Source: Penicillus capitatus (lineage: Eukaryota > Plantae > Chlorophyta). From it: DNA of 64,000 nt. Below the pieces are notes generated by a model. The model did not search any database. It saw only the letters and a program-made list of their open reading frames with translations, and was not told where the DNA came from. The stretch lies in assembly GCA_965649825.1 (NCBI GenBank), contig OZ287707.1, positions 364,292-428,291 of the forward strand, written 5' to 3'. Positions 1 through 64,000 of this stretch are shown here, in pieces (position 1 is the stretch's first letter; each line of letters starts with the position of its first letter). A program made the translations under genes and the position numbers.

Positions 1-859
1 TCTTCTTGCTCGCTTGGAGAACGTTTTCACTGTATTTATGACTTTACTGTTCATTGTTTGTTTGTTCTGTTGAAGATTACATCTAAACAGGGATAATTTT
101 TCCGCCTAAGCAAACACATGTCTTTGCAACATTTGTGAATTAGTTCTTGGATTTTTCACAAACAGAACCAGCAGCTACAACAACTGTGTGACCCGTTGTT
201 CATGGTGTCTTCATTTCCCTTCTGCTGTTTGTGAAGTCCTCTCTCAATTTTTTAACCATTTAATTGATTTTGTCTGGTGGCGAGGCTGGTTGGTCTATGA
301 CATATTTTAGCGTTGTGTGTGGGTCCGGTGCGTCATTGGCATGTTTGTGCACTAAAGGGAGAGAAAAACTATTGATGACATCATCATCTATCTCACTCTG
401 TTAACCACACGTATCTGTCACATGACTGGAGTGAAAGAAATAAGAAAGACACAAACACAGTGCACTTGTGTATGATGCGGAAGAAACAAAAGAATCAACA
501 CGTGATGTGACTGTCCGGTTTGCTGTGGATCTGTTCCAAGAAGCAGTTAGAGTATGAGTGACATGGATCTTATGCATTGATCGTCTGCAGTGCATTCTCA
601 ATCTTTTCTACAAACAAAAAAAATCATTAGAAACGGCTTTCTGGTCCGTTCCTGCTCGCGGGTTCTTCAACGAACGTTTGTTGTTGTTGTGCTTTCTCTG
701 GCGATGCAAGAACTCATGCAATGCCATTTATCAGCTGTTTTTTGCATGTCACTAGTATAATAAGCTGCTATTTTTTTCCTTCGTGGGTCCGAATCCCTAT
801 CATTAGTGTCCAACGAACGAATGTTTCCTCGATAAAAAAGCAAGCAGTTAAAGTTTTCT

Positions 860-1000
860 GCATCAAGTTTCACGTATTATCGTTGTTGTTGTTGTTGTGG
901 CAAATGGTGGCGATGGCGTTGATGGTGATCTTTGTCGTTGTCGATGTTGTCGTTGTTGTCTTTGTCAATGTTGTCGTTGTTGTTGATGATGAGGAAAGAG
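860..1000. repeat. Low-complexity (GTT/GTC/GAT)n trinucleotide-rich tract
   Basis: Runs such as gttgttgttgttgttg and gttgtcgttgttgtc; they give a poly-Val ORF on + and an Asn/Asp/Gln-rich ORF on -, with no recognisable domain. Confidence 0.6.
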
Positions 1001-1419
1001 GACTGTCGTCTAGGTTTCATGCACATTTTTTGCATAGCCGAAGAAGTTTTTACATTGGTTGGCACACGCGGTCTGTTGCCTTTTTGAACACACATTGCTC
1101 TCGGTGGCTATTTCTTTCCATTGTTTCTTTCGTTTTTCTAAGCTTCACTCTCTGCTGTTAGCTCGCACACACAGGCAACCACAGAGGACACGACTGTTTC
1201 TTCCGGCCATGCTCAAGTGGTCATCTGGTGAAAAGACTCCGAATTGACCATTCATCTCTGCTGTCGCATCACGCAACTCTCGTCGCTCTTACCTAACGTC
1301 TCTCTCTCCGTACTCTAAATCTCTGTTAATAGTAAACAACAAAACACGCGGCACGCGGCTCTGCTCGACAGTCTATATCGCTTAGCTCGCTTGCTGCATT
1401 CGAGACTGCTCCATACGCC

Positions 1420-3274
1420 ATGCCTTCTAGTCCCAAAGACCAGGGAACGCTGCCCGAGCTCAAGCGAAAATTTCCACCGGAAAATGACATGGACGATTGG
1501 GGTTTAACCACGGCTCAACAGGTCGCGCCCCATTTCCCTCTCTTCGTTGTGACAGTCAATCTCTTATGGTGGCTAACAGGACGCGAAGGTGGAGGAATTC
1601 CGCGATATTCTGGTGGCAAGGGGTGCCTGGAAGCCATCTTTCGATTTTCATACGCTGCTTCGGTTTCTCAGGGCACGCGAATACGAGGTGGATAAAGCCC
1701 TATCTATGTTTCTCGATCATCTCCAATGGCGTCAAGAGAATCGTGTCGATCACATTCTGGAGGAGTTTGAATTCAAAGAACGGGAAGAATTTCTTTCCAT
1801 CTATCCCCAGGGATACCATAAAACGGATAAAAAAGTGCGTCCACCAGACGCGCACCGATGCCTTCTGCCATAACGCGATGCTGTTACAGGGACATCCTAT
1901 CTATATCCAGCATTTGGGCAGAGTAGATATGTCCCGCATTCGACAGATTTCCACGGATGAAAGGATGGTGAAGTATCACATCCAAGAATACGAGCGATGT
2001 CTGACGCAGATTTTTCCAATCTGTTCAAAACTGGCTGGACGTCAAATTGATAAGTCGTTTGCTATAATGGACGTCAAGGGTACGTACGAGGCATGGGATG
2101 GGTGGTCAGAAAACAGAGGGAGATGGGTTTAGGGGTGGGATTCTATCATTTGACAAAAGATGTGAGGCAGATGATGCAAAACGTTACCAAGATCGATCAA
2201 GATAACTACCCAGAAACGCTGTATCATACATGCATCATCAATGCCCCAACGGCTTTTCGTGCGATCTGGGCCATCGTAAAACCAATGCTGAATGCACGAA
2301 CTCAAGCCAAAGTCGAAGTACGATGCTCATCATCAACACCTCTGCGATGTTTCGGTGTCTTAGGTATGTCCTAAGGATTATCTTCCTGCTTTGCTAGAAT
2401 GGATTGACATTGAAAATATACCGGAGTACTTGGGAGGCAAATCTCACGGGACGTTGGTGGACGATTTGGGACCGTGGAAGGATCCTGAGCATATCAGGGC
2501 GCTTGCGGCAGATCAAGTCTCGACATTGGGCGAGGAAGAAGAGGAAGAAGCGCTATCTGTGACCGACGATGGTAATAAGTTCCTCTCCGCTTCGGGCTTT
2601 GGTGATGTTATGTTGGAAGAACATTCAACATCGACGACGCCCAAAGATCCAGGTTTGCAAGAGGAGCCACTGTTTCTAACAGATCCGCCAAAATCAAATC
2701 GCAGTCCTCTTCTTCCTTCGGCTCCAGATCAAACATCGCCCACACCTTCATCGCCGTCGGCGATATCAAGAACAAAAGCCTTAACGGGTAGGTAGAATCG
2801 ACATCTTCTTTGAATTCTTTCTCAGGAAAGCACAGTCGTATCCCCTGTTTCCGTTTTGCTTTTTTTTGGCCCCATAAATCGTTGCGGTACTGCTGATTGG
2901 AAATGTGCTCTCGCGTTTTGGATGATCTCTGAATGGTGCTCATCTTTCTGGGTGCTTATGTAACGTTGCCCATCTGATGGTCTTGATATCGTCTCGTTTG
3001 TTTAGAACGCATCCGAGACCTTGAAACGGCGATGTCACATCGATCAGAAAGCCTTCGGCCATATATTCAAAATAACAAGCTTCCAAATTTCAAAAGACCT
3101 CCGAAGGAAAGTCTGATGTCGCGAGTGGAGATATTGGAACACGGAATGGAGGTTCTACTCGAGGCACAGGTCTGTCTCCCCTCCTCCCCTCACTCTATCA
3201 CCTTTGCTGTTTTCTAGGAACGTCTATGGCGATCAAGGCAAGAAAAGAAATCCTCGATGTGCTGCATCATGTAG
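1420..3274 (+). CDS. SEC14: SEC14/CRAL-TRIO phosphatidylinositol transfer protein (plant SFH-like), multi-exon
   Basis: Exons encode TLLRFLRAREYEVDKA, YPQGYHKTDK|GHPIYIQHLG, DQDNYPETL..IINAPTAFRAIWAIVKPML..TQAKV and NIPEYLGG, joined by ~50-60 nt GT-AG introns. Predicted last exon ERLWRSRQEKKSSMCCIM*. The 3' exons are less certain. Confidence 0.9.
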
Positions 3275-3913
3275 CAGCAGGTCATCCATAACGGACTCTT
3301 TGCAGACATGTCATAGTGATGTCATTCATGACTTCAGCAGATATCGTGCTTCTCTGAGATCTGCGGATGGACTCATTAACTCTGCTGAATGAAACTCTAT
3401 GCATGATTGTAATTGCTTGTTTATCAACTCCTTTTCGGACGTTAGATGATGATGGGTCTCGGGGATGACAGACATGACTGTTATACAGAGCAGATAGATC
3501 GAACCGAGTTCCGCCCTCCGCTTCTCATTTTAGTGAAAACTGTTGCTGCTGTCGATCCACGTCGACACTCTTTCAATGTAATTGACCGTCAGCAGAGAAT
3601 CCATCCTGCTTCGTCTTTACTTTTATTGTGTGCTAATGACACGGGTATCGTACATGGATCAGGGACATTGGATATAAAGCTGGCTATCTGCCAAGCATTC
3701 ATAACATTCAAACAAGGGAGTGACATTATCTTGTGGTCCGTCATGATCTTGAGAGCGTCGTATTCTTTGTAGACACGTGCGAATCTGCGTTCACGTCATC
3801 GATCTCGTCCCTCTTTTACAGTGGTTTACAGGCAACGGGCAGCATAGCAGTCCGTATATATGACAACCCCCTTTACCAACAGATCCATCACCAGCAGCAA
3901 TGTATCGAAAGGC

Positions 3914-5509
3914 TTAGTCAGGGGAGAGTGTGTGCTGGATGTGGTGTACAATCGTGCGTTGCCAGGGTAGATCGCCGACGAAGCTTCCATGACTGTGAGA
4001 CGGATGAATGATCATTTGTATTGGCGTCGACTCAAAGACTCTTTTCACATCGTCCACTGGCACCAATGCATCGCCCTCTGACAAGACGAGAATCGTGTGC
4101 TGCGGCGTCTCCTCTGGCCAAAGATTGAGCTGCATCCAATGGAAACGCCGACAGAGTGCGGCGGCGATGGAAGGATCGTGGGAGAGAAAATGCATGATGG
4201 CAGAATTGATCAAAGCTGTGGGCGTGCTCCAGTCGAATGCCTCGTAGAGAAACGTTCTCAGCAGCTTCGGATTGTGCATCACACAGCAGACGGGATCGAT
4301 CAGACAGAGACCTTTGACTTCGTGCGGATGCAAGGTGTTCAAACGTGAGGCCACAAATGTTCCATAAGAGTGACCCACGACGATGCATCGCTCAAAAGAG
4401 TGATGTTCCAGAATCTCGTGGATATCTTGCACCAGGCGATCGATCGACGGCGTCCCAAAGCACACACGTGTGGAGACGTGCGGCATTTCGACAACGAGTA
4501 TGGGACGCCCTGACTGACACAGCAGCCATATGAATGGTAGGTATATGATGGGCCCAATCCCCAACCCATGGATAAACAGTATTGGCGTACGGCACGCATC
4601 TCTAGAGAACTTCATGAAATACCTCTGCTGATGATGTGAGAGGCTCCAGAATCCATAGAGAGCCAAGGTGGCAGCAAATAAGATACCTAAATGCAGAGAG
4701 GGGATGCAGTTGGGGAGAGGAGAGGGGAATGTTGACTGAGTGCTTCTGTGAAGAGGTAGAGTGCGAGTGGATAATGCATCACACGTATGTTTTCCCACAG
4801 ATGCGATCGGAATCGGACATTTGGCTTGAAACCTTCTCTCAAAACGGTCCCGCATTGAATCTGGTATCTCTCCAGTAATTCCTTAAAAAGCTGCTCGAAT
4901 TCGGAGTGGAGGCCCTGGCTGCCATGTCGCTTCTGAAAGGCAAAGGCATAAGCAATGAGATCCAGGACGTTCTCTCGGGGCAGCTTGCCAAACTCCTCCT
5001 CGATAAACTAAGAGGGCACAACACAAGAGAACTTTTGGCCACTCGATGTCGCCGTACCCAGTCTTTGAGATGTTCTAAAGGATCCAGTCGACGCAACGAT
5101 CTTAAGAACTTCTCAAAATAGAGACGGATCTCATATGGATCCATCTCGGATCGAATTTCTCGACGGTTAAAGAAATAACATCTGATAACACACGAGTGTC
5201 TATTGTGGTCGCAGATGGTGTGATATGAGTGAGAAACCTCGTCATGTTTACAAAGAAGAAGGCCACTTCCAGTAACAGCCAGAGCAAGAAGAGTCGTTTT
5301 CCATCGCAGTTCCACGCTGCCAAGCCCATCGACAAGATAGTAACCGCCGTCCATGCAATCGTCCAGCCATAGCCATTGAGGAAAGGACCCTTTTGGGATA
5401 CGGAAGAAGAAGCAGCAGCGGTCGAAGAATACCGATTGACACAGAAGGACGCCAAGAGTCGCAGCGTCGGCTTCCGTAATGCTGTCAACAGACGCGCGAT
5501 TCGATTCAT
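3914..5509 (-). CDS. Alpha/beta-hydrolase fold protein, multi-exon
   Basis: ILFIHGLGIG oxyanion motif, VVGHSYGT nucleophile elbow (GxSxG), LSEGDALVP and HPSHSHG acid/His regions; upstream exons at 4860-5509. Confidence 0.8.
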
Positions 5510-5830
5510 GCGTTCGTTCGGGCCTGATCCTGAATGTACCGCTGTCGTATCAGCAGGACCACATCGAACAGAGACATCACACGCGACGTACACAATCATC
5601 ATCAGGAAATCTCTACAATTTGTTTGGAATTGTCACACAAAGAGTGAGAGAGTGCGTGGACGTGCCATCCATCCATCCATCCGTGCCTGCCTGCCTGCCA
5701 GGAAGTGAGTGACACTCAGTTGCTTCGTATCAGAATCCTTGGCTGCGATGTTCGTATGGTTGTCTCTGGAATGTGTATCCGGATCTAAACACAGCTGCCT
5801 GTGTTAAGAGGACATATGATAACGGTATTT

Positions 5831-6635
5831 CTAAGGTTGCCTTTCTGAGTAGCTGCGTCCTCTGCCACGATAGCCTCGTCCGCCTCCACCTCGATGCCGC
5901 CCGCGTCCTCGTCCACCGATGGACAGGTTTTGCAAGGAATCTTCGAGACTGGGCACCGGTGACATTCTGAAGGTTACACTTTTCGTATGGCAAGAGGAAT
6001 GAAAATGTGTGACCTGTTTGGAGAGAAGCGGCCGTGCTTCATCCATCGTCCACGATGCATAGGTTGCTGACCTCGACCGCCCTATCACACAAAATCTCAC
6101 ACTCCTGGAATTGAAATGACGTCAAACTCGCAGCGGTTTGCCAGAGAACTCGCGTTCCAGTTCTTCAAACTTGTCGTGTTTCCAGCGATTCGCATTGATG
6201 CCTTCATGCCTCCTCGAGGATGGATATCTGGACATACTGCCATCGGCAAGAGATGGGCCCAATCTGTTGGTACGTTTGCGGAGGCGGCGTCGTCTTTGGC
6301 GCCGTCGTCGATCGATCGTCGTGCATATAGAAGGCACCCACGACTGGGACGTCATATGGCTGAGGTCCTCTTTCTCTCGCCTCAACCGACGGCGCGCGGA
6401 CTGTGGGATTCTCTTCGAGCTCTTCCTGTCTGGAAGAATCGGTCACAGCTGTATCGTCTTCGCTCACGAGTGGCGAATCTCCAATGCGGAGAGCGTGGCC
6501 CTGAAGTGAACTCGCGTGTGGTGGGACAGCCGCCCGCTCGTCTTCGCTCGCAATGGACCGAGTCGTAACACTCTCCAAAGGCGATTCGTCGTCGGATGCC
6601 TCATCGTCCGTTGCAGCATCACGTGGGTTCAACAT
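5831..6635 (-). CDS. CASC3: CASC3/Barentsz (Btz/MLN51) exon-junction-complex protein
   Basis: Btz-domain motifs PYDVPVVGAFYMHDDR and RWKHDKFEELE, acidic N-terminus, RGG-rich C-terminus; first in-frame ATG at 6635. Confidence 0.8.
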
Positions 6636-6733
6636 TGGCAACAACGCCGTCGCCAAAACGCCTAGCCACCGTCATTACCGTATGCAAAACCGTAGGCAAA
6701 GCAATGCGGCTTCGAATGCACTTCGTCGTCGTG

Positions 6734-7747
6734 TTACCGTCGAACTTTGACATCGACATTAAGGAAGACCCTTTTCTGAATGACAGATTCGAGTTCTTGG
6801 CGCGTTGGCTGCCTCACATACTCCTCTATAACACTTCCGCCGCGTCCAACGACGATTTTTCTGACATGATTGTTGGGGACCCACACGATCACTTCGAACA
6901 GATACTCGCCCGATTCGCACTGGCCTTCTCGGACGAGATCGACATCCAGTCGATAAGGTATTTCTTGATTGAGTCGACGATAGAGCTTTTCTTTCACCAG
7001 CTCCGCAGCTAACTGGCCAGTGGATTTGTCGGTGAAAGCACCCGGAGGCAATACCCAATCGCCATCATTGGCGACTGAATGGAAGTAAGCCTTGAGCTGC
7101 GCAATACCGATGTCTCTTAGGGCAGACAGACAGAACACGCGTTCAAAATCGCACCGATCCCTCAAAATGTCTTCCAGCGTGACGAGCTTGAATCTTTCAG
7201 GACGTGCAATGAGATCGACTTTGTTGAGGGCCAAAATGACGGCGGCAGGGTGACCATGAGCTGCCTTGCTTTTCTGAATCTGCTCGGCGAGATCGAAAAC
7301 GGGAATAGCTTTGAGCATGACGCTATCCACAATGCATAAACGTCCCTTGAAGAGTTTCTTGACGACAAGAGCGGCATCGACAATAAAGGTCACGACATCG
7401 CAGTGCTCTGCTGTCGCCCATGCGGCTTCGATTCGAGCCATTTGTCCCTTGTAGTGCGTGTCTCCCGATCGCAAGACGCCAGGCAGATCGTGTAAGACGA
7501 TTTGGGTATCGGTGCCGGAGACGTAGGCTCCCAACTGAACTGCCGTCGTCGTGTTTTTCTTGCTCGAAACGGCGGTGACCTTCCGACCGATGAGACGATT
7601 GGTCAACTCGGACTTTCCGGCATTGGGAATACCGATCAGGCCGACTTTCAAAACGCGTCGCGGATGAGGGACGTCGCTGATGGACGCGAAACGACGCCTC
7701 GTCGGATTTAGAAGAGACCGAAGAGACGAAGAAAGACGCACGAACAT
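6734..7747 (-). CDS. ERA: Era-like GTPase (organellar), single exon, 337 aa
   Basis: G1 GIPNAGKS, G2 NTT, G3 DLPG, G4 NKVD; C-terminal KH domain (QEIPY, KIVVGRGG, VFLNVDVKV). Confidence 0.92.
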   Translation of the reverse strand: MFVRLSSSLRSLLNPTRRRFASISDVPHPRRVLKVGLIGIPNAGKSELTNRLIGRKVTAVSSKKNTTTAVQLGAYVSGTDTQIVLHDLPGVLRSGDTHYKGQMARIEAAWATAEHCDVVTFIVDAALVVKKLFKGRLCIVDSVMLKAIPVFDLAEQIQKSKAAHGHPAAVILALNKVDLIARPERFKLVTLEDILRDRCDFERVFCLSALRDIGIAQLKAYFHSVANDGDWVLPPGAFTDKSTGQLAAELVKEKLYRRLNQEIPYRLDVDLVREGQCESGEYLFEVIVWVPNNHVRKIVVGRGGSVIEEYVRQPTRQELESVIQKRVFLNVDVKVRR

Positions 7748-7838
7748 ACCAATTAGAACGCATCTGAAAGAGCGCTATGATTTGAATGGCAAAGCGAGGA
7801 GCGACTCGCGGAGGCCGGCTCTCTTCAAAGTTTTCTCT

Positions 7839-9300
7839 TTACACCGGCTTCATCCGCAAAACACCAAAAAGGTGTGCACCGTTAGACGAGCCACGGAAAA
7901 GGTATGGTTCGGGATTGCCTTGCTGACAGAATTGCTGCAGGACGTCTCTGGCAGCAGCAGCCTCCAATTGCTTCGCAACCAATACACAGACAGTGCCACC
8001 AGATCCACCTCCCGAAATCTTGCCTCCGTAGATACCCCGATCCGCCGCTCCTTGTGTTAAGCGATACAGAGCATCCGTCTTGGCAGAACCAAGCCCCAGT
8101 TTCTGATACGCCTCGTGTGCGGCGTGCATGAGTCTCCCCAAAGCAATTCCCACATCCCCGCCGCCTTCTGGCGATTCCAGCAACTCGGCAAAACATCGGA
8201 CCCTTTGGATCTCTTCAACAGGATGTCTCGTCGCTGACCGAACATTGTATGACGTTCCTGGATGGATCTCCGTTGCCGCATCCACGTGTGCACCGTATCT
8301 CTCAGTGAACACTTGCCCCTCCAGACACTCTGGCAGGAGCGAAGATTCAATGGCATCGAGTTCAGACGATGGAATGTCCACCAGATAGGAAATGTCTCTT
8401 TCGAGTTCGTTTCGCAAAATCGTTAATCCCATGAATGTCGCCGTTCGGACAGTGGCGTAATCGGATCCCGAAATGGAGTGCCGTTCGCCGGAGTCAATAC
8501 CGATGATGGTCAAGTCTTCCGGAATGTTGACATGGCCAAGAAGGGCACATGGCTGGCACAGTAGCTTCATGAGTTTGCCCTTTTCGCCCATCATTGCCGT
8601 CATTTGGTCCATGATTCCGCAAGAAGCGCCGACGATCTCGTTTTCGACCTTCTGACACAACTGAGCGAGTGTCACATCATCAATGCTCAGCCTTAAAGCA
8701 GCAGCCACCGCTTTCATCGTTGCAACTTCGACACAGGCCGAAGATGACACGCCTTTGCCTTCCGGTACATCGGACGCCAAAAAGAGTCGACATCCAGGAA
8801 CACCGCCCTCTATGTACCCCTCCCTCTTCAACACGATCAGACACCCAGCAATGTAACCTGCCCATTCCTGATCTTTAAACAAAGCACGATAAGCAGACGC
8901 ATCTTGACAGTCGTTGAGAGTCTCGGTCCTGCACTGAAAACTGCCAGACCATACACATTGGCACGTGATACAGGATCGCCGGTAGTTTGTTATCTTACGT
9001 CGTTTCCTGCCGATCTGGCCGAAGAGAGGTCACGTAAACATCGTGGCTTCCTTCAGGGCACTGTGCGGCTGCATAACACGCTTCGAGAATGGGGTATTGC
9101 AGGACAAGTCCTCCAGAGTAATCTGAGATGCCACCCATAACGTCCAACCTCCCAGGAGCTCGAGCCACAAACAGCTCCGTGTCGCCATAGCACACCCGGT
9201 CTTGTTGACATGCTTCATTCAGACGCTTCAAAAACGGTTCGAGATCTGGATACTCGTTGCCGCGTTGTCGAACATCGGGATCGTTCAAATCGAATGGCAT
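7839..9300 (-). CDS. ARA1: GHMP-family sugar kinase similar to the kinase domain of plant L-arabinokinase
   Basis: ARAPGRLDVMGGISDYSGGLVLQYP, VPEGKGVSSSA, GASCGIMDQM, YGGKISGGGSGGTV; short introns between ORF pieces. Confidence 0.8.
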
Positions 9301-9763
9301 GCAAAAAGCGAGAGGCGAAGGAAAGACGGTTGATATGCCGCGTGAGCTTCAATAGCTCGAGACCATTCATTTGGATTTCGCAGACGTTGCCCGAGCAGTA
9401 CATGAACGTGCGACCCTTTATCTGCACCGCATTTGCACACTCGTCATCGGTTGTGCATCGCAGGGCAAAAAGATGCTAATAGAAACGAGTCGTCCATTCG
9501 CAGAGAAGCGCCCAACGGTAGGTCGTCGCGATGCCAACCGAAGCGTCTTTTCATCGACGGCTCCTTCATTCTGCAGCATTCGCTTCGCCCATTTCGTTCG
9601 TTCTGAGAGAAAAAGTCGAATTCGACGCGTTTTTCCTTTTCAGTAGCTCGACCGATTGGTGGAGTCCCTTTTTGTGTACGAGCCTTCGTTCTTATGTCTC
9701 TCACCGGAAAACAGACGAATAAAGCTGAGGCGCCGCTTCAGCCACCGAGGTAAGGGCCTCTCA

Positions 9764-11440
9764 ATGACGTCGGTTAATGAACGGCCTGCCGGTCGACCAC
9801 ATTCAACGTTTCTCTGTCTGACTAGACGACCCACGCGTGCACAAAGGAAGTCAGTTATTGCCGAAGCTCTGCGCTATGAAGCTGTGCAAGGAACGCCAGC
9901 GACCGACGCAGTAGACGCAACGCCATCGCCACAATACAATGCCTGTTTGGAACAGGCACAGACCAGTGTGTTCTCAGCCTTCGGTAAAGGTCCGTCATCC
10001 ACACTCGACAACCCCACCACCTCGTCTCGCCTCGACGGGCATGACATCACGCATGTCTGTCTTTAGATGCAGCCAAGGACGTTGTCGACAGTTTCGAATC
10101 TGGACGACCTGCCAATAATACATGTACAGAAAAGGCACCACCGGCAAATGATATGACGAAGCAATGCTCTATGGTGCATCGCATGATGGAGATGGATGTG
10201 CGTCGATGTGTCTGTCACCATTACGGTTTCCTTCTTACCTTTGTCTGTCTGTGCTGCAGAAAACGGATGTGGATCCTCGAGATCTGCACAAGTTGCTCCC
10301 GTCGACGATGCTATCTTCTGAGAGTCTGGATTTGCGTCCGGATGGAAAACTGGCACGAGGAATGTCGGGCGTCGACATCCACAAGCTGATTGAAGATCAG
10401 GCGATCATGTTCCGTGCCGAACGCAATGGCAAAGGCACGAGTGAAAACGACGTCGGGTGCGAAGATGCCACGCGTCTGAGTCCAACAGTCGAGGAACAAG
10501 ACACTGGAGGGCATCCGACTCAAGAAGATGGACATCCAGGGGGCGTGTCTGCTGAAGCACCTCTCCCTGGCAGTCCTGTGACCGGCTGGCCAGCTGCGGC
10601 TGTACTGGGCATTATGCATCCAATGAATCATTCGTTGCCTCCTGTTGTCAAACCAACACAGACCTCTCGTCCAGAACTGGTCGTCCCCGATCATCTTGTC
10701 TACTCGACATCGGCCATGGCTTGTTTGAATGGAGCTCCAGGCGGTGTTCTACTGGATTGGAATGGCGTTTATGGCGGTCAGCAGGTCTACTCTCGCAGCG
10801 CTTATCATCCGACAAGCAATGCCACGCCTGTTATTCTGGAGAATCCGGTCCAAGAGGAGCAGTATGCTATGAATTATCATCAGGCAGCGCAGGGATCCTC
10901 CGAAAACGCAGCGTCGCAAAGAGACTCGTCTCCAAGAGCATCAGAAAGCGAATCATCTGACAAGGACAAGAACGCTGAAGCATCTTCCAAGAAGTTCAAG
11001 TCTCTAGAGGCCGCATTAGCGTGGTGCCACGTGCAACACTCTCAGAAACAAGTGCCGGTCGTCCCAAAGGATGATGTTCGTAAGCTTGTCGATTTTCAGC
11101 TTACATCCGGAAAGCCAATAAGAGCTCCATGGTACAGACCTCAAACGGATAAAGCGCAGGTCGTGTTTCTGTCATAAGATGTGCTTTGATGTGACGTGAG
11201 CTATGTGGTTGGTGTGCATGCAGGAAGCTGATGAACTGCCAGAAAAGCCAATTGAAAAGAAACCCGTCATCCAGACTCCTAGACGCAAAAGACCAACTGG
11301 AAGTGTTAAGAAACAGGGAACAGGTTTCTTCTGTCCCCCTGGGTCATCCATGGCAAGTGTCTGATGTCCTGCGTACAGTATTGCTGATCTGCTCAGCGTG
11401 GATTCTTACACTGAATCGATCTGGGTTCCATAACGAATAA
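9764..11440 (+). CDS. Hypothetical, largely low-complexity protein, multi-exon
   Basis: Open frames joined by GT-AG introns near 10030-10066, 10195-10259 and 11161-11223; short ordered segment KKFKSLEAALAWCH..KPIRAPWYRP. The 3' end is uncertain. Confidence 0.55.
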
Positions 11441-12529
11441 AGAGCCAGTGCAACTACGGCTCGTCCTTCTTTTCTCTGGTGTCCTATCGAAGTGGACATT
11501 AGGAAAGCTATTTGATTCGAAGATTGTTGTTGCTGAAGTGAATTGCACTAGCCAGTTAGTCAATCACCGAGTTGTTCTGTCCCTTTGGGATGGATGTCGT
11601 AGTTAATGAGCACAAGCACCCTGTTTTCGAACTCTCTGCTTGTGCGTTGTTGTTGTTGTTGTCTGTCATTTATTGTCGGATCTTGGGGCGGCATGCGAAA
11701 CTGTTGTTTTTTGGTCAAATCATTGATGACTGCACAGAAGGAGATGCAAAGCATAATGGGAAAATAAATGGATCCCCCTCTCATTATAGCTTAGCCGGTT
11801 TCCTGTGGAGATGCATTGTTTACGCGATACAAGGAGAACCAGCAAAAAGAGCCCTCCAGAGTACAGACTCGTAACAATTAATGCAATAATGCTTGACGAA
11901 CCGGACGAAAAGAGTGTTAAGAAATAATGTAGATTTGCTTTTTGTATCACCTATTCGTGATTTTAATCGGATCTTGTGATTCATTTAATGGTCTTCAATA
12001 ACAAGAATTGCATCAAGCGTGTCGTTAATCGACATTGGACAGCAAGCATCCTTCAGAGCTAAAGTACAGCAGAGGTAAGCATATTTGCATACGGTCACTG
12101 CTATTGATTTAAAATCTGGTCAAGTTTACTACATGACGCAACTCATCGAAACTTCATAGCATGTCCAGTTCCATTTTGCTGATGATGGCCTTAATCGATC
12201 TGGCTCACTCACGTCGTGGGATGGATGATGACGATCATCACGATCGCCACCATCATCGTCATTCTCTTCTTTTAGATAACGTCACGTGTCGGACCCTGTT
12301 TCTGATGATTGTGCTCGATTTGCTGTCTGACAGATAAAACAGCACGTCAAAATAGATTGTTAGAAAAAGGAGAAGGCGGAGGCTTTGAATCTGAATTCAG
12401 GAGTTATGGGTAGGAGCTCATAATGAAATAAATCTGTAAGAAAGGATCTCTTCTTCAGGCGCTATGGATGATGTGACACGAGAGCTTAGCAGCTGCTGTT
12501 CGTTGGTCTTATTCTTTCGTGAACGCCAT

Positions 12530-13910
12530 TCACCAACTGCCACTGGTGTAGACGTAGTATCTCTGGATACCATACAACAACTCCAATGCCTTGCTCATCG
12601 TACAGCCCAACAGAGGCAGAGACGAAACGACTTTCTGTGTAGAATCTAACCCATGCCTACATACACCCGATGCTGGTCCTGTCAGATATGGACGACGGTT
12701 ACTTGGTGATGCGTTCGAACAAAGGGGATCTCAGAAGGTAGATCAGGAAGATGGTTTTTCGTCGTTTCATTTCTTTCTTCTCCACAGGATTCCACTGAAA
12801 ATTACGCACCATGGTTAAATAGCTCAATAGTTGGTCTTGTATGCTGAGTTGCTTGGATCGATTCACACCAGCATACTTCATTAATGATTCACCCTTCGAC
12901 AATAGAAATCGACTGCAGAGATCCATTCCAAGCGAAATGAGCCATGGCTTCCAGGAATTTGTCCCAAGTCTAGAAGAACACGATATCCTAAGCGGATCGT
13001 CAGGCAGGCAGATGGGGGTATCACTTTCGAAGAGCGAAGACAGAGATGACAGGTCGAATGAGATACAACATTTCTCCAATGAGCAGCATGGTCTGTCCCA
13101 GTCGGTAATGCAGTCTTGAGTTATCTCGGTGTGGAGTATCGTGCTCATCTTCGTCCGTGTCTTCAGGAGAACGCGCCTTATCCCACCACGGCAGAAATTC
13201 AGCAGCAGCCGCAGCGTTATCCTAGAGATCAAGATCTTCGGACAAGGCATGATGATGATGATCATCGCTGTCTGCACTTCATTGATCGTATCCTCTGCTG
13301 TCGAGGTGCAGGAAGAAGAGTTCTGGGCAACGGTGTCCGTTAACTCCCGCGTCGCATCCCACGAGGACGAAATCAAAGACAGTCTCGAATCCGATAACGA
13401 CTTGAATGCTCCAAGGACACAGTCTGGATCTCTGCTGCACTCCATGTACGCATCAGCAGAGGATTTTGCTGGCAGGAGTGTGGTCAGCGCGTTTTTGGAC
13501 GAACTGAAAAGAAGAAGGCGCGTGAAAAGCTTGAAGAATTCTAATCCAGCCATGGAACTGTACACGTCGCTCTGCCCTAGCGTCGCTAGATGACTTGCCC
13601 TTATCTCATACAAAACTTCGACCTACAGACAATCAGCACCTCATCTCATGTGTGCCACTGCTGGATGGTTTGCCTGTCGAATCAGCTTGATAGCCATCGC
13701 CCAAGTGAAGCTGCTGTCTAAGCCGTCTTCCTTAAAACGCGCGATGCCGTCATAACAGACTCGCATGACGCCCAGTATAGACTGGCAGGCTTCAGCGGCG
13801 AGTTCATGGCTGGTAAAGCGATGGGGAATTAACCAGAGACACGTCGAAAGTACTTTGTCCAAGCCACCCAACAAATTATCTCCCAACAACAGCCCGTTCA
13901 CCAGAGACAT
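12530..13910 (-). CDS. PEX16: Peroxisomal biogenesis factor 16
   Basis: N-terminal STCLWLIPHRFTSHELAAEACQSILG and C-terminal KEMKRRKTIFLIYLLRSPLFE...QRYYVYTSGSW* match the plant PEX16/SSE1 pattern. Confidence 0.88.
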
Positions 13911-14136
13911 TCCCAGAGAGGAATTCATGTATGGAGGTGCGACGATCTTTGCAGAAACGTAAGATAGATGGGATTCTGTATTCGAATACGCGAGACTATT
14001 GTACGCCGTTTCGAAGGACAGACGTAGGCTTTCGCAAAGAGATGATGCGCGAATGAAGAAGAAGTCTTGGCGAGAAGCCCTTCAGACATTCACAGCCTTG
14101 GCGTGTCGGATGGCACGTTTACCAGGCAAACGACGG

Positions 14137-15272
14137 TTAGCACTTCTGAAACCGCATTTTGTACGTATAGATGACAACGGGCTGGAAGGATGGTAGAAAA
14201 TCGCCAGAAGACATCGGCGAGGGAAATTCTGACACTACTTGTGTGGCCACGATACCTGGACCACCAACACGATCCGCCTCTTGGGCGCTGCGCCACTTGT
14301 ACTTCGTAAAGCATTGACTGCCCAAGACGGTAGAAGAAGACATGTCTTCTGCCGTCTCCATGACCTAAACAGATATCGGATGTCGCTGTCAAGGCAGTTT
14401 TGTTTCGTCAGCAATTAACCATGCGCATAAACTCTGAAGTCTCTATTCTTTTCTGATCTTCCTGTTCTTTCTGGGAACGGCGTGTGACGAGCGTTGAGAT
14501 ATACATTCCGCCAGGAAGTGTCAGTTGCAGGGCATTCGGATTGTCTCGATCCCAACGAATGCGCTCACTGATATCGAGAGACTCGCCATAGTAGGGTTTC
14601 AGCATCTCTGCTGTGTTGAAGATGCGATCCAGGACGATCTGTCCCCGACGGTTCTCGACAAAACGAACCAGATACTGTATGGTCTGCTCAAGTTCAGATC
14701 GTGCTCTCTCAAATCCCTTCACACGAAATGAATGATCTGCGACGTGTTCTCTCCCGGTTGTGAGAGGAGAGTGGACCTGGATGCTGGAAAGAGCTCGGCT
14801 TTCGCCTAGGGGTGTCTCGACTTTGACAAGGGTGGATTGCACCTGCCACGTTCCGAGAAAGTCACGCGGAAAGGAGAGGTCCGAAGGACCTCCGCCAAGC
14901 TTCTCCCAGGTCTTGTCCACGGTGGCACCCAATTTCGACGCTTCTGCTTCTCGGGCCTCGAGTGCCAAGAGCAACCCTGTAGCCACACGTGCTTCATCTC
15001 CTGCGGTTTCTACAAATCTTTTACCAGTGGTTGAGATAAGGAGCAGGTCTCGCCGTTTGTGACGGCTGTGTGTCTTCGTCTCGTGATCGTCTCCCTGATT
15101 TGGATATCGGGTTGCTTTCAGATCTGCCGTCCTGAAGTACGTCTCCAGGCGTCACTTTTGGAAAATGGGAGGAGCATCGAAACCTGCGGTGTTTGCCAAG
15201 AAGGCGCCGCGGATGGATTGTTGAGTTCTTCGTGCGCGATTGCAGAGAAGACAGGCCTGTGAGCTCTGCCAT
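14137..15272 (-). CDS. Plastid-targeted protein, probably DUF6816 family, with twin-arginine-like lumen signal
   Basis: KRRDLLLISTT signal; FPRDFLGTWQVQSTLVKVETPLG, DRIFN, WDRDNPNALQL, SQCFTKYKWR. The family name is from memory and the first exon is uncertain. Confidence 0.55.
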
Positions 15273-15306
15273 GGGCTTTCAGTTCTTCGGTCGTCGTTTG
15301 TGCGAT

Positions 15307-15990
15307 TCATGAGTCATTCAAAATAGCCGACGCATAAAAAGCTCTCGTTGTAGCCGCTGCGCTTGTCAAGAAGAGCTTCTTACGTTCCATACTCGATGCC
15401 TCGAGTTCCGGTAAACTAAAAAAGAGACGCATCGCTGAACAAACGGCATGACGGTTCCACGACTGATAGGCATCCAGCACAAAAGATCCCGTACTGGTGA
15501 TAAACCTTTCAACGACGGCCAAAGAGTACGTCAAGTGTGTCTGTGCTTCTATGAGATCAACCTGGATCTGTGAAACGGGCCACTTTGAAATAACGAAGCA
15601 GATTCAGCAGACTCTCATGAGAGATTCCTTCGTTGCTTGTCCTCCGTCGATGAAGATCGTACGTAGCTAATACCTCAGTTTCTCAAGCAGAGCACGTGCC
15701 AGTATTGGATGCATCCACAAGTCAACGTACGTAGCTCACGCATAGCATTCATCGTTTGTTGCGCTTGAGATGCAACCCTGTGTTCGTTGTCAGACGGCAT
15801 AGGATTAGGCAAATGAGCTTTATGAACATGAGCCGGACACGGAGATGACGAACCAGAAAGAAACGCGTCCATAAGATCTGTGGAGAAATCCAGAAACGCA
15901 GATATTTGGTAAATGGCTTTCCAGGACTGTGTCGTCACGGTGTACGACACACTCACGACAAGAGAACGAACAATTTGCCGATTCGGATTG
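15307..15990 (-). CDS. Possible short multi-exon hypothetical gene
   Basis: Protein-like open stretches (VTTQSWKAIYQISAFLDFSTDLMDAF; QVDLIEAQTHLTYSLAVVERF...); no start codon or domain established. Confidence 0.25.
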
Positions 15991-16093
15991 TCTGCGCGTT
16001 GACGTAGCTGTCGCGAACTTGCTTTCTTCCTGTGCACGTCGCATCCGAGACAGTCAAAAGTCGTTTTGCTTGCTCTTTGTCTTTCTACACAAC

Positions 16094-19000
16094 ATGCAAA
16101 CCGAGAATGCAAGGCCCGAAGCTGGTCGCGGGAAACAGCGCCCTCCAGCCGGTCAGTCCGCTTTTCAAACAGCGAGGAGCACAATGCCTGGGACTTTCCT
16201 TCGAGAACGGGACGAACCAAAACTCTTGCGAGCTCTCAGCATTCAGCACGACATCAAGCGGACGGCGGAGCTGGTGACGACGTATAACCGGACAGATGAT
16301 GTGGACGAGCGCAACGTCCTTTACAAGTGGCTCGAATCTTTCAGCACAAACAAAGAGCGATGTCTCCGCCCCGGTGCCATTCTCCAATACGCACAGCTGG
16401 CAAAGATCAAAACCCGCAGTGACCGAGATACTGACCTGGTGAAGACCATGCTCTCAGATCTCTGTTCAAAGATCCCTAACGACAGATTTGCAGAAAAGAA
16501 CGTCAGTCTGGCGCTGTACCGAGCTCTCGTGTGGATCGATTCGTCTGTGGCGGACGATGTATCGACGATGGTGAGCTTGGGCGAAAAACTCTTGGCGAGT
16601 CTGTGTCCGACACTGGAACTGTACGCCGAGACCTTTGAAGAATTCGAAGGGACGTTTCTCGCTCTGCCATTGATTATTCATCATATTCAGAAGGTGGCTC
16701 CCTATCGTCTGTGCTGGTATGAGAAGAAAGAACTTCGTACAGCTGCGAACAAAAAGCGGCAAGTATTGAAGGATTCCTTCACATACTATCCCGCCCGTTT
16801 TCATTACGACCTTCTGGAGCAGAGCATCAAACGTCTCAATGCCAGACAACATGTTCCGTTCTCTGTCCGAATGATGGAGTGTCCCATTCTGAACTGTTGC
16901 AGCGCTGTACAAACGTACAACAGTTTCCGATCATCATCCTCTGCCTATACATACCGAGTCGTGACATTGGAAGATACGATTGAAGAGATTCGAGAAATCG
17001 CAAAGGCTCCTCGTATCCGAGAAGATCAATGGTATGTACTGCTTCAAGCGTTGACTGCTGCGAAACTGCAGACGGTGAAAGACGAGACAAAGATGGAGCT
17101 GTTTCTGAAAGTATTAGAAGCACTGATGGAGAGTCAGCAGAAGATGCGAGGCAGAGAAGGCGTCAAGAAACTGAGATTCGGAACAGTTCATGAACTGTGC
17201 CAGTTGTTGACTTACGGAAGTGAGGAAGTTCAGAAAAAAGCAGAGGAAGAACTGCTTTCACTGGCTGACAAGCGTGCCAGTGAAGAGAATTGGTTCAGAG
17301 ATGTAGACATCTTTGATGCAGTCATCAGAGCCGTGCACCAAGTGCACATCAGAGGAGGCATGCAATCAACCGAAACGGCAAGCCTTCTCAGAACGTTGTC
17401 GAAAACACCTAGCACTTTGCACAGAAAAGCTTTCTTAACATGGCTTGGCAGTGGCTGCCTTGAAGACAAGCTGAATATGTTGCCAGAATCAGAACGGCGG
17501 GTCGCTGACCGCGAAGAACTGTCAGCGGAGATCGGCGAAAAAATTGGATACATCCCTCTGGAAGAAGTCCATCGCAACATCGATGATCTGAAACAGAAAT
17601 ACAAAGACATGTCCTTTTCCATGGTCATCTCGCTGCATCCGGTCCAGCTGAATTCTGAAGTGTGCCTGCACAGGTGTCCACGCTTGGAGACGACAGAGAT
17701 CGCCGGAACGTTGGCGATATGAAGCATCATATCGTTGTTTACAAAGACACGGTACGGAAGAATGCGTATGACCACAGTACAGATCTCAGATCTCTCTACG
17801 ATCCCACATCAGAGCACTATACACGAGTGCAGAGAGCAACTGAGCCAGTTGATCTGGAGAATCTGTTCTGTTCGAACCCTCTCCAGCCCGACAGTGCTTC
17901 CGCGGTTAACAGAGTCCTGCTCTACGGTGATCACGGATCAGGAAAGACGTGCATCGGCAAGGCCATTGCATACAGATGGGCAATGGGGGAAATCATGCAG
18001 GATTTCAAGTTCGTTTTTATGGTGTCTGTGAAAGAACTGGACAGTTTGCGTCAAGTTGGGCAAAAATGGAACACGCTTGAGGAAGGCATCGCGAGTCTGT
18101 GCTACTCCAGCAGATACGACTCAGAAATGCAAACTCTGTTAACCTTGCTAGAAGATGCCATGCGAAGAACAACGACTTTGCTCATCCTCGATGGCGTGAA
18201 CGAAGGAGAGGATAGCGAAAGGTCAATGGTAATGGATGCAAAACGACGCCAATGCAAGATCCTTTTCCTCAGCCGTTCCTATAACATCTACAATGTGAGA
18301 TCCGACATCGATGTCGAGATGGAGTGCCTTGGACTCGACGAGAAGGAAGCCGAGAAGTATATTATCAACGAGCTGCCGGTCGGCGAAGGGGAAAGGTTCA
18401 TCGAGTATATTCGTTCGGATCCCGTCATGTGGGATCTCGTGCGCATACCTGTGACGACTTACATCCTCTGTCTCTTATGGAAGGCAGGCGAACCGGCACT
18501 CGCCGATGCCAAACACAGAACGATGGATTTTCCGATCTACACCAAAACGGCAAATTTCGTCTGGTCGAGATTTTCAAGAAATCCCGGAATGGAGAACATA
18601 TCACGGGATGAGATCTTTGAGCAGATGGAGTCCATCGCATTCGAGTCTTTTCGGAAAGGACAGATTCTCATCGGCCAGATCCTTGTCAAAGACCATGCGT
18701 CGACGTTGGTTCAATCGAGAGTGCTTATGGATTGTGGACTCCTCTTGTACAAAGAGGACAATGCAAAATACCAGTTTCAGCATCTGAGATTTCAGAAGTA
18801 CTTTGCCGGGAGGTATGCGGCGCGTCATTTACACAATACGCAGACCAAAGAGCATCGACACATTGCTGATTTTCTGTCAAGAGAAAAATACAAGGAGAAA
18901 CACCGATCGACGATATCCTTCATGGCTCAGGCGTTGGCTCAGCATCATGAAGTGGATGAACTGCGAGAGATCTTTTCGTTTATGGATCGGGATCCGATGG

Positions 19001-20469
19001 AAGTCATTGGCGTGCAGCATTTCTTTTCGAAGCTTCGCGTTATTGACTCTTGGATTGCTGGACTGTTAGAATCGAGCAATGAAGCATGGAAGAACAAAAC
19101 CGCTTCGCAAGTTGTTGGAGCAGCTGCACGTGTGCTTGCGCAATTGCATCCCACAACGCATCTGTGGAAAGTCACGATCAATGCGTTCCTCAAGTATCCA
19201 AATATTGTGCACGGATTCCCGGCAGTGCTCAATGCAATGATCGACGGGGAAAAACTTGAAGCCTTGATCCATTCGTATCGTTTTGAGGATGCCGTGAAGC
19301 TTGCAGAATATTCGCCCAAGCACTTAGAATCCTTGAAAGACATCGTGCGGAAGAGAATGGAGGATGAAAAGGAATCTGTCCGGAAACAAGGTTTGGAGAT
19401 GGCAAAAGATCTCTTGGCGCATCATCCAAGTCTCTTGAATGAGTTTCTTTCTCTTTTGGAGAGAAGCTGCACGCACTCTGATGAGGATGAGCGCCAGCGT
19501 ACGATGTTGGTCATTGGCACCATTACGAGAAAGGCGCCGACCCTCGTCGATCGTCTCTTAGCCAAACTTAAGATTGGATGTCTGGATGAAAGCGCAGGTG
19601 TTCGGGCGATATCCATGATAGCCCTGGCAAATTGCGCAGCGGCAGCAGTTCCCATGTCAGAAGACATCATCTCTCTCTTTCAGCGTGGTTGTGTCGATGA
19701 AGCCGTTGATGTACGGACGATGGCAATGCTTGCCGTCGGAAGCGCATTGCACAGACGTCCAAGATCTTTTAACGATTTCTTCCCGCTGCTCGAGAAAGGC
19801 TGCGAAGATGAACATACAGGAGTCCGTTCAAAAGCGATCGAAGCAATCGGCCGTCTCGCAAATGTTGTGCACGTGATAGAGCCCGATCCTCTGGACAGAA
19901 TCATGCCAATGGTGGAGAGAGCGTGCAATGACCCAGACAAAGACGTACGCTCAAATGCGTTGGAGGCACTTGGACGATTTGCCGCTGCATTCCCGCAACG
20001 ATTGTCGGACTGCGAGTCGCTCATCGAGAAAACGCATATGGGCAATGATGATGACGTTCGAAAAAATGCAGAGGGCGTGAGAGATGTGGTTCAGAACCGC
20101 GCCACTGTTAGACATTGCATTCCAGATGATCTTTTCCGAATGATAGAGGAAGGATCCACAGAAGGAGGCGATGGTCTTCAGACACATGTTGGAAATCTGA
20201 CGAGTGAACGTCTCGAAACTGCCAGCGTAAAGGCCACGAACACAAGGGCTCGTAACGACATTCAAGACTTATTAGAGATTTTGATCGAAGTTCCTATCGC
20301 CATTGAACACACTGGCCGTCCCGAAACCGTCAAGTTTGCTCCGCACAGAGCCGGCATACGGCCAACCGATGCGCTTTCGAGAGAAGCGGTCGACTTCGTC
20401 GTTTCGACAGCTGAAGATTGCTTCGAAGACAAGTATCCAGGTGTCCTTTACCTAATGCGCACTTCGTAA
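16094..20469 (+). CDS. NLR-like STAND NTPase: helical N-terminal domain + NACHT + HEAT repeats
   Basis: Walker A LLYGDHGSGKT, Walker B LLILDG, FQHLRFQKYFAG winged-helix motif, and HEAT repeats (GCLDESAGVR, GCVDEAVDVR, GCEDEHTGVR, ACNDPDKDVR). The two long ORFs join in frame through a 50-nt GT-AG intron near 17610-17660. Confidence 0.85.
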
Positions 20470-20926
20470 AAGACATCGCATTTCTGTCGACAAAGAAGCT
20501 TAAAACCCGACCAACCACCTTATTTCGCATTTCGGCAGACGTCTCCATCAGCTGCCGTCTAAAACGGTCGTTTGCGCTAACCGTCATGCCATTTCTCTTG
20601 TCTACAAATCTTCAACATGTGTATAATCAACTGCTTCCGGAATGGATTTTGAGTCGTTGCGTATTATGGGCTTTGAGGAGTTTTGGCTAGTCTACTGTTC
20701 AATGATGCATAGCAATGTTGCTTGAGAAAAACGCATTCTGTATACACAAATACCTCTGCTTTTGTAGTGATTTGTTTTTTGGGTAGGTGGTTATCGCTGA
20801 CGCTGAAAAGTGACTCTCTCACACGATAGAGATAGGAATCATCTCTATCTGTTCGAACTGCCATATAGTTTTAACATCTACTGTATTTGAATCGCGGTGA
20901 GAAGATTGTCGAACACTCAGTGTTTC

Positions 20927-21598
20927 TTAACGAAGCCACAACCGTCGATCGCGCATTGCATCTGCTATGTCATCTGGTTTGATCTCCACGAAGATAGCAG
21001 CCGTCTTGTTTGGTTATTAAGGCTTCCGTGAAATGGCGAGTCATCGTCGTTCCGAACCGCGGCAGAAGAAACCGCACTTTTCAAAGAATGCCCGGGAGTA
21101 TCCGACACGGTGCACCGGTGAGTGGTTTCCAAGTGTGAGATGGGAACGGAAGCCATGCAGAAACCACGAATGCTGTCATTACATGACCATTTTCAAGTTC
21201 GCTCTAGACATCAATCGCCAGGAGGTGTTCGAGACATCACAGATCTCTAGCCATTCTCCGTCGCTAACCATGAGAATCGGGGGCGGAAGTCTCTGAAATA
21301 GAATCACTCTTTTCAACATCTTTGGCCGCTTCTGCCTCGGCGATTCTAAACGCTTGCTAAATTCACAGAAGAAGTCCTTACCCCGTTCATCCTTATTTGA
21401 ATGCATAACCTGAATCTCTTCGAACGAAAGTGCCTCGTCCTCAAGCACGTCGTCAATTCTACCAGGCAGCTACCAATTGAACCGTTTAGTGGCAGTGCCG
21501 CATGAACAACACAGGACTTTTAGCTCGATATCTTCTTCGGGAAGATAAATTCGTGGAAGAGTTGGCTGTTCTTCCGAACGTCCTTTAGATGCTGCCAT
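20927..21598 (-). CDS. Hypothetical multi-exon protein (possible GNAT-like motif)
   Basis: ATG at 21598 gives MAASKGRSEEQPTLPRIYLPEEDIELK, spliced to LPGRIDDVLEDE...; downstream segment SRAFFEKCGF resembles the GNAT FYEKxGF motif. Confidence 0.4.
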
Positions 21599-21608
21599 TG
21601 TGACAGAG

Positions 21609-22948
21609 ATGGCAAAGATGATCGTTCTCCGTTCTCCGTTGCCTTCTTTGCGGCATCATCGCCCCGTGCCGAGTGTAAGTTGGCGTCCTTTTCCTTTTCG
21701 TCTGTTTGCCACTCTTGACCGAACCGTTCTCTTAAAGCCAGCGACACCGTCGCGTCAGACGGCCAAGACGAGCGGACCTCTCGACGAAAGCCATGTGCCG
21801 TTGTCGACCACGACACCATTTCTCCTCTCCAGTCGCCATCTGCCAACCTGGTGGCACACTCTATCAACAGGACTCGCGACGTTTGTGTTCTTCCTTTCTC
21901 TGGTGTGCTAGGCAGTGGACATAGGAATGTGGGATGACTGACGTTTCTATATGAACAGGTGCTTGTTCTTCCCTTGGCAGCTCAGGCGGGGAGGACAGGT
22001 GGTAGAATGGGAGGCTCGAACTTCTCTCGCTCGATGTCGCACTCGTCTCGCTCTTCTTCTTCATTTCGCAGCACTGGAGGGAGCTGGACTCACACAGCGA
22101 GCCCCACGCGCGTCTCGGTCAATTCCTTTTTCTTCCCGAGCTACGGTTTCGGAATGGGATACGGCGGAACATCCCTATTCTCCTTAGTCTTTTATGCCTT
22201 TGCTGCGTATCTGCTCTTTTCTGCAGTGCAGCGGTGGAGAGAAGATGGCGGCGGCGACGACGACTATACCGAAGACGCTCCCTCGCAACGAGCGACGGTA
22301 TGCAAAGTACAAGTCGGTCTACTTGGCCTCGCTCGCGGTCTCCAAGCCGACTTGGATGTCATTGCTCGCCGGGCCGATACCTCCACCCCCTCGGGACTGC
22401 ACTTCCTGCTCCAAGGCAAGATATGGAATCGATGAAGATATCTCAAACCGACCGTCTGTTCAGAAACGCTACTGGCACTGAATCGTAATCCCGACTACTG
22501 CGTCTACGGTGCCACAGACGTCAAACGCGCGAGGAACATGGAACGAGCCGAGATGGGATTCAACCGGATGTCGATGACGGAACGCGGCAAGATTAAGGAA
22601 GAGACCCTGTCGAACTGGGAAGGACGCACGGCCGAGAGACGCTCTTCTCTGCCGAAACAGACTGTCAGCAACGAACTGATCGTTGTTACCATTCTCGTGG
22701 CGGCCGTCGGAGATCTGAAGCTTGCGACTGTTCGAAACAAAGGCGAATTGAGTGCGGCATTGAGCCAGTGAGTGATCGTGATATCTCAAACGACGATTCT
22801 CGAAGTTTGTGTATGGATATCTAGACTCGGATCGGTCAGAGCGCGTGATGTTTTAGCTGTCGAAGTTTTGTGGACGCCACAAGACGAAAATGATACCTAC
22901 ACGCCGGAAGAGCTCATGTCGGATTATCCTGAACTCGTGGCCTTGTAG
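21609..22948 (+). CDS. FLAP1: DUF1517 protein / fluctuating-light acclimation protein 1, plastid-targeted
   Basis: Transit-peptide-like N-terminus; GRMGGSNFS, KVQVGLLGLAR.LQADLD.IARRADTSTPSGL, LALNRNPDYCVYG, NELIVVTILVAA, AVEVLWTPQDENDT. Confidence 0.88.
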
Positions 22949-23219
22949 AGAAGAGGATACATGCGCAAAGCTTTTCAACTATACCTGCACACATTCTTTA
23001 TCCATCCATGTTCACCGTTGAATGACCGCATCGCCTGTGTTCGCGCCCACGAGGACTGGAAGCATCACGATATCGATCGCGCTATGGCACACAGTGATAA
23101 GTTAAGACGCCATGACACAACGTTCTCGATTGACACTTGCGAGAATATGTAATCACTCTCGAATCCCACAACTGATAGAAACCTGCACGGCATATCGGAA
23201 GGTGGGTTCCGGTGAGATA

Positions 23220-24954
23220 TCATGTGAAGGACTCAATGCTCGGACGGACTGAGAGGTATTCCACAGCGGCCTGTGCAGCATCCAGCATCGTCGGAAACTC
23301 AAAGGACCGCAGATTCTCGTCGGTGCAGTGGGAAGACATGTTGAAAGCCATCTGACGCACACCGGCCAGTTTCTTCTCCTTTGTGTCCACCCAGAGGAGC
23401 GTTCTCCCGATCAGTGTCGCCAGTACACTTCCGTGCATTCGATTCGTGATCACCACGCGGCCCTTGGAGATGATCTTGACGGCTTCGTTCAGCCGGACCT
23501 CTGAGAGGATTGTCGGATTGGCGGCGGAGAACTCGGTGTAGTTCGGACGATGGTGCCAGTCCTGATAGGCGAAGGTGACGTTCGATCGTTTCAACAACCG
23601 CTTCGTGAGCTCTTTCTCTGCCTTGTCCTGAGCGGGAAGCTCGCCATCCGTTCGAATCAGGACCAGGATGTCGACCTCTGGTTCGCCGATCGGCAACAGA
23701 TCTCCCAGAACGAAGGCCACGTCCGCCGTTGACACCTTATTGATGTTCGAACCGTAGTGCCTCTCGGCGAATTCAAAACTGTCTGCCTGTCTGGTGAAGA
23801 GCGTGAAGAAGTTGGGCTGCAGACTGTGCATCAAGTAGTCGTCTACATCCACCGACACGTCCTCTTCATTCTTGTAATATATGGTCTGAGGAAGCTGGGC
23901 GACTTTAAAGTTGTATCCTGGCTTTTCAGAACTGTAACCAAAAACTTGAAGAGCTTTCATGCGGTACTTCTGAACGAAACGATAGAGATCTCCCCAGTTG
24001 CCTCCAGCGTGATAGAGAACCAGACCGTTATCCTTCACCAGGTTTATTATGTTGGCCAGATCGCAGTGCGGGAATTGGGACATTGTTCCGTAGAGGTCAT
24101 TGGCTGCTTGGGAGGCAGCGCAGACGTGATTGATGGAATGTCCATAGAGAGAGGCGAGATGTATAGCAGCTCTCCAGAGAACACTGTCCCCCATGTTCGT
24201 GTGCAGGGCAACATCCATAAGGATAATGCGTTCGACATTGGTGAACAGAGGACGAAAGTCTTCGACGATCTGATCCCTGATGTCTCGCAGGCATTGTTGA
24301 CGGCCCACCTCCAGACCCCCGAACTTCTCTCGAAAGCTTACATCTGAGAGCTTATCTTCGCCCGTACTGCTGCAGTGTGGGCAATCATTCAATCCTAAAA
24401 GCGCCTGAGCAGCAGCAGACAGTCAATCAGGCCAGAATCGTCTTCTATACCTTCATGGACGATTCGATCAGAGCCTTTCGATTGGCTAACTCCTGTTCAT
24501 CCAAACTCGACTTGGACGGCTCTGACGAAGGAAGGACCGAGCCATCTGGTGATGGGAAAAACGTAGAAGATTGTATAGCCGTTGACTTTTCAGGAAGCAC
24601 AGCTCCGGACGTTGTAGCAGGAGGGGACTGCGAGGCGTCTTGAGTGGAGGACGACGTGCTTTCGGAAGCATCTGATGCAGCCGTTCCATTCTTTTCTGGG
24701 TAACTGCGTTCTGCATGTACAAGCGTCACTTTCTGAACGGAGACCTTGTCCACTGGCTGTCGGATGTCAAAATAGTTGCTCCCTGCCGTATCAGTGGTCT
24801 GCTGCACTGTCGAGCGAAACCTTTTCCCGAAGTAGCGTTCATCGGGTAAATGTTTCCACGTAATAAGCAGAGCCAGACCCGTCAGCACCAGAACAAGCGT
24901 CGCATAAATTCGACATCTCCAATGTCGCCTTCCGCTTGCGCGAAGCATCTGCAT
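23220..24954 (-). CDS. Polysaccharide pyruvyl transferase family protein (Pvg1/EpsO-like), type II membrane protein
   Basis: N-terminal TM anchor (IYATLVLVLTGLALLITW) and Ser/Thr-rich stem; motifs HTNMGDS, AGGNWGDLY, QLPQTIYY, SKGRVVITNRMHG. Confidence 0.82.
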
Positions 24955-25086
24955 GTTTGTTTCGGCGAAAACCGTTTTCTGTCAAGAAACAGTATTCCGT
25001 CCTCTGTTCGTACAGATGATGGGACGGCGACTCGAAGTGTCGTCCCCTCCTGCTCTTTTGCACGTCCTGTAGATCTGGATTTACAC

Positions 25087-28000
25087 TTAATGTCGCCGTG
25101 TCATGCTGCGGAGGTTCTTGACAAAAGCAAAGAGCTGTTCTTGAAACTGTTCCTGGGTCTTGCTGGATTTTAGATCCCGATCTCGTTTCTCGTGAAATTG
25201 CATGAAAGCGTGGATGTCGTTATCCATGGATGGATAGCAACCAATAGACGAGATCAGCTGCCGCAAGTGATGCTGCAGGTTCTCTCGTTCGCAGATAAAC
25301 AGTAGGAGCAACGTCTCAGATGTCACTCTCACAGCCTCTCCTTCTTCATCGCCGCTCATTAGTCTTTGCAAAATGGCTTCTATGAAAACTTTGGCGAATG
25401 ATGGATCACCTAAAGAGAGGAAGATTCCTATGAGAACGTCACAAAGAAGAAGGATTACTGGACACAGTGTGTGGAGCCATTGTGCCATGGCTTTGCTCGT
25501 ATAGGTGCCTTGCAAGACTTGCCAGGGACTCCATGACCAATCGCAGCGCTCGTGACTCTGGTAGATGAATTCCGAAGACAAGCGTAGACATGAGCATCTG
25601 ACGACTCGCCGCCGGCAGTTGCATGACTTTCTCGGGGTACATGTCACAGAGATGGGACAGCAGATCAAAGTACCGGAAACAGATCTTGGGGAACTTCAAC
25701 ATCTCTGTCGTCATCAGAGGGATCGTCAAGTCCATTCCTTGCAAAATGATCTGCGCCAATCGGCATTTGTCAGCAGAGATGGTTCTGGATGGCACCTGAG
25801 CGATGTCAAGATACTTGGGACTCTCATCGGCCGTGAGTTCTCGATCGGTGACGTTTTTCAGCAAGACGAGAATCGCTCGTATATTCTTACACTGTTCATG
25901 TTCCTTTTCTTGCTGCAGCAGTTTGGAGACCTCTATTGATGTGACACCTCTCTGATGATCGGCATACATCTTCAATATCTCCAGCACCCAATGAAGCATC
26001 CGTGCAGCTTCTTGTTCCTGACAGCAAGCAACTAGAGGACTGTTGAGTACGAACTAGCAGATCTGAACCTTCACATACAGAATGTAGACATTCACGATCT
26101 CTGCTGCCAGTTTGAGCACAGAAGATGTAAAGAGCGCATCCGAACGAAAACCGGCAAGCGTGTTAAGAAGGGGCCCCAGTAGCTGATCAAAGAAGCCGTA
26201 GAGTATTTCTCTGGATTCTGGAGCTCCTTGAGAGGCTTGGACAATGCCGCGAAGCACCTCTAGTAAGAAACAGCCATAGGTCGCTCGTCCCCCTTCAGTG
26301 CTCAGTCGATGCACCTCTCCTTCGCAGAAACGATCGAGGACGTCAGCAACGATGCAAGGCGCATACTTCCGATCGGATCGACGAGTCGAGTTAAATGCCT
26401 CCGCCGCTCAGCCTCATTTTCACGAGCATCCGACGCCAGGCAGAGTGCAAATGCAATGTGTCTTCCCATCTTATGATGCATCTGCTGAAATACAGGGTAC
26501 ATCTCAGCGAAAGCATGATGCAATTCCATCCATGCAGGACTGAACAAGACTCTGTACACAAACAGTGATGGCTGCGGTCAATGTGCGCGACAGTCATCGG
26601 CTCTTACCTTTGCCGGATGTCTCCGGATCGTGTCAATGCACGCAGGAGACGATCACAGACAATCTTCTGTAGTTCATATTCTGCTGGAAATACTGTGATG
26701 CAGACATTTGCGAATTCGCAGAGCTCCTGCACAGTGTGCTGGCCTTTCTGATTGATTCCGAATGCCTCCATCAATGTTGGTGTGGTTACGGCGTCAGGTA
26801 TCAAGTATGTCTCTGTCCATTGAGCCAGTGCCTGAGCAATGCACTCCACCACTCTGCCGTGCAAACGTGCATCTGTCCTTAGAGATCCTGGGAACTTACC
26901 GTCCGCTTATACATTGACGAACAGATGCATTGGACACAAGATTCCGGAGATTCAAAAGCGCGTATGATAGTGTGATCGTGGGATCTTCATTAGGCAAAGA
27001 GATCGTCTGACTGAATTCCGCGATCTCGGGAGGCAGAGTCGGATCTTCTCCTTCAACATCATCTGCCAACACATAGGCTGAGATTTCGGCCAGGAAAGCT
27101 ATTCTTTCCAAATCGGCATCGGATACAGTCTCGCCTGAACAGCAGATTTAAGCAGACGAAGACAGCGATAACAACGCACCTATGTCGGAAAGCTGATCGA
27201 GATTTCTTTTGTGGCTGATGAGGTGTTGGGAGAGAAGGTCAAATGCGAATGCAGGTGATGCGCGTCCAATCTGAGCATACATCAGGAGAATCTCACATTC
27301 GCTCGTTAGCGAAGATTTTTCCGATTCCTGTGGTCTCCATAGTGGGGGCGTCGAAAAAAGCAAGTGAATTGCTCACCATGGCATTGATCTCAGCAAATTG
27401 GAGTTCCGAGGAGAGAATGTGTTGAAAGATATCCTTTGCACAATCGCTGACCCCATCGCAGAGGCCAATCTGCTTAACACCTTTGTAGACGACATTTACT
27501 TCAGGAGAACAGAATTTCTCCCAGACCTATAAAGAAACCACTTAGACCATCCTATACCGTGCACACGATCTTCTACATTTAGAAGCTGCAGGCAGCACTG
27601 TTGCTCAGGCGTATCTGTCTTGTCAGCAGACATACTTCCACTGTCCAGTAGTGCATTCATTGTCCATCGCAGAGAATCCATAAGAGGCTTCCGTGCCGAT
27701 AGCTCTTCGGCTGCCTGCAAGATATCCGAACATGGATGCTGTCGGGCCAAAGCATCAAACGCTCTGTTCATCAACATCGGCAACACATGGAAACGAGAAT
27801 CTATCGCTACCTGCCAACAAGCATCAACGATTCCGGCCTATCCATAAGACGGTCGTTGAGCAACAAGAATGGGAGAAGTTGTTGAAGAAGATGTTTGAGA
27901 AATGCTTTCTTGATGGGAGCACCTTCAAACACCCTTAAGTACTAGATGACATACCGCACACACCTTTGGCATTGGCACGGAACGTGCTTGATCGAATCGA

Positions 28001-29216
28001 GCACAGATGGACTAAGAACTCTGTCGCTTCTTCAATGTATGCCGCCGATTGCACAGAGGGATGTGTATGCGGAATGGCATCTGTCAGCATCACTGACAAC
28101 CATGACACCAGACGCTCATCCGCCAAAACATCCAGCCATACAGACTCCGGTCCCAACACGGCATGGTCTGAACGTGGGCGAAGTGTATCAATCTGATCAG
28201 ATACAATGATCTCGGCCACCCGAATGGCATTCTGTTTTTACCGATGCAAGCTGACTGCCGATTTGCTGGCTCTGGTCAAAGTCCCACAAAAGCATCGAGT
28301 TGAGCGTTCTTATACACGCAAAGCTGACGTGGACGGCATCTGGCTGCATCATTCTACCGGACTGTGTGAGGCAAGACATTTGGTAGATGCATTCCACAAA
28401 GAAGGGACAGAGATAGGCTTTCTGAAACAGCAACACATCGATGCATCTCAGGCTGTTGGTCTTGGCACAGATCGTGCTCACCTGGAAGGCAGCACTGCAC
28501 TGTTTGTGGTAATCCACTGAGAGTTCCAGTGGAGTGGCTGTCGCTCCATTCAGTTCCTCCACAATGGCTTGAAGCATGATCAGTCCTGCATACTTCTTGA
28601 ACGCCTCTTTCTCTTCTTTTACCAACTGCATCACTCCCTACACACGCACCTGTCACATCCGTCACATCAGATTCCTCTCCATACGTCCAGAAAAGCGGTC
28701 CTGGAATCGATGGCTTTCCATCTCAGCTTAAATACAATGGCAGCTACGCCGCAGAGGAGTTTGAGTATGGGATTCTCTTTTTCAGTGTTCTCAGCGAAAC
28801 GCAGTATGGACTGAACAACGAAGTTCTGCACTTCGTGGCGCTGATCATCGGAAAGGGTATTCCAATGCAACACAATGGACTGACGCAGTGCAATGGTCGC
28901 CTGAAACTGATACATGTATGTCTCTGCATTGGGAGCCAGTGTCAGAAGCTGTTGCGTGACCCACAACGCCTCTGGCCGTTTAGGAAACTCAGACAAAAAT
29001 CGATGAGCTGACTCCTCCTAATTCAACACAGCTATGCTGCACGCACTGTCCTACCCAACACTTGCCATACGTGAAAGTTGCGACAAGCCTCCTGAAAAAG
29101 ACGCATCGGCTCGGCCATCGATAGTGGGTGGGGGATGTCACTAATGCAGGATGTGAAAAGATTTCTCCTTTCCGAAATGACGCCTCCGAGAGATCGATAT
29201 AGACTTGTTCATTCAT
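25087..29216 (-). CDS. XPO4: Exportin-4, many short introns
   Basis: YQFQATIALRQSIVLHWNTLS, IQGMDLTIPLMTTEMLKFPKICFRYFDLL-type region, C-terminal FQEQLFAFVKNLRS; HEAT-solenoid character throughout. Confidence 0.82.
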
Positions 29217-29305
29217 ACGATCGATAACATCCGATGTCTTTTGCAAAGAAAGTCCATTCGTTACAAGGCAGACAAACCAAAACAGAGAAGCACATCATCA
29301 CAACA

Positions 29306-32300
29306 TCATTCCGTCGTGCGAACTCTTTTCAGTCCGCTGATCAGGACATTGCGAACGGTTCGATTGTCTTCACTGATCTCCATTGGAACACCGAATGCCG
29401 TTTCCCTCTTTGCTGAAATGAACTGCCGCATGGAGATGTCTTCGGCAGAATCTTTCATGACCATGATCTCGACATGGACATCTTGTTTGGCGCCCATACG
29501 ATGGGCACGGCTGACAATCTGCTCTTCGACGCTGCGATCCAATAAAGGCTCCATGAGAAAGACCCAACTGGCCATGCTTAAATCTAGCCCCACTGCTCCG
29601 GTGGTATCCATCAGCAGGACACTGAAATCATTGCTGGTACGAAAGGCATCGACCACAGCGTTCTTGGTACGGGCACTGGTATCTCGTTTGAGGACACAGT
29701 GCGGAATTCTTGCGTCACTGAGGCTGTGATCAATGAGATTGATGTGCGGCCAAAATCGCGAGAAGACAATCGCCTTGGTGCGTTTCTCTGGATCTGGATC
29801 CGTTGCGCCGATCTCCACGAGCCTCATGACCAATTGTCTACACTTGCTTGATTCTGTAGCTCTCCAGTTCGGATGCCAACTGCCGCCACTTCTGCCAACG
29901 GCTCCTGCCTGCGTGTAAGATGGCTGCCATTCAATGACTTGGATCGGGACGGGCAGTTTGGGTTGCGCATTGTGCATCTTTCTGACAACGTCTTCGGGAG
30001 ACTGCATGACATACGGTTCATGACAATAGGCACAACTGGTTCTGTCTTTTTCAGCACAGCTTTTGCAGAGCAAGTGAGCACACGGAGTCACTATGGGCAA
30101 TCGGACAACATCTAGACAACACTGGCACGGACCGCCATGCCGCAAGGCATCTTCCACTTCTCGTAGGGGATGGTGGACAGGCAGCCACCAAGGGTTGCCA
30201 TCCATGAAGTCCGTCGAGTAGCCATTACGGTTGATCAGTTTCGTCAAGGTGTCCTTCAGCTGCTGCTCGTTCACACTCAGGAGACAGGTTCCGGCTACGC
30301 AGCACGACATGTGGATGTTCCGCAGCATCTCACTTGCCCATTTATTGTTGGCTGGATTGAGCAGACTCTCTTCGTGTCCTTCCTCACCGAAGTCTGCCAA
30401 GATCAGATTCCTCTGCACCACCTCGACCAATTCATTGTACGACGCCGCATGAGCGGCTTCAAACGGCAAACTCGTGACATCTTTGTGAACCCGGACCAGA
30501 TTCCGAATCTCATCTTTGAATGTCCGTATCATCAATGTATTGAGCAAAGTCAGCAAACGTCTCTTGCCTAAAAGCATCATCAAGGAGGTAACACAGTGAG
30601 TGATAGGTGACCTTCGGGCAGACCATCTTGGAATGGCTTCTGGATAGCATTCTCCCATAAGCTTCTGGAATGCGCGAACGGTTCGCATTTGAGGAACTGA
30701 ATCAGAGGGTAGAGATGCGAGGCATTCGAATGGTTGGCCAAATCGGGTGTGGGTGTTCCGGTAATGATCCATCGACGTTCGGCCTTGAGCGCTGTGATGC
30801 GTTCCTTGCGACTGGTGTTGGTGAGCGACGCTCCAATCAGATGACCTTCGTCCAGCACGACTCGAAGCCAATGGATCTGCAGCAGCTGTTCGCTGACAAA
30901 GCTGCTGAAATGCGTGAAGGATGTCAGAATCACATCGTATCCCCATGCCAAATGGCAGATGTGTTCTGGATACTGACACTTCTTCGTCACCACATGGACT
31001 CTGAGATGTCCGCCTCGGAAATGCTTCTCGATTTCTTGTTTCCACTGCTCGATCAACGGAAAAGGGACCACAATTAACGTCGCCGGTGATAGGAACGTTC
31101 TGTCGTGGCACTGATTGGTATACGGCATCAAAGCGAGCTCGAGGGCATCGGTGTCGAGATTCAACGAGCTGTGTGTCTCGGGGATGCTCCAGTGATGATT
31201 GTCAAAAATACTTTCGTTATCGTTCAGTTGCCTGAGCCAAGAGAAAACATGAGTGACAGCTTCTTCTGGCAGCGAACCGTCACCTCTTCTTGTCGCGGAC
31301 AGGCACAAGACCAAGTCGTTTGTAAATGGGATGATAGTTCACCGGCTGGCGATACTCTTCCGGAACGATGAACCCATCGTGGAGTTCTCGTGGTTTCAAG
31401 CGAGAGAGGAAAACCACAGCATTGACGGGAGACACCAAAGACAACTCATAAGAACTCAGCATTTGTCTGCAACACAACACCACATCGCAGCATTGGAGTG
31501 ACAACGGTGAGCAGGACATACGAGAAATGGTAAATATTGTCCTGAGAGAGAAACTGTCGATTTGCCGCTATGAATCCAGATTCACTCAGAACAGGAGCGT
31601 CATCTGGATAATCGGGACTTGTCTTGGAAAACAGACAGAATCGTTGGTTTGGACATGGATGCTTGGCACAGTTCCATTGACTACTGGGCGACACCTTTGT
31701 AGGACACATAGATGGAATGCTGCGATAGTTGTGTCGCTTCCTTGCCTGATACCACTGCGGAATATCTTTCCACGTCCCACACTTGTCGCACTCAATCCAT
31801 CTCACGACGCCTGCATCCTCTGCTGCGGCCAACATATTAGCATTCGTGTTTTCCAGCGGCTGGGGGGTAAAGGGCGTCACGACATCACTCATGTGCGTGT
31901 CTTCCTCGGCCACATACGACTGCAAGCGTTGGCGCTTGGACCCAGGCGTCCCACACTTGAAGACAACATCAGCATCACTCGAGTATCCGACAAGTCGGCG
32001 GCAGACAAGAGAGGGTGATGATATGGAAGGTAGATTTGGTGTGGCTGACGGAAGCATGACTTTGCCAGAGTGTGGATCTCTTTGTCTGGATCGCAACGAG
32101 AGGTGCGACAAGGATGCATCGAAGCGACGATCTCTCATCTTATACCATCCAATGTCATGCTGTTCGTTTCCCATCCAGATCACAGCATTGCTATCTTCTG
32201 GAGCCGTCGCTAACAGGCCCCTTGTTCGCATGACCAGTGACAGAATCGTGGCTGTTTTGCCCAAGCCTGGTTCATCTGCTAAAATACCGCCACGGATGTC

Positions 32301-33023
32301 TTCTAATGGCTCCTTTTCTTCTTTCCCCGAAAGCATGCCAGTAACCTAACAACAGACATGATATAGGCAAAGGAGTGAGCAGAACATAGAACACTTCGTC
32401 TGCTTCGAGCGTTCCCCATTCGGTTTCAATGTACTGCTTGGATATGTGCTGAATCTGCCGTCCTGGTTGTTCTCTCCATATCATCCATCTGAGGGACTTG
32501 CGCTACCGGAGCACAAATGCAAAGCCTCTAATGGCAAGCAGTAATCGTACCTGATGTAGGCAGAGTTCGGTTTTGATAGAAGGTATGGCTTCTTTGGCTG
32601 TGGAGTAGAGTGTCCGACTGCAACATTGTAATGCTCTAAATGAGGCTGGGTCACAGAAATCAAAAATCCGATGAAGGATGGAGGTCGGTAAACTCTCCAG
32701 CGAGCTTCTAAACAGAGAAGGAAGGACACAAATTCATGCACACCATCCATAACATCGCTCTCTCGCACACACCTGGCCGGTTCAGGCTGTCGCATCACTT
32801 CAGACAGGGTCTCATCCACCGTATTGAGCATTGGAAACAAGTCAGGAATTCTGTAGATCACATCGATCTCACACTTTTCATATCTCATAAGGTCACACTT
32901 TGACACATGAAGTTGTTTGAGCGGATCTGCATGAACGGGCTCTCGGTCGACACTGGATGCCGTAGGGGTCAGATGCGAATACAGTCTTGCCATTTGTCGA
33001 TGTGGCCGCGACGTCTGCTTCAC
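29306..33023 (-). CDS. F-box / CW-type zinc finger / SNF2 helicase / RING protein (At3g54460-like)
   Basis: GGILADEPGLGKT, WIECDKCGTWK (CW finger), LPEEAVTHVFSWL (F-box-like), WLRVVLDEGH, RING CQCC..TPCAHLLCKSC, QIVSRAHRMGA. Confidence 0.88.
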
Positions 33024-33764
33024 TTGAATAAACCTATATCCACTAGCACTTTGTCGTATCGCTCTTTGCGATCGCTAACGCACTCGGGCGGCACGAGGAT
33101 TTGAAACCGGATCGTGCATTCGGTGTCGGTACAGGCAACAACCTCTCCTTCCGCTTCAAAGCCATGGTTATCCATCTACACCGTGCGACGCGCTCACGCG
33201 GACGCACCGAACGTTGCAGCCTACTGCGAATCCTATCGCCTCGACGAGACTTCCAGCCCACACACGTCGGCCTTTCGGAAACGTCTTGCACGTGAAGATC
33301 GGCGTCTCCCTGGACACACGCACACGCGCGTACAGAACACACGCGTTCGTGCATCGAATAAAAGAACATAATAAATCGGACCCTGCGAAGACGGTGTAGT
33401 GTCGCAAAGGAGAATTTTTGATTCTGCATGACGTCGCTGTTGGAAGATGCCGCTCGACATCCACGTTGAGCGTAATAGTTCCGACTGCAGTGCGATGCAT
33501 GTTGAGAAACGTGGAAGATGGAAGCATCAGACGATTCTATAAGGTTGATGGATAAGAGTCAAAGCGCATCAAAGATGAAATCATCAAAAGAACGAAACAA
33601 TCCTAATGCCAATCGTCAAAGCTCGTGGTGTCCTTTCGACGTCTCCATTTAAAATCATCTAAGAGCCCGTGCGACAATAGCGCACTGACCTGTGTCGTGC
33701 ATCATGGAAACTGATAGGATGTTTTGATCAATTATGATTGCGTTTTACAGCCATGTCGCCGTTT

Positions 33765-33842
33765 GGTTGGATAACGTGTTCCTCCTCTTCCTCTAAGTGT
33801 GTCGGTTGGAGAACTTGCTCCTTTTCTTTTTCTAAGTGCGTC
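33765..33842. repeat. Diverged 39-bp tandem duplication
   Basis: ggttggataacgtgttcctcctcttcctctaagtgtgtc followed by ggttggagaacttgctccttttctttttctaagtgcgtc; on - they encode THLEKEKEQVLQP / THLEEEEEHVIQP. Confidence 0.7.
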
Positions 33843-34564
33843 TCCGAAGGTCCGGAGGTCCCAAGTTCTTCAGGGGCGGCAATGTCTAAGCAGCGATCCT
33901 CCGAGCTTCGTCGGGTGTCGTAAAGGCCTACGTTATGGACGACCTGATCCACACCCCAGAGAAGCAGTCCCGGTTTTCCTCCTGCCGAAAACGATCGAGG
34001 CGCTCCTGAAAGGTGGGGTATAGTGATGGTGCATATGGCACGAAGGCGCGCGTAATGTCTCGCTCAACTTCGTCGTGAGCCAGAGTGGCCGAAGGCGTCG
34101 AGGTCGAAGTGACGTTCGGTGCGCGAGAGGCTCGTCATGCATGACGATAGCGTGAGAAGAGGACTGACGCCATTCTGGGTATTTAGACGGGAACTCTTCT
34201 GTTCTATCCGTCTAACTATGTAATTATACATTGCAGACGGAGTTTCCTAGCGCGGTTCGCCATCCGGTCCGAACTCTGCCGTTAGGTCGACTCTTACAGC
34301 CGAAAGTTTTACAACAAACAGACAATTGGTCAAAACACCAGACGTCCTCAACCTCTTATTCAGTCTGGGTGACGTGACTTCCCTGGGCAAGTGAGTCAGC
34401 ACGTTGTTAGAACCATAGAAAAGGACCCTTTCGCGACCCAGGAATCCCCTCGATAAGAGCTCAAGCGCCCTTTTGACAGATGACTCATCATTACCAAGGC
34501 AGTAAATCGCCAATCAAGATCTGGGCGACAAGCCTGTCTGTTGTTTAGCGTTCTAACAGAAATC

Positions 34565-36065
34565 ATGAAAGCGTTCGGCGTTGTCGTGTGGGGTGCGACA
34601 GGTCTCACCGGAAAACGGTGTTGTCTGGAACTCGCAAAGAACTATCAAGTAGAGTGATACATATGGGCCATGAAGATAACGGTCGGTCCGTATGTGACGA
34701 CGCAGGAGAAGGTGAAATGGGCTGTGGCTGGACGGAGTCGTGAAAAACTCGACGATCTGAAGACAGAGATTTCGCAGCTGCTCGGTCGCCAAGTGGTAAA
34801 GAGGTCCACTGCTGTCCGTGTGATGAAATGAACGCCCGGACAGGAGATTCCGACGATCGTGGCGGACATCGCGGACCGATCTTCAATCGATGCGATGGTC
34901 CGTCAGGCTGACGTGGTGATTGCCTGTGCTGGGCCCTTTTCTAAGTACTCAGATGTCGTGGTGGAAGCGTGCGTTAAGGAAGGAACACATTTCCTTGATG
35001 TGACAGGTCTAGAATCTCTAACCGTCCACATCTGTAGGACATGCGTGCCGTCATAGGCGAAGTGGTATGGGTTAAGACCGTGCTCGATCGCTTTCATACA
35101 GAAGCGGAGAGCAAGGGTGTCAAAGTGGTGAATTTCTGTGGATTGGATAGCGTTCCGGCAGATATTGGAACGCATTTTCTCGTCGACTATGCCAAAAAGA
35201 GATACAATCGGAATCTATCTCGGGTGTTGGGATGCTATACCTCATACTTCCCAACGAGCATTCCGTTCAGCGGAGGCACACTCGCGACGATGATGCAGCT
35301 GAGCCAACAGAATGCAGCAGAGAAAAAGATAGAGGAGAACCTCTTTTGCCTCAATCCACCGGGCATCAGGTTCGCCTTCTTTAGAAATACCAACGATTCG
35401 AGAAACCAATGGCGTGGAGGCCCAAGATAGAGTTGCCGGATCAATATAGTATGCGATATGATGACGAATTCGAAGTGTGGACGTCGCCTTTTATCATGCA
35501 GACCGTCAACAAACGTGTCGTTCAAAGAAGCGCCGCCCTTCTGCCGACGATCTATGGCAACGACTTTGCTTATGCTGAATGCAGCAAAGAACGCAGTCGC
35601 TTTGCGAGCATGATGTCCACTTTTGGGTTATTTATCCTGGGCTTTTGTCTTTTCTTCCCTCCTGTCCGAGGTCCGTCACATCATTCCCATTGACATCTCG
35701 GCTGAATACCATTTGTTCTCTCAGGGTTGCTTTTTTGGTTGGGTGTCTTGCCGCGTCCTGGTCAGGGTCCATCTATCGAGGATGACGACAAGGCATGGTG
35801 GAAGTTGACGCTTTACGGATCTGTTGCTCCTGACGAGGCTCAAAAATCACAAGTCGTCAAGGCGTGCATAGCAGATAGCTTTGGAGGGTATACCTCTACT
35901 GCTCGCATGGTCGTCGAGTGCGCCATGTGCCAAGTGCTCGAGAAGGAACGTCTCAAGGAGCCACCATTAAAGCAGGCAGGCGTGTTGACTCCTGCCGTTG
36001 CGTTTGGAGATGTTCTGGTCCGTCGTCTCATAGACAGGGGCTTCAAAATCGAAACGCTGTCGTGA
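34565..36065 (+). CDS. SCCPDH: Saccharopine dehydrogenase-like oxidoreductase
   Basis: VVVWGATGLTG, WAVAGRSREKL, VVIACAGPF, FLDVTG|E, CGLDSVPADIG, GGYTSTARM, GVLTPAVAFG. Confidence 0.9.
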
Positions 36066-36131
36066 CATTGTGTGGTCGATGTGACGGTGAGGTGGATGTT
36101 TACGTGTTGAGAGAGACCTATTGGAAATCGA

Positions 36132-37029
36132 ATGGCAGGTGCAGGACCATCAACCGTTCTCGACATCGAGGCGCTGCCTCACGCACGACGCTTGCCAGAG
36201 AACTCGGCGACCTCCTCTGCAAGTGCGCGACTCGCGACCCTGTGGGAGTTTTGGGCGTTTTCACGAAGCAGGTCCTTCGGCGGAGTCGTCGGTTGTCGAT
36301 GCCGCATATCATACTTTCGACTGTCGAATCTGTCTACAGACGGACAGAGTGTCAAAACTCGTGAGTCCCTGTGGATGCGATGGTACCCTTCAATACTGCC
36401 ACTACAAATGCCTTAAGGTTGGCTCCGTGAATGGACAGACACTTCCTGACCCACCCCCATCACAAATCCACTGTGTGTCAGGCTTGGGTCAAGGAAAGCA
36501 AAAAACTGACCTGTGAGATCTGTGGCCAGACATATCAGAAAGAAATCTGCGATCGTCTAGCACCCGTCGCTGCACGGGCAGAGCGCCACGATCAAGAACA
36601 CAGGTATGATGGAGCCACAGACACCGCCGCCATAAGATTCGATGGTGTGATATGACAGAGACGCAGTTTTAGCGGCTCAGATCCGCGTCATTGCCGATGC
36701 GCAGAGTGAAGGCGGGTCCAACACTGCCGATCGGTGTCATCTCTCACTCTATTTCTTTATCTTCATCACACTCCTCTACGCTATTCTTTTCGTCACGAAA
36801 GGAGAAACCTTGGGCCCATGGGCAGTACGATCACATACAGTGATGGCGTCCTTCTCCGTGCGATCTGTCTTGTCATGTAGGATAAGGTTTTCCGCGTTCT
36901 GAACATTGTGGTGCCGTTCTACATCATCTGGTGCGTCTCATTGAATGACAAGAGTCAAGAAATGACCGATCAACTGTGTTCAGGAGATTGATTTTGTTCC
37001 TGAATCGCTATCGCAGTGAACATGTGTAA
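36132..37029 (+). CDS. RING-CH (RINGv/MARCH-type) E3 ubiquitin ligase with C-terminal TM segments
   Basis: CRICLQ..LVSPCGCDGTLQYCHYKCLK|AWVKE..TCEICGQTY; hydrophobic exons at 36730-36930. Confidence 0.8.
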
Positions 37030-38276
37030 AATCCGAAGGATTCTGCTTCGAATGTTGCCAGTGCATACATCCATTGTCATCTAAACACACAAAGGATATG
37101 GCCTTCGCTTTTTTTTGTGTCTTTCTTTGAATGATCACAGGACATGCTTATTTTCAGTCGATAGGTTTTGGTACGACAAACGAATGACCCCGTCAGTTAG
37201 CGACTATGGATCTTGTGTTGTTGTTGTTGTTCAGAACGCTATTCCAGAAATCCTTACCCAAAAAGCAAGGGTCCTCAGATGAAAACCAGAAAACCACAAT
37301 CCTCAACTACCATGTACATCTCCAGTTTCGTTTTTTTGAAGCTGCGGTTCTGATTTCTACATTGCACAGACAGACATGAATGCCTGTCAAGCATGCTTGT
37401 TTTTTGACGAGATGACGGCGCCCATCCGACAATACGATGTGTGTATTCTCCATGACATCCCTTATGTTTTCAATAGACCTACCTCAGTACGTGTTTGATT
37501 TTCCCGAGACTGAGATGCCAACACCTCCGATCCGACAATACGCGTGGACTGCCGTCACACAGACGAAGGCTCTGCCTATCTATGGGCAGTGCTCATCTAA
37601 CCGCATCGCATCTCCTTTAGGCAGATCGAAACTATCTTTTCGATGAGAAGCGGACGCATGATCGATAACACTTGCTGGTTTCGCGCCGAACACAACAGTT
37701 GATAGAATGTCGTACCCAATGCAGATCCGAACTCTGCGAGACACATATCTTCGGTCGATGCAGTGTGATCTATCCGTCAGTCCTCAACACACACGCGTTC
37801 CCTTTTCCCTCTCTTGTCTATTCCTTCCGCATCGTGACCGTGATGTCCTCCATTGAGGTGTCAATCTCTATCCCTATATTCAGCTACCGCACCGTATCGT
37901 CTGTGTATTCGAATCTGATCCCATACAATGTGACCTGCCGTCCAGGAAGCGTGAGTAGTGATGGAGGTACGCCAATGCAAAGGGCGACGATGCATCATGC
38001 GTCTGCATAGGACGCTGGTGTACCGCGACAGCTTTTTGCGAAACCCTCAAGCCAGACGCCGCGCCGTCCGTTTGACAACCACCATATCCGTCACCGTTTC
38101 TCCCGATATCGTATCCGAACAGACAATCGTATTGGGCGGAGCCCGCAGCGGTACGGACGCGCGTTCGGATCTTTTTCATCCTTCCCGGCGATTTATTTCG
38201 TCCGGAGCACCATACGTCAAATCATTTCCCCCCGTCCGTTCCGCATCGCCGACAGGCGCCATCGAATCCCGGCGCG

Positions 38277-40394
38277 ATGTTGCAGCGCTTTCACGTTCCG
38301 CGCGGATTCTCCGTCCTCTTCTGGATCTTTCTGTTCGTTATTGGTGTCGTAACCGGACTCATTGCATTTGCCACAGGGTTTTCCGTGTCGTTATGTCTCT
38401 ACACGTTGACCAAAGAAGTCGTCTCCATCTTCGTGTCCGACGACAACCTCCAGATCGGCAGGTTGTTTCTCTTCATTGTCCTCAACCTTATCGCTGCTTT
38501 GCTATCCGCAACCCTCGTCCTCTATGTCTCCCCTCTTGCTGCCGGCTCTGGTATACCTAACATGTATGCCTATCTCAATGGTGTTGAGATGCCGGAGTTC
38601 TTGAACATACGCGTGGCGTTGGCCAAAGTCCCCGGGAGTATTCTGGCCGTCGCCGGCGGATTATGCATCGGCAAAGAAGGGCCAATGCTCCATGTTGGAT
38701 CTATCGTGGCTACGTGGTTAGGCAACACAAAGCTGTTTAAGAGTCTCCGAGGTTCCCGAGAACAGGATCCTCTGACAAACGAACGCTATGCACTGGAACT
38801 CGTGGCCTGTGGCGTGGCGGCAGGTTTGGCTGCGGGGTTTTCGGCTCCAGTCGGAGGACTGCTCTTTGCTTTGGAGATGTCAACACGATGGCGTAGTGAA
38901 TTGACAGCACGGACACTCTTTGCCTGCGCCGTTGTCGCACTCGTCACTCAGGCGTGCAAAGATGTGGAAGGCAAATCCACGATGTTTAAGTATGGGTCTT
39001 TGCTTTTCTTTCGAGATGAACTCGATTTTCCGGAGCCTTATGCTCAAATCCCTCTCATGGCCATTCTGGGTGTGTTGGGTGGTTTTGTGGGGTGCATGTA
39101 CGTCACCATGAACATAAGGTTGGGGATGAAACGACGCAGCTATTTGCGCAATCCCAAACTGCGCTATCTGGAACTGGCTGCGATCGGATTGCTGACGACA
39201 GGACTTCGCCTTGTCCTACCTCTTTTGGGAGACTGTCGAAAATGCATGGATTGTGATGACGTGTCAGGTGACGATGACGATTGTCACTGTGCACCTGGAG
39301 CACCAGACCTACAGGATTTTTCACTGTATGGCTGTGACAAAACAACAGAATTCAACGATCTGGGAGTGTTTATGTTTAATCCGCAAGGTTATGTGGTAAA
39401 GGCACTGTTCGCTACGCCCTCTTCTGCCTTTAGTGGCTTCAGTCTATTTTGGCTTTTTCTTTTTAATTATTCTCTTTCGATTCTGACATACGGTGCGGCC
39501 ATTCCAGCAGGACTCTTTACTCCATCGCTTATTACGGGAGGTGCATTGGGTCAGTTGTTTGCATTTGTGGTGAACAGAATCTTCGATGTCTGCAACCTTA
39601 GTTGGAGACTACACGGAGGATTCTACGCCCTCTTGGGTGCGGCTTCTGTACTTGGTGGCCTCTTCAGATTTTCTGTGAGCTTCAGCGTCATCTTGGCAGA
39701 ACTGACGGGTGCCGAAGATCAACTGCCGTTTCTGATGCTGGTTCTGATCATTGCCAAGGGTGTCGGCGATCGGTTCAATCAGAGTATGCTGAACCATCTC
39801 TGCATTCTTCTGCGCCTGCCCTACATTGGTGGTCATCCAGAATCGACCATTCGACGACAGCAACTGACGGCTGAGAATGTGATGGATGATGAATATCCAA
39901 AAGTCTGCCAAGAAGAAGATGTGTCCGAGCTGAAGCGCTTTCTGCAAGATACCCGTTACTCTGCATTTCCAGTTCTGGAGATGCCCAAAGACGGTGACGA
40001 ATCGACAGCCAATTACGTTGGAATGATTACGGCCGACGGCATCGCTAACGCCATTCGTGATGATGAGGCACAGAACCACGGCTCTGGCTCAGCGAGCAGA
40101 CGGATCTCTTTGACAAACTATATCTGTCGTCCTCTCGTTATTTCGCCTGACATGAGCCTCATCAGCGTACATAGACTGTTTACGACGACTGGATTGCAGT
40201 ACTTGCCCGTCATGGAATCGTACGGTCCATTGAGCGGTGTGATTACACGTCGTCAGTTACTGAAGCAGCAGAATAAGAACCTTCATCGGGATATTCAGCC
40301 TTTTCGATTGTCTTTCCGCAACACCAGGACCATGGAACGCGACCGCACGACCGAGGAAACAACAACATTATTAGTGAAAGATGCGTCATCTTAG
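38277..40394 (+). CDS. CLC: CLC chloride channel/antiporter with CBS domains, single exon, 705 aa
   Basis: Signature motifs GSGIP, GKEGP, GGLLFALE, PAGLFTP; two CBS domains at the C-terminus. Confidence 0.95.
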   Translation: MLQRFHVPRGFSVLFWIFLFVIGVVTGLIAFATGFSVSLCLYTLTKEVVSIFVSDDNLQIGRLFLFIVLNLIAALLSATLVLYVSPLAAGSGIPNMYAYLNGVEMPEFLNIRVALAKVPGSILAVAGGLCIGKEGPMLHVGSIVATWLGNTKLFKSLRGSREQDPLTNERYALELVACGVAAGLAAGFSAPVGGLLFALEMSTRWRSELTARTLFACAVVALVTQACKDVEGKSTMFKYGSLLFFRDELDFPEPYAQIPLMAILGVLGGFVGCMYVTMNIRLGMKRRSYLRNPKLRYLELAAIGLLTTGLRLVLPLLGDCRKCMDCDDVSGDDDDCHCAPGAPDLQDFSLYGCDKTTEFNDLGVFMFNPQGYVVKALFATPSSAFSGFSLFWLFLFNYSLSILTYGAAIPAGLFTPSLITGGALGQLFAFVVNRIFDVCNLSWRLHGGFYALLGAASVLGGLFRFSVSFSVILAELTGAEDQLPFLMLVLIIAKGVGDRFNQSMLNHLCILLRLPYIGGHPESTIRRQQLTAENVMDDEYPKVCQEEDVSELKRFLQDTRYSAFPVLEMPKDGDESTANYVGMITADGIANAIRDDEAQNHGSGSASRRISLTNYICRPLVISPDMSLISVHRLFTTTGLQYLPVMESYGPLSGVITRRQLLKQQNKNLHRDIQPFRLSFRNTRTMERDRTTEETTTLLVKDASS

Positions 40395-41536
40395 AGAGGG
40401 CGCTTGGCTGGTATGCCAGTCTTCCGTGGGTATTTTACTGGACTCGCCGTAGATTTTTCTATTACGACTGCCGTTCTTTGTCCAAGTCTTCCAAAAGAGT
40501 CCACATTGGATATTGGTTTTAGAGAACCGCCAAGCAGCTCGAGAGCCGGTTGTGCTGTGAGAACTTCATTCTAAAAACAACGACATCAAAAACATGCAAT
40601 GTGATGCGGCATGGGTTTTTTCTAGTCCTGCTCCATCGCCTACCTCGGCGTCTGGGCCCTTCGGAGCAACGAACAGGCCATATTGCTTTAAAAACGGAAG
40701 GCAGTATTCGGAAGTGATACGCAAGTTTCCAACCCCGCGAGCAACGGCCACGTCAAACCGCTACGATAGCGCACGAATCCAACCTGGACAGCAATCATCG
40801 AGAACAGAACCTCTCGATAGCGTCGATCATGTGCAATCTCTTCGCAACGACCCCTTAACACTTCGACATTATCCAATCCTACATGACGCGTCGACAGCGA
40901 TCGATGCCGATCGAGAGGTGCGATCAGAAATCTACGGCATCGTTCGATGGCTTGAGCGATGAAGATGGACTTTTTCTCGACCGCTTCGATGCAGAGCACC
41001 TTCAGTGCGACTCAATCGATCGATACCCATCCATTCCCAACAGAATGATATCACACTTTCCAGTTCGGCATAAGGATACCGAAGACGATTCCAGGGATCC
41101 CAGCCCCGCTACCCACATCGACGACATGCAGGATATCTCTGCCATCGAAGTGCGAATCGATCAATGGGATCAACGCCGCGCTATCGTTGACGATCTGCTC
41201 GACGCATTCCTCGAATTGCTTGAGCCCTACATCGCCAACCGTTGTCGCAGCGGCACGTCGTCGGGCAGCGAAACCTGTCAGGTTGAATTTCGCATTCTCT
41301 GCAAGGAGAAATCGCAAATAGGTGTCGATGCACCGACGTTGGTCGTCTAGCAGGTCGTCGTACTTCAACGCCTCGGTCTCTACACGATCTCTCCTGACGA
41401 TTCCGTACGTTTTTCTTCCGCTGTGTCGTCCATTGAAGTGCCTGCGTTTGGCTATTGAATCGAGCGTAACGCGGCGGCCGACGTAGCCGACGTGGCACTG
41501 CTCTGTTGTCTGTGAGGTATGTGCTAATGGTCGCAT
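40391..41536 (-). CDS. rsmG: 16S rRNA m7G527 methyltransferase RsmG/GidB (organellar)
   Basis: NAKFNLT, VVDVGSGAGIPG, AVEKK, VAVARGV, YCLPFLK..LFVAPKG, last exon KYPRKTGIPAKRPL*. Confidence 0.9.
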
Positions 41537-41589
41537 GATGCTTACGCGAAGATGTGGCTCAGCTTCCGTTTGTCTGACAGTGCTTTCGT

Positions 41590-41997
41590 ATGCTCGATGG
41601 TATAATCAACTTTACCCGCATGTCGGATTCAAATAACCCTCGCAACGACTACGGCTCAAACGGAGATACCTCGGACTTTACAGAAGCCGTTCTGGTTTAC
41701 ACCTGCTTTACGGCAGCTGTTATTTTACTTGTCTGCTGCATTTGCCGACTTCCTGCTTTTGTCTACTATATGAGACACCGAGGAGAGCGTTTACGAGAGT
41801 TCCGTGAAGGGAGAGCCACTCTTCAACAAGACCCCATCGAAATTAAACAAGAAATCGCCGCGGCTATTTTTCTGAACCCCACAGGAAGTGTGACGCTGGG
41901 AACCCTCGCTAAAGATAGCGACACGCAAATTCAGTTGTGTGAAAGAGGGGAAGCCATCTTGGAGAGTGGACAAGAGGGAGGAAGACCATCTGCCTAA
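41590..41997 (+). CDS. Small single-pass membrane protein, hypothetical
   Basis: 135-aa ORF with one hydrophobic stretch (AVLVYTCFTAAVILLVCCIC) followed by a basic segment. Confidence 0.6.
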   Translation: MLDGIINFTRMSDSNNPRNDYGSNGDTSDFTEAVLVYTCFTAAVILLVCCICRLPAFVYYMRHRGERLREFREGRATLQQDPIEIKQEIAAAIFLNPTGSVTLGTLAKDSDTQIQLCERGEAILESGQEGGRPSA

Positions 41998-42302
41998 TCC
42001 ACCCATCATGCACACATGACGTCTTTCGACGTCCATCACCGTTATCACCGGCATCTTGTTTTCGTAAGGACAATCAATGCCATCCATGATTATCTTAGCA
42101 GCAGCGTTTTGTTTCGATTTCGCTGCCATCGGCGGCTGAAGCCACTGTAAATTGATCGAAGTCATTAGCACGATGTAGCTTGCTGCTGATAGTAACCGAC
42201 AGTGGTTGTGAGGCACCGCGTGTTCTTTGTTAAAGTGCGTCGATTCACCGACGCCTCGCCGTGGATATACTAAGTGAATGTTATTGAGCGACGAAAAAGT
42301 CC

Positions 42303-45300
42303 ATGCGTCGCAAACCGGCGGCAAGTGAATGCCTCGGGTGTTCTGCCGCGTTATCGCGCGTGCCAACGATTTTTATCGTTTTCTTTCTCTGGGGAGCGCC
42401 TGCGGTACGAGGAACAGACTACGCATTGACGGTCACCACTGCCGAAGCACTGCACGAAGCATTTCTCAACAACAACGTGACGCTTATCTACCTTGGCCAA
42501 GACATCTCTCTCAGCAGAAACGCATGGGGCGAAGGGGCTGAAAATGCATCGGGGCACAGTATTACCGTTGAGCGCAATCTCACTCTGACGTCACATCCTT
42601 CTCTCAACGCACCGGCTGTGCTTTATCTCGACTATGTGCAACATGGTGTTTTGGCTGGAACGAATGTCTATCTGAGGATCAACGGTGTCGTCATGACCGG
42701 TGTCAGTCAGGACGCGAGGAATCTCTTCTTCGTGCCATTCTTTCAGTTTCAAAGCGGCGGTACCATCTACCTCGAGAACTCGCAGTTTCAAATGGCCATC
42801 GATCCGGAGAACCTGTGGCCACTCGATGCTTACCCAGCGAAGATGAACACCACAGCACGGCCAACGGGCTACGAACACTGGCCAGTCGAATCATACGTCA
42901 TCGACCAGAAGGATTGTGAACTGAACGCATTGCGAGAAACAAAGTGTGACGAAGGTGCTATCTGGGTTGCCTCTCTGTCAGCACGCCTCACCATCTTCGA
43001 TCAGCATGAAGATCCCATCGGAAAAGCGGCTTTCTTGGCAGAGAACGTGCTGATCGTGGCCGAGGCTGTTGGAGATGCAGAACCTGTTGAGCACAAAACC
43101 GCTGTCGTCTCGACAGCCATGCAATTCAAGAAGGCACTTCAGAATCCACTGATTACCGAGATTCAGATCGAGAAAGATATTCGACTCTCCAAGAGAGTGT
43201 TTTCTCCTTCGATTCGCACGCCCATCACTCGGAATCTGACCATTAAGTCCTCTCCTCGCCTACACCGACATGCTGTGATTGACCTTGACTACCTGCAAAG
43301 CGCCATTGTGGCCGGAGAAGATATCCACGTGACATTACAAGACCTAAATCTCACACGCGTTTCGAAAGACCCACGAAACTATGAGCTGGTGCCATTTTTC
43401 TCCCTGCTGCCAGGAGCAATGTATTTGTACAGAAATATCACCTCGGAGATGGCTCTATCTCCGGTGGAGTTTTATCCGCTGAAACAACTAGCATTCCAAT
43501 TGTATGGCGGCGATGTGCCTCCCAGCTATGGGAATATCAGCAACTCTGTCGAAGCCGTTTCGTCTAAATGGTGTGCCAGACATGGCCATATTCGCTGTCC
43601 GGATGGAGCACTGTACATCAAGCGTGGCATTCGAAGATTACGAGTTCTAGACGTGGCCAATCAAGATGTCCTTGGCGAAGGATTTGTGGATATACAGGAG
43701 AGTCTGATAAAAATCATCGACATCACAAAGAACGGTAGATATCTTTTGAGTGATGGATTGGTCACTCTTCTCAACCCTCTATTGTGCGACCTTGTAGATC
43801 TGAATACATTAACGCAGCCTTATGCAAATCCGAAAGAAACAGAGGAGAAGTCGCACGCAGGGGGAAAGAAAGCCAATCTTCAAGAAACGGATTCGGCATC
43901 CGAAGAAGAACACGAAAGAAAGAGTTTTGGATTTGTCGGCGGCTTCGATCCATGGATATTAATCTATGCCCTCATCGCCGCCGCCATGGTTTTGGGCGTC
44001 TGCCTCTTTGTCATGATCCATCGCCGAAGAAGAGACCAAAAAAGCATACAGAACAACCGACATCCTGTACGTGCCTCACATCTTCCTCTACCTGCAGATC
44101 CGGCCGTCCGTGTGATATGAACAGGTCAAAAGATCTGAGTCGTTTACAGCCGAAGACGACGGAAGGAATGCGCATCAGAAAATTGCGCAACAGCTGCTCG
44201 GCGACGTGAAGCTTGGGACACTGCTCGGATGCGGGAGCTTTGGCCGTGTCTACAAAGCCATGTGGTCGGGTGCTCAGGTTTGAAGACAGCGACCGCTGTT
44301 GGGTGGCATCCCTTGATCCCTGTTCGGATCTAGGTGGCTGTAAAGACGATACTGCATCAAGAAGATGCGGCAGAAGTTGAACAGGAGGCACAGTTCAGTA
44401 TCAGTTTACGTCATCCAAATGTCGTTCAGACGTTCCACTATGCCGTTCGTACAGCTGACATCTCTGCGCCGACGCCCAAGGGAGAAGACAAAGAATCGGC
44501 GGTGGTGAACATTGACTGCCAGGCAAGGTGTTCTCCAGCAGTTCCCATCGACAATGGCATGAATATCCCTTCGAGTTGGATGAAGACATCGAACGGGGGA
44601 GAGATGTTCAAAAACAATGTCGCCACAGGTTCAGGACAGAGCTCAGCTATCCGAACAGATAACCCCAGTCGTGACTTTACGGAAGAACGGTGGATGGAGA
44701 TGTGGTTGATTCAAGAGTACTGCAATCTAGGAAGCCTTGGCAAGCAAAATCATCTGAGGGTTAATGATCAGCCGTCTGCATGGGGTAGCAGATACCCCGG
44801 AATGCAGGCCATTATCGACACATGCAAGGATATTTCACGTGGAATGAAGTATCTTCATGACAACGGCATCGTACATGGAGATCTGAAATGCGATAACGTA
44901 CTTCTACAGAGCAGTCATGTAGAGCCTAAGGGATTCACAGCAAAAGTCGCCGACTTCGGTCCGTGATCATCGCCTTCCTTCTGTCGAAAGCCAGGCACCT
45001 GTGCATGTAGGATTGAGTCGGAAACTGGGTCCATCAACGCATCTGTCAACCAAGAGTTTTGGGACAATTACACACATGCCTCCCGAGCTTCTCCTGGAGG
45101 GTCATCTGTCGTCGAAGGTATTTTGATAGCGTTTGTTCTACGCATGGCGGCGCTGAGAGGGCTGTGCTTGGCTGTGTAGGTGGATGTCTACTCTTTTGGT
45201 GTCATCATGTGGGAGCTCGTCACGGGCAGGCAGCCATTTCGGGAGCTGAGATATGCAGAGGTCATGCGTGCCATCGTCGTTGATAATAAACGCCCGACCT

Positions 45301-45518
45301 TTGATCCGGATACGCAAGAAGAGTATGTCGTTTTGGCACAGCGCTGTTGGGATCGAGATCCTTCAAAACGGCCGTCCTTTGAGTCTGTTCTCATCGAGTT
45401 GGACAAAATGTGCGTCGATGCCGTCGAAGCCTCTTCCTTCGATAGCAGTGCTGGCTCATGGGCAGGAGAATCCGACGATGATGAATCTCCGGCAGGCAAT
45501 AAGAAATTTTCTACGTGA
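42303..45518 (+). CDS. Receptor-like TKL-group protein kinase with duplicated ectodomain
   Basis: Signal peptide; two homologous ectodomain repeats; TM WILIYALIAAAMVLGVCLFVMI; kinase motifs GCGSFGRVY, VAVKTI, HGDLKCDNVLL, DFG, THMPPE, DVYSFGVIMWE, RPSF. Confidence 0.9.
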
Positions 45519-47066
45519 ATCGGAGAACAGGGCATAACCATCTCTCCCTGTCCGAGGCGTCAGTGCTCGGCTGCAAGGAAACACATGTGCTTGGCAGGCA
45601 GCAGGCTGTTGGTTGGTTGGTATTAGTACATCGCAATGGCGCTTCTGATTTATGCTCCAGAACAAAGGATTTTACAAATAAGCATCTATATCGTCCATCC
45701 GTTTGAGAATTTCATTTCTGTGGCAGTTGTGCTGATCTGTTTGTGAACTGACCGCTCCACAATTCTTTTCAGGTCATTGACCTGCTAGCTAACGGAGACC
45801 GCACATCAATGATTGATCTGCCAATTGCCAGCCAATATTAACTCTTCAGTAGAGTGGCTACAGCTCAGACATGACCAAATAAATGATGTAAACCTTGTGG
45901 TTTCCTACCTTTTGACTCTCGTCAGCAACTACCTTTCGTGACAACTTCCCCCTCGTCATCATGCGAACTGTAGTAGTATTGGTGTGGAGGGTGAAGCATT
46001 GTGATGGTTTCACTGAGATGTACACATTTTAGGATCTGACGCCAAAAGGTATTGGCATTGGTGTCACCAACGCTGTAATGACCCTTTCTGCTTCTCTTTA
46101 GCAGCGTCACGTTGAGAACACCATCGCCTGGAAATGTCTGCTGTGACTCAAGTGGCGAGGCATACGGACGGGCATCCTTACTTATGGACCAGATGCTGTC
46201 AACTGCCTCGATTTCTTTGTTTGTACAATTCTTCGCATATAAAAGGCTCTGCTTCTCAAACGATCATCAGAAAACGCGGCTTCCATTTGACGCCGACCTA
46301 CGCTGTCCAGAATCGAAGGGACGAGGACGAAGCTCGCGGCGGATGCATTGAACAGTCTTGGTGTTCAGAGTCGGCGGCAGGCGAATGAAGAGGCCGACGT
46401 GTGACAAGTTCTGCCTCCACTTGTATGTCTCTGGCCGTCCACATCGAAGAGGATGCAGATATCGGACCATGGCTAAACCAGAATGCGTCCTTTGACGAAG
46501 CAGGCTGACGACGACCGTTACAGATGGAGATCATGGCGGCGCAGACTTCGGCAGTGCATAAGATGGTAATGTAGGTTTTGGTGGCAAACGATTGTACATA
46601 GAATTCAAGACATCTGCTGCGCTCAGTCTACTCACCGCCGCGCGAACGCGTTCGAGTCATCCGATTTCGTCGTCTTTGAGCGTCGCCCGTTTCCCATGCT
46701 TACGCATCCACTTCGAGAATCTCGGCTCGTCTCTTTCCGCGACGTCCTCAAATTCATGCCAATAACATACAACTTTATGCAACGATCTGTGCGCCTATCC
46801 ATCGCATAAATCGGACGATGGCGATGACGTGCTTCTGTGTTCACTTTCTGGCATTTGAATGAGGAGAACTAAGCGGATCGACAGCGACGGCAACGCAGGA
46901 GGCCTTCCATGGCTCTGCAATTGTCTAAAGCGTCTGTACACGCATGTGCGTCATACTACCAGCATTCAACGTCCTGCGCATTCGGTCGGTCGACGCTCTC
47001 CTTTTTAAAGCGATTCGCCATCGGATACAGAATTCCAAGCGACGCGATGTAAAGGCGTGCATGAGG

Positions 47067-48299
47067 TTAAGAGATAACGTCTTTCCACAGTTTAATCGTC
47101 GAGTCTTTCGACCCAGTCGCCACTGTCGCGACCTTCGCATGACCATGCGCACACAGCACAGGACCGTAATGACCATCTCCCTCGGCATGCCCTCCATTTC
47201 TGCCAGGAATACGCTGACAACACGTCTCCCCCGTTTCTGTACAGTTGCCATTATCGACGGACTTTTTCGACTTTCGAACACTCCAAATACATAACGCGTG
47301 ATCTTCAGATCCGCAAACAAGCCACGGACGGCCACCTTTCTGCGCAGCAATGGCCAGTGTCGGAATGAGGCAGAGAGACGCATTGGTATGACCGACATAT
47401 TCCATCATCACCTAAACACATCTGTCCTGCCGCTTCCGACGGCTCGTTCGATCTCTTACTGAATCTTCATTTCCAAGATACTTTCGAAGAGTGATGCGTC
47501 CATTGAGCGTTGCGATCAGTAAGAAGCGACCGTTGGGGGTGAACTGGACATTGGATATCGGTGCACAGTCGGTACTGACGATCGTCTTCGTCGCACGACC
47601 ATCTTGGACGTTCCAAACCCGACAGAGTCCATCGTACGATCCAGAGACGATAAACGAACCGTCCATGCTCCAGTCCACGCTCGTAATCGGATCACCATGT
47701 GCAGGAATTTCCCGAACCGACGTGCCCGAGCGCACATCCCACATGCGCATCGTCTCATCGAAGCTTCCCGATACCTATCCAAGCACATATCCCTATCATC
47801 GACACCGACGCCCTTCATCTGCTCAGGCCTCACCAACATATCCCCTCGAGTATTGCTCTTCACTGAAAAGACGTAGTTTGTGTGACCTGTCAAACGATGC
47901 AGGCATTTCTGCGATTCTGTGTCCCAGACGATGAGGGATTTGTCATCAGATGCCGTTGCAAAATGTGCCCCTCGTGCGCCCATCCAGCAGACGTCGTTCA
48001 GTCCGCCCTCGTGTTCCTGTGCAGCTTGTGCTGAAAACCGTCGTCAAGACAACGGCGGTCATTACCTTTCCCGTGAAAACGAGCTCTTTGGTTTCGTGTC
48101 TCCATATTCGCACCGTCTGATCTCCAGAAGAGCTCAGCAGCAAAGAACCGCGCGAGGGCTCGAATTTGACACTCGATACGGAAGCGTTGTGGCCTTCGAG
48201 CGTACGCAGTAGCTGGAAATGCGCTGGGTCTACATAACGGAAGCCAATTTGTCAGGCGTCGAATATCTTCAGATCACTCCTACCGTGCTGAAGACCCAT
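47067..48299 (-). CDS. WDR5: WD40-repeat protein, WDR5/SWD3-like
   Basis: TLEGHNASVSSVKF, ATASDDKSLIVWD, LTGHTNYVFSV, PAHGDPITSVDW, SGSYDGLCRVW, ISNVQFTPNGRFLL, VCGSEDH. Confidence 0.82.
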
Positions 48300-48445
48300 C
48301 GCGTCACTTCTGAGAAATGCCTGAAGAATCGTCGATGTGACGGGCTACTCTGTTTACATTGTAAGAGCACGTCGTGGTCGTGGTCGTCGGCGCTGTCGTG
48401 GTCGTTGCGGGATTCAACCTCCTTATAGTTATCGCCCAACAATGG

Positions 48446-49539
48446 TCACACAAATGCCTGGGGACTTGATGACGAGACGGCATCGTCCATCATCGGTCGT
48501 CTGTCCGATACGAGTCTTGGCGACAAAACCAAGTCCAGTAATCGCTGTCTCTCCGTTTCTGTGTGGAAAGGGAAAAACCACATCCATCTTGACTGACCAA
48601 GAACGTCGTGGAGATTTCTTTTGGGTCCTCTGTCGTAAGGCCATGGATCCACTCTCTGTTTCTCGTACATTTCAATACTGGTACAGTTTGATAGGATGAG
48701 CTTCACGTGCATTGCCAGGAAAGCGAAAAGGCTGACGGCAAATGCAGCATCCAGTACGAATGATAAACACAAAATCGTTGACCTACAGCACAATGAGAGG
48801 CAACTTCATCCCAGCTTCCCTCACACAAATCCTCACCCTTCGAGCTTTTCGTTTCTGAACTCGTTGATGAGTGAAGAGAGCAAGATGAAGACAGAGAAGA
48901 CGGATCCTATCCAGGTGTATACCAGGAACAGAATAAAGAATTTGTAGTTCAGCAGACCGACGCAGTTGACCACCCAAATGCAATAATGATCCATTTTCAG
49001 TATGCATCGTTGACTGACGCTGCAATGGTGGGCGCGTTGCGGCTTCCACACTCGGCATTTGTGGCAGTAGCGTGGCCGTTGTGGATCGGTCCGATCATAC
49101 AATGCATTGCCAAACTGCATCCATCTTTGCAATTCGACCTCTGCCATCTGACCATGGCTGCTCAAACGATTTCCACCAACAGCGGTAGGGCACTTACTGC
49201 GTCATCGACAAAGGGGTGCCAGTTTTCTGGAACGCTGCCAGCATCCGTTAGAACGGTGGCAAAGTAGGACCAAACAATCATAAACACCTACAGCCAGACA
49301 AGGTATTGACGCGACCCGTTGTGTAATCTATGTCACACAATGAGGGTATAGACTCCTGCTACGATGCCGGAGACCGAGGCTTTGAATTTGTCATCGACAG
49401 AGGACATATCTGGCCCGAGGGTGCGTACGACGACGCTGTAGTATGTTAGTCCCACGAGACCCAGCACCACAAGAACCATCAAATGCCCCAAGGCTCTGAG
49501 AAATTTGCAGAACCGAAAGACATTGAGCCAGGCAAACAT
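48446..49539 (-). CDS. DHHC-family protein S-acyltransferase (plant PAT13/14-like) with DHYC motif
   Basis: [46 protein letters not shown]; TSIE; PYDRG..NL..VLG..WMWFFP. Confidence 0.9.
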
Positions 49540-49578
49540 GCCGTTTTCGCAAGACGACGCGAATGATTGCTTCAGCCA

Positions 49579-50442
49579 ATGAGGCGTCGTACAACAAGAC
49601 TGGAGCTCGGCTCTGCCCTTGCCTTTGCCGATGCCGAGCTCGAGGCACTGTACCAAGAAACGGCACATCGCAGAAGCCTTTCCGCTACAGAAGCGGTACG
49701 GATTCTCGTGCTGTTCTCGGCGCTCTCGTTCCTGCTCCCAGTGACAAAGTTCTTTGGAATCGCCCCTCTTTTTATCGCGGGCTACATCGTCAACGTAAAA
49801 GAGTTCCGTTATGCAACCGGAGTGCGAAACGCCTTCAAGTGCATGACGCGTCTCGTCACAGCCTGGTTATGCCGTTCTGGTAGCGGTGGAGTCTCTGTGA
49901 TTGAGAATCTCTGGATATCTTCTGTGCTTCCTCTCTTCATTAATGCCCAGTTTTTTGTGCCTCTCTCTTTCAGATATGAAACTCTGGTCCAGCCCTTGGC
50001 AACACTGATCTGCAGTTCATGGATACTATCGATTGCACAGTGCGAGCAGGCTGTGCACCAAGTGCGTTTCATTTGGGAATGGATCGCGTTGTTTGGAACG
50101 GCTCCTTTGGGTGTTGCATTTCCTGTCAGTCCTGTGGACGTGGCGGCGGTTCACATGTTTCTTCATCTCATGTGTGGCAGCGTCCTCTCTTGTTTTGTGA
50201 CCTACGTTCACGAAACGTGTAACCGTGCAAAATTTTGGAACGACCAACGACCGCATGCGTTGCCGATGCCAGTCGTAGAGGCAACACAATCTGCTGCTCT
50301 TCAATGTGTGCATTTATGGCTTGGGATTTTTCTAGTTCTATGTTGGACGCTGCCCTGCCTTTCGTCTCTATTGACCATTGTCATTCCTTCTTCTCTTCAA
50401 GTCTCAAGCTCTGTGTGTATTTCTAACAGTATACCCCAGTAA
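49579..50442 (+). CDS. Multi-pass membrane protein, hypothetical, single exon
   Basis: ~287-aa ORF with several hydrophobic helices; N-terminal LAFADAELEALY. Confidence 0.65.
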   Translation: MRRRTTRLELGSALAFADAELEALYQETAHRRSLSATEAVRILVLFSALSFLLPVTKFFGIAPLFIAGYIVNVKEFRYATGVRNAFKCMTRLVTAWLCRSGSGGVSVIENLWISSVLPLFINAQFFVPLSFRYETLVQPLATLICSSWILSIAQCEQAVHQVRFIWEWIALFGTAPLGVAFPVSPVDVAAVHMFLHLMCGSVLSCFVTYVHETCNRAKFWNDQRPHALPMPVVEATQSAALQCVHLWLGIFLVLCWTLPCLSSLLTIVIPSSLQVSSSVCISNSIPQ

Positions 50443-50501
50443 GCATGATGGGTTGGTCATTTGGGTGAGATGTTTGTGTGATGTGTATGACTTACAAGAC
50501 T

Positions 50502-51379
50502 TCAAGTCATGGCGATTCTTTTCCTAATAAACACGGCTTGGATCCATTTTCTCTGCATCCTAATGCCTTGACGACGATTTTCTATGTCCCGTTCATAAAT
50601 CACTAGACGTTCACATTCAAAGTCCTCTGTAGAAAAGAGTGACTTTAGGAAATCTTCTGTGAAGTAATAACAACGCGTTCCATCTCCTCTCAGATAGAAA
50701 TTCTCGCCCAGTTTCTTCTTCCCTTGAGGCTTCTCTTCGAATCGCACCTGCGCCATGTCTCCCACCGCATAGTCGCGGAATAGCACACGTCCCACTCCAG
50801 GCTTTAACACAGATTTTAGGTTACGGATCACTTCCGGCATCTTTGACGGGGACAGAGCAGAGAGCACGAAGATCAGAAGACAGAAATCGAGTGCCGGTGC
50901 AGAGAGATGCTGTATCATGAATGGAGCGGACACGTCTAGCACGAACGGGTGAATCCGCTCGGGGCAGAATTCTGCGTGCTGCTTGAGAAGCTCGATGGCA
51001 CGAGATGAGAAATCGATTGCCCAGATCTGACAGCCTGGTAACACTTCGAGTAGCGGAAAGCAGCTGTTGCCGACACCACATCCGACCTAAAGGTACCCGA
51101 TACGAGAACACTCTTCTTGTCTGTATCGCAACGAACGACTTCCAAGATTGTGAGTGGATGACAAGAGAGAAGTTCTGGAAACTCTAGGTTCAGGTAGTGT
51201 CGGTCCTTGAAGAAATTCGCCCCATGCCGTCGATAGAATTTCTCCCAGTGCTTCTTGGCGTCCTTTTCGTACTGCTCTACAAGCGATACAACCTCCGAGA
51301 TCGTTTGCAGTGAGGAAAGTGACGGACGACCTGCGATAAAGGCCGACAGTTGTGTCGCCGCAGTGGGATAGAGCTCCAT
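50502..51379 (-). CDS. METTL6: tRNA N3-methylcytidine methyltransferase METTL6/METTL2/Trm140 family (intact copy)
   Basis: MELYPTAATQLSAFIA|EQYEKDAKKHWEKFY..FFKDRHYL, ILE|VGCGVGN, AIDFSSRAI, IFVLSAL, LFRDYAVGD, YLRGDGTRCYYF, RKWIQAVF. Confidence 0.92.
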
Positions 51380-51476
51380 GATCTGAAGTAATGAAAGAAT
51401 GGGACATTTTCTCGCAGAAGATGAACGAGTTGTCGCTCGAAAGGCTGACAGCGCAGCTCCAGGCGACACAAGAGAA
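50878..51476 (+). repeat. Direct repeat, left copy (~600 bp; METTL6 5' half plus UFL1 start)
   Basis: Collinear with 55429-56024 from agacagaaatcgag to cacaagagaa; scattered substitutions and one 3-bp indel. Confidence 0.95.
51391..51476 (+). pseudogene. UFL1: Truncated 5' stub of UFL1
   Basis: MKEWDIFSQKMNELSLERLTAQLQATQE matches the start of the full copy at 55939-56024; unrelated sequence follows. Confidence 0.85.
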
Positions 51477-51835
51477 CCAATCGTTAAACGCGAGTGAAGC
51501 AAGGACTTTGTCAACGTCTAATCATCTTGCGCAACCACCGGGAGCGGTTGATCGTCGGGATAACCACCACAGAGCGCTGACCATCGGTCGCGACGGGTAA
51601 CGACGTTCAGACCAATCTCTCGATAACTGTAGGGCCGTGGTTAGCGAATGTGACTTGAAGTTCGCAGCTGTTAGACCTAGAGATTAGCGGAACCTTAACC
51701 ATTGAGGGTATTTAAAGGTCGACATTCCTTCTAAAAAACTCGTGTTCGTATCTTGAACATCCGATTGCGTTCCTGTCGTTTCTCTGCACGAAGACTCGAC
51801 TTGATTGCGAACCTATATTACAACGATCTCCAACA

Positions 51836-52336
51836 GCAGTTAATGACAATCTGCGAAATAGTGAGTCCCCAATGGTGTAGCGGACAGCGCACTCGACTGT
51901 GTCGAGAGGGTCAGGTTCGACTCCTGACGGGGACACGGAGGGTTACGTCATTCGCTCCCGTGGCAGCGCGTGCCTGAGGGTGACGTAATCCCCGCCGGCG
52001 CCGGCTAGGTCCTCCACTTCCACCCCGCAACCGTTGTCGCGTACCCGTCGCACATGTGTCTGTGATACTCTGCAAATCTGATAGACGGTTAAGAGACATT
52101 TCAGACACAACGTACATCACGCGCTGTACATCGGCGCAATACAGCCGCGTCCGACGCGCCGCGGATTCGTCGCACTGCCGCGACGGATAAATGACGCGCC
52201 GCGTCCGACGCAACAGTATTGCGCAGATGTACGTGAATGCGCAATACTGTCGCGGCAGTGCGTCGTGACGGAATAGGCGCGACTGCCGCGAAGGCAATAC
52301 CATCGTGGCAGCGCGCCAGAACGCGCAGATACCAAT
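51836..52336 (+). repeat. Inverted repeat arm L (501 bp)
   Basis: Reverse complement of 54565-55065; only four differences found by eye, all in the outer ~55 bp. Confidence 0.97.
51865..51935 (+). tRNA. tRNA-like element (pseudo-tRNA / Pol III internal promoter), isotype undetermined
   Basis: Acceptor GTCCCC/GGGGAC, A box TGGTGTAGCGG, D stem GTGT/GCGC, anticodon stem CTCGA/TCGAG with a 5-nt loop CTGTG, perfect T arm TCAGG-TTCGACT-CCTGA (B box GGTTCGACTCC). Confidence 0.8.
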
Positions 52337-52356
52337 ATGGCTAGTATTTGGGGTTT
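51865..52356 (+). ncRNA. Putative Pol III transcript (~490 nt), tRNA-headed structured RNA, copy L
   Basis: Begins with A/B boxes; no run of four or more T until 52353-52356; body rich in nested inverted repeats. Transcription is inferred. Confidence 0.55.
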
Positions 52357-52415
52357 TCTTTGCTTGTTTTCTTTGTCAAAAAGAAAACAAACGAACAAGA
52401 TCTCCATACACTTAG
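52341..52415 (+). promoter_or_regulatory. AU-rich hairpin containing T runs immediately 5' of ORF-L start
   Basis: Core stem ttgttttcttt (52363-52373) / aaagaaaacaa (52380-52390) with imperfect extension; ATG at 52419. Confidence 0.6.
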
Positions 52416-52418
52416 AAA

Positions 52419-52853
52419 ATGCAACCATTAACAATGACGGCAGCAAGAGCACAGATGGGGGCGGCCAACTTCGACCGGGGGGTTATCATGCCGGTGCTGG
52501 CCAGGATGGTGGAACGTGTGGCGAGGATCAACGGGGATGTTCGCCTGCATGGTTTGTGGATTCCGCCGGTGAATGGAAGGGGGCAGTTAAGACACGCGGT
52601 TTACATGGCAGTCTGTGATTTCTATGCCATCGGCAACCGCGCTGGGTTTGTCACGTGGCGTGTTGTAATAAACCGTGTACGTGGGCGATTAATTTTTCAT
52701 GGCGTTATGCAGCAAGGCAATGTGGACCAGATGAATAGACTTCTGTGGGCATTCTACTCTTTCTTTATGGCGGTGAGAACGCAAGCGGACATTAAGACCT
52801 ACGGAGAAACCGCGGTATTAACTTTTGTGGATGCGTTGTATACATTGCCTTAA
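52419..52853 (+). CDS. Novel 144-aa mostly helical protein (ORF-L), paralog of ORF-R
   Basis: Intronless ORF with A at -3; 49/136 ungapped identities with reconstructed ORF-R plus many conservative changes, indicating real coding constraint. Confidence 0.8.
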   Translation: MQPLTMTAARAQMGAANFDRGVIMPVLARMVERVARINGDVRLHGLWIPPVNGRGQLRHAVYMAVCDFYAIGNRAGFVTWRVVINRVRGRLIFHGVMQQGNVDQMNRLLWAFYSFFMAVRTQADIKTYGETAVLTFVDALYTLP

Positions 52854-52879
52854 ATCCAATTGTGAAAGTGTCGTGTTAT

Positions 52880-52939
52880 CGCCGAAACGCGCTAACGACG
52901 AAGGCGTATCGTTTAACAAAGACTGTTGTAACATTCACG
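52880..52939 (+). repeat. ~60-bp motif, copy 1 (3' of ORF-L)
   Basis: cgccgaaacgcgc..acgac..gcgtatcgtt..agactgtt..acat.cacg recurs at 53650-53709. Confidence 0.8.
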
Positions 52940-53355
52940 AGTTCAAATTTTTTCGCGTCAGACGTAAACGAATGTCACATCAACGCGTCTCCGTGGCAGC
53001 TGCACGAAGGTGGACAGCTGTCCACTGACAGTAAGGTCGCGGTTTGGTTGTTCAAGTTACGAGAAACGCGCGCTATCGCGTCAACAAGAAAACGTCCACC
53101 ACGTCGACGCCGAACGCGCACAGACTGCTCCCGGAGTTAAATAACGTAACGCTTGGTGTGACGTGCTGTCATAGAGAGAGCCGCTCGCAGTGAGAAACAG
53201 GTTTTCGTGCGGACAAGATACACAAATGCTTTCGACGAGAACCTTCACGTCCAGCGCCATGATGTTGAACTAAATAATACGCGTCCCGCATACCCACTTA
53301 TTAAGCAATCGGAGAAACGAGAAGGGAAACCTGGTCATAAATTCTTCTGCAATCC

Positions 53356-53598
53356 TCACCAATCTTTCCGGCAGAGTGACCTCTGCTGAATGTCCATGAC
53401 GAATAGGAACTTCTTTCGGCCATCCAACTCACAGCGTCCGCCTGTCAAGCCGGGATGATAAAACGGATGCGAATCTGAATATGGCGTACTTTCCTTACGG
53501 ACGAGACGGGCGAAATGCAAGATCCGGTTTTCATCGATTCCTGGCAACCGTTGTTCTGATCTTCCACATTTGGAGAAGGGAGCTTTGGATGACATCAT
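53356..53598 (-). CDS. Short ORF / probable gene fragment in cassette interior
   Basis: 80-codon ORF (ENRILHFARLVRKE..HPFYHPG..KKFLFVMDIQQ); no family recognised. Confidence 0.25.
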   Translation of the reverse strand: MMSSKAPFSKCGRSEQRLPGIDENRILHFARLVRKESTPYSDSHPFYHPGLTGGRCELDGRKKFLFVMDIQQRSLCRKDW

Positions 53599-53649
53599 TG
53601 TAATTGTGGTCCGTAGCTGTCGCGGCTTAGCAGCTCCGCCGTGTAGAGG

Positions 53650-53709
53650 CGCCGAAACGCGCAAGACGACAAACGCGTATCGTTACAGAGACTGTTTTTG
53701 ACATCCACG
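53650..53709 (+). repeat. ~60-bp motif, copy 2
   Basis: Diverged direct repeat of 52880-52939 sharing an exact 13-mer cgccgaaacgcgc. Confidence 0.8.
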
Positions 53710-54032
53710 GAAAGGAGTTTGTGCGGCGGAGAACGGACACACAAGTCACGTCTTAGCCTCTCCATGGTGTCACGCTCTCGCATGAACGTCACACCATCTG
53801 CCTCGTTTTCGAAGAGTTCTGTCTTTCAAGAGGCGCTTGGACAAGCTTTGTGTCTTTTCAAGGGCGTCTTTCTCTGGTTCTGAGCGCCGAATGGCTCACC
53901 TGGTCTGTGAAGTCGTGTCACATCAGCACTGTAGAAGAGGGAATGTTTGCTTTATTTACGATTTCAGTTTTAAGGTTTTTCTGCGTATGCGTTCGTTTGT
54001 TCACCGACAGCGCGACAGATGCGAAGAATGGA

Positions 54033-54484
54033 TTAATCAAATTGTTGTCTTATTCCGTACAAAGAATCCACAAAGTTCGTCGCCATTTGCTGTCCATTGC
54101 GCCGAACGTCCGTTTTCGTTCTCAACGTTCGATACAAAAGGTAAAACGCCCATGCAAGTCGCCTCCATTGGGTTTCATTGTTCGGTGTCATTACATCCCA
54201 GTGGATCAACCTCGCATGTAGACGTTCCAAAATATCACCCCACGTTGAAACCCCGGCCACATTGCCAATCGCAGGAATTCGCCAACCACGCGACCTATGT
54301 TCTCCCGCAGCGGATTCCTCTCCAGAGCCGGTGGAACCCTTGGATTGATCAAACTCGCCCAGCCGTCCACGTTCCCCGAGTACGCCACCATCATACCAAC
54401 CACCGGCTCCATAATCCCCCAGTTGAACCTCGTCGCCCTCAATTCCGCCAGAGCATTGTCGAAGTTGACTGCTGGATTTGCCAT
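54033..54484 (-). pseudogene. ORF-R, ~150-aa paralog of ORF-L with a 1-nt deletion frameshift
   Basis: MANPAVNF...VVGEF in one frame continues as AIGNVAGVSTW...FVDSLYGIRQQFD* in another; the break at 54273-54274 (GAA TTC CT GCG ATT) aligns with ORF-L DFYAIGN. Confidence 0.8.
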
Positions 54485-54485
54485 T

Positions 54486-54564
54486 GTTCCAAGTATTTAA
54501 AGCTTTGTTTGCTTCTTTTTTTCTAACAAAAAACCTAGGAAGCGAAACTTTAAATACTTGGAAC
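54486..54564 (-). promoter_or_regulatory. Perfect 17-bp hairpin abutting ORF-R start codon
   Basis: gttccaagtatttaaag (54486-54502) is the exact reverse complement of ctttaaatacttggaac (54548-54564); an inner stem and a T6 run lie inside; ATG at 54484. Confidence 0.8.
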
Positions 54565-55036
54565 ATTGGTATCTGCGCGTTCTGGCGCGCTGCCACGATG
54601 GTATTGCCTTCGCGGCAGTCGCGCCTATTCCGTCACGACGCACTGCCGCGACAGTATTGCGCATTCACGTACATCTGCGCAATACTGTTGCGTCGGACGC
54701 GGCGCGTCATTTATCCGTCGCGGCAGTGCGACGAATCCGCGGCGCGTCGGACGCGGCTGTATTGCGCCGATGTACAGCGCGTGATGTACGTTGTGTCTGA
54801 AATGTCTCTTAACCGTCTATCAGATTTGCAGAGTATCACAGACACATGTGCGACGGGTACGCGACAACGGTTGCGGGGTGGAAGTGGAGGACCTAGCCGG
54901 CGCCGGCGGGGATTACGTCACCCTCAGGCACGCGCTGCCACGGGAGCGAATGACGTAACCCTCCGTGTCCCCGTCAGGAGTCGAACCTGACCCTCTCGAC
55001 ACAGTCGAGTGTGCTGTCCGCTACACCATTGGGGAC
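54528..55036 (-). ncRNA. Putative Pol III transcript (~510 nt), copy R
   Basis: Same sequence as copy L; the first T run on the - strand is T6 at 54533-54528. Confidence 0.55.
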
Positions 55037-55065
55037 TCGCTATTTCGCAGATCGTCATCAACTGC
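54565..55065 (-). repeat. Inverted repeat arm R (501 bp)
   Basis: Reverse complement of 51836-52336. Confidence 0.97.
54966..55036 (-). tRNA. tRNA-like element, copy R
   Basis: Same cloverleaf as copy L; D-stem 3' strand is GCAC, giving U-A where copy L has U-G. Confidence 0.8.
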
Positions 55066-55428
55066 ACGTCAAACGGTCTCACAGAAATAGCAGGCCCAGC
55101 TTATTTGCGGTGAATTCAGGGAGAGGTGCAATCACTGTGTGCGCGTTCATCGTGGAAGTGGACATAATCCAGCAACTGAGGAGGAGCGGATTCATAGCTC
55201 AAAGCTGGCGTGTGCATTGATGAGTGGCTCTGGGGTCTCACAAGGAATTAGTACAATCACGCGATCATCCTTTCTGAAGAGAGGATTTCTTACCACGATC
55301 TGGACAGCATCGTACTGCTCTGGCATTAAGTGTGTCTTTTCTAACAGATCGTCCTCCAGTGTCAATGTGACATAGGACCTAGATCAGACAACGAGCTGGC
55401 AGACAGCGCGGGGGTGGGATGTCTTACG
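55066..55428 (-). pseudogene. Intron-containing fragment of an unidentified host-type gene
   Basis: On -: a 49-nt intron gtaaga...gatctag, exon SYVTLTLEDDLLEKTHLMPEQYDAVQIV, then a second gtaaga donor. Confidence 0.4.
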
Positions 55429-55927
55429 AGACAGAAATCGAGTGCCGGTGCAGAGAGATGCTGTATCATGGGGGCGGACACGTCTAGCACGATCGGGTGA
55501 ATTCGCTCGGGGCAGAATTCTGCGTGCTGCTTGAGAAGCTCGATGGCACGAGATGAGAAATCGATTGCCCAGATCTGACAGCCTGGTAACACTTCGAGTA
55601 GCGGAAAGCAGCTGTTGCCGACACCACATCCGACCTAAAGGTACCCGATACGAGAACACTCTTCTTGTCTGTATCGCAACGAACGACTTCCAAGATTGTG
55701 AGTGGATGATCAGAGAGAAGTTCTGGAAACTCTCGGTGCAGATAGTGCCGGTCCTTGAAAGAATTCACACCATGACGTCGATAGAATTCTTCCCAGAGCT
55801 TTTGGGTGTCTTTTTCGTACTGCTCTACAAGCGATACAACCTCCGAGATCGTTTGCAGAGAAGAAAGCGACGAACGACCTGCGATGACGGGCGACAGTTT
55901 TGTCGCCGCTATGGGATAAAGCTCCGT
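55429..55927 (-). pseudogene. METTL6: Truncated METTL6 duplicate
   Basis: Start codon mutated ATG>ACG (55927); homology stops after ..ALDFCL at 55429; several non-synonymous changes, including in the intact copy's KHWEKFY (here KLWEEFY). Confidence 0.88.
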
Positions 55928-56024
55928 GATCTGACGTAATGAAAGAATGGGACATTTTCTCGCGGAAGATGAACGAGTTGTCGCTCGAAGAGCTGACAGC
56001 ACAGCTCCAGGCGGCACAAGAGAA
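55429..56024 (+). repeat. Direct repeat, right copy (~600 bp)
   Basis: Collinear with 50878-51476. Confidence 0.95.
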
Positions 56025-58811
56025 AAAAGCCGTGGTCGGATTGCATTGTCCCTATCTTTATCTCTTGACGGTAACGGGCGATACCCAGGTGCGGCTCTCT
56101 GAGAGGAATGTGGTGGAGTTGGTGAACAAACTGAAAGAACTGGGTGTCATTGATGCTGGGCTTCTGCACACAGCTAATGGAAAAGAATACCTGACGCGTG
56201 AGCAACTCAGAAAAGAGATAATGGAAACCTTGACGCAAGCCGGCGGCCGTACATCATTGGTGATGTCTCAGCCATTCCCTGCGCGATGTTTAGATGCAAT
56301 GTTTTGCAGTCTGAACTGTGTGATACATTGAATGTCGATCTGAGTCACTGTGAGAGAGAAAGCAGAGCATTGGTGGAGCAATCAAAAGGCGAGATTCTGT
56401 CGATGCAAGAAGAACTCATCACACAAGACTACTTGCGTGCCGTTGTTGTCGAAGTGAAGGAACGGCTCGAAACCACGGGAGTTCTCCGAATCGGTGCGAT
56501 GATCATCACGCTTTGTGGTTGGTGAGGTTTCTGAGAATGTTGGTGATAGGTGACTTGGCGATTCAGTATGGACTGAATCATGACCTGTTGCTCTCTGTCG
56601 TCTCTTTGCACTTGGGATCATTGTTAAAGGGGGAGCTGGTGAACAGCATCCTTTTTACTCCGGCACATATGGACCGGCTCAAGGCGCAGCTAAGAGGGGC
56701 GCTGCGCGGGACAACAACGCCGATTGCTCTGGCTGCTTTGATCAAACAAATACAGTTGGATGATAGCGGAACGTCTGATATTATCCAGAGACTCATTCGA
56801 GATTTAATACATCAAGATGACATCCAGGTCGAAGAGTGTATGGATCGATTCAGGAATTGAGTGGGGATTTAGGGAGAGCTGAGGAGCAACAACCAATGGA
56901 TACCGACAGTGCACACAAAGGCGCAGAGATCGGCCGTTGTGGCTCTCTTTCATCAAAACGGCTGGGTCTCGCAAAACGCTGTCCGCAGAGTGGCCTCCGA
57001 TGAGAATGCGTTTCTTCAAGAGCAGTTTTCTGAGCATTGTGTGTTGGATACTGTCGTGGTCTCGTCCAGTTTCGTTGAAAACATGGATGCCGAGATCGAA
57101 GAGCACTTGGAACAAGCATCATGGTGTGACATCTGTTCCTTGTTGCCCATGGAATTCGGCGAGGAAGATGGCCGACAGCTGCTTCTGAAATGCGACTCTC
57201 TCAAACGTCGATCAGATCTTCAGAGTATCACAGACACATGTGTGATGCTCACATCTTTCGTCAAAGTTCTGTCTGTACTGTGTTGCTAAAGCATGGTTGC
57301 GATCTGCACGGTGATGTGACAGGAGTGTGAACAAAGAGTGCAGGAATGGTCTGTGCAGCTGGCGAAAGAATCGCTGATTCAATCCAAACAGAAGGGCAAA
57401 GTGGACGAAGCTTCTGCTATACAACAAGCAAAGCCTAAAGATGAAGACGAGGAGGAAGATGGACCTGGTGGAAAGGGAAAAAAGAAGAATCGCGGAAAGG
57501 GCAAGGCAAAAGGCAAACAGACAGGTCTTTGCTCCCATCTCCTGGTTTTGCCCAAAGAGAGCATCATGCATTTCTTGAGCAGGAAGTTCGAAGGTGGCAG
57601 GGAAGCCAAATAAAGAGACGGCTACGACGACATTGTGCCCTGGAAAGGAGTCTTTAGCAGACGTACTGAATCAATGGTTTCCTCAGATGGAAGAAGTTGT
57701 TCATTTGGCCGAGACTCTCTCAGAAATGCTCGTTTCAACAGCAGTGGATGCTTACAACTTGACCATCGAAGTCATTCTTTCAGCTTTGCCAGCACTCTGT
57801 CTGCAATGCCTTGCAGGAGGCCACGAAACTGACAGATAAGAGGCGACAAGAGTTGAAAGAAAAGGCGCTGAAGCATCTCGAAGAGACCCTGAACAAAATC
57901 TGGCTATTTTCCAAAGGCATCGACAGTTTGCAGAGCGAGCTGGATGAGGCCAACGTCGTTCTGCTGAAGAAACACGCTGTTAAGACGACAGGTCGTTTCC
58001 TGTGAGTTTATGAAGAATGACATTAGGACAGATACTAGACAGGTTGCGACGCTGTGGACTGGCTGCTGCGTTACTTTCAACTTCAGGAACCCGGAGGCGA
58101 TGAGGACGTTCCGGATGAGATGATTCCCATTCCAACCAATCATCGATCGGCAATCTTGGAACGCCTCCCGAAGGATGTTTCCCCAATGGCTCGTGCAGCT
58201 GTTCAGAGCACAAAACAGGACGAGCCTGAAGTAAAGCATGTCACACAGGGGGTAACACGCAAGCAGGTTGATGACATAGGCGCTGTTGGAAGCCCTGGAC
58301 AGCGGCATAGAGTCTTGCAGTATTCGATTTCCAAAGCGCGATAAGAAAGCAGAGAAACAGAAGGTCCTTGAATTCGAGACGATATGGAAAGAGAGGCTGA
58401 AAATAGAAGACAATCCAGCAACCGTCTTGGCCATACTCTTGCCGGTCTTGATTGCCAAGGTCTGTGTGCGAAATCTGTGTGCAATCTGCATCTCTGTTGT
58501 TATGGCAGATGCGTGGTATTCTCGTCAGCCTTCCAGGCAGAGCCATGCCATCGCTGATCGCATTGCTGAAGCCTGCAATGAAAGATGCAGACTACGAGAT
58601 CTTGGAAGCTTTTCATAAGGCCGTTGTCGAAGATCTGAAACAGAAGTCCACTTCAGGTGCGACGCATTAAATCCAGTTTGCACATCAAAAATCGTCTCCT
58701 GCATCTGTAGACAAGACAGAAGAAAGTCCACCGCCGCCAGCGCAGAATGTACTAGTCGATTTGATGCGCAAAGCCAAAGATCTGATAGAGGAAGAACAGC
58801 ATTCGGTTTAG
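55969..58811 (+). CDS. UFL1: E3 UFM1-protein ligase 1, multi-exon (alternative in-frame ATG at 55939)
   Basis: RLSERNVVELVNKL, LLHTANGKEYLT..L.KEI, GGRTSL, LNVDLSH.E, RLKAQLRGALRG.TTP, KGKKKNRGKGK, LLKPAM. Confidence 0.93.
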
Positions 58812-58819
58812 ATGCCATG

Positions 58820-59468
58820 TTAAAGCATAAAGACTCCCAGGATGAGGCCGAGGATGAGGGCTGTGATACCCAGGACCGTCTAAACACAAAGCCTTATCGT
58901 TCTTGTCCTGCGTCTCTCTGTACTAGCTTACCATTTCGGGTGGTGAATGTGTGACTAGCAAAACACAGTCTCTGCAAGTTAATCTCCCATCGCGGTTCAT
59001 CTACACAGCCAATAAACATACGAAACACTTCTACCACGCCGGTGCATCACATCGAAACATTTTCGACAATCTTGCCGGCATTGTTGCCATCCATAGAAAT
59101 AGATGAAAGCCTGGAAAACACCATCTGGTCGACAAAAATGAGATAGGATTGGAAATAGACAGCGATGATGAGGGCCAAGACGATGAGTGTCAGGATCAAG
59201 GCGATCATTCCTTTCTAATGCACATAACGCATTAACCCGTCATTCTTGAAGCAACAGACATGTACAGTGAAACCGATTCCCAGGAGGAATCCGATGACCA
59301 AGACTGCAAAGAAGAAGAGTGTATAGCGGCAGCACACTTGGCTGGTGGTTGGAGGTTGCGCTGTTTCCCCCTCTGCAAGTATGCACAGACATATGTATGT
59401 CCTCAGATGCGTCATCTGGAGGTGTTGCGCTCGCCTGCGACGAGGGGAGCTTCTGTGTCTTCTGGCAT
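58820..59468 (-). CDS. Small multi-pass membrane protein, hypothetical, multi-exon
   Basis: MPEDTEAPLV..., CCRYTLFFFAVLVIGFLLGIGF, IALILTLIVLALIIAVYF, VLGITALILGLILGVFML*; exon joins tentative. Confidence 0.45.
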
Positions 59469-59523
59469 CGTTTTGTCGATGGGCGCAATGAAGATGTCCC
59501 ATCGCGTTGTGGTCTGCAAATCG

Positions 59524-61561
59524 ATGTGTAAGTTCGCATGGTATCTCACGCTGTTCCTGGCGACAATAGCTACTGCAGAGAATGCGGGGCGCCGACATGA
59601 ACAAACAATAAACGACGTCGTATAGCTTCTCTTCTATCTCTTCTGCCCTGCATTCTCGAGTCCTTATCTTCAGAACATCACCGTCGTAGAAGATTCACCC
59701 GAAACGCACATCCAGACAGCGGATGCCGAGGCAGAAGTGCCACCCAAGAACATCAGCGGCTACTACAAAGGCATAAGCACTGCTGCCTGTGACACCCGCG
59801 GGTTTTGAGCTTTGGACCTATAGGGACCTGGGAAAGTCAAGGAATTGACATTCGCTTTCGTCATGTATTGCTTCTCGATCAGGAGAAGGGAGATGTGATC
59901 ATGGACCTCAGAGTCGGCCAACGCATATCCTACGGAGTCCATACTGTCCATGTCCGCTCTTGACATGACACGAGGCCCGTTCTATGTCGTGCTGTTCAGG
60001 GAGATGTGTTGCTGAAGAATGGTCTGCACTTGACAGACGATGACATTCGTTTCACATTCGAGGGTGTCTACGTGCCAGAAGTGGATTTTGTGACGGGTGT
60101 GCTGTCTTCCAAGAAAGCGATTGCTATTCGAATCAGCGAACAAGAGATCTTGCAGAACAGTCCATTCTATCGGTACGGACAGATCTGCTCGGCGATGTCC
60201 TTCGTGCGCGAGCGATGGATGGGACAGGGAAGCTTTGAGGAGGGAGGCAAAGAAATGGATTAAAGACCCGCCGCCGTTGCTGAAGTTTGGTTTGCCTCCT
60301 GAAAAGCAAATTCAGTTGAAACACCGTTGTCAGTTTCACCTCGATCTCAAACTCTCGCCCATGAATACCACAGCAGAAGCAGATGATCTCCTCTCGTCTG
60401 CGCCCATTGCTTTCCCAGTCGACGGTTACCATGTGCGACATCCGTTCGATCACCTTAGGTGTCGACGGGTGCTTGTGCGTTCCTCTAGATCGCCGGCAAG
60501 ATCACGAGTCCAAACTGCAATGTCAGTCTCTCGGTGAATGCAACTTCTTTTCATTTGGAGAAGTACTACACGAAGGCAGTGCATTACACATTGGTCATTG
60601 CTATTCTGACATTCCTCCAGATTCTGTTGCTCATTAAACAGATTGAAGGTACATCGACGCCAGCAACGTCGATGCGCGTGTCCATGATTGGCATCAGTCA
60701 GCAGACCGTTATGGATGCCTATCTCTGTCTGCTGCATCTGACAGCAGGAATCGTTGTGGAGCCTCTCTTCAATGCCTTTGCCATGGTATCCTTCTTCGAG
60801 TTCGTTCTGTTTGCCATCTTCGAGATGCGATACATGCTCTTAATCTGGCGAGCGCAGAGGGGACAGTCGGACGACGTCTGGGATACCCGAAGAGAGCTCT
60901 CTATTCTCTATACCCGTTTCTATGGCGTCCTGCTGGCTGGAATCTTAGGAGCCTTCAAACTACAGCAGTATATGCGTGGCTTTGTCTTCGTGTTCTATTC
61001 GTTTTGGATTCCTCAAGTGGTGCATTGTATAAGGACAGATGCGAGACAGCCACTGAAACCGTTCTTCATCATAGGCATGTCGATCACCCGGTACGTTACC
61101 GATTTTCAAATGCCATCTCGCTTGACTGTCGTCTCAACAGATTGGCCTTGCCTCTCTACTTCTACGGCTGCCCATCCAATCTCCTCGGTGTCCGACCCAG
61201 TCCATTACTGTGCATGTGTCTGGTGCTATATGTGGCCATACAGGGCGCCGTTTTGATGGTGCAGTACTACTATGGACCCCATTGCTTTCTGCCAAAGCGT
61301 TTTCTGCCACACAAACATGACTACTTTCGCTCACTGGATCCAGATGAAGTGCGGGAAGTGCTGAGAAGGAATGGAGATCTGGAATCCAGCGAGGCAGGAG
61401 TGACGGAGTGTGTGATCTGTATGAACCCGGTTGAGATCGGACGACCAATGACGCGAATGGTGACGCCTTGCAATCACTTTTTCCATCCACAATGTTTACA
61501 GAGATGGATGGACGTCAAGATGGAATGTCCAACATGTCGACAAATATTACCCCCTCTGTAA
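59524..61561 (+). CDS. FLY1: Transmembrane RING-H2 E3 ligase, TUL1/Dsc1/FLY1-like
   Basis: Signal peptide; TM block (QTVMDAYLCLLHLT, FFEFVLFAIFEMRY, SFWIPQ, RLALPLYFYGCPSN); C-terminal CVICM..TPCNHFFHPQCLQRWMDVKMECPTCR. Confidence 0.9.
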
Positions 61562-61617
61562 AAACTCTATACTCTCTATGAAATCCTCTCTGTATCCGCC
61601 ACCACAACGGCAACGCC

Positions 61618-64000
61618 TCAACCACTCTTCCCGAGATCGAGCAGTGCGTTCAGAAGCGCATCGTAGACCACTTTCGATGCCATGGTGTGAAAGAAATGAT
61701 CCCTTGTATTCGTCTGCATCTTTGGACTGCATTCTGCAAGGCACTGTTGAGTTTCTGGCCTCTGTAACATGTCGCACAGGTATCTGTCTATTGCCCAATG
61801 CGAATGCATCTGACTCTGAGGACACAATTCAGCGACGGGTTCCGAATCAAAGGGACAGGCTTACAGGAATGGCCGGTTCTGTGCTGATCACGCGTCCTTG
61901 CACGTCAATGACGAGCGTCTCGGAGATAGTCTCGTCGCGCCTGTCTCCGACATTCTCCACCTTCATCGTTTCAAGCAATCTCGTCTCGTTTACCAAGGTC
62001 TGGACATCCGTTTTCGTCCGAGAACTGAAAGTGCTGGCCATATGCAAAGGCAGCCGTCTTCGCAGCATCTTTTCCGTGCGATCCCTGGAGACAGAAAAGA
62101 CAGTTTTGTGGAGCTCTGTAGAAAAGACACCTGGGTGGCGAAGGTATTGGATGGATGGCAATGATCTCCTCTTCGTCGTCATCACCGTCTTCCTCTAAAG
62201 TGAATGTGGATATCTCTCTGGTCACAAGGACGTAAATCTCTGCATGGATGATCTCTGCTCCGGACGATGGTCGGTATCGAAAGACAATAGGCTTTCTCTG
62301 CCCCGGGGATAACTGCCCATTTATTGGGTCAATATTCAGCTGCCCAGCAGCGACAGAATGGAATGTCGCTGTATCGAACTGAAACGAAATATCATCCTCT
62401 GTCGGATTTACGACTTCCACAATTCGGACGCCATCATTCTGGCATCGAACACACGCACGCTTTAGCTCCATACAGACAAGGCGTACCCACCTGTCTGTGC
62501 ATTGAGCCAAAGTCGATCGTTTGATCCGAGAGACTCATCAGCGCCGGTAACGACATCGTCGACGTCGCTTGGCAAATGCACGCATCACACGAAGTGTTGT
62601 GAGGTAGAGAGACGGAAGTATTGCTCGGCATAATACCCCTAGCTTTGATTGTCCACGTTTCTGTCTTGTCCTCATCTGAGTGGAGAATGACGTCGAATGC
62701 GTATGTCTTCTCTTCGAGAGGTTGAAACACGATCAGAAGGGGTATGGATTTGCCGACATCCACCTCGCCTGCCATCAGCATCCGAATGAAATTCTATCGA
62801 ACAAGGCATACAGACAGACCGCTGGTCTTTCCAACGCATCTGAAGATAGGAAAATCATAGTTCTGTCGGTTAGCGCGATCCGTATCCTCAAAGTTCAAAG
62901 AGAAAGCGGCACCACAATTGCCGCCGTTATGGATCATCAACATCTGCGACGGCGGTTCTTTGCATCCAATCGCAATGGGCTCCAGCATGGCGCTGTCGAG
63001 TTCGAGTCGATGGGATGGCTCCCTTTCGGCGCCTCCATGTAGCAAGACACAAATCTTCTTGCCGTTTTTGATGTCAAATAGAAAAGGCAATTTATGCTGT
63101 CCTGTTGAACACACTTATCAACAGGAGTGACCTTTGAATCCGTGTACCTTCTATGATCGGATGATAAGTGATGCAGACGGTTTGAGCACCCTCGGGCAGA
63201 AGGTGTCCGTTTGGAGGATCGAAGCTGAAGATATTGTTGTTCAGGAGCATTTCCCTCAATTGCTCCTCGGCGCTCTCGGCAGGCAGTGGCTCCTCACAAA
63301 GCTCAATGATTGAATCCGAGCCACCGGGAGAAATCCATCGCCATTCGACGTCGACTGTTGTTGGATTGGACAGCTGTATGTGTATCTCTTTCGATTTGCC
63401 GTTCAGTAAACGGCTGCCAAAGTTGAAATCGACCGACGGCAGAGAGTCCAAACATCCGGCGGCGATAACTTCGTGGTTCTTCATCGTCTGCTAGGACACA
63501 TAGTCACCCATGCTTCCGTAAAAGAACCTCCCCAGTCGACTTTGGAGAGATGGATGTCAGTAGGTGTAAGCGATGACTGAAGCAGATCGTTAAAGCGATG
63601 GACTCGAAGCGATCTGGTCAGTCGATTCTTGCTCGCTCCACTTGAGAACGCGTCGGAAATCCGTAGTCCCGGAGATACAGCAGTGCATTGTATCGTTGCG
63701 ATATCTTCAGAGATCATTTCGTTGCGGGCATCCACACAGGTCACCTCGACAGTGTATGTCTTCGGTGTACACATCCAGAGAAAAAACGATACGCTCTTTG
63801 TGGACCTGCCTCACGAGGACCAGCGTTTAGCAGAGCATGTCACGTTAAATGAGAGAGTGTATACCTTGGAGGAAGAATGCCATTGGCATCCCGTGCCATC
63901 AGTTTGTATGCTCGTTCCGTTTGCAGATCAACCGCGTCGACCGAATGATGATCATATTGGTCAGGAATGACACCTTCTTCGTCGATTTTGAAGAGCAGAC
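61618..64000 (-). CDS. CFAP65: Cilia/flagella-associated protein CFAP65 (CCDC108)-like with MSP/ASH Ig-like domains; 3' part only, continues beyond window
   Basis: Repeated ASH-type segments (FNFGS..IQLSNPTTVDVEW; FSFDPPNGHLLP; HKLPFLFDIKNGK; IDFGSM; LNIDPINGQLSPGQ). Confidence 0.7.

Follow-up and report, generated by a model that had tools for sequence, protein, structure and literature searches.

What is the 3,951-nt piece of DNA (51478-55428) that separates two copies of a 600-nt METTL6/UFL1 segment in the window, the 64,000-nt stretch analysed here? An earlier note, written from the sequence, described it as a selfish element or virus-like satellite built of tRNA-headed units, each combining a structured RNA with a small protein. 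The direct duplication of the METTL6/UFL1 region that was said to bound the insert is confirmed (Table 1), as is the empty site suggested for related genomes. In two relatives from other samples (L007 and L008) the METTL6/UFL1 head-to-head locus is uninterrupted and the 600-nt segment is found once; because of this, the insert is a derived feature. The sequences of L007 corresponding to window positions 40469-51476 and 55429-64000 are collinear and 85-87% identical, and their overlap is a single 601-nt segment. In the more distant L008, UFL1 and METTL6 are adjacent and show the same downstream synteny. The ancestral state is METTL6 and UFL1, both housekeeping genes, head to head, with the 600-nt segment present once. 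If the insert were instead ancestral, recombination between the 600-nt repeats could have removed it from the relatives and left an 'empty' site, but this is unlikely: the outgroup speaks against it, and the two repeats are closer to each other (11.7% difference) than to the relative (14-15%).

Table 1. Features of the insert and its flanks (window positions).
Feature	Position	Strand	Description
Left target copy	50878-51477		METTL6 5′ part, head-to-head start region, first 87 nt of UFL1 CDS
Insert left end	51478-51835		Outside the inverted arms
Left-arm head segment	51836-52105	+	Patchwork seen only in this insert
Family upstream array	52106-52340	+	Repeated GC-rich 16-mers in both orientations, local palindromes
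AT-rich hairpin	52340-52418	+	Abuts the ORF-L start codon on its 5′ side; conserved in every family unit
ORF-L	52419-52853	+	Intact, 144 codons; orphan family, predicted all-helical protein
Spacer after ORF-L	52854-53030	+	Extra direct motif copy, 52880-52939
Family 3′ region	53031-54017	+	Part of the ORF-L unit
ORF-R	54033-54484	-	Diverged family member (P0007), one frameshift, read in two frames
Right arm	54505-55065	-	Inverted copy of 51836-52398
Segment	55066-55298	-	Also upstream of other family units: L002 9650-9733; L006 9222-9317, 9807-9855
Right insert end	55299-55428	-	Final 16 nt and 3′ flank copied from a STAND/TPR (NLR-like) gene
Right target copy	55429-56024		Truncated METTL6 5′ part and start of intact UFL1
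Native UFL1 exon source	57184-57245	+	Origin of the 59-nt fragment in both arms; conserved in relative

The intact METTL6 gene (minus strand) draws its 5′ part from the left target copy, where the 87-nt UFL1 coding start is a truncated extra copy. In the right target copy it is the METTL6 5′ part (minus strand) that is truncated and decayed, and UFL1 (plus strand) is intact. Since 3,951 nt were added and 600 nt duplicated, each gene keeps its full own 5′ end. The two repeats are 98.9% identical over 50878-51160 and 88.3% identical over 51161-51477. The insert ends (51478 and 55428) carry no terminal repeats and are not inverted repeats of each other. Most of the left end is without a match, with ~300 nt matching no sequence compared, and a short stretch (51658-51716) resembles L004 10156-10213 (82%, inverted), upstream of another unit of the gene family to which ORF-L and ORF-R belong. 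The right end matches L001 9386-9528 at 92%, and the STAND/TPR gene at that position precedes family units elsewhere. The resemblance to the donor sequences continues beyond the insert for another 12 nt of host repeat, up to 55440, where host and donor agree at 9 of 12 bases. This is an imperfect homeology, at the one junction to which a donor could be assigned.

Inside these ends lie two inverted arms (51836-52398 and 55065-54505; 563 nt, 95.7% identical), which begin 358 nt and 363 nt from the respective insert ends. Their flanks show no matching bases of at least 3 nt, and hence no short target duplication. Arm identity is mosaic, being 100% over 51891-52337 (447 nt) and lower at both edges. 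The right arm holds the array at 54570-54795, a UFL1 exon fragment at 54796-54854 and a tRNA-like sequence at 54965-55036, and the hairpin of the right unit (54481-54569) extends past the inner edge of the arm up to the ORF-R start codon. The proposal of two inward-facing copies of one unit nevertheless fails: near-identity is confined to the arms, and the ORFs show only ~43% amino-acid identity, over the C-terminal half, the only stretch that can be aligned.

Three parts make up the head segment of the left arm: a tRNA-like sequence (51865-51936), GC-rich DNA containing small palindromes, and 59 nt (52047-52105) of a UFL1 exon, inverted relative to UFL1 and copied from ~1.8 kb away. The tRNA-like sequences of the two arms, on the plus and minus strand respectively, are both called Thr-TGT by ARAGORN alone, and they supply the kind of tRNA-related 5′ head, with Pol III boxes A and B, that begins a tRNA-derived SINE. 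The claim of a tRNA-like head holds to this extent, but the score with the Rfam tRNA model (26.7 bits) is below the gathering score of 29 and there is no gathering-level match. The tRNA model can be aligned with the T-arm and acceptor stem; in the D-arm and anticodon arm the sequence has degenerated, and the anticodon loop falls short of the expected 7 nt. The whole 270-nt head segment is absent from all seven other family units (in L001, L002, L004 and L006). No second copy of the head was found in the window, in these four loci (~140 kb), in L007 or L008, or in IMG/VR and the JGI metagenomes.

The array that follows is made up of copies of a GC-rich 16-mer, GCGCAATACWGYCGCG, which matches six times in the window where chance would give 0.09; all six matches are in the two arms. 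The ~400-nt body was correctly described as structured: it folds better than shuffled sequence (z = -5.7) because of its many local palindromes. The ~80-nt hairpin was likewise recovered, with AT-rich hairpins sitting directly 5′ of both ORF-L and ORF-R. An AT-rich palindrome of ~80-106 nt is found in every family unit, and paralogue identity shifts abruptly at this point. Palindromic AT-rich repeats are fragile, recombination-prone sites, human PATRRs being the textbook case. The hairpin differs from PATRR-type repeats in that it is the conserved 5′ end of a gene, including the start codon, and in that no insert breakpoint falls within it.

Open reading frames of 144 and 150 aa had been proposed. 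The first exists as ORF-L, but there is no intact 150-codon frame at ORF-R, which is frameshifted and loses its own 3′ region just past the stop codon; it appears to be a pseudogene. The 3′ region of the ORF-L unit is 92% identical to the sequence following paralogue P0002 (L001 10446-11423), and shows no reading frame conserved among the copies. A 3′ motif thought to be common to both units proved to belong to one of them: its copies (52880-52939 and 53650-53709; 82% identical) are in direct orientation on the plus strand, both on the ORF-L side, without mirroring. The insert ORFs have no match in Pfam, PHROGs or PADLOC, no sequence match in PDB, and no Foldseek match with E < 1 in PDB or BFVD. 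Domain searches of the insert found no transposase, RT or integrase, as the earlier note had stated, and no Rep or capsid. The idea of a virus-like satellite is not supported, as nothing viral or transposon-like was detected by sequence, profile or fold. The three intact ORF copies of the family contain no indels despite a nucleotide difference of ~24%, and their GC content by codon position matches that of host genes. In-frame dN/dS (0.62-0.71) is only slightly below that of off-frame controls (0.7-1.6). These features indicate that the ORF is coding, with weak signs of selection. ORF-L probably still works as one gene of a fast-evolving orphan family, some units of which are linked to NLR-like genes, and the upstream array is probably its promoter.

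What the family members share as a unit is the motif array, the ORF with the hairpin in which its start codon lies, and the 3′ region. In its fuller form it runs from the 3′ end of a STAND/TPR (NLR-like) gene through the palindromic 16-mer array, hairpin and ~144-codon ORF to a ~1-kb 3′ region. The orphan ORF family, seemingly species-specific, numbers nine copies, three of them intact, within ~208 kb of one 894-kb contig (seven family representatives and P0002 map to ctg340467 at ~682-890 kb), and no relatives of it were found in IMG/VR or the JGI metagenomes. The census drew on predicted-protein databases (1.84 billion cluster representatives, clustered at 50% identity) and an incomplete word index, and the genomic comparison took in ~140 kb from this genome and 20 kb from the relative, so that copies elsewhere in either could be missed. 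Copy by copy, the 3′ region is kept for 55, ~485, ~595 or 987 nt, and the 5′ ends vary too, so the copies do not have the common termini of a transposon. Two units directly follow duplicated STAND/TPR genes (L001 5912-9467 and L002 13349-16922, 95.8% identical); the units at 1.5-3 kb of L001 and those of L006 and L004 have no adjacent NLR call. No sequence motif common to the ORF and the upstream genes was found by tblastn.

On balance, the insert is probably a complex duplicative insertion: a tandem duplication whose junction was filled with a patchwork templated on local paralogues, and in which gene conversion afterwards homogenised some parts. It would then likely represent a lineage-specific structural variant and not a discrete mobile element. 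The state is derived, and the inserted DNA is copied from elsewhere in the genome. Barring ~270 nt per arm and ~300 nt at the left end, the traceable DNA consists of pieces of the local family. They make up a nearly complete unit with ORF-L and a second unit, inverted and truncated, with ORF-R. The inserted DNA matches the family units at 682-890 kb on its own contig, and the UFL1 exon, in several pieces and both orientations. Sources were assigned to all of it but ~300 nt at the left end and ~180 nt per arm; the left 180 nt and the tRNA-like piece are among the parts that matched no donor. The remaining 270 nt per arm would be filler, made up of degenerate tRNA-like sequence, a GC-rich stretch and the UFL1 exon piece, and the tRNA-like heads are most simply seen as passengers. 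One break-repair or replication event may have produced a short tandem duplication, the junction of which would have been filled by copying that switched serially from template to template among nearby paralogues and flanking DNA. This could have come about by end joining of over-extended recombination intermediates, or by copying of the MMBIR/FoSTeS type. The mosaic identity of the arms and of the host repeats points to gene conversion, which would later have made the arms near-identical over 447 nt and the host repeats over ~280 nt, the rest having diverged by ~12%.

Tandem duplications of ~0.1-10 kb and patchwork templated insertions are known to arise from aborted repair (PMC8654963), and iterative template switches form complex insertions (PMC5120786). 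The routes concerned are the end joining, by polymerase theta, of recombination intermediates that were aborted, and MMBIR/FoSTeS. The METTL6/UFL1 locus is similar in its 600-nt target duplication with foreign DNA at the junction, in filler that derives from nearby loci in both orientations and includes a small flanking fragment (the UFL1 exon), and in its partial homeology at one junction and lack of an element-encoded enzyme. It differs in that the filler comes mainly from two members of one local gene family, and in that the event is old and overprinted by gene conversion, its mechanism being read from a single end product. At 3.95 kb, the insert is also long for filler DNA.

Several features would fit a new non-autonomous mobile element (the 3.95-kb piece as a whole, or just the family unit) that makes a long target duplication and relies on an enzyme encoded elsewhere: the insertion is clean and derived, its empty site is exact, the duplication resembles that of a target site, the family is multi-copy, and there are long inverted arms and conserved palindromes in each unit. 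Such an element is nevertheless unlikely. All detected copies lie within ~208 kb of one contig, two of them as parts of larger segmental duplicates of NLR genes, and the copies differ in their ends; the insert ends are not mutual repeats, the arms have no short flanking duplication, none of the usual enzymes (transposase, RT, integrase or Rep) was found, and parts of other genes occur in the insert, namely a fragment of a host exon and a neighbouring gene's tail. TIR transposons, MITEs and foldback elements share with the insert its long inverted arms, internal palindromes and absence of enzyme coding, but here the arms are internal, ~360 nt from each insert end, show no short duplication at their ends, and are the promoter-side sequences of a gene family whose copies lack common termini. 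The selfish, tRNA-headed RNA-plus-protein cassette proposed earlier is not upheld, given the absence of the head from the other units, its UFL1 exon piece, the local distribution of the family and the inconsistent copy ends. The head can be separated from the ORF, and the two adjoin only at this locus, which in spirit matches one of the outcomes that the earlier note named as refuting its reading. A more modest version, in which the head is a tRNA-derived SINE (Pol III head plus body) that inserted 5′ of a family gene before both arms acquired it by copying, would turn the supposed RNA component into an ordinary SINE beside an ordinary gene. The tRNA-like fold with intact T-arm and acceptor stem is compatible with this, as are the box A and box B regions that can be recognised in the tRNA-like 5′ sequence, the unrelated sequence that comes after it, the presence of the head segment as an indel relative to other units, and a first four-T run that falls downstream in the hairpin region. 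It is quite improbable, however, as the head is single-locus in the sequences compared and below the tRNA-model threshold, and the last 59 nt of the segment are a UFL1 exon fragment instead of a SINE tail. No dispersed copies of the head were found in those sequences, and neither a 3′ tail (A-rich or simple-repeat) nor a short target duplication around the head itself was seen; its 'body' ends in a host exon fragment, and other family units do not have the head segment.

That the structure is an artefact, by chimeric joining or by collapse or expansion of repeats, is highly improbable, even though the contig comes from a metagenome assembly and both the arms and the repeats contain tracts of 100% identity. 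Across 316 nt there is 11.7% divergence between the host repeats, each of which continues into unique flanks collinear with the relative, the truncated METTL6 copy has decayed independently, and the identical tracts (200-450 nt) are short compared with long reads (a 45x long-read assembly, judging from the contig name). Little weight can be given to the insert being a functional, selected cassette, in which ORF-L partners NLR-like, immune-type genes and is flanked by two inverted tRNA-like B-box elements that separate the METTL6 promoter from that of UFL1 as chromatin boundaries. An intact ORF-L with host-like codon composition, the linkage of some family units to NLR-like genes, the canonical T-arm/B-box kept in both heads and the identity of the arm core would fit such a role; against this, no other unit has the heads, ORF-R is broken, and gene conversion explains the identity of the arm core equally well. 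It is similarly doubtful that the array, the hairpin enclosing the start codon and the orphan helical protein form a new self-amplifying or immune-linked unit. If they did, the palindromes would promote the unit's own local duplication and exchange, the protein would act with or against the neighbouring NLR-like genes, and the METTL6/UFL1 insert would be a new copy caught in the act, with the tRNA-like B-box elements as boundaries.

For the family itself, a parallel is provided by NLR-type gene clusters (STAND NTPase plus TPR), in which linked small genes evolve fast and ectopic gene conversion is frequent. Local amplification, many pseudogenes, mosaic paralogue identity and the placement of some units directly downstream of STAND/TPR genes are common to both. 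In contrast to these clusters, the small ORF has no recognisable domain and is tied to the NLR-like genes by position only, and the copy in the insert lies away from any NLR gene, carrying only the last ~140 nt of one.

The earlier note described the region as two inward-facing, tRNA-headed units, and in outline this description holds: the inverted arms, the tRNA-like sequences, the 600-nt direct repeat and the small open reading frame ORF-L were all found, but three details (ORF-R, the 3′ motif and the likeness of the two ORFs) depart from it. ORF-R, taken for an intact frame of 150 codons, is disrupted by a frameshift, and the 'shared 3′ motif' (52880-52939 and 53650-53709, 82%) is not mirrored; both copies run the same way, on the + strand. 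The arms are near-identical, but amino-acid identity between the ORFs is only about 43%, and their alignment is confined to the C-terminal halves. The arms start 358 nt and 363 nt inside the ends of the insert, these ends are not repeats of each other, and no short duplication flanks the inverted arms. ARAGORN predicted no tRNA in the 64-kb window beyond the two tRNA-like sequences of the arms. Directly after the tRNA-like sequence of both arms is an inverted pair, GGGTTACGTCA / TGACGTAATCC, with ACGT cores (window 51940-51991).

Features of the insert, components of the module shared by the small-ORF units, and copies of the ORF family (L001, L002, L004 and L006 are other loci of the same contig)
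Feature	Location	Strand or orientation	Remarks
Direct repeat of host target	window 50878-51477 and 55429-56024	direct	600 nt
Inverted arms	window 51836-52398 and 55065-54505	inverted	563 nt, 95.7% identical (repeat search, BLAST)
tRNA-like sequences	window 51865-51936 and 54965-55036	+ and -	72 nt each (ARAGORN)
Module: upstream-gene tail	window 55440-55299		matches L001 9386-9528, 92%
Module: family-associated upstream sequence			
Module: 16-mer array		both orientations	GCGCAATACWGYCGCG
Module: AT-rich hairpin, then ORF			
Module: ~1-kb 3′ region	window 53031-54017		matches L001 10446-11423, 92%
ORF-L	window 52419-52853		intact, 144 codons
ORF-R	window 54033-54484	-	two frames, one frameshift
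P0002	L001		intact
Second copy	L001		one frameshift
Third copy	L001		N-terminal half only (truncated)
P0003	L002		intact
Second copy	L002		two frameshifts and one stop
One copy	L004		frame changes several times; internal insertion
One copy	L006		N-terminal part rearranged

Position x of the window corresponds to position 767522 - x of ctg340467_45x_l (ENA ERZ25074695, a metagenome assembly; 894,450 bp). With the METTL6 exon as query, a 95%-identical protein was recovered from another sample, on a contig of 1.06 Mb (ERZ26696514, locus L007), where UFL1 and METTL6 also lie head-to-head; 20 kb of this relative's genome was read. Window 40469-51476 aligns with reverse-complemented L007 1-10977 (87.4% identity), and window 55429-64000 with reverse-complemented L007 10377-18957 (85.1%). 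The two alignments share a single overlap segment of 601 nt, and the relative therefore carries the target once, without the insert, the limits of which are, by this alignment, exactly 51478-55428. In a more distant relative (Logan SRR20820735, locus L008; METTL6 63% identical), UFL1 and METTL6 are likewise adjacent and the downstream genes are the same, so that the uninterrupted state is ancestral. The empty METTL6/UFL1 site that the earlier note proposed to look for in relatives is present in both loci. Divergence was compared over 51161-51477 (316 sites), the part of the repeat without later homogenisation. The left and right copies differ by 11.7%, while the left copy differs from the relative by 14.6% and the right copy by 13.9%, which fits a duplication younger than the split from the relative, though not by much.

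METTL6 survived the duplication intact on the left side and UFL1 on the right; the surplus fragments, 87 nt of UFL1 and a 5′ portion of METTL6, are in decay. The truncated METTL6 copy (window 55429-55940, - strand) has lost its start codon and carries many amino-acid-changing differences, and about 280 nt of it are still nearly identical to the functional copy, apparently through gene conversion. The start codons of METTL6 (-) and UFL1 (+) lie about a dozen bases apart, head-to-head (51377-51393, and 55925-55941), so the upstream region of each must be inside the other gene; this arrangement is conserved in L007. Among named homologues of METTL6, the closest, at only 49% identity, belongs to the green alga Bryopsis.

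The tRNA-like sequence is degenerate. At gathering level, Rfam found no family in the whole window, and a focused search with its tRNA model gave 26.7 bits, below the threshold of 29; the T-arm and acceptor stem are well formed and the anticodon loop is shortened. Weak miRNA-like matches to Rfam were rejected as generic hairpins. The stretch of 498 nt that runs from the head to the first T-run has a better fold than shuffled sequences (z = -5.7) because the region is full of short palindromes. The segment 51836-52105, which holds the tRNA-like sequence, has no match in the other loci (seven units, ~75 kb) and is an indel relative to their units, and ARAGORN found no tRNA in L001, L002, L004, L006, L007 or L008. 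The segment closes with a 59-nt copy of UFL1 exon sequence (52047-52105, with its counterpart at 54796-54854 of the right arm); the source, at window 57184-57245, is also conserved in the relative, at the orthologous position. For 26 nt taken from the head, IMG/VR and JGI metagenomes contained no exact match. Contrary to what had been supposed, the tRNA-like head is thus not part of the unit: seven units elsewhere lack it, the segment ends in a piece of a UFL1 exon, and the 'head plus body' is a patchwork with host filler among its pieces. On these comparisons, its presence in both arms reflects an inverted duplication or gene conversion, not a design common to a family of elements.

Relatives of ORF-L numbered two in a search of a 5.8-billion-cluster protein set and seven in an exhaustive profile search among 1.84 billion representatives, a census that depends on gene calls and clustering. 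All of them map to the contig of the window. The word-indexed search overlooked a 60%-identical paralogue of the same contig that the exhaustive search recovered, and negatives from indexed searches are to be read with care. Using tblastn on the retrieved loci, nine family copies were located between ~682 kb and 890 kb of the contig. IMG/VR and JGI metagenomes yielded no member of the family, and a WD40 neighbour, used as a query for the syntenic NLR/small-ORF region of the relative, matched only itself.

Three intact copies of equal length, free of indels at ~24% nucleotide divergence, and GC contents by codon position (0.56-0.61, 0.42-0.44 and 0.56-0.58) that match those of host genes are evidence for a protein-coding ORF. 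Selection is weak, with dN/dS of 0.62-0.71 against 0.7-1.6 for off-frame controls. All three stop codons terminate long conserved ORFs, and a non-standard genetic code was dismissed. The ORFs have no sequence match in Pfam, PHROGs, PADLOC or PDB. AlphaFold was unusable with two sequences (pLDDT 45); with seven, one of five models was a helical bundle at pLDDT 73.6, for which Foldseek returned nothing below E = 1 in PDB and BFVD. ORF-L is probably a working copy and ORF-R a pseudogene.

Comparison of the family units defined a shared module (see the table). The 16-mer occurs only upstream of family ORFs; its six matches in the window, against 0.09 expected, are all in the arms, and the array probably contains the family promoter. 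In some copies the array forms 75-nt periodic repeats, and copy number varies; L002 17134-17283 holds two such repeats in tandem, 99% identical, upstream of a broken family copy. For the 3′ region, candidate ORFs were rejected, as they do not stay open in the other copies. The gene upstream in the module encodes a STAND NTPase with TPR repeats (Pfam AAA_16, nSTAND3 and TPR_12), and two copies of it (L001 5912-9467 and L002 13349-16922) are 95.8% identical over 3.6 kb. These lie about 110 kb apart on the contig, each followed by a unit, and the units are only ~77% identical; either the flank was exchanged or its divergence far outpaced that of the gene. With modest confidence, the family is seen as fast-evolving, lineage-specific and associated with NLR-like genes.

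A long hairpin ending at or including the start codon was found in eight of eight units tested (z -3.4 to -15.6). Its sequence conservation is limited to a 27-nt core, and RNAalifold on the eight hairpins supports this core alone, with no formal covariation. Arm length varies between units. The strongest is a near-perfect 106-nt palindrome in the broken copy of L004 (10295-10400; -61 kcal/mol, z = -15.6), where its 3′ arm takes the place of the opening codons. The hairpin may restrain translation or act at the DNA level as a hot spot for exchange, although our confidence in this is modest. A small-gene family that is orphan, evolves fast, is linked to NLR-like genes and has this unusual hairpin in every copy may interest students of immune-type gene clusters or of palindrome-driven rearrangement.

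Identity within the region forms a mosaic. The arms match fully (100%) over 51891-52337 and have diverged at both edges; for the host repeats, identity is 98.9% over 50878-51160 and 88.3% beyond; and between ORF-L and P0002 dS falls from 0.79 for the N-terminal half to 0.12 for the C-terminal half, which adjoins a 3′ region of 92% identity. These patterns indicate repeated ectopic gene conversion. At the right junction, host and donor agree at nine bases within a 12-nt stretch. The insert is best read as the product of a short tandem duplication, its junction filled with several templated pieces in both orientations, the templates being nearby paralogues and flanking DNA. Matching products have been described both for end joining of aborted recombination intermediates (PMC8654963) and for replicative template switching (PMC5120786), and we infer that one or other process could have produced the insert.

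A new non-autonomous mobile element, the selfish or virus-like reading of the earlier note, is disfavoured, in the part of the genome that was read, by the local distribution of the family, its ragged unit ends, which are inconsistent from copy to copy, the lack of terminal structure and the presence of filler from the host. The head could be accounted for by a SINE lying upstream of an ordinary gene, but it has no second copy, tail or target duplication in the sequence searched. Capture of gene fragments by a Helitron-like element was rejected, the 600-nt target duplication being incompatible with it and Rep and helicase absent. An assembly artefact is unlikely given that the repeats have diverged and each is continuous with flanks collinear to the relative. 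A selected cassette with tRNA-like boundary elements is possible. Under the preferred reading of duplication with templated filling, the apparent new class of RNA-plus-protein element becomes a well-documented natural complex duplicative insertion. Two relatives show its exact empty site, the 600-nt target duplication spared the genes on both sides, the filler can be traced to local paralogues and to an exon nearby, and gene conversion followed.

Elsewhere in the window, a 935-codon open frame (17662-20469, +) encodes a NACHT/NB-ARC NTPase domain followed by HEAT repeats, and is NLR-like, of another type than the STAND/TPR genes beside the family units. The loci of the family on the same contig also contain further short duplicated segments that have nothing to do with the small-ORF unit (L001 1-368 and L001 14724-15084, 93%; L001 14158-14678 and L002 7623-8144, 94%; L001 1001-1223 and L001 8356-8579, 94%), and their scatter suggests that the neighbourhood is generally prone to rearrangement.
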